Of a stretch of 64,000 nt of DNA, positions 1-64,000 are shown piece by piece. The notes under the pieces were generated by a model that saw nothing but the letters and a program-made list of their open reading frames with translations, was not told where the DNA came from and did no database searches. The first letter of the stretch is position 1. Each line of letters starts with the position of its first letter. The DNA is from Macrostomum lignano. Taxonomy: Eukaryota. Both the position numbers and the translations under genes were made by a program. The stretch covers positions 300,944 to 364,943 of the forward strand of contig NIVC01001247.1 in assembly GCA_002269645.1 (NCBI GenBank), given 5' to 3'.

Positions 1-149
1 CTGTCGCAGCAGTCCCAGTCTTTGTTGTTTACTCTGCGGTCCCACAGACCCTGCAGCTGTCTCAGCAGCTCACCCCGTGCCGCAGTACCACCCCACCCTA
101 GCAACTACAGTCTAGCCTAGACGGTCAGAAATTAATTAAAACTTACCAT
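1..149 (-). CDS. Putative 5' end of a gene divergent from the PC4-like ORF (runs off the window start)
   Basis: Minus strand ATG|GTAAGT at 149-141. A CTGTAG acceptor ends at 105 (42-nt intron). The frame MLLGWGGTAARGELLRQLQGLWDRRVNNKDWDCCD stays open to position 1. TATA-like TATATATAC near 277-285. Confidence 0.35.
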
Positions 150-393
150 AAAGACGTTGCCTCTTGTCAGCCAGGAAAGCAGTTGCTGCGGCGCTGCGTT
201 TAGCCATTTTGCAAACAGAGAGCGTGAGAGAGCGGAGAGAGAAGGATTATCTCTCTACCCTGGCTCTGGGGGTCTGTATATATACTAAAAAATCTGCTCA
301 GCTCGCCTGCTATTGGTCAAATCGCCAAAAACCAACCAAAATCATCAAAAATCACCCCCAAAATCACCACCCACCCCACCCTCCATCCGGGGG

Positions 394-400
394 TATATAA
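394..400 (+). promoter_or_regulatory. TATA box of the 450-947 ORF
   Basis: GGGTATATAAGGCG about 55 bp upstream of the ATG at 450. Confidence 0.6.
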
Positions 401-449
401 GGCGCTGCACGGCTGTCAGAGAGCTCTCTGCTGCTGCTGCTGCTAAATC

Positions 450-947
450 ATGTCTTCTATCTCTCTATACGAAAACTTTGTGGCGCGGAAGCCCACATTT
501 GAAACTGAGCACAACTTGATTGAAATTCGGCGTCTCTACACCAACGAGGCTGGAGTGTGGAAGGACGGCTTCCCTGCAATCTACTTGGCCGAGCCAGAGT
601 GGAAGAAGCTCGAAGCTGCGCGCCCTGACCTGGAGGCTGCTGCCCGCCTTCACGTGAACAAGCGGGTCCTGTTGGGCAATTTCAAGGCAGTTGAAGCTTC
701 GCGAGGGAGGATCCGTTTGCTGCGCAATTGGCTCAATCAGGACCCAAAGTTTAATTGGCGCTACACGATCGAATTCACGCCTGAACTGTGGCGCAGGATG
801 TTTGCCGCCCGTTTGGACAAGCTCTTCAAGCCGGCACCTGAGGCACCCCCTCCAGCCAAGCGAGTCAAGACAGAGGACAATCTGCAGGACTGCCTTGACA
901 GCATCAAACCCTACCCTTGGGGAAATCTGTTTGACGAGGGTTGCTAA
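450..947 (+). CDS. PC4/Sub1-like ssDNA-binding-fold protein with two tandem PC4-like domains and a basic NLS-like tail
   Basis: LIEIRRLYTNEAGVWKDGFPAIYLAEPEWKKLEAARPDL follows the PC4 pattern (human [39 protein letters not shown]). A weaker second copy reads RIRLLRNWLNQDPKFNWRYTIEFTPELWRRM. PPPAKRVK near the C-terminus. ATG in AAATCATG context after a TATA box. Confidence 0.65.
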   Translation: MSSISLYENFVARKPTFETEHNLIEIRRLYTNEAGVWKDGFPAIYLAEPEWKKLEAARPDLEAAARLHVNKRVLLGNFKAVEASRGRIRLLRNWLNQDPKFNWRYTIEFTPELWRRMFAARLDKLFKPAPEAPPPAKRVKTEDNLQDCLDSIKPYPWGNLFDEGC

Positions 948-1132
948 TTGAGGCGTGCCGCATCCGTACAGCGCGAACCCGATTTTTGGTAAGCTTAATT
1001 TCATATAAATCGTATATAAATTACATATAATCTGTCTACATTGAATATTTTTTACTTTGACAGATGTTTCGAGAGCGCTGATGAGGAGGAGACTGCCCTG
1101 GCTGAAGATCGCGCTCGAGTTTGACTGATAAG

Positions 1133-1500
1133 GGAATTTCTCTTTGTACTCTGTTACTCTCTGCCTGCACTGTACTTGGGCCTCGCAACACACTGGGGGG
1201 ATCCCTCAACTTGGAGAGCTACCCTCTGGGGATCCACTAAAACCCTCATTTGGGGTGGGAGGTGCTGTAAAGTTTGACTGGAATTCTCTTTGTATGCGGT
1301 CTGTTACTCTACCTCCACTGTACATTGGGGCATCATTTGACACCTGGGAGCGCACTGTACTTGGGATCCCTCTTGAATATAACCCTATTTGTATGCAGTC
1401 TCTGCATGCACTGTACTTGGGATCCCCTTGAAAAAACCTTATTTAGGGCTTGGGGAGGAATGGAATTTCTCTCTGACCGCACTGTACTTGGGATCCCTCG
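1133..1500. repeat. Dispersed direct repeats CACTGTACTTGGG(ATCCC)
   Basis: Exact copies at 1168, 1353, 1409 and 1480, a variant at 1316, and a duplicated GGAATT..CTCTTTGTA..CTCTGTTACTCT block near 1133 and 1279. Confidence 0.85.
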
Positions 1501-2064
1501 GCCCTGGCTCTGGGGGCGTGTCTGTTTACTAGGGAGCCGGTTGCTTGTATTTTACACCTACATTATATGCTTAATTTGCATACATATGTTGTATATGTCA
1601 CAATTTTCCTGCATTATACTCAATTTGCAGTGTGTGTATTTTAGCCTATGCACTGAAATTTGTACCTGCGGGTTATTATGCAAAAATGTATTGTTTAAAA
1701 TGCGCCTACATTATATGCTATGTAATTTTCCTGTATTATACTCAATTTGCACCTACAGTGTGTGTATGTATGCACCTACATAATTGGAATCTAGAGTGTG
1801 TGCAATATACTGTGTGTATTTCCACCTATGTAGCGCCTACAGTACCTGCTTTGTCTATTTCTGTCAATATATTGATGCGCCTACATTGTGTGTATTTTGC
1901 TGCTCATATTCCTATTATGCTCCAATATGTACATTTTAATATGCATTATGCGTCATTATTCACACCTACCAATATGTTTTATCTACTTTTTATGTAAATA
2001 TACGCAATTTCATCTACTATAAGTAGTTTTCACTAGCCTAATATCGCTGACTAGATATCTGTGT

Positions 2065-2430
2065 ATGCATACATATCGGGAGAGTGGTAGAGTGTACACC
2101 CGTACTGGGGAGAGTGAACACTCGGGGTGCCTGCGGCTCGGGAGAGTGTACACTCGGGGCGCCAGCGGCATGGGAGAGTGTACACTCGGGGTGCTTGCGG
2201 CATGGGGCGCCTGCAGCATGGGCGCCTGCTGCTCTGGAGGGAGGGTGCGCCTGCGGCATACATACCGGGAGGGAGGGCATACATATCGGGGTACATATCG
2301 GGAGGGTGCGCCTGCGGCATGGGCGCCTGCGGGATACATATCGGTACATATCGGGAGGGTGCGCCTGCGGCATGGGCGCCTGATTGGCGCTTGGCGCCAC
2401 GCGCCTGCGGCGCGCGCGCCAGCCAATGAG
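2065..2430. repeat. GC/CpG-rich modular repeat region with palindromic units
   Basis: Palindrome GAGTGTACACTC is perfect at 2144 and 2176 and one mismatch off at 2090 and 2112. It is interleaved with GCGCCTGCGGCATGG and CATACATATCGG modules. ATTGGC...GCCAAT flank a GC-rich core at 2383-2427. Confidence 0.85.
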
Positions 2431-2534
2431 AGGCGAGGAGGGTTGACACCCACCCCACCTCCAAAAAGGGCGGATCTACCGTTGCTTAGTAGTGCTGTCT
2501 CTACTCATGGGGGTGCTGTCTTTATGGTAAGTTG

Positions 2535-3720
2535 TCTCTACTCATGGGGGTGCTGTCTTTGATCGGGTCGCTGTTTTGAATTGGGGTGCTGTCTTTGATC
2601 GGGTCGCTGTTTTGAATTGGGGTGCTTGCTGTCTTTGATCGGGTCGCTGTTTTGAATTGGGGTGCTGTCTTTGATCGGGTCGCTGTTTTAAATTGGGGTG
2701 CTTGCTGTCTTTGATCGGGTCGCTGTTTTGAATTGGGGTGCTGTCTTTGATCGGGTCGCTGTTTTGAATTGGGGTGCTGTCTTTGATCGGGTCGCTGTTT
2801 TGAATTGGGGTGCTGTCTTTGATCGGGTCGCTGTTTTGAATTGGGGTGTTGTCTTTGATAGGGTCGCTGTCTTAAATTGGGGTGTTGGCTTGATAGGGTC
2901 GCTGTCTTAAATTAGGGTGTTGGCTTGATAGGGTCCATGTCTTAAATTGGGGTGTTGGCTTGATAGGGTCGCTGTCTTAAATTGGGGTGTTGGCTTGATA
3001 GGGTCGCTGTCTTAAATTGGGGTGTTGTCTTTGATCGGGTCGCTGTTTTGAATTGGGGTGCTGTCTTTGATCGGGTCGCTGTTTTGAATTGGGGTGCTGT
3101 CTTTGATCGGGTCGCTGTTTTGAATTGGGGTGCTGTCTTTGATAGGGTCGCTGTCTTAAATTGGGGTGTTGGCTTGATAGGGTCGCTGTCTTATATTAGG
3201 GTGTTGTCTTTGATAGGGTCACTGTCTTAACTTGGGGTGTTGGCTTGATAGGGTCGCTGTCTTAAATTGGGGTGTTGGCTTGATAGGGTCGCTGTCTTAT
3301 ATTAGGGTGTTGTCTTTGATAGGGTCACTGTCTTAACTTGGGGTGTTGGCTTGATAGGGTCGCTGTCTTAAATTGGGGTGTTGGCTTGATAGGGTCGCTG
3401 TCTTATATTAGGGTGTCGTCTTTGATAGGGTCACTGTCTTAACTTGGGGTGTTGGCTTGATAGGGTCGCTGTCTTAAATTGGGGTGTTGGCTTGATAGGG
3501 TCGCTGTCTTAAATTGGGGTGTTGGCTTGATAGGGTCGCTGTCTTAAATTGGGGTGTTGGCTTGATAGGGTCGCTGTCTTAAATTGGGGTGTTGGCTTGA
3601 TAGGGTCGCTGTCTTAAATTGGGGTGTTGGCTTGATAGGGTCGCTGTCTTAAATTGGGGTGTTGTCTTTGATAGGGTCGCTGTCTTAAATTGGGGTGTTG
3701 GCTTGATAGGGTCGCTGTCT
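2535..3720. repeat. 35-36-bp minisatellite (dimer of 17-18-bp subunits)
   Basis: Units GGGGTGCTGTCTTTGATCGGGTCGCTGTTTTGAATT (36 bp) and GGGGTGTTGGCTTGATAGGGTCGCTGTCTTAAATT (35 bp); the two variants cluster in blocks. Confidence 0.95.
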
Positions 3721-4499
3721 TGGGATGCTGTTTTGATCGCTTTAGCATTGCGTGTACACATATTTTATCAGGCGGATATGCCAGCTGTTCATGATTGTAG
3801 CAGTTAACTATTGAGTCATTGCCCGCAGTACTATGAGAAAAAAGAACTACGAGTTTAAATGTACTGAAAGCACGGAAGGTGCATGCGTAGTATATAGGCA
3901 TCCTGCAGTTGGCTAAGGATGTCATCGATTTCATCGGGAGTCCTAAATTTCTAAGCTTGTAAGTGTATGAATTTTCCTCAAAAGCCCCCAAGCGCGTGAG
4001 GTTACGGGGTAGAGAGAATTCGTATCGATTTTTTGAGTCCTACTTAAAGCGAGAAGCAGGAGGCTTTTGCAGGTTTAAAAAATTGTAAGCAGTTGGATTT
4101 CAGAGGCGAAGTTAGAGAGCGCATTAAGATTTTGGATGCTGGATATAGGCTCTTAGTGAGCAATTAGTGAGGCTGAAACACGACATGAGCCTAGAGTTGT
4201 GACTCAAGCGAGGCTCAAATTCCATCTGCAATTGTAATAGGCTTAACAACAACAAAACTGTATACGAGCTAGTAGACTACGTATTGACTGTACTGTAATT
4301 AAAATTAATAAAGGAGCAATTAAACAGCAGGCATGAGGCATCTCAATTAGAATATTACATGTACCTACATGAATTTTTTTAAAACAAATTCACTATATGG
4401 CGTCTTAATAGACATGAATCAATAGCTATGACAGGTATAGATAATAAGAGATATGTAGACAGGTAGACAGAACACAAATTGACAGGTAGACAGTAAGCA

Positions 4500-5095
4500 G
4501 TTGTCTGTCTTGATCTGTCTTGTCTTGATCTTGTCTGTCTAGACAAGTAGACAGAAGACAGGTAGACAGAATACAGGCAGACGGAAGAAAGGTAGACAGG
4601 TAGACAGAAGACAGGTATACAGAATACAGGCAGACGGAAGAAAGGTAGACAGGTAGACAGAAGACAGGTAGACAGAAGACAGGTAGGCAGGTAAACAGAA
4701 GACAGGCAGACAGAAGACAGGTAAACAGGTAGACAGAAGACAGGTAGACAGAAGACAGGTAAACAGGTAGACAGAAGACAGGTAGACAGAAGACAGGTAG
4801 ACAGAAGACAGGTAGATAGAAGACAGGTAGACAGGTAGACAGAAGACAGGTAGACAGAATACAGGCAGACGGAAGAAAGGTAGACAGGTAGACAGAAGAC
4901 AGGTAGACAAAAGACAGGTAGACAGAAGACAGGTAGACAAAAGACAGGTAGACAGAAGACAGGTAGACAGAAGACAGGTAGACAGAATATAGGTAAACAG
5001 GTAAACAGACGACATGTAGACAGAAGGCAGGTCGACAGGTAGACAGACGACAGGTAGACAGAAGGCAGGTCGACAGTAGACAAGTAGACAGTAGG
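4500..5095. repeat. GACAG-rich minisatellite
   Basis: Tandem GACAGGTAGACAGAA and variants. Confidence 0.95.
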
Positions 5096-5469
5096 CAAAC
5101 CGACCTAAAAGTACACTGCAGGTGCTCACAAAGTCAATGAAATTCGAATTTTAGAGTTATTGAGCACGAATGAGAGTAGCGTGGATTGATTGGATATATT
5201 GGGAACACGGAAGCATGGGAAACAACGCGACTGGTGGAGAGCGCGCTTCGCGCAAGTTCGTGACTTTTCTACCATTCTTAGCCATGCACGAATCATTTCG
5301 ACTAACATTGAAAATGCGATCTAATTCCAAATTTATCATTAATATTCATTTATTAAATTTACGATATAACACTGCAAAACAACAACTCTCGTTCATACAA
5401 GCTACAAAAAAGGGACCAAATAATGTTAAGTTATAACAAATTGAAATTAAGAATTATACACGCTATTGC

Positions 5470-5665
5470 AAAAAAGGGGTGTCAGGATTAGCCCAAAAGG
5501 GGTGTCAGGATTAGCCAAAAAGGGGTGTTAGGATTAGCCAAAAAGGGGTGTCAGGATCAGCCAAAAAGGGGTGTCAGGATTAACCAAAAAGGGGTGTCAG
5601 GATTAGCCAAAAAGGGGTGTCACGATTAGCCAAAAAGAGAGAGAAGAGGGTGTCAGGATTAGCCT
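5470..5665. repeat. 21-bp minisatellite
   Basis: About 8 copies of AAAAGGGGTGTCAGGATTAGCC-like units. Confidence 0.95.
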
Positions 5666-6799
5666 AAATTAGTTAATTAGAAGCGAGTAACAACTAACAA
5701 GCAGGGCATAAAGTCGTTCTGTCTATAGGCAGGACAAAAATTGTTGGGGCAACCCGCACTCACGGTACGACACTAGACTAGGTGTTATAATTTATAAATA
5801 ATAGCGCACAACAGTAGCTTATAGAAGGAAAAAATTATAAAATAGGAAAAATATAAAAGCGATCCAGCATCCTGCTTTTATTAAGTCGCTTTCCAACCCA
5901 ATTTGACATACACAATTTACGATTAACTGTAATATTTTAGTTATTGTATAGGAAATCTTCTTTGTTAGGAGAGAGGAGAGACTTTGAAAAGCATTTTATA
6001 GCATACTTGCAATGTAGACGTGTAAGTGTAAGGATATTTTCTAAGCACACAAAAAGAGTACGAGCCTTAATTACAGGGTATATGATACGAACCTTTTATA
6101 TTGAGCCTTCCTTACATATTGACAGAACTTTATCAATGGATTAGCTGCTGCGTCGCAGGCTATTAAAATTCAAATGAGTTTAACTTTTTTACTAATTATC
6201 CTCCGGACTTTAAAACAGCCGTAAATGTACATCCCTAATAGATTTACATTTGTACTAAGATAGCGAAAATGATTTTCTACCCCGTCTCCTTTCCCCAAGC
6301 CACCCACCCCATTTCCTCGAGAGCTATTTTTAGATCAATATTGTACATTCCCCTATGTACATACGTTTAACTGTCTTCCCTCCGCTTAAACTTGTGCCCG
6401 AAAATGTACACCACTGCAAGAGAATAAATCGATTTTTTCTACCCCTAAACAAGCCCACACTAGAACCTCGGCCATTCTTTCCACTAAGCGCTAAAATCAA
6501 TATTTTCCACAGATTAAATTCTACTGTATAGCGGAAATCTAAAAAGTACATCTAGTCAGTTTCGCTTAACTTCCCAGTGGAGCAATTCATATACGCCCCA
6601 CTATACATTTTATCCTACGCCCCTTCGATGCGCGTCTAGCGCCCTGGCGCACAATTTGTCCAGTCAGGGCAACTACGTTTACCCTGCGCCCTTTCGACAG
6701 TCGAATAAATAATAACGGGATATCCTATTTATTCTACTTATAGTAGGAAGTAAGTAAATACCGGTATATGTATTCACGGGCCATACTAATGGATCCCAG

Positions 6800-6892
6800 C
6801 CTGCACCCTGCTGCTCCCCCGCCCTGTTGCTCCCCCGCCCTGCTGCTCCCCGCCCTGCTGCTCCCCCGCCCTGCTGCTCCCCGCCCTGCTGC
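6800..6892. repeat. 15-16-bp GC-rich tandem repeat
   Basis: Five to six copies of CCGCCCTGCTGCTCC(C). Confidence 0.9.
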
Positions 6893-7355
6893 TTCAAATG
6901 AATTTTTATTTTAATGTTAACTGCAGCCTACAATTTCCTAAGATTCAAAGATAGTCATTATTAGAAAATCAGGTATAATATCAGAAATATAAAATGGACA
7001 ATCGCTTTATTTTCCATACTGGAAACACTGCCACGATTCATGGTTAAGTAATACGTAAATTTGTATTCACCTAATTTGTAAACGGAATTGTAGTTTTGCG
7101 ATTTAAATCTGATATCATTTTGATATCTTACAGTTACAGTTACATTTTCTAAAGTGACTGCTCATAATTAATAAAACTGAAAAGGGCTATGCTCCGTTAA
7201 TAACATCAAGGAGCTAAGCTAAGAAGGTAGCGCATTTTAAAATGATTATTAAGATTAGCATCAGATTTTAATGTTGAATAATGATATAAATAGAACACAG
7301 ATGCCAAAAACGCATATTTAAATGTTACTATCTACCAATCCATATCAAAGCGAAG

Positions 7356-7905
7356 CAGGGGCGTAGCCAGGAATTTTGATTGGGGGGGGCCGTGAGTTAG
7401 GGGGCGCCAGCTTCTTATAGGGGGGCGCCAGTTTCTTTTAGGGGGGAGCGCCAGTTTCTTATAGGGGGGGGCGCCAGTTTCTTTTAGGGGGGCGCCAGTT
7501 TCTTATAGGGGGGGGGGCGCCAGTTTCTTATAGGGGGGGCGCCAGTTTCTTTTAGGGGGGCGCCAGTTTCTTTTAGGGGGGCGCCAGTTTCTTTTAGGGG
7601 GCGCCAGTTTCTTATAGGGGGGCGCCAGTTTCTTTTAGGGGGGGGCGCCAGTTTCTTTTAGAGGGGGGCGCCAGTTTCTTTTAGAGGGGGAGCGCCAGTT
7701 TCTTTTAGAGGGGGGCGCCAGTTTCTTTTAGGGGGGGGCGCCAGTTTCTTTTAGGGGGGGTGCCAGTTTCTTTTAGAGGGGGGGGGGCGCCAGTTTCTTT
7801 TAGGGGGGGGGGCGCCAGTTTCTTTTAGGGGGGGGGCGCCAAGGCCAGAGTTGGTGATTGGGGGGGGGCCACGGCCCCCTTGCCCCCCCTCTGACTACGC
7901 CCCTG
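7356..7905. mobile_element. hAT-type MITE containing an internal ~22-bp minisatellite
   Basis: TIRs CAGGGGCGTAGCCAG and CTGACTACGCCCCTG (14/15 match). Perfect 8-bp TSD AAGCGAAG at 7348-7355 and 7906-7913. Interior is tandem GGGGGGCGCCAGTTTCTTTTA. Confidence 0.9.
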
Positions 7906-7948
7906 AAGCGAAGTGAAATTAAGGACAAAACATTATCTAACCCTGCTT

Positions 7949-10880
7949 TCACAGTCGAAACAATTTCTGTCTATTTCCTCTTAATTCATCCATCAAATTT
8001 TCTGCATCACTGTCGCTAGAGCTAGTGCAATTCTGGTCATCGTCCGGGACATTGTCGGCCTGCTGGGAATAGGCGAAGCGTTCAATCGACTGACGCTGAT
8101 TCTTCTGTGACCCATGCCCACCTGCACCACATGCTGAACGCTTTCTGCTGTCCACCGGTGCTGCAGTTGCGCTGGACGCCTGGTGAGCAGTGGCGTGGAT
8201 CCGATGTCGAGTTGGGGTTGCTGGTGTAGTGGCTGTAGCAGATACGGGATGCGATGAAAATGCACCAGCAGCTGGTGTCATTACCGTTGAAGCTGGAGAG
8301 ACATATGCCGCTGCAGCCGCTGTAGATGTGCCCGCTGGGTCTCTGGCCAGGCTTGCTCGGTGACGCCGCTTTTTTAAACGGTCCGTACCGCGGTGCAACA
8401 GGTCTTTGCATATATCATGCACCTTAGCCGGTGTTGGCTTGGCTTCGTCCAAAGCATATAAGCTCGTGATGGCATCTGCGTGTGTTATAGTTTTATAGAT
8501 AGATTTAGGAAAAATTCCAACTCTTAAGGTATTAGATAATATTACATTTCTACTAACAGTAGCTGATTTAGGAGTCAGTTCATGTTTAAGTTTATTTTTC
8601 AGATTTACGAAAATTTGCAGCATGAAAATTCTGCGAAGTTATTTAAGAATTATTTGAATGCCGCTTGAGTGGTCTCATAAAGCTCATGATATTGCATAAT
8701 GAAATGATTCTCACCTTGAAAATAATTCAGGAGTATTACTTTAAAGCCCAGATGCTGATCAGTCAAAGCTGTGTTAGCTCCTGCCAGACGAGCTCGACTC
8801 TGCATATCTCTTCCGTTGAAGTTGACAGCTGCCTGTAGGTCGGGAGTCAAACAGGAGTCCATCATCGTCCGAACTGTCTCTGACACTGTCGACCGCTTAG
8901 CGAGAAGAAGCAGAGTTTTCTATAATGACAGAAACAACGGATATGGTTGACAAGTAATAGTTGAATCCGTGATTATCTGAGATTGTGTTGTCACTTGTCG
9001 TCAGGGAGAGTGCAAAGAGAATGAAACAGACGAGTCTAACATAGAGGGGTGCAGAAATTGAAAAAAATGAGACAAAAATACGATAATTTAGCTAAATTGA
9101 GGTTGAGATTAAAATGAGGTAATTAATACGCTCGTAGAGGGGTGATATAAATATTGAGGACTAAACTTGAGTCTAAGATTAAAATCTGCTTGAAATATCT
9201 GGCTCAAAACTTACCATTTCTGAAAGCATCTCTGTTGGCTGCAACTCAACGAACTCCACATACGCTTGCCAGCTACTGATGGGCCAGAACTGTGGTGAAC
9301 GTGGACCGGTGCTGTCGACTGACGGTGCAGGTGCAGCTCTGCGCGAATTGACGCCAGTTCTTCTAGGCAGCGCTTTTGTTGGGCTTCCAATTTACTGTTT
9401 TTCACCATTTGTTCGCGGAGAAGTGACAGCTGCACGAAGAGGATTCCACGAATACTTTCTAAAGGAAAGTCGACCACCGACTGAATCTGCCGCTGAAGCA
9501 CGTGTACCGGACTTGGCCCGAAGCCAAATACTGAAGGCTTTGGGACAGCTGAGATGTCTGCGGCTGCTGCCTCTTCGACCCATGGAGCCATCACTGCAGC
9601 TTCAATTATTGTGATTGCTTCCTCATCCGCTTCCACTTCCGCTGCCGCTTTCGCTTCCGCTGCCGCTTTCGCTTCCGCTGCCGCTTTCGCTTCCGCTGCC
9701 GCTTTTGCTTCCGCTGCCGCTTTCGCTTCCGCTGCCGCTTTCGCTTCCGCTGCCGCTTTCGCTTCCGCTGCCGCTTTTGCTTCCGCTGCCGCTTTCGCTT
9801 CCGCTGCCGCTTTCGCTTCCGCTGCCGCTTTCGCTTCCGCTGCCGCTTTTGCTTCCGCTGCCGCTTTCGCTTCCGCTGCCGCTTTCGCTTCCGCTGCCGC
9901 TTTCGCTTCCGCTGCCGCTTTCGCTTCCGCTGCCGCTTTCGCTTCCGCTGCCGCTTTTGCTTCCGCTGCCGCTTTCGCTTCCGCTTGCACTGCAGCGCTT
10001 TCCAAAAGCTCCGTCTGATTTCCGCCTGATATCAAGTGTGCAGGCAGCGGGCACAGCGTCGCTAATGTCTCAGGCAGTTGTTGATTTGGTAGCTGAAGTT
10101 GCGGGCGCCGCTTCTCAGTCGATCGGCCGTCCCAGAAGTGATCTGTGTCGGACGCAGAGCCACTGGACAGGTTCTGTGAAAATATTTAATTTGGATTCTG
10201 GTCTAAGTACATTCAAAGTGTATAATCTTCTAGTCTAATTTGAATAAGCATAGTATTTCTCCTTCTTCTTCTCGAATTCATTTATCACTATTCACTGAGA
10301 CATTCAGAAACACGAAGCTCACCCTTCCTTGATACAACCGACGGGCCTGGCGCTGATCGCTCTTGCAAAAAACTCGTGGAAGCACGAGAGCTAGAATATC
10401 CTTGAGCGTCTTTTTTTTCTTGATTAATTCTCGAGCAAATGCAAGGGCCGGTGAATCCAAAGAGTCGTCTAACACAACCTAAAATGAAATATAATTAGGT
10501 CTATAATGCGTGTATAAATGAGCTCAATTACTGAACTTCAGCGACAGCTAGTAGTTAATGTCTGTACGCGCAGCAATTTGGTGAATTTTATTTTTTCAAA
10601 TCGGCCCTAATCTCAATGGCAGTCGTAATTAAATCAATAATTCGTTGATAACTTAAGCTTGTAACTATATAAAGTTATAAACAAAAAAGCTCACCTGGAC
10701 AATAATTGCAGCAAAGTGCTGCCCTTCGTAGAGTGCCTTGCAGAACCATTTCTCAGTGCTATCTTTCAAAGCAAGCCACTCTGAGTCTGTCAAGTTTTCC
10801 AACTCTTCCGGGAGAATCAGATGCTCTTTGTTTGCCTCAACAACCTGTCTATCAGCTTTGAAAATTACAATAAACTTCAT
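7949..10880 (-). CDS. DUF4806-like protein (second gene of a CACTA/EnSpm-like element), 5 exons, one frameshift as sequenced
   Basis: Exons 10880-10695, 10478-10323, 10173-9215, 8919-8715 and 8475-7949, all GT-AG. Phases are compatible only if one base is restored near 9337, giving ...APAPSVDSTGPRSPQFWPISSWQAYVEFVEL...EM|KTLLLLAKRSTVSETVRTMMDSCLTPDLQAAVNFNG...|DAITSLY...DICKDLLHRGTDRLKKRR. This matches the layout of DUF4806 proteins as I recall it. Confidence 0.65.
9640..9985 (-). repeat. 18-bp coding tandem repeat encoding (AEAKAA)n
   Basis: About 19 copies of GCCGCTTTCGCTTCCGCT on the + strand, in frame in exon 3 of the DUF4806-like gene. Confidence 0.95.
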
Positions 10881-11231
10881 GATAACAAAAATAGTTTTTA
10901 TATGCTATAGATGGATAGATATTTTATGAATTCGATGAGAATTCTTACATCTAGCTAATTTGATCTGATGCAAAGTGAAAAAAGCTCATTTGAGAAAATT
11001 TAAGCAAGGCTTCAGCTTCGAGAGGTTGGCACAGGGCGATCTCATTGGTTCCGAGCATTGATAAACTCAGGAACCAATTTCTATTGGGTCTTACCAAATA
11101 TCATGTATCTTCAACACATAATCGCATTCGACTTACCATAACCTATCTTAACCTTTCCTACCCATCTTTTTACCTGATTTACCTACATACAATTAATAAT
11201 CTACTACAGGTAAAAGCATCTTTCAAACAAA

Positions 11232-13181
11232 ATGTCTTCCAAGAAAAATTTGCAACGACTTGCAACAAAGCACTTGCTATCTTCATTTGTTGATAAAGAA
11301 AAGAGAGAGCAGGACAAGGTCACCACAGAGGCATCAAGCGGAGCGGAAGAACAACGGATGGACGTCGATGAAGGTGACCAGGAAGAGTTAAGTAATGTTG
11401 ACTTTGATGAGATGGAGTGGAATCGTGATGCAGACGACATCTCCGAAGATGACACCGAAGAAGAAGATAATCGGCCTTTAGAAGTAAAGCTAGAAGCATT
11501 GCTTCTTCTATTTCTCTCAACGTACAATATTTCTCGCAGCGCCATGGCTTTCCTTCTCGCCGGACTTCGAGAAATCGGCATTCCTGCTCCAAAATCTGTT
11601 TTCCGACTGGAACGGCTTCTGAAGAAAGAATTTCCTGTAGGGGAATTACTGGCCATGGGGGATGGACATTTTAAGTACATCTCAATACTCAATAATCTCC
11701 AACTATTAACTCGTCATGGGTTACTGCAACTTGCGCCTGAAAATCTGCAGAAATCAAGTGGTTCAACAAAAGTGTACACATTTGAGGCCCACCTGAATAG
11801 TGACGGATGTCCTCTTTTCCGTGCGAGTCAATTTGGCTTGTGGCCATTATTAATGACAATTCCAAAAGCATTCGCTAAGCCATTTCCGGTGGCAATTTGG
11901 GCTGGTATAGGCAAGCCACCATTAAAAGAATATTTGCAAGAATTCTGCGCGGAGGCGACGATGTTCTTATCTGAACCCGTTAAAATCTCCGATGAGATAA
12001 GCATCATGCTCTCCGCTATTTACTTTATATGCGACACCCCTGCGCGCAACTTCCTAATGTGCACATCCGGTCACACATCTTACGTTGGTTGTCAATACTG
12101 TAGAGCCGTGGGTTCACGTGACGACAACAGAGTTGTCTTTTCAACAACCATCGCCGAGAGTCGTTGTGGACAGATATATCGCGAAGGAGGTGAAAGCAAT
12201 CAAGCTGAATCTAAAATATTGTCACCGCTGCTGCACTTGCCGAATATGGACTTCGCGAACTGGTTCCCACTCGATTTTCAGCATGCAATCTGTCTTGGAG
12301 CCGTGAGAAAAATTATGAACTTTTATTTTGGAAAAGGAGGCTGCAAACATTCTAGGAAAACAGTTAAACATCTGTCGGACTACATTGATGAAATTGCCTG
12401 CTGGACTCCAAGCAACTTTCAAAGAAGGCCACGGCGCATTGACAAGTGCTTGTCATTTCTGAAGGCAACTGAATTCAGACAGTATGTTTTGTATCTGGGT
12501 CCTGTACTTTTTAAGAGATACATACCAGAAAAACTTTACAAAAACTTCTTACTTTTGCACTTTGCCGTGTTCTGCTACTCATCCGAGAAGTACTCTGAAC
12601 TTTGGTCTCAAGCAAAAAGTTGTATCGAAGTCTTTGTAGAGCAATTGTCCAAAATGTTTGGCAAAAAAGCTATCAGCTACAACATTCACGCTCTGCTTCA
12701 TTTCGACTACTTTGTAAGGAAATTTGGTAATCTGAACAACTTTTCGACTTTTCCCTTTGAGAACTATCTTGGTTCCATAAAGAGGAAAATTAAAGTCACC
12801 AGGCATCCAGCTGCACATGCTGTTGTTCAAGCGCTCAAAGTTCGAAATTTGAATTTGAAGGATCATTGTCTCCCGCCCTTAAAGTACAGCACAAAGAAGG
12901 GTGACAACTGCTGCTTCGTTGGTTCGCAGTGTGTGCTAATTCAACACGTGACTATTAACGGCAAAGTGTCAGGTAGAATTCTGCGGCCTACTGAAAGCCT
13001 CTATACGTATCCATTCCCTTCGCTGCTTCTTGGAATTGGTGTATATCACCTGACATCCGAGATCACGACTGGACAACCAAGCCGCAAATGTTGGCTCCTA
13101 CCCCATGCGACTTCGGCAGCAGCTGAGGGCGAGACAGTGGACTCATTCTATGTAATTCCACTAGCAGGGCACGATGAATAG
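11232..13181 (+). CDS. CACTA/EnSpm (CMC superfamily) DDE transposase
   Basis: Intact 649-aa ORF with LNSDGCPLF, CDTPARNFL, GHTSYVGCQYC, PLDFQHAICLG, FLKATEFRQ, YNIHALLH and FSTFPFENYLGSIKR motifs typical of this family. Confidence 0.88.
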   Translation: MSSKKNLQRLATKHLLSSFVDKEKREQDKVTTEASSGAEEQRMDVDEGDQEELSNVDFDEMEWNRDADDISEDDTEEEDNRPLEVKLEALLLLFLSTYNISRSAMAFLLAGLREIGIPAPKSVFRLERLLKKEFPVGELLAMGDGHFKYISILNNLQLLTRHGLLQLAPENLQKSSGSTKVYTFEAHLNSDGCPLFRASQFGLWPLLMTIPKAFAKPFPVAIWAGIGKPPLKEYLQEFCAEATMFLSEPVKISDEISIMLSAIYFICDTPARNFLMCTSGHTSYVGCQYCRAVGSRDDNRVVFSTTIAESRCGQIYREGGESNQAESKILSPLLHLPNMDFANWFPLDFQHAICLGAVRKIMNFYFGKGGCKHSRKTVKHLSDYIDEIACWTPSNFQRRPRRIDKCLSFLKATEFRQYVLYLGPVLFKRYIPEKLYKNFLLLHFAVFCYSSEKYSELWSQAKSCIEVFVEQLSKMFGKKAISYNIHALLHFDYFVRKFGNLNNFSTFPFENYLGSIKRKIKVTRHPAAHAVVQALKVRNLNLKDHCLPPLKYSTKKGDNCCFVGSQCVLIQHVTINGKVSGRILRPTESLYTYPFPSLLLGIGVYHLTSEITTGQPSRKCWLLPHATSAAAEGETVDSFYVIPLAGHDE

Positions 13182-13626
13182 ATTTCTCAGGTAAATATAG
13201 TTCATTGGCCTTTCTACTTACTTGTGTCTGTGTTTTATCAATCAATTTAAATAAACACCTGTCAGTAAATTAAAAAAGTTCTAAATTATTATTTAATTAT
13301 TTAATTAGATTCAATTATCGACTTTCATTTCTAAAATAATTATGTTAACAGGATCGATAGCGTCATCGACATCTTCCGATTCGTCCTGCGCTGTGTCCCA
13401 GAGAAGATGAAGTAAAGCTGTGATTCCATAAAGCAGCTAGAACAGCTGGAATTCCATAAAGACTGGAGAGGGCTGATAATAAGTAGAGCCATAAGTTTTC
13501 ATGGAGTCTTGTGAAAGCCTTCACTTCCTATCCTATATACCAAAATGAGTCGTCTGTATGTACAGTATGTATGAATGTTATTTTTAAACCCCCATCTCGA
13601 TCATTTGTAGAAGTCTGTGTCACTGT

Positions 13627-13755
13627 CAGTGTAACACAAACACACACATATATATATATTATATATATATATATATGTGTGTGTGTATATATATGTACAT
13701 ATATATATATAAAACATATATATATGTGTGTGTGTGTTTGTGTGTATATATATAC
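13627..13755. repeat. Compound (CA)/(TA)/(TG) microsatellite
   Basis: Direct reading of the sequence. Confidence 0.95.
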
Positions 13756-14754
13756 TTGTGTTGTTCCCTTGCTCCCCATTAATATTTTATTACCTTTGCG
13801 ACTTACTGTGTATATTCTTGTTAACCTGTGCTTGTGTTGTGAGCCAGCCACAACACAAGTCGTGCTGGTTTCTACGATATCCCACTATGAAAAATCCATG
13901 GAACTAGCTCTTGTTGAGGCATCAAACTAGCTATCGAGACTTTATTTTTAAGCCTCGTATTCTAATTCTATGCTAGATTTCCAGGAATTCGAGGCTGGTT
14001 CGAGAATAGTTTGCGAAAACGCTACCCTAGAACACCTGGTGTTTCCGTGTCCTTAATATGGCTTGTGTAAAATCCGAGACCTCTCTGTCTCCTTTCTTTA
14101 TTGCATTTCCTAAGGGAAGCTAACAAAGGGGAATCACAGTCACTGAACAAAGTAAGCACTAAGGGTTGCGTAAATACTCGTATGAATTGCGTTTTAGACC
14201 GCTTTATTAATCAAGCCATATTGTTATGAACCCCTTTTCGCGATCGATTCTTCAACTATATAGTTGAGATTATTCTCACTGCTCCCAAAAAATTACTAAG
14301 CTAAGGCCCCAAAGCCTTCAAATTTGTGCAGACCTTGTGCAGTATGTTTACATCCGAATGCTAAATATTCAAATGAGTGCGTTACTAAGTGTCAAGCTAA
14401 ATATTACTTTAGAGTTAATCTTCAAGTTCAATGCTTGGCAGGCTTGTCATTTGAGTATTCGAATTCTCAGTAAAGAGTATTGCAGCTTTTATCTAAAGGC
14501 AAATTTCTCAATGACTCGTAAACTTGTGCACCCAGGTCAAGTAATTTTCCAAGAAATGCCTTTTCTATTCATCCTGTGTGAGCATTTTTGTAAGAATTAG
14601 CTGGTAAAATAAACTGAGTCTTGCTTTCAATTCCTTGCAATCAATATACATGTACCTATATTTGAAAATGAGGAACCTAATACTTGTGTTGCTTTATTAT
14701 TGTCAGATTATAGTTTTTAGTATATACATGTTAGGACATAGATAACTTTAATGG

Positions 14755-14868
14755 AGACTCAGATATGAGATTCTAACCGATTATTAGAGCGTGCCAGTCG
14801 GTGTCACCCACAAAAAGAATGTCTCTATCTCAATCAGCTTTCGACTTCGAGATTTTTGAAGGGCGCTT
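14755..14868 (-). repeat. Isolated, diverged, inverted partial monomer of the 185-bp satellite
   Basis: AGACTCAGATATGAGATTCTA..ATTAGAGCGTG.CAGTC..TGTC....AAAGAAT..GTCTCTA.CT.AATC.GCTTTC aligns to the reverse complement of the satellite's constant region. Confidence 0.8.
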
Positions 14869-15646
14869 ATGCTTTCGCAGTTTTTGTACAGATGTTAAGA
14901 AACGGCGAATGCAACTGCTTGTTATTCTGAGTCTGTTTGAAATATCTGATACCATTTATTTTTCGTAACTTGTGATACGGTATACATGTATATAATTAAG
15001 CCAATATATACCAAAGCTCTATACGAAAGAACAAAGCAAACCAAACAAAGATTTCCTAGCTCTGCTTCTCCCCTCTTCCCCTTAAGAGTGGTGTGCCACG
15101 ATTTGCATGGATTTGGCCTTAAAAAATCGGGATACCGAACCGAAGCAACTGAAGCAGAAATTCGTTTCTGCGTTGTGCCTCTAACGGGCGACAGTGATTA
15201 GATTCAAACGGATTTGTTATTAGCTCGACTCGTATATAGCCTAAAGTTTATGTCAAGATTTCTAGATTGTATATTGGTATTAATTGAAACGTATATCGTT
15301 TCCCACAGCTGTTTTGGAATCATCAATCAGCTGCTTTGATTTCTCGACTCCGCCCCGAATGCATTTGCCGAAAAAACTACTAGCTTATGCGACTGTGAAC
15401 TGGCATCATCGATACACAAAGAGACTGAAACCTCGAGAACGCTAGCTATAAGTCCGTTTTTGTTCTGCCTTGCTTTCTTGGTTCTGCTTTGTTGAAGGCC
15501 TTCCTAATGTATCAAAACCAAGATTTATATCTGTTTAGCTGCATAGCTAACAAAAATCGTGGAAACCCATTCTATTCATGGTCTGAGAACCCTGATCATG
15601 CATGGACGACTATATATAAGCACCCGGACAGGAAACGGAAAATACA

Positions 15647-16790
15647 TTATTTTTTTCTGTACAACATGGGGCAAAGTTCCTTCTGAGGAAGAGAGGAGTG
15701 GGGGCCCTTCTCCGCAACACTCTTTCCCTCACGGCATCCCAAACAAGCAAACGCGTACATATCGCGTTCCAGCCTGAAGCCAAAGTGAGCAAGTGCATGA
15801 AAAGACAGTGACACAGACTGTGGGGTTGTACATTGACAAGTGGTTTGAATAAGGATAACTGTTGCCTTTTCTCTCGATTGCACTATAATTTAGTGACTCT
15901 AAAACGTTATTTATCTGCATTTTTTCACCAACTGTTTGCTGATTATTTTAAATTGCCAATCCTGCATAAATAAACAGTGCCGAATTCTGAAATAGTAGTT
16001 ATTGGCATTGGCATGTCATCAATAAATGAGATTCTGTCTTGCGCTCAAAACTTATTTTCCATGATTGATTCTTTTGGTGGCTGAGGAACGGACTGGCTGG
16101 GGGAAGAAGAATGCCCTCATCTTGTACAGGCGGCAATTTCGCTTTCAGTCCAGTAGAATCTAGGAGTCCATGGATCGTGCCTGGATCAAACAAAGAGGCT
16201 GGAAAAAAAACTTTTTTCTTATCGGGGGAGTATCGGACGAGACAGTAGGAACCTGGTGGCGTGGCAAAAAAGATGTCGGAAGGAGAAGCTCGAGAGGCTA
16301 ATAAATTAGATTTTTGCTTCTAAATGGAAGAAGCAAAAGAGATAAAGGGTTCCGAATGCCGTGGGTATCCTCATGCCCATTTCCAAACATATACAATATA
16401 GACAGGTAAAGTGAAGTAAAAAAGCCTCTAGGACATAAAAATGGTTTATCTCACCGCTCGATCGATACAGAGCGGGTCTCTTTCTTGGACAGAGCATATG
16501 TCCAACAGATACGGCTCTGTTGGACCAATGCTATACTTTTTGCGGCCTCAGTCATACATATCGGGGGAAGAACCTTCTGTGTTGATTTTTCGTCCCGGCA
16601 AGCCTCGAGATTTGGTCTGTGACTCGAAGAATAAGAACAAAGAGGTTCGGTTGTCTCCAGAGCGGCCAGATGTGGGTCTGCGATCTGTGAAGCATCTGCA
16701 TTTGGCCCCCTGTCTTTAGCAAACTCAGCATTGCTTTTCCTGTGCCTGGTCCCCTGGGTCCAGGAAACTGCTTTCTCCTGGTCAAGGAAG
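15647..16790 (-). CDS. Possible exons of an unknown spliced gene
   Basis: Open, non-repetitive stretches at about 16781-16552 (FLDQEKAVSWTQG...QKVLPRY), 16200-16000 (after a strong T8CCAG acceptor) and 15800-15647. The splice phases could not be reconciled. Confidence 0.25.
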
Positions 16791-16849
16791 CTGTATTAGT
16801 AGACTTAACATGAAATTCTACAGATCACTAGAGCGTATCAGTCGGTGTC

Positions 16850-19800
16850 ATCTGTAGAATTTCATATTTGACTCTAGTAAAACAGCTTGGCAATTGCTGA
16901 TTGATTATCCTGGATTTCCCGTATTTTAATGCATAGAAAATTTTCCGGAATCGCCGCCTTGGAATATCTAGAAAGCAGATTAAGCTAGAGACACGATTCT
17001 TTCTAGGGAAGATAGGGACTGACACGCTCTAATGATCTGTAGAATCTCATATTTGAGTCTTCTAATACAGCTTGGCAATTGCTGATTGATTTTCGCGAAT
17101 TTCACCATTTGAATGCATTGCAATTTTCTGGAATCGCCGTTTTTGAGTGAATATCTGGAAAGCAGATTAAGCTAGAGACACGATTCTTTCTGGGAAGACA
17201 GGGACTGACACGCTCTAATGATCTGTAGAATCTCATATCTGAGTCTTCTAATACAGCTTGGCAATTGTGATTGATTTTCCTGGATTTCCCTTATTTAATA
17301 CATAGAAATTTTCCGGAATCTCCGCCTTCGAATATCTGGAAAGAGATTAAGCTAGAGACATGATTCTTTCTAGGGAAGACAGGGACTGACACGCTCTAAT
17401 GATCTGTAGAATCTCATATCTGAGTCTTCTAATACAGCTTGGCAATTGCTGATTGATTTTCCTGAATTTCACCATTTGAAATCATTGCAATTTTCTGGAA
17501 TCGCCGTTTTGAGTGAATATCTGGAAAGCAGATTAAGCTAGAGACACGATTCTTTCTGGGGAAGACAGGGACTGACACGCTCTAATGATCTGTAGAATCT
17601 CATATCTGAGTCTTCTAATACAGCTTGGCAATTTGTGATTGATTTTCCTGGATTTCCCTTATTTAAATACATAGAAATTTTCCGGAATCTCCGCCTTCGA
17701 ATATCTGGAAAGCAGATTAAGCTAGAGACATGATTCTTTCTAGGGAAGACAGGGACTGACACGCTCTAATGATCTGTAGAATCTCATATCTGAGTCTTCT
17801 AATACAGCTTGGCAATTGCTGATTGATTTTCCTGGATTTCCCTTATTTAAATACATAGAAATTTTCCGGAATCTCCGCCTTCGAATATCTGGAAAGCAGA
17901 TTAAGCTAGAGATATGATTCTTTCTAGGGAAGACAGGGACTGACACGCTCTAATGATCTGTAGAATCTCATATCTGAGTCTTCTAATACAGCTTGGCAAT
18001 TTGTGATTGATTTTCCTGGATTTCCCTTATTTAAATACATAGAAATTTTCGGAATCTCCGCCTTCGAATATCTGGAAAGCAGATTAAGCTAGAGACACGA
18101 TTCTTTCTAGGGAAGACAGGGACTGACACGCTCTAATGATCTGTAGAATCTCATATCTGAGTCTTCTAATACAGCTTGGCAATTGCTGATTGATTTTCGC
18201 GAATTTCACCATTTGAATGCATTGCAATTTTCTGGAATCGCCATTTTTGAATGAATATCTGGAAAGCAGATTAAGCTAGAGACACGATTCTTTCTGGGGA
18301 AGACAGGGACTGACACGCTCTAATGATCTGTAGAATCTCATATCTGAGTCTTCTAATACAGCTTGGCAATTGTGATTGATTTTCCTGGATTTCCCTTATT
18401 TAAATACATAGAAATTTTCCGGAATCTCCGCCTTCGAATATCTGGAAAGCAGATTAAGCTAGAGACATGATTCTTTCTAGGGAAGATAGGGACTGACACG
18501 CTCTAATGATCTGTAGAATCTCATATCTGAGTCTTCTAATACAGCTTGGCAATTTGTGATTGATTTTCCTGGATTTCCCTTATTAAATACATAGAAATTT
18601 TCCGGAATCTCCGCCTTCGAATATCTGGAAAGCAGATTAAGCTAGAGACACGATTCTTTCTAGGGAAGACAGGGACTGACACGCTCTAATGATCTGTAGA
18701 ATCTCATATCTGAGTCTTCTAATACAGCTTGGCAATTGCTGATTGATTTTCGCGAATTTCACCATTTGAATGCATTGCAATTTTCTGGAATCGCCATTTT
18801 TGAATGAATATCTGGAAAGCAGATTAAGCTAGAGACACGATTCTTTCTGGAAAGACAGGGACTGACACGCTCTAATGATCTGTAGAATCTCATATCTGAG
18901 TCTTCTAATACAGCTTGGCAATTGTGATTGATTTTCCTGGATTTCCCTTATTTAAATACATAGAAATTTTCCGGAATCTCCGCCTTCGAATATCTGGAAA
19001 GCAGATTAAGCTAGAGACACGATTCTTTCTAGGGAAGACAGGGACTGACACGCTCTAATGATCTGTAGAATCTCATATCTGAGTCTTCTAATACAGCTTG
19101 GCAATTGCTGATTGATTTTCGCGAATTTCACCATTTGAATGCATTGCAATTTTCTGGAATCGCCATTTTTGAATGAATATCTGGAAAGCAGATTAAGCTA
19201 GAGACACGATTCTTTCTGGGGAAGACAGGGACTGACACGCTCTAATGATCTGTAGAATCTCATATCTGAGTCTTCTAATACAGCTTGGCAATTGTGATTG
19301 ATTTTCCTGGATTTCCCTTATTTAAATACATAGAAATTTTCCGGAATCTCCGCCTTCGAATATCTGGAAAGCAGATTAAGCTAGAGACACGATTCTTTCT
19401 CTAGGGAAGATAGGGACTGACACGCTCTAATGATCTGTAGAATCTCATATCTGAGTCTTCTAATACAGCTTTGCAATTGCTGATTGATTTTCCTGGATTT
19501 CCCTTATTTAAATACATAGAAATTTTCCGGAATCTCCGCCTTCGAATATCTGGAAAGCAGATTAAGCTAGAGACATGATTCTTTCTAGGGAAGATAGGGA
19601 CTGACACGCTCTAATGATCTGTAGAATCTCATATCTGAGTCTTCTAATACAGCTTGGCAATTGCTGATTGATTTTCGCGAATTTCACCATTTGAATGCAT
19701 TGCAATTTTCTGGAATCGCCATTTTTGAATGAATATCTGGAAAGCAGATTAAGCTAGAGACACGATTCTTTCTGGAAAGACAGGGACTGACACGCTCTAA

Positions 19801-22100
19801 TGATCTGTAGAATCTCATATTGAGTCTTCTAATACAGCTTGGCAATTGCTGATTGATTTTCCTGGATTTCCCTTATTTAAATACATAGAAATTTTCCGGA
19901 ATCTCCGCCTTCAAATATCTGGAAAGCAGATTAAGCTAGAGACATGATTCTTTCTAGGGAAGATAGGGACTGACACGCTCTAATGATCTGTAGAATCTCA
20001 TATCTGAGTCTTCTAATACAGCTTGGCAATTGCTGATTGATTTTCGCGAATTTCACCATTTGAATGCATTGCAATTTTCTGGAATCGCCATTTTTGAATG
20101 AATATCTGGAAGCAGATTAAGCTAGAGACACGATTCTTTCTGGGGAAGACAGGGACTGACACGCTCTAATGATCTGTAGAATCTCATATTTGAGTCTTCT
20201 AATACAGCTTGGCAATTGCTGATTGATTTTCCTGGATTTCCCTTATTTAAATACATAGAAATTTTCCGGAATCTCCGCCTTCGAATATCTGGAAAGCAGA
20301 TTAAGCTAGAGACACGATTCTTTCTGGGGAAGATAGGGACTGACACGCTCTAATGATCTGTAGAATCTCATATCTGAGTCTTCTAATACAGCTTGGCAAT
20401 TGCTGATTGATTTTCGCGAATTTCACCATTTGAATGCATTGCAATTTTCTGGAATCGCCATTTTTGAATGAATATCTGGAAGGCAGATTAAGCTAGAGAC
20501 ACGATTCTTTCTAGGGAAGATAGGGACTGACACGCTCTAATGATCTGTAGAATCTCATATCTGAGTCTTCTAATACAGCTTGGCAATTGCTGATTGATTT
20601 TCGCGAATTTCACCATTTGAATGCATTGCAATTTTCTGGAATCGCCATTTTTGAATGAATATCTGGAAGGCAGATTAAGCTAGAGACACGATTCTTTCTA
20701 GGGAAGATAGGGACTGACACGCTCTAATGATCTGTAGAATCTCATATCTGAGTCTTCTAATACAGCTTGGCAATTTGTGATTGATTTTCCTGGATTTCCC
20801 TTATTTAAATACATAGAAATTTTCCGGAATCTCCGCCTTCGAATATCTGGAAAGCAGATTAAGCTAGAGACACGATTCTTTCTAGGGAAGATAGGGACTG
20901 ACACGCTCTAATGATCTGTAGAATCTCATATCTGAGTCTTCTAATACAGCTTGGCAATTGCTGATTGATTTTCGCGAATTTCACCATTTGAATGCATTGC
21001 AATTTTCTGGAATCGCCATTTTTGAATGAATATCTGGAAAGCAGATTAAGCTAGAGACACGATTCTTTCTGGGGAAGACAGGGACTGACACGCTCTAATG
21101 ATCTGTAGAATCTCATATCTGAGTCTTCTAAAACAGCTTGGCAATTTGTGATTGATTTTCCTGGATTTCCCTTATTAAAATACATAGAAATTTTCCGGAA
21201 TCTCCGCCTTCGAATATCTGGAAAGCAGATTAAGCTAGAGACACGATTCTTTCTAGGGAAGATAGGGACTGACACGCTCTAATGATCTGTAGAATCTCAT
21301 ATCTGAGTCTTCTAATACAGCTTGGCAATTGCTGATTGATTTTCGCGAATTTCACCATTTGAATGCATTGCAATTTTCTGGAATCGCCGTTTTTGAGTGA
21401 ATATCTGGAAAGCAGATTAAGCTAGAGACACGATTCTTTCTGGGGAAGACAGGGACTGACACGCTCTAATGATCTGTAGAATCTCATATTTGAGTCTTCT
21501 AATACAGCTTGGCAATTTGTGATTGATTTTCCTGGATTTCCCTTATTTAAATACATAGAAATTTTCCGGAATCTCCGCCTTCGAATATCTGGAAAGCAGA
21601 TTAAGCTAGAGACACGATTCTTTCTGGGGAAGATAGGGACTGACACGCTCTAATGATCTGTAGAATCTCATATTTGAGTCTTCTAATACAGCTTGGCAAT
21701 TTGTGATTGATTTTCGCGAATTTCACCATTTGAATGCATTGCAATTTTCTGGAATCGCCGTTTTTGAATGAATATCTGGAAAGCAGATTAAGCTAGAGAC
21801 ACGATTCTTTCTGGGGAAGATAGGGACTGACACGCTCTAATGATCTGTAGAATCTCATATCTGAGTCTTCTAATACAGCTTGGCAATTTGTGATTGATTT
21901 TCCTGGATTTCCCTTATTTAAATACATAGAAATTTTCCGGAATCTCCGCCTTCGAATATCTGGAAAGCAGATTAAGCTAGAGACACGATTCTTTCTAGGG
22001 AAGATAGGGACTGACACGCTCCAGCGATCTGCAGAACCTCATATTTGAGTCTTCTAATACAGCTTGGCAATTTCTGATTGTTCTTACTGGATTTCCCATT
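16850..22100 (+). repeat. ~185-bp satellite array, about 29 monomers, two subtypes (A/B) forming ~371-bp dimers
   Basis: Constant part GGGACTGACACGCTCTAATGATCTGTAGAATCTCATATCTGAGTCTTCTAATACAGCTTGGCAA. Variable part A is CCTGGATTTCCCTTATTTAAATACATAG; B is CGCGAATTTCACCATTTGAATGCATTGC. Same-type ORF echoes at 21051, 21422 and 21793 are 371 bp apart. Confidence 0.97.
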
Positions 22101-22743
22101 TAAGAATTGATGACGACACTCATAAAGCAGAAATTTAAAAAATCATCAAAGTTTCATTTCGTAGTTACCTACTTTCAGTAGCATTTATTGAAAAATTCTT
22201 GGCTGAAAGATTCTGAAAAAGCTACTTTTTTGCCGAGAATGATTTTGATAACATACGAGCGTATTATTTCTTGAAATGAGGTTATAGACTTGAAAATTGT
22301 TCAACAAATAAAAATGGAGATCCAGGAACATAAAATTACTAATAATAGACCCTAGACTTATGAAAAGCGTGTTTTTTTACACAGTGCCCCCCACTCTGCG
22401 CCCTCTCGATAGTAAGTAGTACAGTGAAATTGTGAAAAACTCGGCGTCGAAATTTCGATGTTCTGGCGCCCAGCGCCATCTGTTGGACCGGGCGCCAGTG
22501 CACCACTGGGTTGTGTAGCTTTTGTGTAGCGTTAGCGTAGCGTTTGGATTCTGTGCCATACAGGAAAGAAATATTTTTTAAATATTTGTATTAAATCTAA
22601 CGAGCCTGTTGTAATTCAATTTTCAGTTTTAAATCGGTGTTGTAAAATAATTTACAAGCCCTTCGCCGAAGAAGCGGGTAGACTCTGGTCTCTGGTGCCT
22701 GCTCGATGCGAGTAAAGTCTTGCTCGTTCCAAGCTAATTTGGA

Positions 22744-25700
22744 ATGGACCCGACGGTCTTAGAGATTCTTCCACAGCCGCCTAATCCGACACCCTTGTTA
22801 AACTTCTTCCCGAATGAGGAATATTTTGACTTTTTAAAGTCTCGTTACAATGAACTAAAAACAAAGCCTGGAACTAGAGATGGACTACTTGGAGTCGAGG
22901 AATGTAAAAACGAAGATGATGAAAAGACATTTGGGTTTTTTGCAAAGGCTTTTATCTTTGTCTTTTTGGGAAACGAATATCTATTTAGGAATCAAGCAAC
23001 GGAAGGTCAACGATTCCTCAATTTGTTCAAAAATTTAATTGGCAAACAAGCTGCAGACACGCTTAACCACGCTGCCTCTCCGAATTCGGACCCTGAATGC
23101 AGTGGTGGTGTAATCGACGAGGGCAGTATGAAAAGGGGAAATAATACCCGAGCTTCTTCAAAGCTTTCTAAAGACAATAGCGAAGGAAATTGTGCTATAA
23201 CGTCTCAACTGTCGGAACCTGAAGGCAACGTTATTGACTCCAAAGAAAACAGAACAAACCGACGAATCAGTGTAAAAGCTAGCGCAAAGTTTCTTATGGT
23301 TAATAGATATGCAGACAAGTATGAAGAGCTTATAAAAGAATGTTTCAAGCCTAAGTCTAGCAACAAAAGCGAAGAGTCAAAGGCTGCGTCGAGTCAACTG
23401 ACATTTGAGTGGACGCATGAGCATTCTTGCACACTTCAGTTCATCACTTTACATTATATAGTGGGCGAATGCCGTTTAATGCTCTTTAACCGGACCAATG
23501 TCCGAGCGCATAGACTAAGAGAGAAAACAAAGTTTCTTTTCTGGCTGTGTACTGATTATATTCGAAGAGCGCCCGAAGAGTCCAAAGTTTTTGTCGACCT
23601 ATCCAGACACGCGACTGGAAGCATTCTTTTTAGCTGTGGAATGCAGCAGGGTACCTTTGAACATTGGTATCTATCTAAAGCATTCCTTTGTTTCGAAGCC
23701 ATGATTAATTGGAAGCCTAGAAAACATTCAAGAACAGTTCGCAAGCTAGACTCGGATATTAGAGTTGACGATGGATCTATCCAAGGAATTCTAAAGTTGA
23801 CGGCCATTTTTATTGAACTTCGTCAGGCTACGAAGGCTCGAAAATTGATCGATCAGGCTCTTAAACTCAACAAGTTACCAGCAGATACTGAGATCGTTTG
23901 CAAGAGTTACTTTACTGCCTATGCCATGTACTTGTACGGACTAATTGATTTTGAGGAAACTTGTCCTCTAGCCAGTAAACTTAATGCGGGTTCTCGTTTA
24001 CTTGACCGCGAAAAGCTTATGAAAGCATATGGAAGTGCAAAGAAACACCTGCGCGAGTGTTTAAAAAATTTAACGGAAGAAATCTCCGAACTTGGGCTTA
24101 CCGCTTCTGCGTACACATTGATGGGCATTGTTTGCGTGAACGAAGCAGCGGACTTTACAATGGAGCATGAAGGCGGTTTGTAATATTTAGAGAAGGCTGT
24201 TTCGTTAGAGTCTAAATTCGAAACCAACACTATTATGGCTGCAAATGTGATCCAGATTTTGCAGCAAGGTACCACGCTGGCAACTACGCAGGCTGCTCGA
24301 GACAAGTGTCGAGAATTGTACTTTACCGTAAGCATTAATAATTGTTATTCTTGGTAATGATTTAAATGAATTTTTTTCACTTATTATAGCATATCGGTAC
24401 TTCAGTAAGAGCTAATGTATCACATTTTAATTCTAGATCGTTACTACAAGAGAACCAGAAACAATTCGAACTCAAGTCGACGTTCCTACCGATGTTGAAA
24501 CATTGGGCTTTCCTTCATCTGCCGAATCTACATCCCAGTATAACACGAAGGATGTTTCTCCTGCAAGTGCGTCCAGTCAAAGCGATAGTGTCTTTAATGT
24601 AGTTGCCATAGCAAGAGAGTTCACCTATGGATATCGCGAAGGAAGCTTAGCTTACTGGAAGAAGAAATTAAACAATATTCTGGACCGTAGCAAAATATTA
24701 CACAGATTGGTTTTCCTTCTATTTCTCTCGAGACATCATCTACGCTCGTATTTCTTGAGAAAAGCTGAATGCCGGCAAGCTAAAGTCTCACGCCTAATCT
24801 CTCTTGCATTTGGTCTGAAGCTAGAAACCAATGGAAGCTTTACATTAAAAGATCTGTCTGAATCTTTTCCACGCCATTGCAGAGAATTGATCTTTGTAGT
24901 CGCATTCTGGACTATCAATGAAGGCATGCTGGCTCTTGGTAATGCCCTCGAATATTATCAGCAAAAGTCCGCCGCAGAGGTGCGGCAACGTTGGGACGAT
25001 TGCGATGAGTCATTCGCTTTGCAGCTTGTTTCTTGGGCTTTGTATAGTTTTCGGCTGAGTAACAAGAAAAGCAACGATTGGAAAAGAGCTCAAGAATGTT
25101 TCAGGCGCGGTCAGGATTTGTTCAACGCGATCCGAAATAGCTGGAAATCTGACGAAATTCCTGCTCTTATTTTCTTGGAAAATTATTTAGCAGAAGGCTT
25201 CTACCGACTAAATGACGTCGTAGCATTCGATGATCGCTACAAGACCGATAAAAAACTCATTACAACCACAGTTGACTTGCTACAAGACCGAAACCGATTA
25301 AAACGTTTAGAAAGAAGTCACAATGGCCCAGGAATCGAGACTTTATTGAGTTACTTAAACTCTGTGTGCGTGAACTTTCCCGCATTGTTGAATCGTCTAC
25401 TGAACCAATCAGCTGGGAGGCGTAATCGCAGGCTTCACGGTGGTCTCGTCTCTAGCCTTTTAGAGTCAACTGGCATCCTAGAGACTTTCGACTTTATAAT
25501 AGACACGTCGCAGGCGTCCGACAAGCTGAAACAACTGGATGAGGCTTACGTCCTGTGCCAAAAAAGAGGTCTAATGGATACAGAGGCCCACGCTTTGGTG
25601 CACATGCAAGCGGGTCTTCAGCTATTACGCTATGGGGAAGTTAATCCGTTTAAGCCTCATTACGACAGTTTCAGTGCTGCAATTTTAAAGTTTAGGAAAG

Positions 25701-26738
25701 CTGCTAGAATTCTCGAGCTTATCTGCGGCGATGATGTCAAAGTGACGTACTGTTACACTGTTTTAAGCGTTCTCTACTCCAGTCAGATGCAGATTGACGA
25801 GCAAGAATCTAGATGCCTTCAGTGTCTCAGAAAGTGTGCCAGGATTGAGAGCAATCTCATCTTCAAGGAAGCATCGCCCAGTCCCTGGCTATGGAAGTGT
25901 TTAGATGTGGCCCGAATTTGCAGAGAGCAGTTTCGCATGGTGCGGCAAAACACGAATGATGAGGATGCGCTGATTGAAAGCGAATGGCAAAGTATATTCG
26001 ATAAATTGTTTGTAAGTTTTTCACTATTATGCATGCAATCTTTAAGAAATATTATGGACGCGGTACATTTAATCATATTTGTCTTCGGCAGGCCCTTCTT
26101 GGTCGAAAGACTTTGATGTGTCAAATGCCAGTCGATATTAACGATGCATCGAATTCCGAGACTATGTTGGCTGAAACTCTATCAGGTGAGTGTAAATTTG
26201 CACGTGTAGCCATTTGGTATTTGAGACTTGGTTTACCTGAATGTAAAAACACAGTTTAGAACACACTTTCTCATTGTTGAATGGATTTTTTTAATTAAGA
26301 TTTTTAATTCCATCTAGCTATAATGACAAATAAGATTTCCTCCTTTTTTTAAAAACATCAATCAACGTTACAGATGCGTTGGTAGACTGGGAAGAAAAGC
26401 GAACTGTCAGCATGAAAGGCCTCACGAATCTGTTTAGGGATCGCCAGTTTCCAGAGGACTGTCTACCAAGCGATGGCGAGATCAGAGTCTACGCTACTTA
26501 CCTCAACAAGCTGTTTAGTCAGCACTGGGAGCTGTGCCACAACGGCGACAATCGAGATTGTCCGCTGGAAAAACTTGACGTGGAGCGAAACCACTTTTTG
26601 CTGGGTATTTCCGAGTACTCACGCAAAAGCGTCAAGGAAAAAAACAAAATTTTCACCCGACTACAACGGAATCACAATCTGCTGTTAAATGAATGCAAGT
26701 TTGCTAAACGCTTTCACTACAAATTTGCGAATTTTTAA
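22744..26738 (+). CDS. TPR-like helical repeat protein, paralog A (~1200 aa); in-frame TAA at 24181
   Basis: Exons 22744-24327, 24437-26011, 26092-26185 and 26374-26738 with GT-AG sites and phases 0,0,1. Sequence after the TAA (YLEKAVSLE) aligns with YLQEAVQVE and HLKEAVSIE in the paralogs. TPR-like segment ILELICGDDVKVTYCYTVLSVLY...RCLQCLRKCARIESNL. Confidence 0.8.
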
Positions 26739-27984
26739 ACTTCACTTTTTTATTTAAGCGATTGAAATGGAATTCAAAATGTGATTCGGTTTTAGTTGCT
26801 TTATTATTGTGCTGAATAGTCGCGTTTTTTATCACGAATCGTATATTAAACTTTCTCTTTGTTTACTTTGAATTAAAACTTCTGGATTCGTGTGAGCTGA
26901 ACAAGTTTTATTTTATGGTGGTATGAACGAGCTCTTTACATAAATTTTACTGTCAGTTTATGAATCTCCCTAACTCTTAGTTAAGTGCATAGAATAGCGC
27001 CAATGTCTCAAATATTATTGTACATAATCGGTTTGAACTATGATCTTTTTGTTTGTTTGATTTTGTTTTATCGAAATCGACAAAACGTTAACAGCTGTTT
27101 GAAAGCATTACTGGTAGCGACTTTCAGTAGGTATTTTGTCGAGCTATTTGGGCTAGTTAAGTGATTTATCAGGTAACAAATTGTTTTGCTACTCTGCACA
27201 GCTTTTTACAGGTTTGCTCTGAATAGTTTGCCACTTAATAACCTGACATTTTTCTGTCTAACACTTCGTTCGATATTTTGTTTCTTGCAGCTGATCTGTT
27301 TTATTGCACTGTACATATTTGGCTTTAAAATGATCCGTGTAAATTTTATGTTTATTTATTCAATATAATAATAATAAGGAAAATTTTATATTTGCTACTG
27401 ACTTCACTCCTGATTTGAATTTCAAACCGCCTAAACAATATATTAAGACTGCGTAAATGTTTAAAAGCTTCAGGGTTTTTGATTTATTGTGATATGGGTT
27501 TTTACAAGCAGTTATGCCGGTTATATGTATTAGTTCTATTAGTTACACCTGTTTTGAAAACTTTAACGCGTCTCCCAAAATCAACGAATTTTAATTATGT
27601 CTAAATTAATTGTTCAGAATCGGTAAAATTTACAGTTAAGGATAAAGCAGTTTTGCTTTTCCGCTACTATCAGTAGTTTGGCTCCAGGAAATGTTAGTAA
27701 TTGGAGTAAGTAGATAAGGCTAGGCGGGTTTGCCTACAATTAAAAAAAGCAGTGGAACTCTCGGAAGAACAAACGTTTTAAACACATTTATCGTGGAATA
27801 TAATCCTTTTGTAGACCCGGCTTGGGCTATTGAATTTTTAGGAAAATAGCTATAGCTACTTTTTGATTTGGTCTAGGTAGCAACGTTTGCTATAGTATTC
27901 TCAATTATCACTGATTACAGCTGAATCTCATTTTTTACTTCAGACTGAGAAAATCTACATTTAGCTACCCTGACCCTAAGAACA

Positions 27985-30900
27985 ATGCAGAATCAGGAGC
28001 GGGTTGAAATGCGAATCTGGCTTCAAGTCGTGCCTCGGGAAGAAGCTCTTCAATACTGGCAGGAGCGTCTTAGGCTTGTCGAAGCTTCAAGTTCGGAAAA
28101 TTCGGATCGATCTCAACAAATTCTGCGACGAGCTGTCTGTCACGTGATGCTTGGCCTTCATTACCTTTTAATGCAAAATCTCAGCGACGCTAAAACTATT
28201 CAACAAAAGTTTATGAACTTATTGGGACGAAATGCTATTAAAGATCTTTGGAGCTACATTACCTGCAGCGATAGCGAGAAGTACTCAGAACAACTCAACA
28301 AATATTTAGCAAATTTTAATTTTAACGAAGAAAAATCAGTTTTATATTTCGTTACTGTCGTTTTCATAGCAAACGAAGGTCAGATGGCCCTACGCGATCC
28401 AAAAAGGTGCGGATCGTGGGCCTGGTTCTGGCTGGTTGAAAGCGCCCAGAGGCTCGGCAAGATTTGCCTTCAAAGCAAAGAAATCGGTCCAGAAATGACT
28501 GCGTGCGTTCGATTCAGCATTGGCAGCTTGCTGCTCAACTGCGCCAGCGTCAAAGACGTCTACGCGCACAAGTACTTGTTGAAGTCTTTCTCGCATTTTC
28601 AGGCTGCAATTGAGAGACGGATGAGAAAAGGCCTCACTCGCAGAATCGATGCTGAAATTGTGTTGAACGAGCAGTCGATGGTAGCTATTGTTAACATGGC
28701 CACGTGCTTTTTGGAGCTTCGTCAGATGGATAAGTGCACTGCGCTGATTTGTCAAGCCCGTTTGCTGCTAGGCAAATCAACAATTCTAGACGAGCTTTCC
28801 AAGCACTACTTGAGTGCTTTTATTGACTACGTTGATGGCGTCAATGACTTCGAGCGTACAAGTCCTTTGCACAGCAAGCTGAACGCTGGGTCGGTTATTT
28901 TAAACGCCCGAGAGCTAAGAGAGCTATACGACAGCGCTTTGGAAAAGCTGACTCGCAGCGCGTACCGGCTGAGACAGAGCTTTTCTAAAAGTACTATTTT
29001 TGCGTCAACGCTTACAATGCTTGGAATTGTGACAGCTAATAGAACGGCGGAGTTTAATGATACTTCTCTCGCGTATCTCCAAGAGGCAGTTCAGGTGGAG
29101 ATGGCTCTATCGCAAAGGAGTAACACGATGCGCTATTTGTTGCAAACAATTAGCGTCGCTGCAGGATTGTTTGAGAACGATGAGAGCGCTATTGCACTCC
29201 GATGGAAAGAGCTGCACAGCTCCGTGGTAAGTCTTAGTATCTCATTCAATATTATCTACGGTTAAAGTGTTAAATGGGAATATTCTAATGATTAGCCGAA
29301 TTTTTTTCTTTAGAAATCTCTGCATCATAACGACCTTAGTGCGACCAAAGAAGAGCATCCAATAGCAGGTGTGTCTGACGTCGATTTTGAGCTGAATCGA
29401 CTGAGCTCTTCGTCAACTGTATCTTTGCTACCTCTGGAGGCAGCTGAGACAGCTGAGCACCAAAATCCTTCTCTTCCTCTTGTTGACCTCCGATTCACCG
29501 ACTGTTATAGACAAGACTGTTTAGATTATTTTAGGCGAAGATTGCGAGAGTGCATCGCGACTGACTCAGCTCTAGCAGCGATATTATGTCGCCTATTTAT
29601 TGCCAGGTTCCACCTGATTCGGTGTGCAATAGATCTTGCTGGCGTGGAGCAAAATGCTGTTCAAGAGCTTCTTTCGCAGAAATTCTCTTTGCACATCAGT
29701 AGACAAAGCAGCTTCAAGCTATCTCAGTTGCGCAGGAAATTACAGCGTGGCGAAGTAGCAGAAATGGCAGAAGCCGTAGCCATTTGCTGCGCTTTCTGGC
29801 AAGCAAATGAGGCAAAATTTGTGCTTTTGGGCTTACAGTTGGGAAAAAATTGGCGTCTGAATAGATCTTCACCTGTTGGTTACTCAGTGAACTCTCCAAA
29901 GACTGGTAGGTACATCAGGGAAAACTGGTACTCTTTCACCGACTCAGTCCTGCTGCGTTTCTGGTCTGACAATTGGCGATTGGCCAGGTGCCTGATGAAT
30001 AACAGTAGAAAGTTGAGCAACGAGCTGCGCGGAGCTTTCGAGGCGAGCGCGGCCTGGTTCCACCTGGGTGCGGTACTCGACAGCAGTCTCGCCGAGGTTT
30101 GCGTCGACCTCAACGAACTGTTGCCAAGTAAGATGCTACGCAGCGGACAGATTAAGCGGTGTGCCAAATCTTTGATTCAGTCACTACAGTCTTGGCTTCC
30201 AAAACTTGACAATGGTTTATCGGACCCTGTGTTTGCTCTTGCCGGACACAGAATCGCAATATTGGACGATGCACTCGGTGCAACCAATGATATCATGAAC
30301 TCATCGGATAACATTACAACAGTGTTGGATTTGAATCAGGATTATGTGAATGTAGAACTTCTCCCCATGCCTAAGCCGAAGCGTAGACTGGCGCCGTTCC
30401 AAGAAGCTTATGATTCGTGCACCTCTACCGGACTTCTAGATACGCCGTTGCACGCCTGTGTACACTTATCCACTGCAGTCATTCTTTACAAAAGCGCGGT
30501 CAAAGATCTCACAAAACCGGCTTATTCACAGTATAATGCCGCTGTGCTTAAACTTCGTCGGGCGTCGAGGGTCTTGGAGCTGTTGGAACCGCTGCATCCT
30601 CTAACTGGGGATTGCTACGCTTTGCTAGCTGTGATGTACTATAATATGATGCAGCTGGAGGACCAGGAAGAGAAAGCGCTGAATTGCTTGAGGGCCTGCC
30701 TAAAAATCCAGCGCAACCTGATTGCTAACGGATGCGCAACCAGTTGTTGGGCTTGGCGATCTATTGATGTAGCGAGGAATTGATGTGGCTGTGTACTTTG
30801 CAACGTCGGATCGCCAGAGCGAGTGGTCTGGCATAGTGACTGCTGCTGACGTGAGTTCAAGATGTCAAGCTGTCTATTGGTTTTGATAGGTTTATTAATC

Positions 30901-31786
30901 GAAGATCTCTAGCCAATTTTGTTAGGGCATTCACCGCCAGTGCTGCAGGTTAAGCGGAGTTGGCCCTGGTTAGTATTCATATGAAGTGGCTTATGTCGAT
31001 CACCCTTTAAGGTAGCCGCAGTAAGCGAGAGGCAAAATAGGCCTAGCTTGAGTTCACCCGCTGTTATAGGGTAGAAGCTCTGAGCTGCAGTAGGAACAGA
31101 GTGAGAATTGTAACCCCACAGTTTCGATGTACAGCATCAGATGCGCCGTGAACGCTCAGTGTTTCTCTTAACCCAAATGGGCCAATTTCAGGCAATCATA
31201 GAAATGAGTAGAGATTGCTCTGTAGAGACAAGAAGTCTGCTGCTAGGCGATGACGCTATATGGACGGAACTTCGACTTGGCGACCGGTTCGTTGCTGAGC
31301 GATTAGTTGGTGCGTTTCTGGAATATTTTTGAAAGGCATTGGCTAAAATTAATATGCGCTCCTACATCTTTTACTTCTACTGTTTACATCTTCCCAGATC
31401 CCATTATCGATTGGGAGGGCAAACAGCATCTCAGAGAAACCTGCGAGGCTATGTTTGGTCGAGTTTATCCTGAAGACAACCTGCCAACCTACACTGAAAT
31501 AATGTGCTACTCGCACTACCTGATGAAGCTATGGAACGCGCACGAGAATGTCTGCGATAGCGAATGGATCTACCTCTGCGTGCCAAAGTGTCGCATGACG
31601 CGAACGTCTAACAATATCCCTAGGCGGAACGACTTTCTCAATGGTTTGAATGAGTACACGCTGGCTGCGCCGCGTGACAAGCAGAAAATACTTCGCAGAC
31701 TGCAAATTAATCACGAGCAGCTGTTGCAGATGTGCGAACCGGCTCAACTCATTGATGCCAGTTACGGTAGAGACACAGAGTGTTGA
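27985..31786 (+). CDS. TPR-like helical repeat protein, paralog B; +1 frameshift near 30778
   Basis: Exons 27985-29226, 29314-30850, 31192-31309 and 31398-31786, with the same phases as paralog A. Removing one A at 30778 gives DVARIDVAVYFATSDRQSEWSGI, matching DVARI...SEWQSI in A. TPR_12-like LEPLHPLTGDCYALLAVMY...KALNCLRACLKIQRNL. Confidence 0.8.
30945..30983 (+). mobile_element. 5S rRNA-derived fragment (possible SINE3-type head) in intron 2 of paralog B
   Basis: GCAGGTTAAGCGGAGTTGGCCCTGGTTAGTATTCATATG matches the vertebrate 5S internal promoter region GGAAGCTAAGCAGGGTCGGGCCTGGTTAGTACTTGGATG at 28/39 (reference from memory). Confidence 0.5.
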
Positions 31787-33212
31787 TAATAATTCATCGT
31801 TTTCAGTAACAATCTATCGGAAAAAATATTGAGCGTATTTGCTTTTTTTCTGCTTGTGTGCTATCTAAAACTGTTCTTGTAAAAAATAGCAGCATGTAAA
31901 AGTTGCCTATAAAACACGCCTGGCTTACTTTCAATGGTTCAGGCCATTTTTCTAGCTCGCATCTTCTCTACGATTCTTTTGTCTATCGATTTTAACACAT
32001 GGCTGAAATTCAAAAAGTTTGGAGTCAATGGAAATCGGAAAATCTCATTTTTTATTTGACCAAAAACATATATGCATGTACAGTGTATGTGTATTTTTTT
32101 AACAAGAATTGGTGCTTCCTTATTTGGCCTATGGTGACTCATAGAGTTACAGAAAGGGTTGTATATCAAAAAGATCCTTAGCGGTGCAGTACTTTAGTGC
32201 ATGACCTCGAAATGAAATAATGATGGATTTATGCGCCCTAAGGAAGGGCAGCGACATGGCATATTCACTTAGTGGATCATCATTTTTATGCGAAGCATCA
32301 ACCTCAAAAGTCAGCTTTGCCGTATAAAGCTAGTGTCTTACTGCACCCAACTTTCTGAAAAATGTTTTATGATTCCAACATAATTAAATTTATCACCATT
32401 TTGTTTTAATATTTAATATTTTATGCCCGCCTGTATGCATATTTATATCAAATAGCTATACAAGCGTACTGTAACTTTGCTGTTGAGAATTCGAGTCAAC
32501 GCGTTTCCTGAAACGAAGTGCTTATCCCCACTGCGTGTCGATAATTCCAATTTTATTAACACGGATCCGTGTCGATAATTTTCAGCTTGTCCCCATGGCA
32601 GCTTTGTTGGAATAGATCGGCACCTTCAAATGAATTAGTTCAAGGACCCCAGAGGTCCTTCTGAATCTGGTATTTACATATAGTTTATTAGCATGCTGTA
32701 TGTAGTTTTGTATTTTTAATTCTAATCAAAAATCTACTATTGTTTTTTTTTCCTTTTGGATGTTCGTCATATGTCGTTATATCCATATTTTTATTCTAAA
32801 CAAATCTTCTTGGCAAAAAACCGTCTTTTTGTTTTCACTATTTTAAGAATCTTCCGAATAAACTACTGAATAGTATTAAGTACTTTGTTAACACTTCCAC
32901 GTCGTTAAAAGGGTTAATTTTTAATTTTCGCTTAGCTGCCGACGTGACTGAGTGATCATATAGATTTGAATAAAGTTCAATAAGCTGCCGTGGGGAAATG
33001 CCGTGGAGAAATTGAACAATTTTTTCTAATAGCCACATCTAGGGTTTCAGAAGTTTTAGAAATAGAACTATAGAAGATAAATACGGACAGCTTCTAATGA
33101 TTTGATATGCAGTTGAAGAAAAGATCTGCAGCTTTTGTATATGGGTTGTTTTCGATCTTGTGCCGAACTCCCTATCAATTTCAGCAGGCCGGTCACTAAG
33201 GCCTCGGAAACT

Positions 33213-34517
33213 ATGAGCTCTGGTCAAGAGCCCATCATCCGAGTGGGTACCTGGTTGCGGTTTGTACCCGAGCAGGATCATACAGAGTTTTGGACAGCCA
33301 GAAACAACGCATTTAAATTTACATGTGGTGACGCGGCTCCGTTCGCCAGAGCTTGCTCACTGGTGATTCTGGCAAACGAGCAGCTCAGGCGTCGTTGCAG
33401 CAGCGACCTGGCTAGCGCCTGCGAACTGCAGAACGAATTTCTGGCACTAATTGGCCAACAAGCTGAAGAACTACTCTGGTCATCTGTCAAATCCGTAGAC
33501 AAATTGGATCGTATTGCTGCTTTCAGACAATTGGCTAATCAGTTTATTGATGAAGAGGGTGGACAAAGAATAGGAATGGCATTCGCTAGCGTTCTGTTCT
33601 TAGTTAACGAGGCCCATCTGGCGTTGTGCAGCGACTCGCGTCGGGGCAGCTTCGCTTGGCTGTGGCTGACGGAGGGTGCCTATCGGCTTGCTAAATATCT
33701 GCTGCGACTGGGCGACTCTTGGCCAGCCCTGGCCCCAGAGCTGACTGGCCTCATGTGCGAGTCCGTCTCCAGGCTAATGTTGAACTGCGCTACTCAAAAA
33801 GATGTTGGCGGGCGTAGATTTTTTGAGAAAGCGCCACAGTTTCTAGACTTCTCGTTGGAGCGTAGAACGCGTAATAACAAATTGGTTCGGCGCAGCGACT
33901 CGGACATTGTGCCAAGCACCCAGTCGATTGTCGTTATTCTACGAATGGCCTCCTGCTTTGTTGAACTGCGTCAGACTCGAAAGAGTCGTGCACTGATTGC
34001 TGTAGCGCGCAAGCTCATCGACTGCTCAGACCTTATTAGCGAACGTTCCAAGATTTATTTCATTGCATTTTCTGACTACATCGAAGGAGTCAGCGAGTAT
34101 GAAGAGACCTGTCCTCTGACAGCTAGATTGAAGAAGCAGCCGTTGAATCAAACTGTTTCTACTGAAGAATTGATGAAGATTTTAGAGAAAGCCAGCGTCT
34201 TTCTAAGTAAAAGCGCGTTTGCTTTAAAGGAACACTTTCCCGGCAGCCCTTTAACCGCATCTGCTTTTACTTTTCTGGGTGCTGCAACCGTTAATTTGGC
34301 CGGCGAATTCACACAGGATGCATTGGCTCACCTCAAGGAAGCTGTTAGCATCGAGCTTACTTTGAGCACTTGTTCCCATACTAGGAGCATTTTGCTGCTA
34401 GTGCTTCAATATGGCTGCGAGATATCTGCAACTACTGACAGCGACTTGAGCAGCTGTTTTAGCGAGATGTACAACACTATGCTGCTGTTGAGTCAAAATG
34501 CTAACGAGGAACACTAA
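33213..34517 (+). CDS. TPR-like protein, paralog C (single-module, single-exon form)
   Basis: MSSGQEPIIRVGTWLRFVP aligns with the B start MQNQERVEMRIWLQVVP. Shares RRSDSDI, FVELRQ, YEETCPL and ASAFTFLG...HLKEAVSIE blocks. It ends at a stop with no splice donor where A and B splice. The ATG at 33213 is preferred over the upstream TTG. Confidence 0.8.
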   Translation: MSSGQEPIIRVGTWLRFVPEQDHTEFWTARNNAFKFTCGDAAPFARACSLVILANEQLRRRCSSDLASACELQNEFLALIGQQAEELLWSSVKSVDKLDRIAAFRQLANQFIDEEGGQRIGMAFASVLFLVNEAHLALCSDSRRGSFAWLWLTEGAYRLAKYLLRLGDSWPALAPELTGLMCESVSRLMLNCATQKDVGGRRFFEKAPQFLDFSLERRTRNNKLVRRSDSDIVPSTQSIVVILRMASCFVELRQTRKSRALIAVARKLIDCSDLISERSKIYFIAFSDYIEGVSEYEETCPLTARLKKQPLNQTVSTEELMKILEKASVFLSKSAFALKEHFPGSPLTASAFTFLGAATVNLAGEFTQDALAHLKEAVSIELTLSTCSHTRSILLLVLQYGCEISATTDSDLSSCFSEMYNTMLLLSQNANEEH

Positions 34518-35618
34518 TTGCCAACTAAATATTTACCATTGGAGATTCTTTCTGATTTATTAAAACACACTAAAAAGCCCCGTTCACACCGCCATCACAC
34601 AACCAATTTGTGCAGAAGGATGAAATTTGAATTGGTGTACAAGTGATCACACGAAATTTGGCCTTTTTGATGGCGGTGTGAATGAGCCTTACAACACAGT
34701 CCTTACAATCACATGTAATATATACAATGTTATATGTTACAAGTAGATGCCTGTTAAAATAAATATTAATAAATAAAAATCTAAAAACTATAACTATAAT
34801 CAGACTATAAAGGTCATGCAACAGTACTTTTTCAGACTATAGTTATTCAATTTGCGTCGAAGTGCCAGGTGATCGTATACTGTACTGTAAATCAGAGTTG
34901 GCTCAAACATTAGCTATTGCGCTAAGCACAAACAACTCAGTAAATTTACATGTTGTATATACTAAAAATGAGTACGCCTGGATCGATAAACAATTGCCAC
35001 AGAATCAGCAACAAAGAACAGCCTATTTTAGCCTTATTAACTTTAGTAGGAACTTGGGAGTATACATGTAGATAGCTAAAATAAACACCAAAAGAAACAA
35101 TTTCTTACATGTATGTAAAAAATGTTCGTGTAGTAGTTTAGTTACTTTAGTTACGTCTTTAGTTTAGACGCCGCACTAGTCAGCTGTTTCCCTCGCTCTC
35201 GCCCCAGGCTTCTGCGAGGGACTCCCCAGAGTCTGCCGCTGTGCAGTTGCCTGTCCCTTCTTGCCTGTCCTTTGGCCTGTCCCTTGCCCGTTTGTCTGTC
35301 TGTCTGTTTGTTTTCGCTTGCCCCTTTTGTCTCGTGTTCCCGTTTTGCAGTGCCCAGACAGCAATTGGTCTGGGCGTGCCTCGATCTGTTTCGTTCTCTG
35401 TTAGGCACCTCCAAATTTGGAGTGCCTTCCTGTTTTCCGGTCTCAAGGGCACGAGTGATTTCACTTGTGGGCCTTTTCCCCCTGTCATGTGAGCTAGTCA
35501 TATGATGGGCCCTCTTCCTTCTTTAGTCCAAAGTGCAATGATTTTATCATTGTACGCTGGGCTCGTGTTTATGGGGAATCACGTGCGCCAGGACCCAGCT
35601 GCCTCCTCTGAGGCAGAA

Positions 35619-35682
35619 CCACAGATACTAGAACAACTAGAACAGATACTAGAACTAGAACTAGTTGTTCTAGTATCTGTGG
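35619..35682. other. Perfect 22-bp inverted repeat with 20-nt loop
   Basis: CCACAGATACTAGAACAACTAG (35619-35640) and CTAGTTGTTCTAGTATCTGTGG (35661-35682). Confidence 0.95.
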
Positions 35683-38600
35683 CCTAGAGCGAGAAGCGAA
35701 GCAACGAGGGAGGGAAGGGCGAGAGCGGCCGCTGACTGCAGTATAAGCATATATTTAAACAGAATCTCGTGTTCTATTGTGTAAGAGCATCGTTCAAGAT
35801 CCGCAGGTTTTTCAACAGCTTACAAAGTGCTCGTCCGTTAGTAGTATACATATTGCCTTCCAAACTAATAAGGTATATATATGTCATTGTTTGTATTGTG
35901 TATTTATTAGTGTATACCAGGTTTAAAGCTGTAAAAATGACAAGACATCATTTGTATGCTGGGTTTGTGCGCCAATTCAAAAATGCAGATTCAATATATC
36001 TACTATGTCATGTACGATTGTACGTTGGGATATACCGTGATGTATACTGAAAAATAGTAAGACCATTGTTGTATGCCAGGAAATCCTAGCATGTTGCCTT
36101 CCAAACTATAGCATATAGGCCTATTAAGGTTAGGAAATTGCTTTATTCTAAAGCCAGTAAAGAAATTTAATATTTAAAAAAAATTAACAAAGATCAAGCA
36201 GACCTTACTTGAAGTACATTGTAAGTAAGATGTAGTAGCCTAGTAGGCCTAGCTTAATAGGCCTAGTTTGTTAGAATATTGGGCTTATAACCTAGACCAA
36301 ACTAAGGATTAGGGCTATATATACACAAGAAATGAGTATATAAATTAGAATGATCTAGCATTAGGCATATGATTGGACCGGCAATCTTCTCAAATTGTTC
36401 GTTTAGTTATTTCCAGAATTATTTCGTCCTCTATTCAAGGGTGGTGGGGGGGGGGGGGGTTGGGGGTTGGAATTAAACAAACATTTCGAGAAGATAGCCA
36501 TTGGACCTTAGTATAAAAATTAGTATATAGAGAAGCCTTGAATTGGTATTTCTTGGTAACAAAAATGGGCCTAATTATATTACAAAAATAGTTCTTATGT
36601 TGCAGGCCTTTTGTCTCTCTATAAGAATCCCACTAAATGCCACCAAAGTTGTTGTAGGGGTAACTTCTGTCCCTACAAATGATTTCACCGCTGTCACTAG
36701 AGTTGTTACAGGGTGCTTATTTATTCCTTTTTGCTAGCCTTACTTGCTGCCACCAAGCTGTTACAGGGGTTGTCCCTTCTTGTTAGTATTGCTGGTTCTT
36801 ACTTATCCTTTACTCGCGTAGCGCATGTACTTCTATTGGTAGCGTCTGTACTTCTATTGGTAGCGTATGTACTTTTATTGTACTTTCTGGCCTGAGCGGT
36901 CTAATAGCACTGTCTGTTCTACTCCTATGCTTCCCCTAATATTATTCTCTCAGTCCTGGGCGTTCCCGGGATCAGAGGGTCACAGCTCTAAGCGAAATCT
37001 CTGCCCTGAGGCGATCTTTCCCTCGCTCTGAGGCGGTTCTCCTGCCCTGAGGCGAATTTACTATTACTGCCCTGAGGCGGTTTCTCGCTTTGTAGCGGTC
37101 CTTTAGTAATACTCCCAATTTGGGGCTTTATACTGTCGCAATGAATAAGTCGAACAAGAATGCTTTAGAATATTTATCGAGTGAACTGATTGTCACTGTC
37201 TTGCCTGAGAATGCAGGAAGAGGTTAACCTCGTGGCCCATTCTGAGCTCCTATTTATACAGTCTGGCTTATGTATTTAAAACAAAATTGGTTTCGTACAA
37301 TATTAATTGCATTCACAACATTAAAACAAAAATATTAGCATTTTGCGGGAATTCAAATAATGGTCTTTCTAAGAAACACGAGTAAGTTTTAAAGCATTTA
37401 TACTGTATTTTAAAAGGCCCTTCCTCACTTATTAATTAATAATAGATTTATAATAGATTAATAAAAAAGTTTTTATTAATCTATTTTTGCATATATTTAA
37501 GCCCTAATGTTTGCATTGCAAGTTTAAAATTTAGGTTGTTGTTTTTGTTTTTGTCTTGCTATATTCTTGTATGCAATATAAGTCTATTGGCATACATAAT
37601 TATTAGCTTTGCAGATTTCTTTCCAACATATATTATTATACAATCCTAGGCCTAAACTTGAAAGTTAGGAAATTCAATTTGGGATCCTATCCCACTAAAA
37701 CAGTAGTGTCTTTGAGCATGATGCTTAACTCTATATTGCTTCAGTTCACTTAGCTATAAAGTATTAGTATTAGCTAGGCCTAGGATAATTAAAAGTGTAT
37801 AGCAACTCCTAGCCTTAGTCCTTGACTAAATAACTATATACAGCCTTCAGATTTGCCATATAATAGCTATAGCTAAGCTGTCAGCTGCATATCTGGCTCA
37901 ATTAGGGCGAGTATAATTGATTGTTATCATCATTATTATTAGTAGGCCTAAAACTAATAGTTAAAAAATTAATTAATAACTAAATTATCAATATAATGGG
38001 TAATATATTGCTTATATACATATATATTCATTTGTGCACATAGGTCATTAGCTTATGTGCATGCAGATGCACATTATGCTGATATGCATATGTATCTATT
38101 CTTTAGATATGCATGTGCCTATGCATATGTAAATCTGCCCAAGTTTGCACCTATTACATTTTCTTAGGTATGCTAGATACAAAAATGAAGACTTATTCTA
38201 ATAGGGATGACAGACAGTTTACCTTTGATGAAAAATGTAAGATTTGGATAAGTTGGTCATTTTTGTGGTAGGAGGCACTTTATAATATTTGTACTTTATA
38301 GTTATTTTAAGATTTATAATTCATATACTTAAAAAATTCTATCAAAAGAATTATATATTCAAAATGCCTTCCAAATAAGCATGGAAAAATGTTCAAAAAA
38401 TTGGCCAATTTAACTAATACAAAAGATCACAACTCTGTAATAATAAATAAGTAAAATTAAATAAAATGACACTTAATACCATTTTAGTAAGTCTCTGCAA
38501 TTTTAGGTTTCATATCATTTACTTAAGATTAGCAAGATAATTTTTAGTTGAAGCCACAATGGCTATTATCAAAAGGTAATATTTTTGTCATCAGAGTGAT

Positions 38601-39204
38601 TTTTGCTTCTTTTAAAAACATGTTACCAAAAATTGTTGCCAAAATGACTATAATTATTGTATGCCACGGCCACGGCTTATTAGGAGAGTTGTTAAGATAT
38701 CAAAGCTTAGGGAGAATTGCTAAGATTTTAAGGTATATATGATTCATATAAATAATTTTTTGGCCAGATGGTTCTCAAGTCAAGAAAATCAACAACAAAC
38801 AGACAACAGCACAAAATTAGTATATAGATTGGCTGTGCTATTTAGTTTTAAAATAAAAATGACTTAGTTTATCAATAGTTTACATAGGCCTAACTATTTT
38901 GGTTTTTCCTTTTTTTATTGCTTATTGTTATGTTTTCTTTTATCAATTTATCTTTTTTCTATTTCTTTCTATTTGCTCTTTTCTTTTTATTTCCTAAAAT
39001 AGGTCAACTTTGTGTTGCATACTTATATAAAAAATGTACAAAAATATTTCATATGCTTAAGAATAACTTAATTAGAGATTGATTATAACAATAACAATAG
39101 CAAGTACAACTACGCATATGATAAAATAAAAAACTATATATATATTGTTTTTGTAATATTTTATGCAATGATTAGTAGTCATTAGAAGTCATAAAATCTA
39201 TTTA

Positions 39205-39800
39205 TCTCTACATATAAAAATCAAAACTCTATGTGTGTATGTGTCTGTCTATTTGTGGATAATTTTATTTGCTATGGACTCCCAAACTGCTCAACCAAAT
39301 TACACTAAATTATGCACCCACCCTAAACTCACTACGGAGAATGTCTTAGGCTACTTTAAAATTTCCTAAACTCAAGTCTTCCTATCTAAAAGTGCAAAAA
39401 ACTGCTCAAAATGCGCAATTTTTTCACTAAATTCTCCATAGCACCACCCCACTTCTATCGATTCTCTTCAAATTTGACACGACAATCTTCAAATATTTTG
39501 ACACAATCATGTAAAATTTTGAGTCTCAAAGTTAATCCTGAACAGCACTGTGCACTTTACAGCGCTGTAGGCTGTTTTTGTCAATGAGACAGCCACCCCA
39601 ACCTCCACTCGCCTGCCTCTCTTTCCCGATCTGGGCCCAGATGTGTAAAATGGGTTTTAAAATTGACCAACTTTCAGCTTCCATAAGTTTGGTCCACATA
39701 AAGCAACTGACTTAAAACTTGACACAATTTTTCATTGACTGTCTCTGTCTTAATGTTAAGTTTCAACTCTGTAACTCAATCAGAACAGAAACTGTAAGCA
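39205..39800 (+). mobile_element. Possible non-autonomous Helitron-like element fragment
   Basis: Starts TCTCTACATATAAAAATC followed by a TGTGTG/TGTC tract and repeated AAA(T/C)TTGACAC motifs, a layout seen in invertebrate non-autonomous rolling-circle elements. No 3' hairpin/CTRR end confirmed. Confidence 0.3.
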
Positions 39801-40359
39801 TGTGAAGTTTGTCTGCTTTTTGTTGTTTGTGCCACTCACTCACTCATTCCCTCGAATCCCCCTAGCCCAGACCAAGGGTCAGGCGATAGGGCTCAGTGTA
39901 CATAGCAAATGTACAGTGTTTTGGAATAAATTTTTAAAGCCTTCTCTGCACCCCGCGAGTGAAGAGGCTACGTTTAGCAGTCATGCAGTTTATCAGTGGA
40001 TGGCAAATCAAGGCAATCCAATCCAGCATGGTTTGTAAAAGTGAAAGATTTATGAAAAAGCGATTTATGAAATTTATGAAATCCTACTAAATTAGCCACA
40101 CCATGGAAAATTTAAGTTTCTCCTAAAGGTACTTTAAAAATTAAATGGCCTAAGAAATGCATATTTCCTTGGTTGTTAGACTGATGACTGCAGTGGGGCT
40201 GAAGATACACAAATTCCTTTCAGGATTGCGAATTGGCCAGAAAGATGGCATGATCAGAGCATGAGAACAATCATGAGAGTACTACGTCCTACAAACTGGC
40301 TTTCCAAGCAGGGATGGGCAGACTTTTTACCTCCAGACCTCAAAGTATCCAGCTCATGG

Positions 40360-41136
40360 TTGAGGGGCAGATGAGAGTGAAAAGAAGAGGAATAGAATAG
40401 ACGATTAGAAAAGAAATGAGAGGCGAGAAAAGGATAAGAGAAAAGATAGAATATAATAGGAGAGACAAGGGGTGAGGACGATGAGAGAGGGGTGGGAAGA
40501 AGTGGGAGGAGAAAAGTGAGAAAAAGGGGGAGAGAAGAAGGGAGGGAGAAAGAAAAGAGGGGCGAGAGGAGAAAGTAGAGGTGATAAGAGGGAGAGCGAA
40601 GAGGGGAGAGAGGAAAGAAGTCAAAGGAGAGATGAGAGGGGAAGAAAGAAGAGATAAGGTTGTAGAGATGAGAGAGGTGTAAGGAGAGATGATAAATGAA
40701 AGATGAGAACTGAATGAGGAGAGAGGAGGGTGGAGAGAGAAGAAAGGAGACACGAGAGGGAGGGAATATAGAAGAGGGAAGAGAAGAGAAGAAAGGAGAA
40801 AGGAAAGAGAGGAGTCAAAAGAGGGGGAAAAGACAAAAGAGTACAGAGGAGAGGTGAGAGAACATATAAGAGAGTAAAGATGACAGATGAGAGAGGGGAG
40901 ATAAGAGAGCAGAGACAAGAGTGAACAGACGAGAGATGGGAGAGTAGAGAGAACAGAGGAGAGATAAGAGAGAAGAGATGAGACAGGAGAGGTGAGACAA
41001 AATGAGATACGAGAAGTGAGTAGAAGCGAGGGAGGAGAGAGGAGAGGAGGGGAGAGAATCGAGAGAACAGGGGAGAGAAAGGAGAGACGAGAGAAAAGGA
41101 ATAATGGAGAGAGTCGAAAGGAGAAGAGAGATCAGA

Positions 41137-41218
<82 letters not shown>

Positions 41219-41640
41219 AGAGAAAAAAAAGGGGAGAGAGGAGGGAGGAGAGTAGAGACGAAAGAGTAGTGGAGAGAGAGATAAGAGAGTAAAGAAGAGA
41301 AAGTAGAGAGAATAGAGAAGAGAGGAGAGATGATAAATAGAAGAGTGCAAATTAGAGATAAGAGAGAAGAGATGAGACGAAATAGGTAAAAAATATATTG
41401 GAGAGAGGATCGAGATTAGAGGAGAAATTAGAGAGATGATTGAAGAAAGGAGAGAGGAGAGATGAGGGAAGTGTTGAGAGAGCGGAGAGTGAGGAGTGAG
41501 AAGAGGGGAGAGAGAGAAAAGAGAGCAGAGAGAAATGAGAAGAGATAAAAGAGAAGAAAGGAGAGATGAGAGAGCAGAGACGAGAGAAAAGAGAGGAGAG
41601 GCAAGGGACGAGAGAGAAGAGGGAACAGAAAAGAAGACAA
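40360..41640. repeat. 1.3-kb polypurine low-complexity tract including (GA)n at 41140-41196
   Basis: Almost only G and A on the + strand. Confidence 0.95.
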
Positions 41641-41933
41641 AAGTTGCAATGGATCCAAGGGACGTAGGGAGAGTCAGAGACAGAGGCCAGAGTTTGCCAA
41701 TGCCTGACATTCTGAGCAGTACCCCAGCCCACAATATCAAATGTTTGCCTCAAATCCTAATTTTACACGAGTATGGCCTCAGATTCCAGAATACATGCAA
41801 AAATCTTGAGCCTTTTCAAATATCAGGAATTAAAAAAAGAACTTGAGTTTGGTTATAAAATTTGCAGGTGCCTTTACACCTTTGTTTGCATTCTGTTTTG
41901 GCTGGAAATGATTCTTAGATTTGGAATTTTCAG

Positions 41934-44396
41934 GAGCATCAGCCGGAGGATGTCCTGTTTTTGCCTGCTCACGAGCTGCCATCTCAGCAGCAGTCGTCGC
42001 ACCAGCCATACCGGCTATGGCGCAGTTCCAGCAATAGCGGCGACTGCGATATTGACGATGACAGCTTATTGATCATCGGGTCTCGGGTTGGATCGCGGGT
42101 GCCTCCATTGCTAGGCTGGATGCAGCTGTGTTTGGCTCTGGTTGGCTTCAGCTTCTGGTCTGCCAGCGTTGCCATTCGGGCTAATAGTTTTAACCAACTG
42201 AATCGGATTAGTGAGGCTAATACGACTGTAGTTAACGTTAATTGGTCAGCGTTTGATGTGTCAGGCGCCTTTGGCTTCCCATTGTGGTGCGCAATTTTGG
42301 TAGGTTGAATAAGACCCGCTTATTCGGATTGTCTTGAGTTACTTGGAGTAAGCCGCTCACAAATTCAACTTCTCTTGGGATTCCACATTCATTGGGGGCT
42401 TGAGCACCAAAATTGGTCCCGGAAGTGACTCTAGAAAACAACTCAATTTAGTCCACTTGAGTTAGCAGAAGCGAGTAAGCGCTAACACAACCACTCTATG
42501 ACGGCTATTTCTCGACTTACGATCCAGCAACTCGCAAGTCGCTAGAGTCGCCCCAAAGTCGCTAGAGTCACCTAATAACTTTTTAGCGATCTGTTTCTCT
42601 TTTACTTCTTCAGATGTTACTATTAAGTATTTTGGCTTTGAGCTATGCGCGAACCTCGAGAACCATTGCTGTGAGTTTTTTCTTATATAAATTTTCTAAC
42701 AAAGACAGCTAGGCATCTGTTGTTAGTGGAATTAAAACAAAGTACGCAATGTCCCCGAATTCGCCCCCCCATCAGCTGCGCATGTACCGCTGCCACTGCC
42801 TGCTGTGTCTGCTGCTGCACTCAGTCGCTCTGCCGCCGCTGGCGGTGTCATGGACTCAGCCGCAACCAAGGCAGCTGCTTACCGCTCTGCAAGCGCTCAG
42901 TGGCCTGACTGTGCTACTGTGCTGGGGCCTGCTATTGGCCTGCGTCCTCTGTGACCATTGCGTTGGTAAGAACGTTTTTCAAGTGGCCGGTTTGTTCCTG
43001 CGAGCCCTGCGCAACCGCGGCGGTGTTGGCTCAATCAGCGAACTGGACGAGTCGGCTAGCTATAACTCACTCACTGTAAGCATTTTTCGGATGTCCTATT
43101 CTGCTCAAATACCCCCCACTTACTGCTATCCCATTCTCAAATATCCCCCATCTACCGATATCCCATTCTCAAATATCCCCATTTACCAATATCTCATTCT
43201 CATCAAATATCCCCCATTTACCGATATCCCATTCTCAAATACCCCCACTTACTGATATCCCATTCTCAAATATCCCCCATTTACTGATATCCCATTCTCA
43301 AATATCCCCATTTACCGATATCCCATTCTCAAATATCCCCATTTACCGATATCTCATTCTCAAATATCCCCCATTTACCGATATCCCATTCTCAAATACC
43401 CCCACTTACTGATATCCCATTCTCAAATATCCCCCATTTACTGATATCCCATTCTCAAATGTCCCCATTTACCGATATCTCATTCTCAAACATCCCCCAT
43501 TTACTGATATCCCATTCTCAAATATCCCCATTTACCGATATCCCATTCTCAAATATCCCCATTTACCGATATCCCATTCTCAAATACCCCCACTTACTGA
43601 TATCCCATTCTCAAATATCCCCATTTACCGATATCACATTCTCAAATATCCCCCACTTACTGATATCCCTTTCTCAAATATCCCCATTTACCAATATCTC
43701 ATTGTCATCAAATATCCCCACTTACTGATATCCCATTCTCAAATATCCCCATTTTCCGATATCCCATTCTCAAATATCCCCATTTACCGATATCACATTC
43801 TCAAATATCCTCATTTACCGATATCCCATTCTCAAATATCCTCATTTACCGATATCCCATTCTCAAATATCCTCATTTACCGATATCCCATTCTCAAATA
43901 TCCTCATTTACCGATATCCCATTCTCAAATATCCTCATTTACCGATATCCCATTCTCAAATATCCTCATTTACCGATATCCCATTCTCAAATATCCTCAT
44001 TTACCGATATCCCATTCTCAAATATCCTCATTTACCGATATCCCGTTCTCAATTATCCCTATTTACCGGTATCTCATGTATCCCATTCTCCTCAAATATT
44101 GCCATTTACAGATATCTCATTCTTAAATATCCCTATTTAGTGATATCCCGTTCTCATCGAATATCCCCATTAACGAGCCATTTGATAATAACTTTGAATG
44201 TCAGCTCGGCCCGACTGGCAGATCCGTCAGCTCAAACGAGGCATCTCAGCAGCAGCAGCAGCAGCGATTTTCTCAGCTTCCTTCATCTCCGGCTGACCAA
44301 TCTGGCGATGACTCAGTCAGCAGAGAAGATTTCGAGGTGGGCGATCAGTTTAGAGAACAAAGGAAAAGTCTGCTCACCCGTCAGCTGCTGGTGTGA
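41934..44396 (+). CDS. Four-TM membrane protein, MS4A/CD20-like (start exon not found)
   Basis: Exons 41934-42299, 42614-42670, 42776-43075 and 44205-44396, all phase 0 with GT-AG. TM1 LLGWMQLCLALVGFSFW, TM2 FGFPLWCAILMLLLSILAL, TM3 CLLCLLLHSVAL, TM4 LSGLTVLLCWGLLLACVLC. The LGxxQ and GxPxW patterns are CD20-like. Confidence 0.6.
43125..44060. repeat. 23-24-bp intronic minisatellite
   Basis: Tandem ATTTACCGATATCCCATTCTCAAATATCCCC-like units. Confidence 0.95.
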
Positions 44397-44709
44397 TTGA
44401 TTGCTAGAAATGTCACTGGATTAGTTTGCAGTTTGCTTGGCAACTCTGTTGTTTTTACATTAATGTCTTATTATTAATGTCTTTCGTATCTTTATTGTTA
44501 TTTGTTTATATCAAGTTATTGTGCAATTCACTCGCATTACGCCAGCTCGTTTGTTATCAGTTTTTATCTGTTAAGAATAGTTTTCTTAATGTGACATAAA
44601 ATTTTCTTTGTCTAATAAATTAATTTTTATTGGCTTATTAGAGTCGCCTTTCTGCAGCTGCTGGCCTGGCTTCAATTTTCTGTCCGCCTTCTGATCTAAT
44701 CTGAGATTT

Positions 44710-45615
44710 GATCCGCCCTCCTTTAATCCACCATCTGATCTGCTCCCTTTAATCCACCATCTGATCCGCCCCCTTTAATCCACCATCTGATCCGCCCCCC
44801 TTTAATCCACCATCTGATCCGCCCCCTTTAATCCACCACCTGATCCGCCCCCCTTTAATCCACCATCTTATCCGCCCCCCCCCTTAATCCACCATCTGAT
44901 CCGCCCCCTTTAATCCACCATCTGATCCGCCCCCCTTTAATCCACCATCTGATCCGCCCCCTTTAATCCACCACCTGATCCGCCCCCTTTAATCCACCAC
45001 CTGATCCGCCCCCCTTTAATCCACCATCTTATCCGCCCCCCTTAATCCACCATCTGATCCGCCCCCTTTAATCCACCATCTGATCCGCCCCCCTTTAATC
45101 CACCATCTGATCCGCCCCTTTAATCCACCAATCACCATCTAATCCGCCCCCCTTTAATCCACCATCTGATCTGCCCCCCTTTAATCCACCATCTTATCCG
45201 CCCCCCTTTAATCCACCATCTGATCCGCCCCCCTTTAATCCACCATCTTATCCGCCCCCCTTTAATCCACCATGTGATCCGCCCCCTTTAATCCACCATC
45301 TGATCCGCCCCCTTTAATCCACCACCTGATCCGCCCCCTTTAATCCACCATCTTATCCGTCCCCCTTCAATCCACCATCTGATCCGCCCCCTTTAATCCA
45401 TCATCTGATCCGCCCCCTTTAATTCACCATCTGATCCGCCCCCCTTTAATCCACCATCTGATCTGCCCCCCTTTAATCCACCATCTGATCTGCCCCCCTT
45501 TAATCCATCATCTGATCCGCCCCTCCTTTAATCCACCATCTGATCCGCCCCTCCTTTAATCCACCATCTGATCCGCCCCTCCTTTAATCCACCATCTGAT
45601 CCACCCGCCCCATTA
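44710..45615. repeat. ~22-bp minisatellite
   Basis: Tandem TTAATCCACCATCTGATCCGCCCCC. Confidence 0.95.
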
Positions 45616-46123
45616 ATCCCCCATCATATTTGCCTCCAAATCCACTATGCCCTAGAAACTTATGTCTAATATACAGATCAGATTATATTAGACTTATTTA
45701 TTTACACTTAATAGTTCATGTCCTTGTCTTCAACCTACCTTAATCTCGGTGTTAGTTTATTTATTTAATTTTTTCAGTCGCTGTCAGCCTGCTTTTAATC
45801 TCATCCTTGTAATAATAATAAATATAGTTTTGCAGTTTTTGACACTTTATAATTTTCATTAAATAAGAATTAGGCGAAAAATTTTCAACATATTGTTGTA
45901 TTGCCTCTTTTTGTATGTACTTTTTATTGATAGCTGATTTTCGCCTGTCTTTATTAAGTACTTCCTTTGGTGTCACAGAAACCAGAATAAACTGGATATG
46001 GTCACTCGCAATTTAATCTGGTAAAAATTTGAGCGTCTACTCTTTTTCAGTAGTCTATCTGCGCAGAAATTCAATGTGTCAGCTAGAAATCTTTCCTTTC
46101 GGATTTGTGGTCTCAGGCTTTGG

Positions 46124-46390
46124 CAGGCCCAATCTAGCTCAGCCAATGAGAGAGCAGTAAGGAGAGAGGAGAAGTCAAGACGGACGAAACTCAGTCTAGG
46201 GGGCAGGCCCAATCTGGCTCAGCCAATGAGAGCAGTTAGGAGAGAGAGGAAAGTCAAGACGAACGAAACTCAGCCTAGGGGGGCAGGCCCAATCTAGCTC
46301 AGCCAATGAGAGAGCAGTAAGGAGAGAGGGGAAGTCAAGACGGACGAAACTCAGTCTAGGGGCTGGCCCAATCTAGCTCAGCCAATAAGA
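46124..46390. repeat. ~80-bp tandem repeat, about 3.3 copies, two CCAAT motifs per unit
   Basis: GGCCCAATCT(A/G)GCTCAGCCAAT recurs near 46126, 46206, 46286 and 46364. Confidence 0.9.
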
Positions 46391-47641
46391 TAGCTGTAAG
46401 AAAAGAGGTCAATGTCAGACACGCTTGCAAGAGAAAATCCCAATTATTTATCGGTCTGGCTGGTGTCTCAAGCGCCACCCCCTTTTTCTTGATAGCTAGG
46501 CCCAATCTTCAGTCCTTAATTGATTTCTGATTAAATAATTTCGAGCCTAATGCAGCCTAGAGTGGGTAAAGCAAGATGAATGACGCTAATTTAATGCGTC
46601 TGCTTGTAGAAAGCCATAGTAGATTGTTGCTATTGAAACAAAGACTAGATTAGCGCATTTTTTGAGTGACATTTAGGTATTCTAGCATCTGTGGTTGGTG
46701 CAATAATTAATCTTTATTCTATGATATGCTTTATTGAGCTTTGCTTTTTTATTAAGTAGTACTTCAAGTTGTTAAAACTGCTGCTCATCATGTGCTGCTT
46801 TTTTGCTTTGCGGTGTCTGCATATTGTTATTATCATTTGTTTTGCACTATATACAGTTTATTATTAGCAATGTATTCACATGGCCTGTCTTATTAAATTC
46901 AAACTTCTAATAGCCATCAATATTAATTTATTGTGAGTATTGAAACTCAAAAAATTAAATAGCAGTCTTACCAGTTACTTCAATGTTTTGATACAGATTT
47001 CCTCAAGGAAGCATTGCGTTCTCAAATAGGGCAGTGCGCATTAAAAGCAGAGATTTACAATAACAAATATAGCTACACGAGTTACATTCAGTGCAAGTTA
47101 CTTCAAATTCTAAATGAAGCAAGCGTGTCAAGCACAATTGTTAGCCGTGGCATGACGCGAATCCTAGTTCTCGAACTTTTGATTCCTTTGAATTGATTAA
47201 TCATTTTACAATATATTTTGCATTTGTCGCTCATTAAAAGACGGACAAATTGCCTTGACTGCCTGTGTCTAAAGGGAACAGAACTACGCCTTACATGTAC
47301 TTAAGCCTGGGCTCGGCAAAATGTTTACTTCAAGGGCCAAATAAATAATCCAGCTAATGGCTACGGGCCAGGTGAGAGAGAAATATGATAAGTGGAGAGA
47401 AGGAAGAAAGAAGGAAAGAGAGGAAGGAAGAGAAAAGAAGGGAGTCAATCAGGGGCCACTCACTCAGTCACTCTCAGCTTACAACAGGTTACTTTGTCTA
47501 TTTTTAATATTCTGTGGGTAGGTACAGACCAGACACAAATTTCTTTCAGTGACGCTTAAATTCCTTTGGACCATTGGACAGAGCCCAATATTTTTTTAAT
47601 TTGGTACTAAATAAAACTGGAAATTGAAAAGTCGATCTGCT

Positions 47642-49767
47642 TTAAAACAGATTCCTGTTTAAGACATAGTAATTCGCACTGTCCGACACTCCAAGTCGCA
47701 TCTGCGGGTCCAGGTACACCTCGTCCAGTTGCCTGGACAGGGTGTTGTGCTCGCACATCCACTCGCCGTGGCTCCTCTCGTATTGCAGCCTCCGCGATTG
47801 CAGCACAGAGAATCGGTAGAACGAGAACGCTTGAAAACAGCTCTCAGCCTTGACTGGTGGCAGGTCCCTTGGCCCTTTTAAGATGGACTTTTCGATGTCT
47901 ACGTAGGGATACTTTGTGTCCTCGCCGTAGCGCTTGTTGTTGTAGAAGTTAATCGTGCAAGGGTCGTACAGTTTGCCATCGTATAAGCTGACTGTGCTAG
48001 CGCACATCTGCTGCAGCTTCGGCCGCGTCTTGAAGTAGTACAGACCTTGCAGAATGCTGTTGAGGTTCCAGCTGTGCCAGGCTAAATCTGGATCGATTAT
48101 CAATAGAAAGTCAGCACTGCTGCCCAGGTGTTTGTACGCGTGGTTCAGGTACTCGTTGCGCAGGACGGACATGATCAGGCCGCGATCGATCTAAACCGGG
48201 ATACAAAAATTCTTACCTCTGTAATACATGTACAGTTTTAGAGATTTAAAGACCCTCTTAGCATCGCTTGGAGACCCTAGCATCCCTCCAGAGACCCTAT
48301 CAAACTCTAAACTAAAGACCCTAGCATCCCTTTATAGACATCAACTTTTTAGAGACCGTGAATCATCACTCTAGACACCAATAGTATCACTCTAGACACC
48401 ATAGCATCACTCTAGACACCAATAGCACCACTCTAGACACCATAGCATCACTCTAGACACCATAGCATCACTCTAGACACCAATAGCACCACTCTAGACA
48501 CCATAGCATCACTCTAGACACCATAGCATCACTCTAGACACCATAGCATCACTCTAGACACCAATAGCATCACTCTAGACACCATAGCATCACTCTAGAC
48601 ACCATAGCATCACTCTAGACACCAATAGCACCACTCTAGACACCATAGCATCCCTCTAGACACCATAGCATCACTCTAGAAACCAATAGCATCACTCTAG
48701 ACACCATAGCATCACTCTAGACACCATAGCATCACTCTAGACACCAATAGCATCACTCTAGACACCATAGCATCACTCTAGACACCAATAGCACCACTCT
48801 AGACACCATAGCATCACTCTAGACACTATAGCATCACTCTAGACACCAATAGCATCACTCTAGACACCATAGCATCACTCTAGACACTATAGCATCACTC
48901 TAGACACCAATAGCATCACTCTAGACACCATAGCATCACTCTAGACACTATAGCATCACTCTAGACACCAATAGCATCACTCTAGACACCATAGCATCAA
49001 GAGACCGACCTCAACATCCTCTAGAGTGAAAAACCCCAGAATCTTTTATCACCAACCCTTTCCCTACGGGATAAAAGATGCGGCAAGGCGAAGAGCACCT
49101 CTTCCTCAATTGTCCTCTCCATATTGGAGCCGGGCCTGTGCGCCGAGCCGCTGTGGTATCTCTGGTTCATTCGGCATGGCGATTTGCTGTTAGGCTGGCC
49201 ACAACCGAGCACGCGGACTCGGGGATCGAGCCTGGCCAGCCGCAGCAGCCTCTCTCTAGTGCCATCATCAGAGTCGTTCTCAACTAGCAGCACCCAGCTC
49301 TGCCTGAACAGAGTCCGCAGTCGGCCAATATTCTGCAAACTGTTCTCCAAGTTAGGCATGCCATTTCTCACAGTGGCCGCGATCACCAGTGTCTGGGTGC
49401 CGAGCCAAGACCTGGCCACGGAGGCCCTGTAGGTGGCCGAGGCCTCCTTCTCGGACAGCGGGCGCAGCATCGGCAGCAGCTTGCCCGGTCGCTCGAAATA
49501 GTAAATCGAGTCGTTCTGACGCATCCGTTGCCAGGCCATCGCTGCGGCAAAGTCGCCAGTTGGTTGCAGCGGCCTCGGGCGCCGGTTGTTGCAGTTGAAA
49601 TTCCCGGGATCGATAGCTGGACTGGGCCAGACCGCCTCGTCGTCAGGCATAGGTGGCACCAGGTCAACCTCGCGTTCAGTCAGTAGCAGCAGCACAGTCA
49701 GGGCACCCATGAGCCAGCCAGCTGCCAGAGCCGCTAGCAGCGGATAATACGGTAGTTTTAATCGCAT
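47642..49767 (-). CDS. Type II membrane GT-A-fold glycosyltransferase-like protein (GT2/CAP59-GT69-like)
   Basis: Exon 1 49767-49099 (weak donor GAG|GTGCTC) and exon 2 48190-47642, phase 0. N-terminal TM segment. Motifs LVIAATVRN, VLLVENDSDDGT, LRNEYL, LLIIDPDL (DxD), ESCFQAFSFYR and CEH...VYLDPQM. Confidence 0.7.
48360..48998. repeat. 21-22-bp intronic minisatellite
   Basis: Tandem CCA(A)TAGCATCACTCTAGACA. Confidence 0.95.
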
Positions 49768-50604
49768 TGCATGTATTATTCTATTGTGCTATCGCAAGGA
49801 CTTACTGTCTGTTTGAGTCCACGCGGTTCTATCTATCTTATTCGGGTGTATATTTAGTGAGTCGTCTCTCTCTGCCTCTAAGTTTTATAATTATTTCTTC
49901 TGTGCAAATAAATAGAGCTGCAGGAAAGACAATACAGTCGTTTCTGCTTCTGCTGAGTACTATTTATTCAGCCTGTACTAGCCCAATGTGCGTTCAATGT
50001 GAACAACTGAATCCGACTGCAGGCACAAAGGTATAGCCTTTGAGCTCTAGTTACTTAATACGCTAGCTAGTTGATGTGGATTCTTTCGTAGAAGCGCTGC
50101 ATGAGTCATTAATGCAACGCAGCCTTTTTACAGCTAACTTTACAGCGTTGCAAGTACAATTAGTTTGCTTTCCAGCCAATTGTGTCCCTGTCTGTCCTTT
50201 GGGCTGCTCTCTCGCTTTGGGCTATTATATAATCCCTCTCCAGTCATCTCCTCCCAAATCTACATTCTTCCCTATAGAATGTACGCTCGCTCCGCGCAGT
50301 CAGCTATACCTGCTCATTGTACAAATCTCCCCACCTCATCAACCTGCTCTTTCTTCTGCTTTTTCTCTCTTTTCCCCATCGATGCAATCTGAGTTTTAGC
50401 CGTGTATTTGAAGTCGTGTGGGCCAATAGATACAAGCCCGCAACCACTTCTGTATACACAGACTCCATGTACAATTGTAGCTTCATGTAGTGTACATGAA
50501 TTAATAATTTACATAATACACGCTCGTAGCTTGCACACCTGCAAAATTTCATCTCAAGGTCTTTTACAAATTTCTGCTATAGAAATCCTCTCTGATATAC
50601 AACC

Positions 50605-51150
50605 CAGGGGCGTCGCCATAGATTTTATAGTGGGGGGGGGGATAAAGCTAAGAATCCTACATGTATATGATTTCTAAAATTCCTACATGCACATAGCACT
50701 CATTTTGGCGCCGCAGACACTCATTTTGGCGCCGCAGGCACTCATTTTGGCGCCGCAGGCACTCATTTTGGCGCCGCAGGCACTCATTTTGGCGCTGCAA
50801 GCACTTATTTTGGCGCCGCAGACAGGCACTCATTTTGGCGCTGCAGGCACCTTTTTTGGCGCCGCAGGCACTCATTTTGGCGCCTCAGGCACTCATTTTG
50901 GCGCCGCAGGCACTCATTTTGGCGCCGCAGGCACTCATTTTGGCGCCGCAGGCACTCATTTTGGCGCTGCAAGCACTTATTTTGGCGCCGCAGACAGGCA
51001 CTTATTTTGGCACCGCAGGCACTCATTTTGGCGCCGCAGGCACTCATTTTGGCGCCGCAGACAGGCACTCATTTTGCCGCCTCAGCCACTCATTTTGCCG
51101 CCTCAGGCACTCATTTTGGCGCCGCAGGCACTTATTTTAGCGCCGCAGAC
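50605..51150. repeat. 21-bp GGCGCC-core minisatellite preceded by a hAT-MITE-like terminus
   Basis: CAGGGGCGTCGCCA...G-run at 50605, then tandem GCACTCATTTTGGCGCCGCAG from about 50690. No right TIR seen. Confidence 0.8.
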
Positions 51151-51510
51151 AGACAATCCCTTTCTAGTCGAATAAAACTGAAATTTTCCGTTTCCCAATG
51201 ACTTCCAAAAATAGTTGAATTTCGGGCATGTGTTCAGAATCTATAGACAAGAGTATCACAACCTTTCTGCAGACTCCACGTAGTGATAAACGAATAATGT
51301 TAAACTGTCCCTCTTATAACTTGTAAATTATAACTCTGTCCACTTTTATCCTTAAATACTAAAGACAAAACTTTTTAAAGCAGAATTAAATTAACATGAT
51401 TAATTTTTTTAACAAACATGATTTCCAAAAACAGATTGCTTGCTGTCTCAGATGTATATTTTGTCTAAACTCAGTGTTTAAGCAACAGCAAAATGATAAC
51501 TGGCATTGTT

Positions 51511-54500
51511 TTACACTTCGCCGCAGTCCTCAATCGTGACTTTCTTAGCCGGTCGACCAGACTGAGAACCGAGCTTCTCAATAGCCTTAACCACGTCTTC
51601 GCCTGTGGCAACCTCGCCAAACACCACGTGCTTGCCGTCCAGCCATGGAGTCTTCTCTGTAGTGATGAAGAACTGGCTGCCGTTCGTGTTCGGCCCGGCA
51701 TTGGCCATAGACAGCAGGAACGGCTTGCTGTGACGGACGGAGAAATTCTCGTCGGGGAATTTCTCGCCGTAGATGGACTCGCCGCCGGTGCCGTTGCCGC
51801 GGGTGAAGTCGCCGCCCTGGCACATGAACTGCGGGATCACCCGGTGGAAGCTGCTGCCTTTGTAGTGCAGCGGCTTGCCGCTCTTTCCTGTTGAAGGTTG
51901 AAGAGAAACTTCTTTTAGAATAGAAACTTCTGTCACAACTCATATGCCTCAGTCACAAACTGATGCCTCCGTCACAACTCATATGCATCAGTCACAACCT
52001 GATGCATCAGTCACCAACCTGATGCCTCAGTCACCAACCTGATGCTTTAGTCACCAACCTGATGCCTCAGTCACCAACCTGATGCCTCAGTCACCAACTT
52101 TATGCCTCAGTCCTCAACTTTATGCCTCAGTCACCAACTTTATGCCTCAGTCACCAAATTTATGCCCCAGTCACCAACTTTATGCCTCAGTCACCAACCT
52201 GATGCTTCAGTCACCAACCTGATGCTTTAGTCACCAACCTGATGCCTCAGTCACCAACCTGATGCTTTAGTCACCAACCTGATGCCTCAGTCACCAACCT
52301 GATGCCTCAGTCACCAACCTGATGCCTCAGTCACCAACTTTATGCCTCAGTCACCAACCTGATGCCTCAGTCACAACTCATATGCATCAGTCACAACCTG
52401 ATGCCTCAGTCACAAACTGATGCCTCAGTCACAACCTGATGCCTCAGTCACAAACTGATGCCTCAGTCACAACTCATATGCATCAGTCACAACCTGATGC
52501 CTCAGTCACAACCTGATGCCTCAGTCACCAACCTGATGCCTCAGTCACCAACCTGATGCCTCAGTCACCAACCTGATGCCTCAGTCACCACCCAGATGCC
52601 TCAGTCACAACCTAATGCCTCAGTCACAACCTGATGCATCAGTCACCAACCTGATGCATCAGTCACCAACCTGATGCCTCAGTCACCAACCTGATGCTTT
52701 AGTCACCAACCTGATGCCTCAGTCACCAACCTGATGCCTCAGTCACCAACTTTATGCCTCAGTCACCAACTTTATGCCTCAGTCACCAACTTTATGCCTC
52801 AGTCACCAACTTTATGCCCCAGTCACCAACTTTATGCCTCAGTCACCAACCTGATGCTTCAGTCACCAACCTGATGCTTTAGTCACCAACCTGATGCCTC
52901 AGTCACCAACCTGATGCTTTAGTCACCAACCTGATGCCTCAGTCACCAACCTGATGCTTTAGTCACCAACCTGATGCCTCAGTCACCAACCTGATGCTTT
53001 AGTCACCAACCTGATGCCTCAGTCACCAACCTGATGCCTCAGTCACCAACCTGATGCCTCAGTCACCAACTTTATGCCTCAGTCACCAACCTGATGCCTC
53101 AGTCACAACTCATATGCATCAGTCACAACCTGATGCCTCAGTCACAAACTGATGCCTCAGTCACCAACCTGATGCTTCAGTCACCAACCTGATGCCTCAG
53201 TCACCAACCTGATGCCTCAGTCACCAACCTGATGCCTCAGTCACCACCCAGATGCCTCAGTCACAACCTAATGCCTCAGTCACAACCTGATGCATCAGTC
53301 ACCAACCTGATGCATCAGTCACCAACCTGATGCCTCAGTCACCAACCTGATGCTTTAGTCACCAACCTGATGCCTCAGTCACCAACCTGATGCCTCAGTC
53401 ACCAACTTTATGCCTCAGTCACCAACTTTATGCCTCAGTCACCAACTTTATGCCTCAGTCACCAAATTTATGCCCCAGTCACCAACTTTATGCCTCAGTC
53501 ACCAACCTGATGCTTCAGTCACCAACCTGATGCTTTAGTCACCAACCTGATGCCTCAGTCACCAACCTGATGCTTTAGTCACCAACCTGATGCCTCAGTC
53601 ACCAACCTGATGCCTCAGTCACCAACCTGATGCCTCAGTCACCAACTTTATGCCTCAGTCACCAACCTGATGCCTCAGTCACAACTCATATGCATCAGTC
53701 ACAACCTGATGCCTCAGTCACAAACTGATGCCTCAGTCACAACCTGATGCCTCAGTCACAAACTGATGCCTCAGTCACAACTCATATGCATCAGTCACAA
53801 CCTGATGCCTCAGTCACAAACTGATGCCTCAGTCACCAACCTGATGCCTCAGTCACCAACCTGATGCCTCAGTCACCAACCTGATGCCTCAGTCACCAAC
53901 CTGATGCCTCAGTCACCACCCAGATGCCTCAGTCACAACCTAATGCCTCAGTCACCAACCTGATGCCTCAGTCACCAACCTGATGCCTCAGTCACCAACC
54001 TGATGCTTTAGTCACCAACCTGATGCCTCAGTCACCAACCTGATGCCTCAGTCACCAACTTTATGCCTCAGTCACCAACTTTATGCCTCAGTCACCAACT
54101 TTATGCCTCAGTCACCAAATTTATGCCCCAGTCACCAACTTTATGCCTCAGTCACCAACCTGATGCTTCAGTCACCAACCTGATGCTTTAGTCACCAACC
54201 TGATGCCTCAGTCACCAACCTGATGCTTTAGTCACCAACCTGATGCCTCAGTCACCAACCTGATGCCTCAGTCACCAACCTGATGCCTCAGTCACCAACT
54301 TTATGCCTCAGTCACCAACCTGATGCCTCAGTCACAACTCATATGCATCAGTCACAACCTGATGCCTCAGTCACAAACTGATGCCTCAGTCACAACCTGA
54401 TGCCTCAGTCACAAACTGATGCCTCAGTCACAACTCATATGCATCAGTCACAACCTGATGCCTCAGTCACAAACTGATGCCTCAGTCACCAACCTGATGC

Positions 54501-56368
54501 CTCAGTCACCAACCTGATGCCTCAGTCACCAACCTGATGCCTCAGTCACCAACCTGATGCCTCAGTCACCACCCAGATGCCTCAGTCACAACCTAATGCC
54601 TCAGTCACCAACCTGATGCCTCAGTCACCAACCTGATGCCTCAGTCACCAACCTGATGCCTCAGTCACCAACTTTATGCCTCAGTCACCAACTTTATGCC
54701 TCAGTCACCAACTTTATGCCTCAGTCACCAACTTTATGCCCCAGTCACCAACTTTATGCCTCAGTCACCAACTTTATGCCTCAGTCACCAACCTGATGCC
54801 TCAGTCACCAACCTGATGCCTCAGTCACCAACCTGATGCATCAGTCACCACCCAGATGCCTCAGTCACCAACTTTATGCCTCAGTCACCAACTTTATGCC
54901 TCAGTCACCAACCTGATGCTTCAGTCACCAACCTGATGCCTCAGTCACCAACCTGATGCCTCAGTCACCAACCTGATGCCTCAGTCACCAACCTGATGCT
55001 TTAGTCACCAACCTGATGCCTCAGTCACCAACCTGATGCCTCAGTCACCAACTTTATGCCTCAGTCACCAACTTTATGCCTCAGTCACCAACTTTATGCC
55101 TCAGTCACCAACCTGATGCCTCAGTCACCAACCTGATGCCTCAGTCACCAACCTGATGCCTCAGTCACCAACCTGATGCCTTAGTCACCAACCTGATGCC
55201 TCAGTCACCAACCTGATGCCTCAGTCACCAACCTGATGCCTCAGTCACCAACCTGATGCCTTAGTCACCAACCTGATGCCTCAGTCACCAACCTGATGCC
55301 TCAGTCACCAACTTTATGCCTCAGTCACCAACTTTATGCCTCAGTCACCAACTTTATGCCTCAGTCACCAACTTTATGCCTCAGTCACCAACCTGATGCC
55401 TCAGTCACCAACCTGATGCCTCAGTCACCAACTTTATGCCTCAGTCACCAACCTGATGCATCAGTCACCAACCTGATGCCTCAGTCACCAACCTGATGCC
55501 TCAGTCACCAACCTGATGCCTTAGTCACCAACCTGATGCCTCAGTCACCAACCTGATGCCTCAGTCACCAACTTTATGCCTCAGTCACCAACTTTATGCC
55601 TCAGTCACCAACTTTATGCCTCAGTCACCAACCTGATGCCTCAGTCACCAACCTGATGCCTCAGTCACCAACCTGATGCCTCAGTCACCAACCTGATGCA
55701 TCAGTCACCAACTTTATGCCTCAGTCACCAACTTTATGCCTCAGTCACCAACCTGATGCATCAGTCACCAACCTGATGCCTCAGTCACCAACCTGATGCT
55801 TTAGTCACCAACCTGATGCCTCAGTCACCAACCTGATGCCTCAGTCACCAACTTTATGCCTCAGTCACCAACTTTATGCCTCAGTCACCAACTTTATGCC
55901 TCAGTCACCAAATTTATGCCCCAGTCACCAACTTTATGCCTCAGTCACCAACCTGATGCTTCAGTCACCAACCTGATGCTTTAGTCACCAACCTGATGCC
56001 TCAGTCACCAACCTGATGCTTTAGTCACCAACCTGATGCCTCAGTCACCAACCTGATGCCTCAGTCACCAACCTGATGCCTCAGTCACCAACTTTATGCC
56101 TCAGTCACCAACCTGATGCCTCAGTCACAACCTGATGCCTCAGTCACCACCCAGAACCAATCCATTCCATGATACACGAGCACTTACCAACACCCTTGTC
56201 GCCAGCGCACAGTGCCCTAAAATTCTCGGCCGTTTTCGGCACCTTGTCGTAATAGAGACTAAAAATAACCCGGCCAAGCGATTTGCCATCGGCGGCAACA
56301 TCAAAGAACACCTGCGGCCGCCCAGCCTTATTGGCCGCGGTGCTTAGCAAACGAAACGGTAGGGCCAT
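51511..56368 (-). CDS. Cyclophilin-type peptidyl-prolyl isomerase with a short N-terminal extension (possibly mitochondrial)
   Basis: Exon 1 56368-56188 and exon 2 51887-51511, phase 1. [46 protein letters not shown] and [10 protein letters not shown] motifs are all intact. Confidence 0.95.
51930..56152. repeat. 4.2-kb 19-20-bp minisatellite filling the cyclophilin intron
   Basis: Tandem TCAGTCACCAAC(CTG/TTT)ATGCC, with variant blocks recurring every ~650-670 bp. Confidence 0.97.
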
Positions 56369-56514
56369 CAATAATTAACAATACTTTTTTAACGATTTCT
56401 GATTCATTTCAACAAACTATAGAAATCTTATCATACTTAAAATATTTTCTGCTTGGGCAGATATGCTAGTATAGGCAAAAATGGTTGCTAAAGTTGTCTT
56501 TAAATCTGCTAGCG

Positions 56515-56875
56515 CCCCTGGTGCTGGCGCCCCATTTGGTGCTGGCACCCCTTGGTGCTGGCGCGCTTTGGTGCTGGCGCCCCATTTGGTGCTGGCGTCC
56601 CTTGGTGCTGACGCCCCTTGGTGCTGGCGCCCCTTGGTGCTGGCGCCCCATTTGGTGCTGGCGCCCCATTTGGTGCTGGCGCCCCTTGGTGCTGGCGCCC
56701 CCTGGTGCTGGTGCCCCATTTGGTGCTGGCGCGCTTTGGTGCTGGCGCCCCATTTGGTGCTGGCGCCCTTTGGTGCTGGCGCCCCTTGGTGCTGGCGCCC
56801 TTTGGTGCTGGCGCCCTTGGTGCTGGCGCCCCTTGGTGCCCCTTGGTGCTGGCGCCCCTTGGTGCTGGCGCTCCT
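56515..56875. repeat. 15-16-bp GGCGCC-core minisatellite between the two cyclophilins
   Basis: Tandem CCCC(A)TT(T)GGTGCTGGCG. Confidence 0.95.
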
Positions 56876-57094
56876 CGCTAACGCCCCCATATAAAAGGTC
56901 CCTAGCTACACTCTTGAATCTCTGCATTTAATGTTTAACGATAAAAATAAAAAAACAAACAGGAAACGGACACCGGTTTTTCAAAAACGCGAAATGCAAA
57001 AAATTGAATAATTCCGATTTATTTTATTATTACTAGTCCCAACCGATACAAGCAAATATTCACAAATTGAAACAGACACAGCTGCACAAAACAG

Positions 57095-58575
57095 TCACAA
57101 CTGTCCACAGTCAGCAATAACAATCGGGGCAGATGTTCGACCCGACTCCGACCCCAGACTTTCCATGCGTTTAACCACGTCTTCACCGCTGACAACTTCG
57201 CCAAACACCACGTGCTTGCCATCCAGCCATCTAGTACTGACAGTAGTGATGAAGAACTGGCTGCCGTTCGTGTTCGGCCCGGCATTGGCCATAGACAGCA
57301 GGAATGGCTTGCTGTGATTAATGGCGAATTTCTCGTCGGGGAATTTCTCGCCGTAGATGGACTCGCCGCCGGTGCCATTGCCCCGGGTGAAGTCGCCGCC
57401 CTGGCACATGAACTGCGGGATCACCCGGTGGAAGCTGCTGCCTTTGTAGTGCAGCGGCTTGCCGCTGATTTCACCTGAAGGGATTCAATGCGATTGATTT
57501 TCTGCTAAGTGTGAGCAGCTGTCAGCCTGCCATTTGAGAATTGCGAATGGTCATTCACCTGTCATATGGGTCGTTCACCTGTCATATGAATCATTCACCT
57601 GTCATATGGTCATTCACCTGTCATATGGGTCATTCACCTGTCATATGGGTCATCCACCTGAGATATGGGTCGTTCACCTGAGATATGGGTCGTTCACCTG
57701 AGATATGGGTCGTTCTGCTGAGATATGGGTCGTTCACCTGAGATATGGGTCGTTCACCTGAGATATGGGTCATTCACCTGAGATATGGGTCGTTCACCTG
57801 AGATATGGGTCATTCACCTGAGATATGGGTCGTTCTGCTGAGATATGGGTCATCCACCTGAGATATGGGTCGTTCACCTGAGATATGGGTCGTTCACCTG
57901 AGATATGGGTCGTTCACCTGAGAAATGGGTCATTCACCTGAGATATGGGTCGTTCACCTGAGATATGGGTCATTCACCTGAGATATGGGTCGTTCTGCTG
58001 AGATATGGGTCATCCACCTGAGATATGGGTCGTTCACCTGAGATATGGGTCATTCACCTGAGATATGGTCATTCACCTGACATGTGTCATTCACCTGTCA
58101 TAAGGGTCATTCATCTATCATATGGATCATTCACCTGTCATATGGGTCATTCACCTGTCATATGGGTCATTCACCTGTCATATGGGTCATTCACCTGTCA
58201 TATGGGTCATTCACCTGAGATATGGGTCATTCACCCGAGATATGGGTCATTCACCTGAGATATGGGTCATTCACCTGACATGTGTCATTCACCTGTCATA
58301 AGGGTCATTCATCTATCATATGGATCATTCACCTGAGATATGGGTCATTCATCTGGCATATGGGTCATTCATATGAAAAAACGGATCATTTATTCGGCAT
58401 ATAGGTCATTCATATGGAATGTAGGTCATTGACTCACCAATCCCCTTCTCCCAGTACAGAGAGCGCGGAAATTCTCAGCAGTTTTCGGCACAATATCAGC
58501 ATAGAGCTTAAATGTTATGCGGCCGGCTGGCTTGCCATCAATGTCAATATCAAAATATACAATTGGATTGGACAT
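57095..58575 (-). CDS. Second cyclophilin (cytosolic CypA-like); 1-nt deletion in exon 1 as sequenced
   Basis: Exon 1 58575-58438 reads [42 protein letters not shown]; exon 2 is 57474-57095. Exon 1 is 138 nt but must end in phase 1. One base is missing at the GGG run (58450-58452), where TGEKG is expected. Confidence 0.85.
57550..58415. repeat. 20-bp intronic minisatellite
   Basis: Tandem GGGTC(A/G)TTCACCTG(AG/TC)ATAT. Confidence 0.95.
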
Positions 58576-58784
58576 TTCTTTGAATGTTGGAATTTAACTG
58601 AAAATAGGATATAAATTTAAGTATAGGATTATGATTCAGTATATTGTTTTGACACAATTGGTACGTATATAAATCACTGGGAAAAGAGTTACTGCACTAC
58701 TGATCAAAAGATTGTGCTGGCTAGTGAATAGGAACAGTCTAGTGACTGGAGTGAGTTGTTTCTTGAAAGAATCATTAGAATCAT

Positions 58785-58915
58785 TAAAGAGGGGTTAGAG
58801 CGTCAGGCTCACAACTGAATGGTTAGGGGTTCGATTCTCGACCCACTTGGAACAATTTGTGTCCTTAAGCAAGACACTTAACTCTGGATTGCTTCAGTTC
58901 ACCTGGGTGCAGTTT
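58785..58915 (+). mobile_element. tRNA-derived SINE fragment
   Basis: A-box-like GGTTAGAGCG and B box GGTTCGATTC (58828-58837), followed by TGTGTCCTTAAGCAAGACACTTAAC, a body motif common in metazoan SINE superfamilies. Confidence 0.7.
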
Positions 58916-59169
58916 GACCACTTTTTTCTGCTCAACTGCGCTACTACGAGGTCATTTCTGCGCTCAAAAATGAAGCTATGGACCTTTTTTCTTGTCTTTC
59001 ATGCTCATTATTGACTTTTAAAAAATCGGTAGTTGAAACAACAACGTACATGTAAAGGATTAACTTGTACTCGCTCATGTATTTAATTCAGATTGCATGC
59101 TTCAAGCTTTCAAAAGCTTCTAATTTTAGCCAAAAGCAAATTCATGAGCTTTTCTTTGCCTTCAAGTTC

Positions 59170-60770
59170 ATCGTCATCAACTCAGGCTCAGCGCAAAACC
59201 AAGTTTTCTGAAGCCTGGCTGAAGAGAACGATCGCAATGGCTTGGAGATAAGCCAATTGTCTCGGCAAGCTGATGACCATCAAGGCAGGAAGCCAGACGA
59301 AGCATTTGGTTACTGTTGCCAAAAGTCAGTGGTTATTTCCCAGCATGTAATCAGTGCCAAGCACAAATCAGCAACGAACCATCTCAAGCAGTCCAATTTT
59401 GGGCAACAAAGCCAAAAGATAATTACATATTTTTTCCTGTAATGAAGAATCTGATTGAGACCCGGATGCTGACAAACAAATGGCCGCTTGTCTCCGATTT
59501 TGTTCATTGATTGCAAAGAAGGATGTCTCGTTTCAGTTCATTCACAGATGAGCTGGCAAAGGTTATCCCTGTCGCCTTCCCAGACAGTAAAATTGCTGAA
59601 ACTATGCTTGCGCTAGAACAAAGACAAGCGACCTGATCTGTGAGGCTTTGAGCCCCTATGCAAAATGTCAAATGATGCAGAAGCTTAGAGCAGCACCATT
59701 TTCTATCCTGCTGGATGAAGGGACTCAAAGGGATCGGTCGTGGCTAGTCATTCTTGGCCCTACTGTTGCACATTGGCACAGAGGAGCTGGTGGAAGCAAC
59801 TGCTGAAGGCATGAAGGCTTTGTTGAGGAGAGTTTTAAAGGTCAATAATTTGCCCACCGAGAATATTATGTCAGTAATGACCGACTCTTGCAATGACATG
59901 CGAGGCAAGTATACATAGCGGTAAGCAGTTTATTATCTTCATAATTTATTTGTATTTCACATTCAGAGTTGCAGACTATAGGTTACAAGTGGCTGCTTTC
60001 CTGCTATATTTAGGATCGCATGGTGGTCTCGTGACGAAGTTGCGTGCCAAAATGCCTCATCTTGTCGATGTCGGCGGATGCAGTCTGCATTATGTACATA
60101 ATAGTGTCCAGTAAGCTGTCCGTGCCTTCGATGAAGATTGTGAGGTTGAGGCTCTATTCGACAATGTTTACGATTTTTTGTTACATTGGTCGCCGCAATA
60201 ACTTACAAAAAGTAATACCTTATACCCTTTCCAATTAAACCTTGCAAAGATTGTTCTATCCAGAAATTCGTGGAATTGTGAAATTTATGTCTCTTTGTAT
60301 TTTTTATTCTTTACCTATCGATCCAAGAAGCAATGAAACTGGCTCAGCAAGTTTTCCTTAGGCAAGTAGACACTCGTTGGCTGCAGGTGCTGACTGTTGT
60401 TCAGCATGTGCTGGAACAGTGGGAGTCACAGAAAGCATTTTTTGGTAATCCAGCAACCTCGACTGGCAAATTGAAGCCTACTGCCGATCGAATAAAGAAT
60501 GCTCTGATGAATGCAAACCTAGCACGCCAGCAGTTTCTAGAACAAACACTACCTCGATGTGAGATTCAAAAGCTTTTCCAGCGGGAATCAACATAAATAC
60601 ATCTACTGTCAGCCAGTCTCAATGAACTTTGCAGCGACTTGCTGTTGTGTTTTGTCCATCCTGATGTCGAGAACACCATATCACTACGTGACCTAGCCAC
60701 CTCAGTCAAAGATCGAGCTAACCAGCTATTGGACGCTGAACTTGTAATTGGAGCCACAACCAGTAAGCAC
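59170..60770 (+). pseudogene. Decayed hAT-family transposase
   Basis: Motifs in shifting frames: FSILLDEGTQRD, IMSVMTDSCNDMRGK, GCSLHYVHNSV and VDTRWL. Stops and frameshifts present. Confidence 0.8.
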
Positions 60771-60867
60771 TATCAGCCAGTTATCCAAGCTTGATCAATC
60801 GGACACCATGTTTTGAACATGTTTTGCCCCGCAGCATTTTCATTGAAATTTTGCCTTTGAAGAAGTC

Positions 60868-62175
60868 ATGGCAGAACTCAGTGTGCAGCTACAAGATCTT
60901 ATTGTCCAACAGCATGATGAAAGTTATGGACACTATGAAATTGCCCGAGATTTGGGAATTTCAGCATCCACCGTCAGCAGGACGCTTCAACGACTACAAC
61001 AGACTGGCAGCACCAACAGCCAGCCTTGTTCTGGTCATCCTCGCGCAACGACGAGATGTGAAGACTATTAAATCCAACTGTTGGCAATTAGAGACAAGCA
61101 AAAAACAGCCAGGAGATCACAGTAGAGATTCCCTTGCCCCAAATCTTGGTGTAGACAGTCTGCAACTGACTGCTGGAGACTGGGCTGGCCAGCTGCTACA
61201 CATTGAAAAAGCCACTTATATCTGAGCGCAACTGTTGCATTTATCAGCAATGGGCCATGAGCACGTGCAGGACACTGAGGAGCAGTGGCATCTTGTGCTC
61301 TTCTTTGACAAGAGCAAAGTGAACCACCTGTGCTGCGACAGATGTCAGCAACTTTGCTAGCACACAAGAGAGTGCCTGCAGCCCTTTGCTCTGAACCAAA
61401 CTGCAACTGAGGTGGAGACTCCATAATTATTTGGGGCTGCATGAGCACTGCTGGCATTGGACCAATTGTCTGCTTCGACAATGCTGTCAATAGTATGCAT
61501 TATCATGAGCTGCTATTACAAGTGATGCTGCCATATGTGCAGTAGCATTTATTGGCTAATATTATCTTCTAGCAAGGCAATGCCTCTTGCCATACAGCAT
61601 AAATTATAAAGCAGCTGTTGCAGGAGAGGTGAATTTATGTGCTACATTGACCTGCACAGTCACCCAACCTTTTACCAATAGAAAATTTGTGGCAAGTCAT
61701 AAAGGTGCACATTGCCAAGTACTACCCATACTTCCTGGACACCCTGTGGCAAGCAGTACAGCAAGAGTGAGAGAGCATCAGCCCTAACCTTTGCTCTTGG
61801 CAAATGGAGTCCATGATAAAGTGCTGCACAGAGTTCTATGGTTGGGGCCATCCAAAAAAGTATTAATATTGATGATAGGTGCTATTATAATACAAAATAA
61901 ATTTCATATTGAGTGACTTGCTCTAGTCTACTAGCCTTTAATTGATAGAAATTGTAGTGATGCCAGGCTTTTTTCCTAGTAAAGTCACAACTTGACACAA
62001 TGGATTTATTATGATGCACTGAAAAATAAGTTTTAGAAAATTTCACAAAGTATGAAGCATGAGTAAACAATTAGTAGAAACTGCAATAAGAGTTTCAATT
62101 TTGCTAGTAAAGTGACAGAGGCATGAGATAATTTCCAATTTTGTGCACAATATTGTTAGACTTTTTGCAGCAACT
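60868..62175 (+). pseudogene. Decayed Tc1/mariner element
   Basis: HTH segment EIARDLGISASTVSRTLQRLQQTGSTNSQPCSGHPRATT, then degenerate IIIWGCMSTAGIG, F*QGNA..H and PIENLWQVIK. Possible right end GACTTTTTGCAGCAACTA|TA near 62175; no left TIR found. Confidence 0.75.
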
Positions 62176-63069
62176 ATATGGGCCAAAAATATTCCATAGG
62201 CCTATCAAATATATTATAGTTAATAGGCATAGGCGTAGGACATAGGTCTACTTGAATTTAAATCTATTTAGTCTATATACATACGCAATATCAAGCCAAC
62301 CTGGCTGATCTAACTAGCTAGCAAGAGGCCAACCAAGGTAAGTCACAAAAATTCCTACCTAAAAAATATAGGCCTAGACAATCTTGCTATTAGAGATGGT
62401 AAACTAGTAAACTAATTAAGATTAGATAATAAACTAATTAAATGATAAAGCATTTTTAGACTTCATAATATAATCATAGTTACTCTTATTATTTACCTAC
62501 AATTGTATTGCTTTTTGCTTTAGGCCTATGTTTTCTTTCACAGACACAGGTAAGCCTAAGTGTAAGTTGCATGTTTAGTAAAAAAAGTAAGACATAAAGC
62601 ATAGTGCATAGGCCTAGCTAGTATAAATCAAGGCAGTAGTAGATCTAGTTTCTTTTTGGGGAGGGCAGTCAAAGTTTAGAGCACCAACATTCATATTGCG
62701 AAAGGTGTAGTATGGCTTTAGCATTTGGCTTATGACAAATGCTTTAGCTGGCATACATCTGGCCTACAAATGCTTTAGCTAATGTACATATGGCATACAG
62801 GGAGGAAATACAACTTTCTGACACAATCATCGGCGTACAATTCTTAACTATACATTTTCAAGCTTGTTGCGCAATGAACAAAAGCATTGAATTGTGTCAT
62901 AATTGCGTAAATTATGCTAAACAATCATTCCCTATAATAAGGTTAATTTTAAATTTATGATAATAAAATAGTTTTTAAATAATATCTATAGTTATTTTTT
63001 ATAAATTTTGTCGCGTCGTTTAATTAAGAGTTCAACTGAGCAACACAATGATTTGGTATTGTAAATAAA

Positions 63070-63273
63070 TGATGTCTCAGTTTTGATATATTAATCATAA
63101 ACGATGCTAACACAAATGAAGCTCAATATATAATTATTAACGCATTGGGGTGGCGGGGCGCACGGGGTACGAAATCGGGGTGGTGGGTACACTGGATGTA
63201 CAGTCAATATTTCAATAGTCAATCAGCTAGTCACTTAGTCATAAGTACAGCGGTAGAATCCAGCGCTGCCTCA
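63070..63273 (-). mobile_element. Putative short 3' LTR (204 bp)
   Basis: On the minus strand it begins TGAGG immediately after the polypurine tract AAGGGGGAGA (63283-63274). The far end ACATCA at 63070 is tentative. Confidence 0.55.
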
Positions 63274-63283
63274 TCTCCCCCTT

Positions 63284-64000
63284 CAAAACGGATAGGGGGC
63301 ATGCCTCGAGTTGACCGAGCTGGGTAGCGACGTACTGCTGTTTGACTTGGGCCTTGTTCGGATTCGGTGGGCGGGTCCCGACTGAGTTCGCAGGCGGGTC
63401 CTGACGAGTTCGCCAGGCGGGTCCTGACTGAGTTCGCCAGGCGGGTCCTGACCGAGTTCGCCAGGCGGGTCCTGACGAGTTCGCCAGGCGGCTCCTGACC
63501 GACTTCGCCTGGCAGATCCTGACCGAGTTCGATAGGTAGGCTCCGGCCGAATCGGTTTGGCTGGACCTGGTCTTCTACAACGCGTCTCAGCTGATCGCAT
63601 GCGCCAGGGCGATGCGACCGCCTTGACGAGCGATTAGGGTGGTGTTGGTTCCCTTCTGCACGACGAACTCAGCTTGCTCCTGACGCTGCTGATCACCAGG
63701 CGTGTACCACAGGCTCGCTCCGATTGGTGTGCGCATGGTTATCGGGTTGCGTAGTTTTCGACCCATGAGCTGTGACGGGCTGCTGCGCGCCCAGCATGCG
63801 GCACACACCTGTAGTTAGGAGTACCCTGGACAGGAACGACTCGTAGCTTTCGGACTGGTCCACGCCGCAGATGCTCTCTGATAGACTGGACCATCCGCTC
63901 GGCCAAGCCGTTAGACTGAGGGTGTCGCGGGGGAGTCTTGATGGCGCGGCAGCCGATTCTTTCCAGCCAGGCGATCAGATTGGCGTCGTGGAACTCGGCG
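63284..64000 (-). pseudogene. 3' end of a gypsy-like pol (integrase), frameshifted
   Basis: KTPPRHPQSNGLAERMVQSI, NYRCVPH and SPSQLMGRKLRNP. A QDPPGEL repeat tail and a terminal RSTRGMPPIRF come just before the PPT. Confidence 0.85.

Follow-up and report, generated by a model that had tools for sequence, protein, structure and literature searches.

Three tandem paralogs at the end of a contig

The final 64 kb of contig NIVC01001247.1 from Macrostomum lignano, the whole stretch of DNA analysed here and called the window below, contains three same-strand paralogs, A, B and C, at positions 22744-34517. When large open reading frames were compared with the window by tblastn, paralog matches were obtained at E values of 1e-21 to 1e-63 and 26-34% identity; exon 1 of B matched C at 1e-63 (33% over 429 aa), exon 1 of A matched B at 1e-27 and C at 1e-21, and exon 2 and the last exon of A matched their counterparts in B at 1e-26 and 1e-14, respectively. 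The paralogy is real and well above chance level, as the first-pass annotation of this DNA had proposed, and the motif blocks quoted there are seen in a three-way alignment.

Gene A is encoded by four forward-strand exons: exon 1 (22744-24327) carries the N-module, exon 2 (24437-26011, phase 0) a linker and the C-module, exon 3 (26092-26185, 94 nt) ends in phase 1 and has junctions also found in P0016 and P0004, and exon 4 (26374-26738) encodes a C-terminal His/Cys domain and closes with a TAA stop. P0016, an independent protein model, agrees with the exon junctions of A. Exon 1 contains an in-frame TAA at 24181-24183 (codon 480), which falls on the '.' of the motif 'L.(Y/H)L'; the same position is TAT in both other genome copies and Tyr in the intact copy P0016. 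In NCBI, PAA70346 is a 708-aa product whose start, at 24235, lies 3' of this stop and which continues through exon 2.

Gene B, on the same strand, has an intact exon 1 (27985-29226, N-module) that is 100% identical to P0001, an exon 2 (29314-30850, linker and C-module) of 1537 nt, which is not a multiple of three, an exon 3 (31192-31309, 118 nt, phase 1 end) whose junctions match P0003 and P0005, and an exon 4 (31398-31786) in which the reading frame of the C-terminal His/Cys domain is open. The independent protein model P0003 agrees with the exon junctions of B. Near 30779-30785 in exon 2, GC is replaced by TTGATG, a net gain of 4 bp that shifts the frame and leads to a stop at codon 904 (TGA, 30781-30783), where the NCBI product P0001 (903 aa) ends. 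Because of this upstream frameshift, exon 3 is out of frame and exon 4 is not joined in frame, so that the C-terminal domain is lost from B in this copy.

Gene C (33213-34517, forward strand) is a single exon of 434 aa that corresponds to one N-module. When the six-frame translation was searched with HMMs up to the window end, neither a second module nor a C-terminal domain turned up 3' of C, which is a one-module derivative of the family. No entry for C was present in public protein sets, and it is unannotated in every copy.

All introns of A and B are bounded by GT..AG, and the identical four-exon pattern noted for the two genes at first pass was correct as to its phases (0, 0, 1), but B fits it only when the frameshift is ignored. 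The initial picture of three intact, equivalent genes had to be given up: as assembled, A appears to be cut by its nonsense codon and B by its frameshift, both by mutations that look recent, and C consists of a single module.

Array context and subgenome copies

The block at 22548-35781 is common to three subgenome copies at 95-98% DNA identity, the other two being L002 (NIVC01001597.1) and L004 (NIVC01000572.1). Similarity to L002 stops at 35620; similarity to L004 runs to 35781 and is found again at 35780-36173 (98.7%). M. lignano carries the subgenomes S, L1 and L2 (PMC10733133), with which the three copies of the block agree; in this neopolyploid flatworm the family occurs once per subgenome.

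The family comprises seven paralogs, which are 22-40% identical to one another and include full-length D, E and F; beside the TOP1 gene they apparently form one tandem array in the order TOP1-F-E-D2-D-A-B-C, with A, B and C last. Directly 5' of A lies a satellite array of 184/371-bp units (16850-22097), which occupies the place held by paralog D in the other copies, so that the family array is broken in the window. Signs of gene conversion between subgenomes were also observed, and the paralog array shows gene-conversion mosaics.

Selection and the state of the gene copies

Coding divergence between the subgenome copies was 1.2-2.5%, and dN/dS lay below 1 wherever it was measured; none of the tests showed positive selection. 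C, intact in all three subgenome copies, was under the strongest constraint among the three genes (0.09-0.20, p<=0.002). For B, dN/dS was 0.25-0.42 (p<1e-4) in the part preceding the frameshift and 0.17-0.41 (p 3e-4 to 0.3) in the shorter part following it, with exon 4 conserved at 0.19 against L002. B and C are thus under purifying selection (0.09-0.42). A is relaxed, with values of 0.5-0.7 between subgenome copies; its exons 2-4 (0.55-0.72) did not differ significantly from neutral, so that A at least may be dispensable. The family had initially been described as fast-evolving, which is borne out only weakly by these dN/dS values and by the coding divergence, for which the average over all coding sequence of the genome is 1.1% (PMC10733133).

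The premature stop in A and the frameshift in B, a separate and independent stop in the L002 copy of A, the near-neutral rates of A exons 2-4 and the lack of annotation for C would all fit a cluster of dead or dying pseudogenes. We regard this as very improbable for the cluster as a whole: C and pre-frameshift B have dN/dS values significantly under 1, every splice site is retained in every copy, A, B and C are all intact in the L004 copy, and full-length D, E and F exist. Each of the disruptions in A and B occurs in one copy only, and another subgenome copy has A and B intact. Moreover, the GenBank annotation of A and B derives from RNA-seq transcript assemblies, making it unlikely that none of the genes is transcribed. 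The disruptions may instead represent the early loss of redundant copies following whole-genome duplication; we put the odds that A and B in the window are turning into pseudogenes at about even, and think it unlikely that the family will be lost altogether.

Architecture and predicted fold

Full-length members have ~1,100-1,200 residues and contain two homologous TPR-type helical modules of ~450 residues, each encoded by one giant exon and connected by a disordered Ser/Glu-rich linker. Profiles of the N- and C-modules were aligned by hhalign with a probability of 92.9% (E 3.7e-7, 345 colinear columns), and the C-module HMM matched the N-module of B at E 1.3e-6, which shows an ancient internal duplication. 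The only invariant residue cluster of the family, R-(R/K)-x-D-x-(D/E)-I ... ELR, lies in the N-module. The C-terminal domain (~130 aa, helical) displays an invariant His-x3-Cys ... Cys ... His arrangement, with four or five invariant His/Cys in all, and gave no Pfam or PDB match; it is possibly zinc-stabilised, a guess from these residues.

AF2 models were all-alpha, with ~45 helices and no sheets at modest confidence (mean pLDDT 47.6 and 63.5), and displayed the superhelix of stacked antiparallel helix pairs that is typical of the TPR/TPR-like superfamily (CL0020). Top Foldseek matches were mostly TPR solenoids with a probability of ~1 and low TM-scores on the query (0.1-0.23), and the matches overall were generic TPR solenoids only (CTR9, SKI3, LGN, IFIT, separase); given the modest confidence and low TM-scores, the models support the fold class alone and not a specific binding mode. 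In Pfam, paralog E (P0013) scored 31.4 bits for TPR_12 against a gathering cut-off of 30.1, B remained below threshold at 12.6 bits, A and C had no TPR match, and weak TPR_12 matches were located at the end of the C-module in B and in P0002/P0003. Neither a signal peptide nor a transmembrane segment was predicted in the family, and a full-length member is predicted to be a soluble all-alpha protein.

Searches of the window genes against Pfam and PDB sequences yielded no significant match, and no conserved P-loop ([AG]xxxxGK[ST]) was found, the sole match, in B, not being conserved. The first-pass annotation had recognised no family beyond TPR_12-like helices and no catalytic motif, and had proposed an old tandem family of helical solenoids; the deep paralog divergence, the all-alpha models, the TPR_12 score of paralog E and the Foldseek comparison it had suggested, which returned generic TPR solenoids only, all agree with this.

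Family range and candidate identities

HMMER, run exhaustively on 1.84 billion protein representatives, matched eight of them, each a 'hypothetical protein' of M. lignano. No conserved, named TPR family emerged as orthologous, and the proposed survey of size and range ended at seven paralogs in one species; as far as these searches reach, the family is known so far from M. lignano alone.

UniRef nonetheless names P0002, P0003, P0005, P0017 and P0018 after known families, and human separase is among the Foldseek matches, as would be expected if the genes were diverged orthologs of separase, SCC4/MAU2 or a CHAT-TPR protein such as TTC28. The labels "Separase", "SCC4" and "CHAT" are unsupported and contradict each other for near-identical proteins. 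Peptidase_C50, Cohesin_load (PF10345) and CHAT were all missing at E<=1 from the 12 members scanned, and Peptidase_C50 was missing even at E<=10 from P0001-P0003. At their C-terminus the proteins have a 130-aa helical domain and no caspase-like protease, separase ranked 12th and 27th in Foldseek with TM-scores of ~0.13-0.15, and the family is multi-copy, tandem and confined to one species, which sets it apart from SCC4/MAU2. Separase and MAU2 were likewise missing from the HMMER results. Orthology to these families is largely refuted, and we give it next to no credence.

The HMMER matches included no IFIT, and a PDB profile search, IFIT entries included, returned nothing; by structure, IFITs gave TMq values of 0.12-0.15, which unrelated TPR proteins equalled. 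For STAND/NLR sensors, no NACHT or NB-ARC Pfam match and no conserved Walker A were detected; a sub-threshold match to NCH2, the NACHT C-terminal helical domain, occurred in two of 12 members (E 0.066).

Proposed function

The most likely function, and the default reading for any TPR protein, would be that of a non-enzymatic binding scaffold. Without a catalytic motif, the proteins would act as scaffolds or adaptors that bind other proteins; peptide or protein ligands would be held in the TPR grooves of both modules, with the R-(R/K)-x-D-x-(D/E)-I ... ELR cluster as the functional core of the N-module, and the C-terminal domain, possibly zinc-stabilised, would anchor the scaffold at a partner or site. 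Each paralog may have its own ligand specificity, and C, with its single module, could serve as a stand-alone binder or competitor. Taken jointly, a tandem TPR family peculiar to M. lignano, made up of binding scaffolds and with A and B copies in early loss, is the reading that we hold to be probable, with moderate confidence.

Immune-sensor and reproductive roles, the two kinds named at first pass, find no support in these results. A tandem, lineage-restricted array of deeply diverged TPR paralogs could also suit innate-immune sensors of an IFIT-like or NLR-like kind, diversifying for different foreign ligands, and both IFIT1 and IFIT5 were among the Foldseek matches, as was the weak NCH2 signal among the Pfam results. 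However, IFIT TM-scores of 0.12-0.3 did not exceed those of dozens of unrelated TPR proteins, IFIT was not among the top 50 Foldseek matches with the better model, neither a NACHT/NB-ARC P-loop nor a death-fold, TIR or nuclease effector was found, and dN/dS was never above 1; we consider an immune role quite improbable.

A part in reproduction (germline, sperm or egg), with the narrow range reflecting the rapid turnover of Macrostomum reproductive genes, is unlikely. The absence of homologs beyond M. lignano among the 1.84 billion representatives favours it, as does background from the genus: lineage-restricted, fast-diverging Macrostomum genes are reported to be over-represented among reproduction-related ones (PMC7336406), and M. 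lignano has a described reproductive gene that is specific to flatworms (PMC5816591). Against it, selection is purifying and not diversifying, the proteins have no signal peptide and so are not secreted seminal-fluid proteins, and, a weak point, none of six family locus identifiers appeared in the rows covered of the supplementary tables of these papers, where other identifier systems are in use.

Distinctly unlikely, in our estimate, is a flatworm-specific intracellular recognition system in which the duplicated TPR modules would sense ligands and the His/Cys domain would provide output or docking, diversified under host-pathogen or sexual conflict; the array of seven paralogs with its gene-conversion mosaics, like the one-module gene C, would then be a product of that diversification. 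The lack of a Pfam or PDB match for the His/Cys domain, which may bind zinc, and of homologs beyond M. lignano would be compatible with such a system.

The locus is of modest, largely descriptive value. It brings to light a lineage-restricted TPR family, so far uncharacterised, with a duplicated module and a new His/Cys C-terminal domain, to which databases give conflicting labels (separase, SCC4, CHAT or 'hypothetical'), and it adds in C an unannotated gene under selective constraint. It also affords a gene-level view of early fractionation (duplicate gene loss) in a neopolyploid animal, in which the same gene has been disabled independently in different subgenome copies and one copy is still intact. 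As M. lignano is a transgenic, RNAi-tractable model, the function of the family is directly testable.

Comparison with known TPR systems

Separase, SCC4 (MAU2) and CHAT proteins likewise have TPR-like helical regions, but their defining domains are not in the M. lignano family. IFITs are also TPR solenoids encoded in tandem gene clusters, and IFIT1 and IFIT5 gave weak Foldseek matches (E ~2e-3); they are, however, single proteins of ~470 aa with a defined 5'-RNA-binding pocket, whereas the M. lignano proteins combine two modules with a C-terminal domain. IFIT proteins are not known outside vertebrates.

Among TPR_12 arrays (PF13424; LGN/Pins, kinesin light chain, rapsyn/TTC28), whose gathering score paralog E passes, the TPR domains of LGN/Pins gave the top target-normalised TM-scores (0.45-0.50). 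Compared with these arrays, the M. lignano proteins exceed 1,000 aa with no more than one or two recognisable TPR_12 units, and carry no partner domain such as GoLoco or CHAT.

The best Foldseek matches were CTR9 (PAF1 complex), SKI3/TTC37, IFT139/TTC21B and NAA15 (E 7e-7 to 1e-4, probability 1.0, but TM 0.12-0.19), which likewise are non-enzymatic, consist of helical hairpins throughout (all-alpha) and have ~1,000 residues. They share no sequence homology with the M. lignano family, and are single-copy and conserved across eukaryotes, whereas the latter is species- or genus-restricted and tandemly expanded; unlike them, it pairs two duplicated 450-aa modules with an unrelated C-terminal His/Cys domain.

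Three paralogous genes in a single-strand cluster

In its final 64 kb, contig NIVC01001247.1 (M. lignano assembly Mlig_3_7, GCA_002269645.1) carries seven large open reading frames on the forward strand between 22744 and 34517, and tblastn of these frames sorted them into the three paralogous units, A, B and C, that the first-pass annotation had claimed. Within the window, gene C matched exon 1 of gene B at E 1e-63 (33% identity), whereas exon 1 of gene A matched B at E 1e-27 and C at E 1e-21; exons 2 of A and B aligned over 140 residues (37% identity, E 1e-26), and their final exons also matched (34% identity, E 1e-14). The motif blocks quoted in that annotation were found again in a three-way alignment of A, B and C. 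Junction reading placed the exons of gene A at 22744-24327, 24437-26011, 26092-26185 and 26374-26738, those of gene B at 27985-29226, 29314-30850 (1537 nt), 31192-31309 and 31398-31786, and the single exon of gene C at 33213-34517, all on the forward strand. The exon-phase pattern said to be shared by A and B was borne out, for B once the frameshift described below is set aside, with intron phases 0, 0 and 1 and GT..AG borders throughout; every A junction was matched by an independent protein model from the databases (P0016, which is A-type, intact and 1178 aa long), and the B junctions by the independent B-type models P0003 and P0005.

A scan of the window with family HMMs yielded no fourth family member. 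An uninterrupted reading frame of 649 aa on the forward strand (11232-13181), whose N-terminus is acidic and whose core is rich in Cys and His, was considered as a fourth paralog and rejected, being unrelated to the family by tblastn and family HMMs; it gave no Pfam match (best E 4.9) and no match to PDB sequences, and it resembles a DNA-transposase-type protein. Mini- and microsatellites crowd the flanks (2547-3721, a 35/106-bp array; 4540-5091; 7400-7841; 40556-41629; 43104-44077; 44709-45625; 48364-48999; 50696-51148; 51944-56149, 212 repeats of a 20-bp unit; and 57549-58371), with a GA-rich tract near 41 kb, and these arrays probably account for the strong swings of GC skew in the composition profile.

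Predicted architecture and fold

In an alignment of 12 family sequences four parts could be distinguished: an N-module of ~450 aa, a low-complexity linker, a C-module of ~480 aa and a C-terminal domain of ~130 aa, with one giant exon for each module. The two modules gave no significant BLASTP match to one another and only a weak profile match when 3 and 2 sequences were used; profiles of 9-10 sequences were needed to reveal the internal duplication, at which point hhalign aligned the modules over 345 colinear columns (probability 92.9%, E 3.7e-7). The C-module HMM also matched the N-module of B (E 1.3e-6). Nine columns are invariant over the whole alignment, and every one of them falls in the N-module (R-x-x-D-x-x-I ... 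A ... ELR). The C-terminal domain has its own invariants in five paralog types (D, P, P, E, Y, YL, H-x3-C, C, FL-G, Y and LQ-x2-H) and one more, nearly invariant, Cys; we hypothesize from these residues that it may hold a zinc site. This domain had no match in Pfam, nor among PDB sequences when searched singly and as a profile.

At the sequence level, TPR_12 was matched above threshold by paralog E, the only member to give such a Pfam hit (31.4 bits against a gathering score of 30.1), and the window genes did not reach that score; Pfam scans that covered every large exon, the database proteins and all 12 aligned members yielded nothing for the window genes. PDB sequences returned nothing better than E=1 for a single protein, for the family profile or for the C-terminal domain. 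An AlphaFold2 model of B from 5 sequences (pLDDT 47.6) was usable for secondary structure only, and that of paralog E from 12 sequences (pLDDT 63.5, pTM 0.45) contained ~45 helices and no sheets. When the models were compared with the PDB by Foldseek, TPR superhelices dominated the top matches with probabilities of ~1, at query TM-scores of only 0.1-0.23; among them were CTR9, SKI3/TTC37, IFT139, TONSL, NAA15, APC/C subunits, LGN/Pins, APPBP2, IFIT1/5 and separase. The modelling thus supports an all-alpha TPR-solenoid fold class, and nothing more specific. The family proteins showed neither a signal peptide nor a transmembrane run, and they share no conserved P-loop. They are intracellular solenoids of the TPR type, in which one module has been duplicated internally and a new domain with His and Cys residues forms the C-terminus.

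A tandem family confined to M. lignano in the searches

When the B protein, the A protein and the 12-sequence profile served as queries, word-index searches gave no homolog outside M. lignano among the matches listed; within that list the sole addition made by the profile was a TOP1 fusion produced by merged gene models. A family-profile HMMER search, exhaustive over 1.84 billion representatives of ~15 billion proteins, returned eight representatives, all from M. lignano and all at E<1e-30, with none weaker, in agreement with the first-pass annotation, which had recognised no family beyond TPR_12-like helices. The old tandem family that had been proposed is real and, in these searches, restricted to M. 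lignano; cluster look-ups and locus retrievals gave seven paralog types, which share 22-40% identity, with the exception of D and D2, a mosaic pair whose N-modules are 98% identical and whose C-modules are 66% identical. Full-length intact members among the database proteins are P0010 (1164 aa), P0012 (1083 aa), P0013 (paralog E, 1094 aa) and the A-type P0016.

Gene order is TOP1-F-E-D2-D on NIVC01000421.1 and D-A-B-C on both NIVC01001597.1 (locus L002) and NIVC01000572.1 (locus L004). Pieced together from these contigs, none of which spans it in full, the family appears to form one tandem array, TOP1-F-E-D2-D-A-B-C. Gene D is absent from the window. Likeness to the other copies begins at 22548, and directly upstream of gene A lies a satellite array (16850-22097; ~28 copies of a 184-bp unit, with a 371-bp higher-order unit, at 89-94% identity); because this satellite sits where L002 and L004 carry paralog D, the gene array is broken in the window.

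On NIVC01000421.1 the annotated products are truncated for both E (at 703 aa) and D2 (at 991 aa), and tblastn located their C-terminal domains at 4677-5072 and 14726-15115 of locus L005, 1.5-2.7 kb past the annotated ends. For this reason, either several family annotations are incomplete, or the E and D2 copies on this contig are also disrupted.

Loss of full-length A and B from one of three subgenome copies

M. lignano has three paralogous subgenomes, S, L1 and L2 (PMC10733133), and the A-B-C block was found in three copies (window, L002 and L004) with 95-98% DNA identity. In the window copy, gene A carries an in-frame stop at codon 480 (TAT to TAA, 24181-24183), and gene B a replacement of GC by TTGATG near 30779-30785, a net gain of 4 bp which shifts the frame and brings a stop at codon 904. 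The GenBank products follow from these lesions: that of A (PAA70346, 708 aa) begins downstream of the stop, and that of B (PAA70347.1, 903 aa, 100% identical to window B) terminates at the frameshift. Three-way alignment showed that each disruption is confined to one copy; L002 has its own stop in gene A (GGA to TGA, codon 295, with the differing site at window position 23638) and an intact B, while L004 is intact for both, and all splice sites are kept in all three. Full-length A and B have therefore been lost from the window copy through recent mutations, with an intact copy kept in another subgenome, which looks like early gene loss after whole-genome duplication.

Gene C, intact in the window (434 aa), L002 (431 aa) and L004 (434 aa), consists of a single N-module with the former splice donor lost, and family HMMs found neither a second module nor a C-terminal domain downstream of it in the window. 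It lacks annotation in GenBank, and no C-type protein was present in the protein databases searched, including by the exhaustive HMMER profile search. Its last ~10 residues vary among copies. A 4-bp indel in L002 lies at 34480 in the tail of C, and a 6-bp indel at 31784 in the stop codon of B; these indels at the ends of the reading frames alter the final residues between copies and leave the conserved modules unaffected.

Selection and mosaic divergence among the copies

Between subgenome copies, dN/dS (Nei-Gojobori, with Fisher tests) was 0.09-0.20 for gene C (p 5e-5 to 2e-3) and 0.25-0.42 for gene B upstream of the frameshift (p<1e-4), so that purifying selection has acted on both. Downstream of the frameshift B gave 0.17-0.19 against L002, and this part was therefore constrained until recently. 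Gene A gave 0.5-0.7, its exons 2-4 being indistinguishable from neutral. The C-modules of the recently diverged D/D2 pair gave 0.35 overall, in a mosaic pattern with dS saturated in the 3' part. Positive selection was seen in none of these tests, whether of A, B and C between copies or of D/D2.

Across the genome SNPs occur at a rate of 2.2%, against 1.1% within coding sequence (PMC10733133); coding divergence between window and L002, from counts, was 1.2-2.5%, or ~1-2 times the coding mean. Divergence is mosaic over 22548-34571: across gene A, 0.13% separates L002 from L004 and 1.8-3.3% separates either of them from the window, whereas the stretch from B intron 2 to the B-C spacer pairs the window with L004 (0.75-2% apart) and sets L002 at 4-6% from both. 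This change of closest copy along the block suggests that homeologous subgenome copies have undergone gene conversion or recombination.

Transcription and possible roles

The GenBank annotation was built on genome-guided RNA-seq transcript assemblies (PMC5730564), and the locus tags of A and B therefore imply transcripts; transcription of these two genes is implied rather than certain, as reads can be assigned to the wrong copy where copies are 97% identical. None of six family locus tags turned up in the literature texts searched or in supplements to five M. lignano papers, a literature search on Macrostomum with TPR or tetratricopeptide gave nothing relevant, and no tissue or condition expression data were found for the family.

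By inference from the predicted solenoids, the proteins would serve as non-enzymatic binding scaffolds or adaptors, in which the TPR grooves would bind ligands and the C-terminal domain would dock the protein, with paralogs differing in specificity. The first-pass annotation had raised immune sensors or reproductive proteins; both are possible, although nothing in the analysis supports either.

Near-identical proteins bear the UniRef names 'Separase', 'Cohesin loading complex subunit SCC4 homolog' and 'CHAT domain-containing protein'; these orthologies were rejected, as Pfam gave no Peptidase_C50, Cohesin_load or CHAT match, respectively. A further UniRef entry, 'DNA topoisomerase 1' (P0014, 1850 aa), is a merged gene model of the neighbouring TOP1 and a family member. 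All family sequences except C are already public as 'hypothetical proteins', and the family is an uncharacterised group within the known TPR solenoids.
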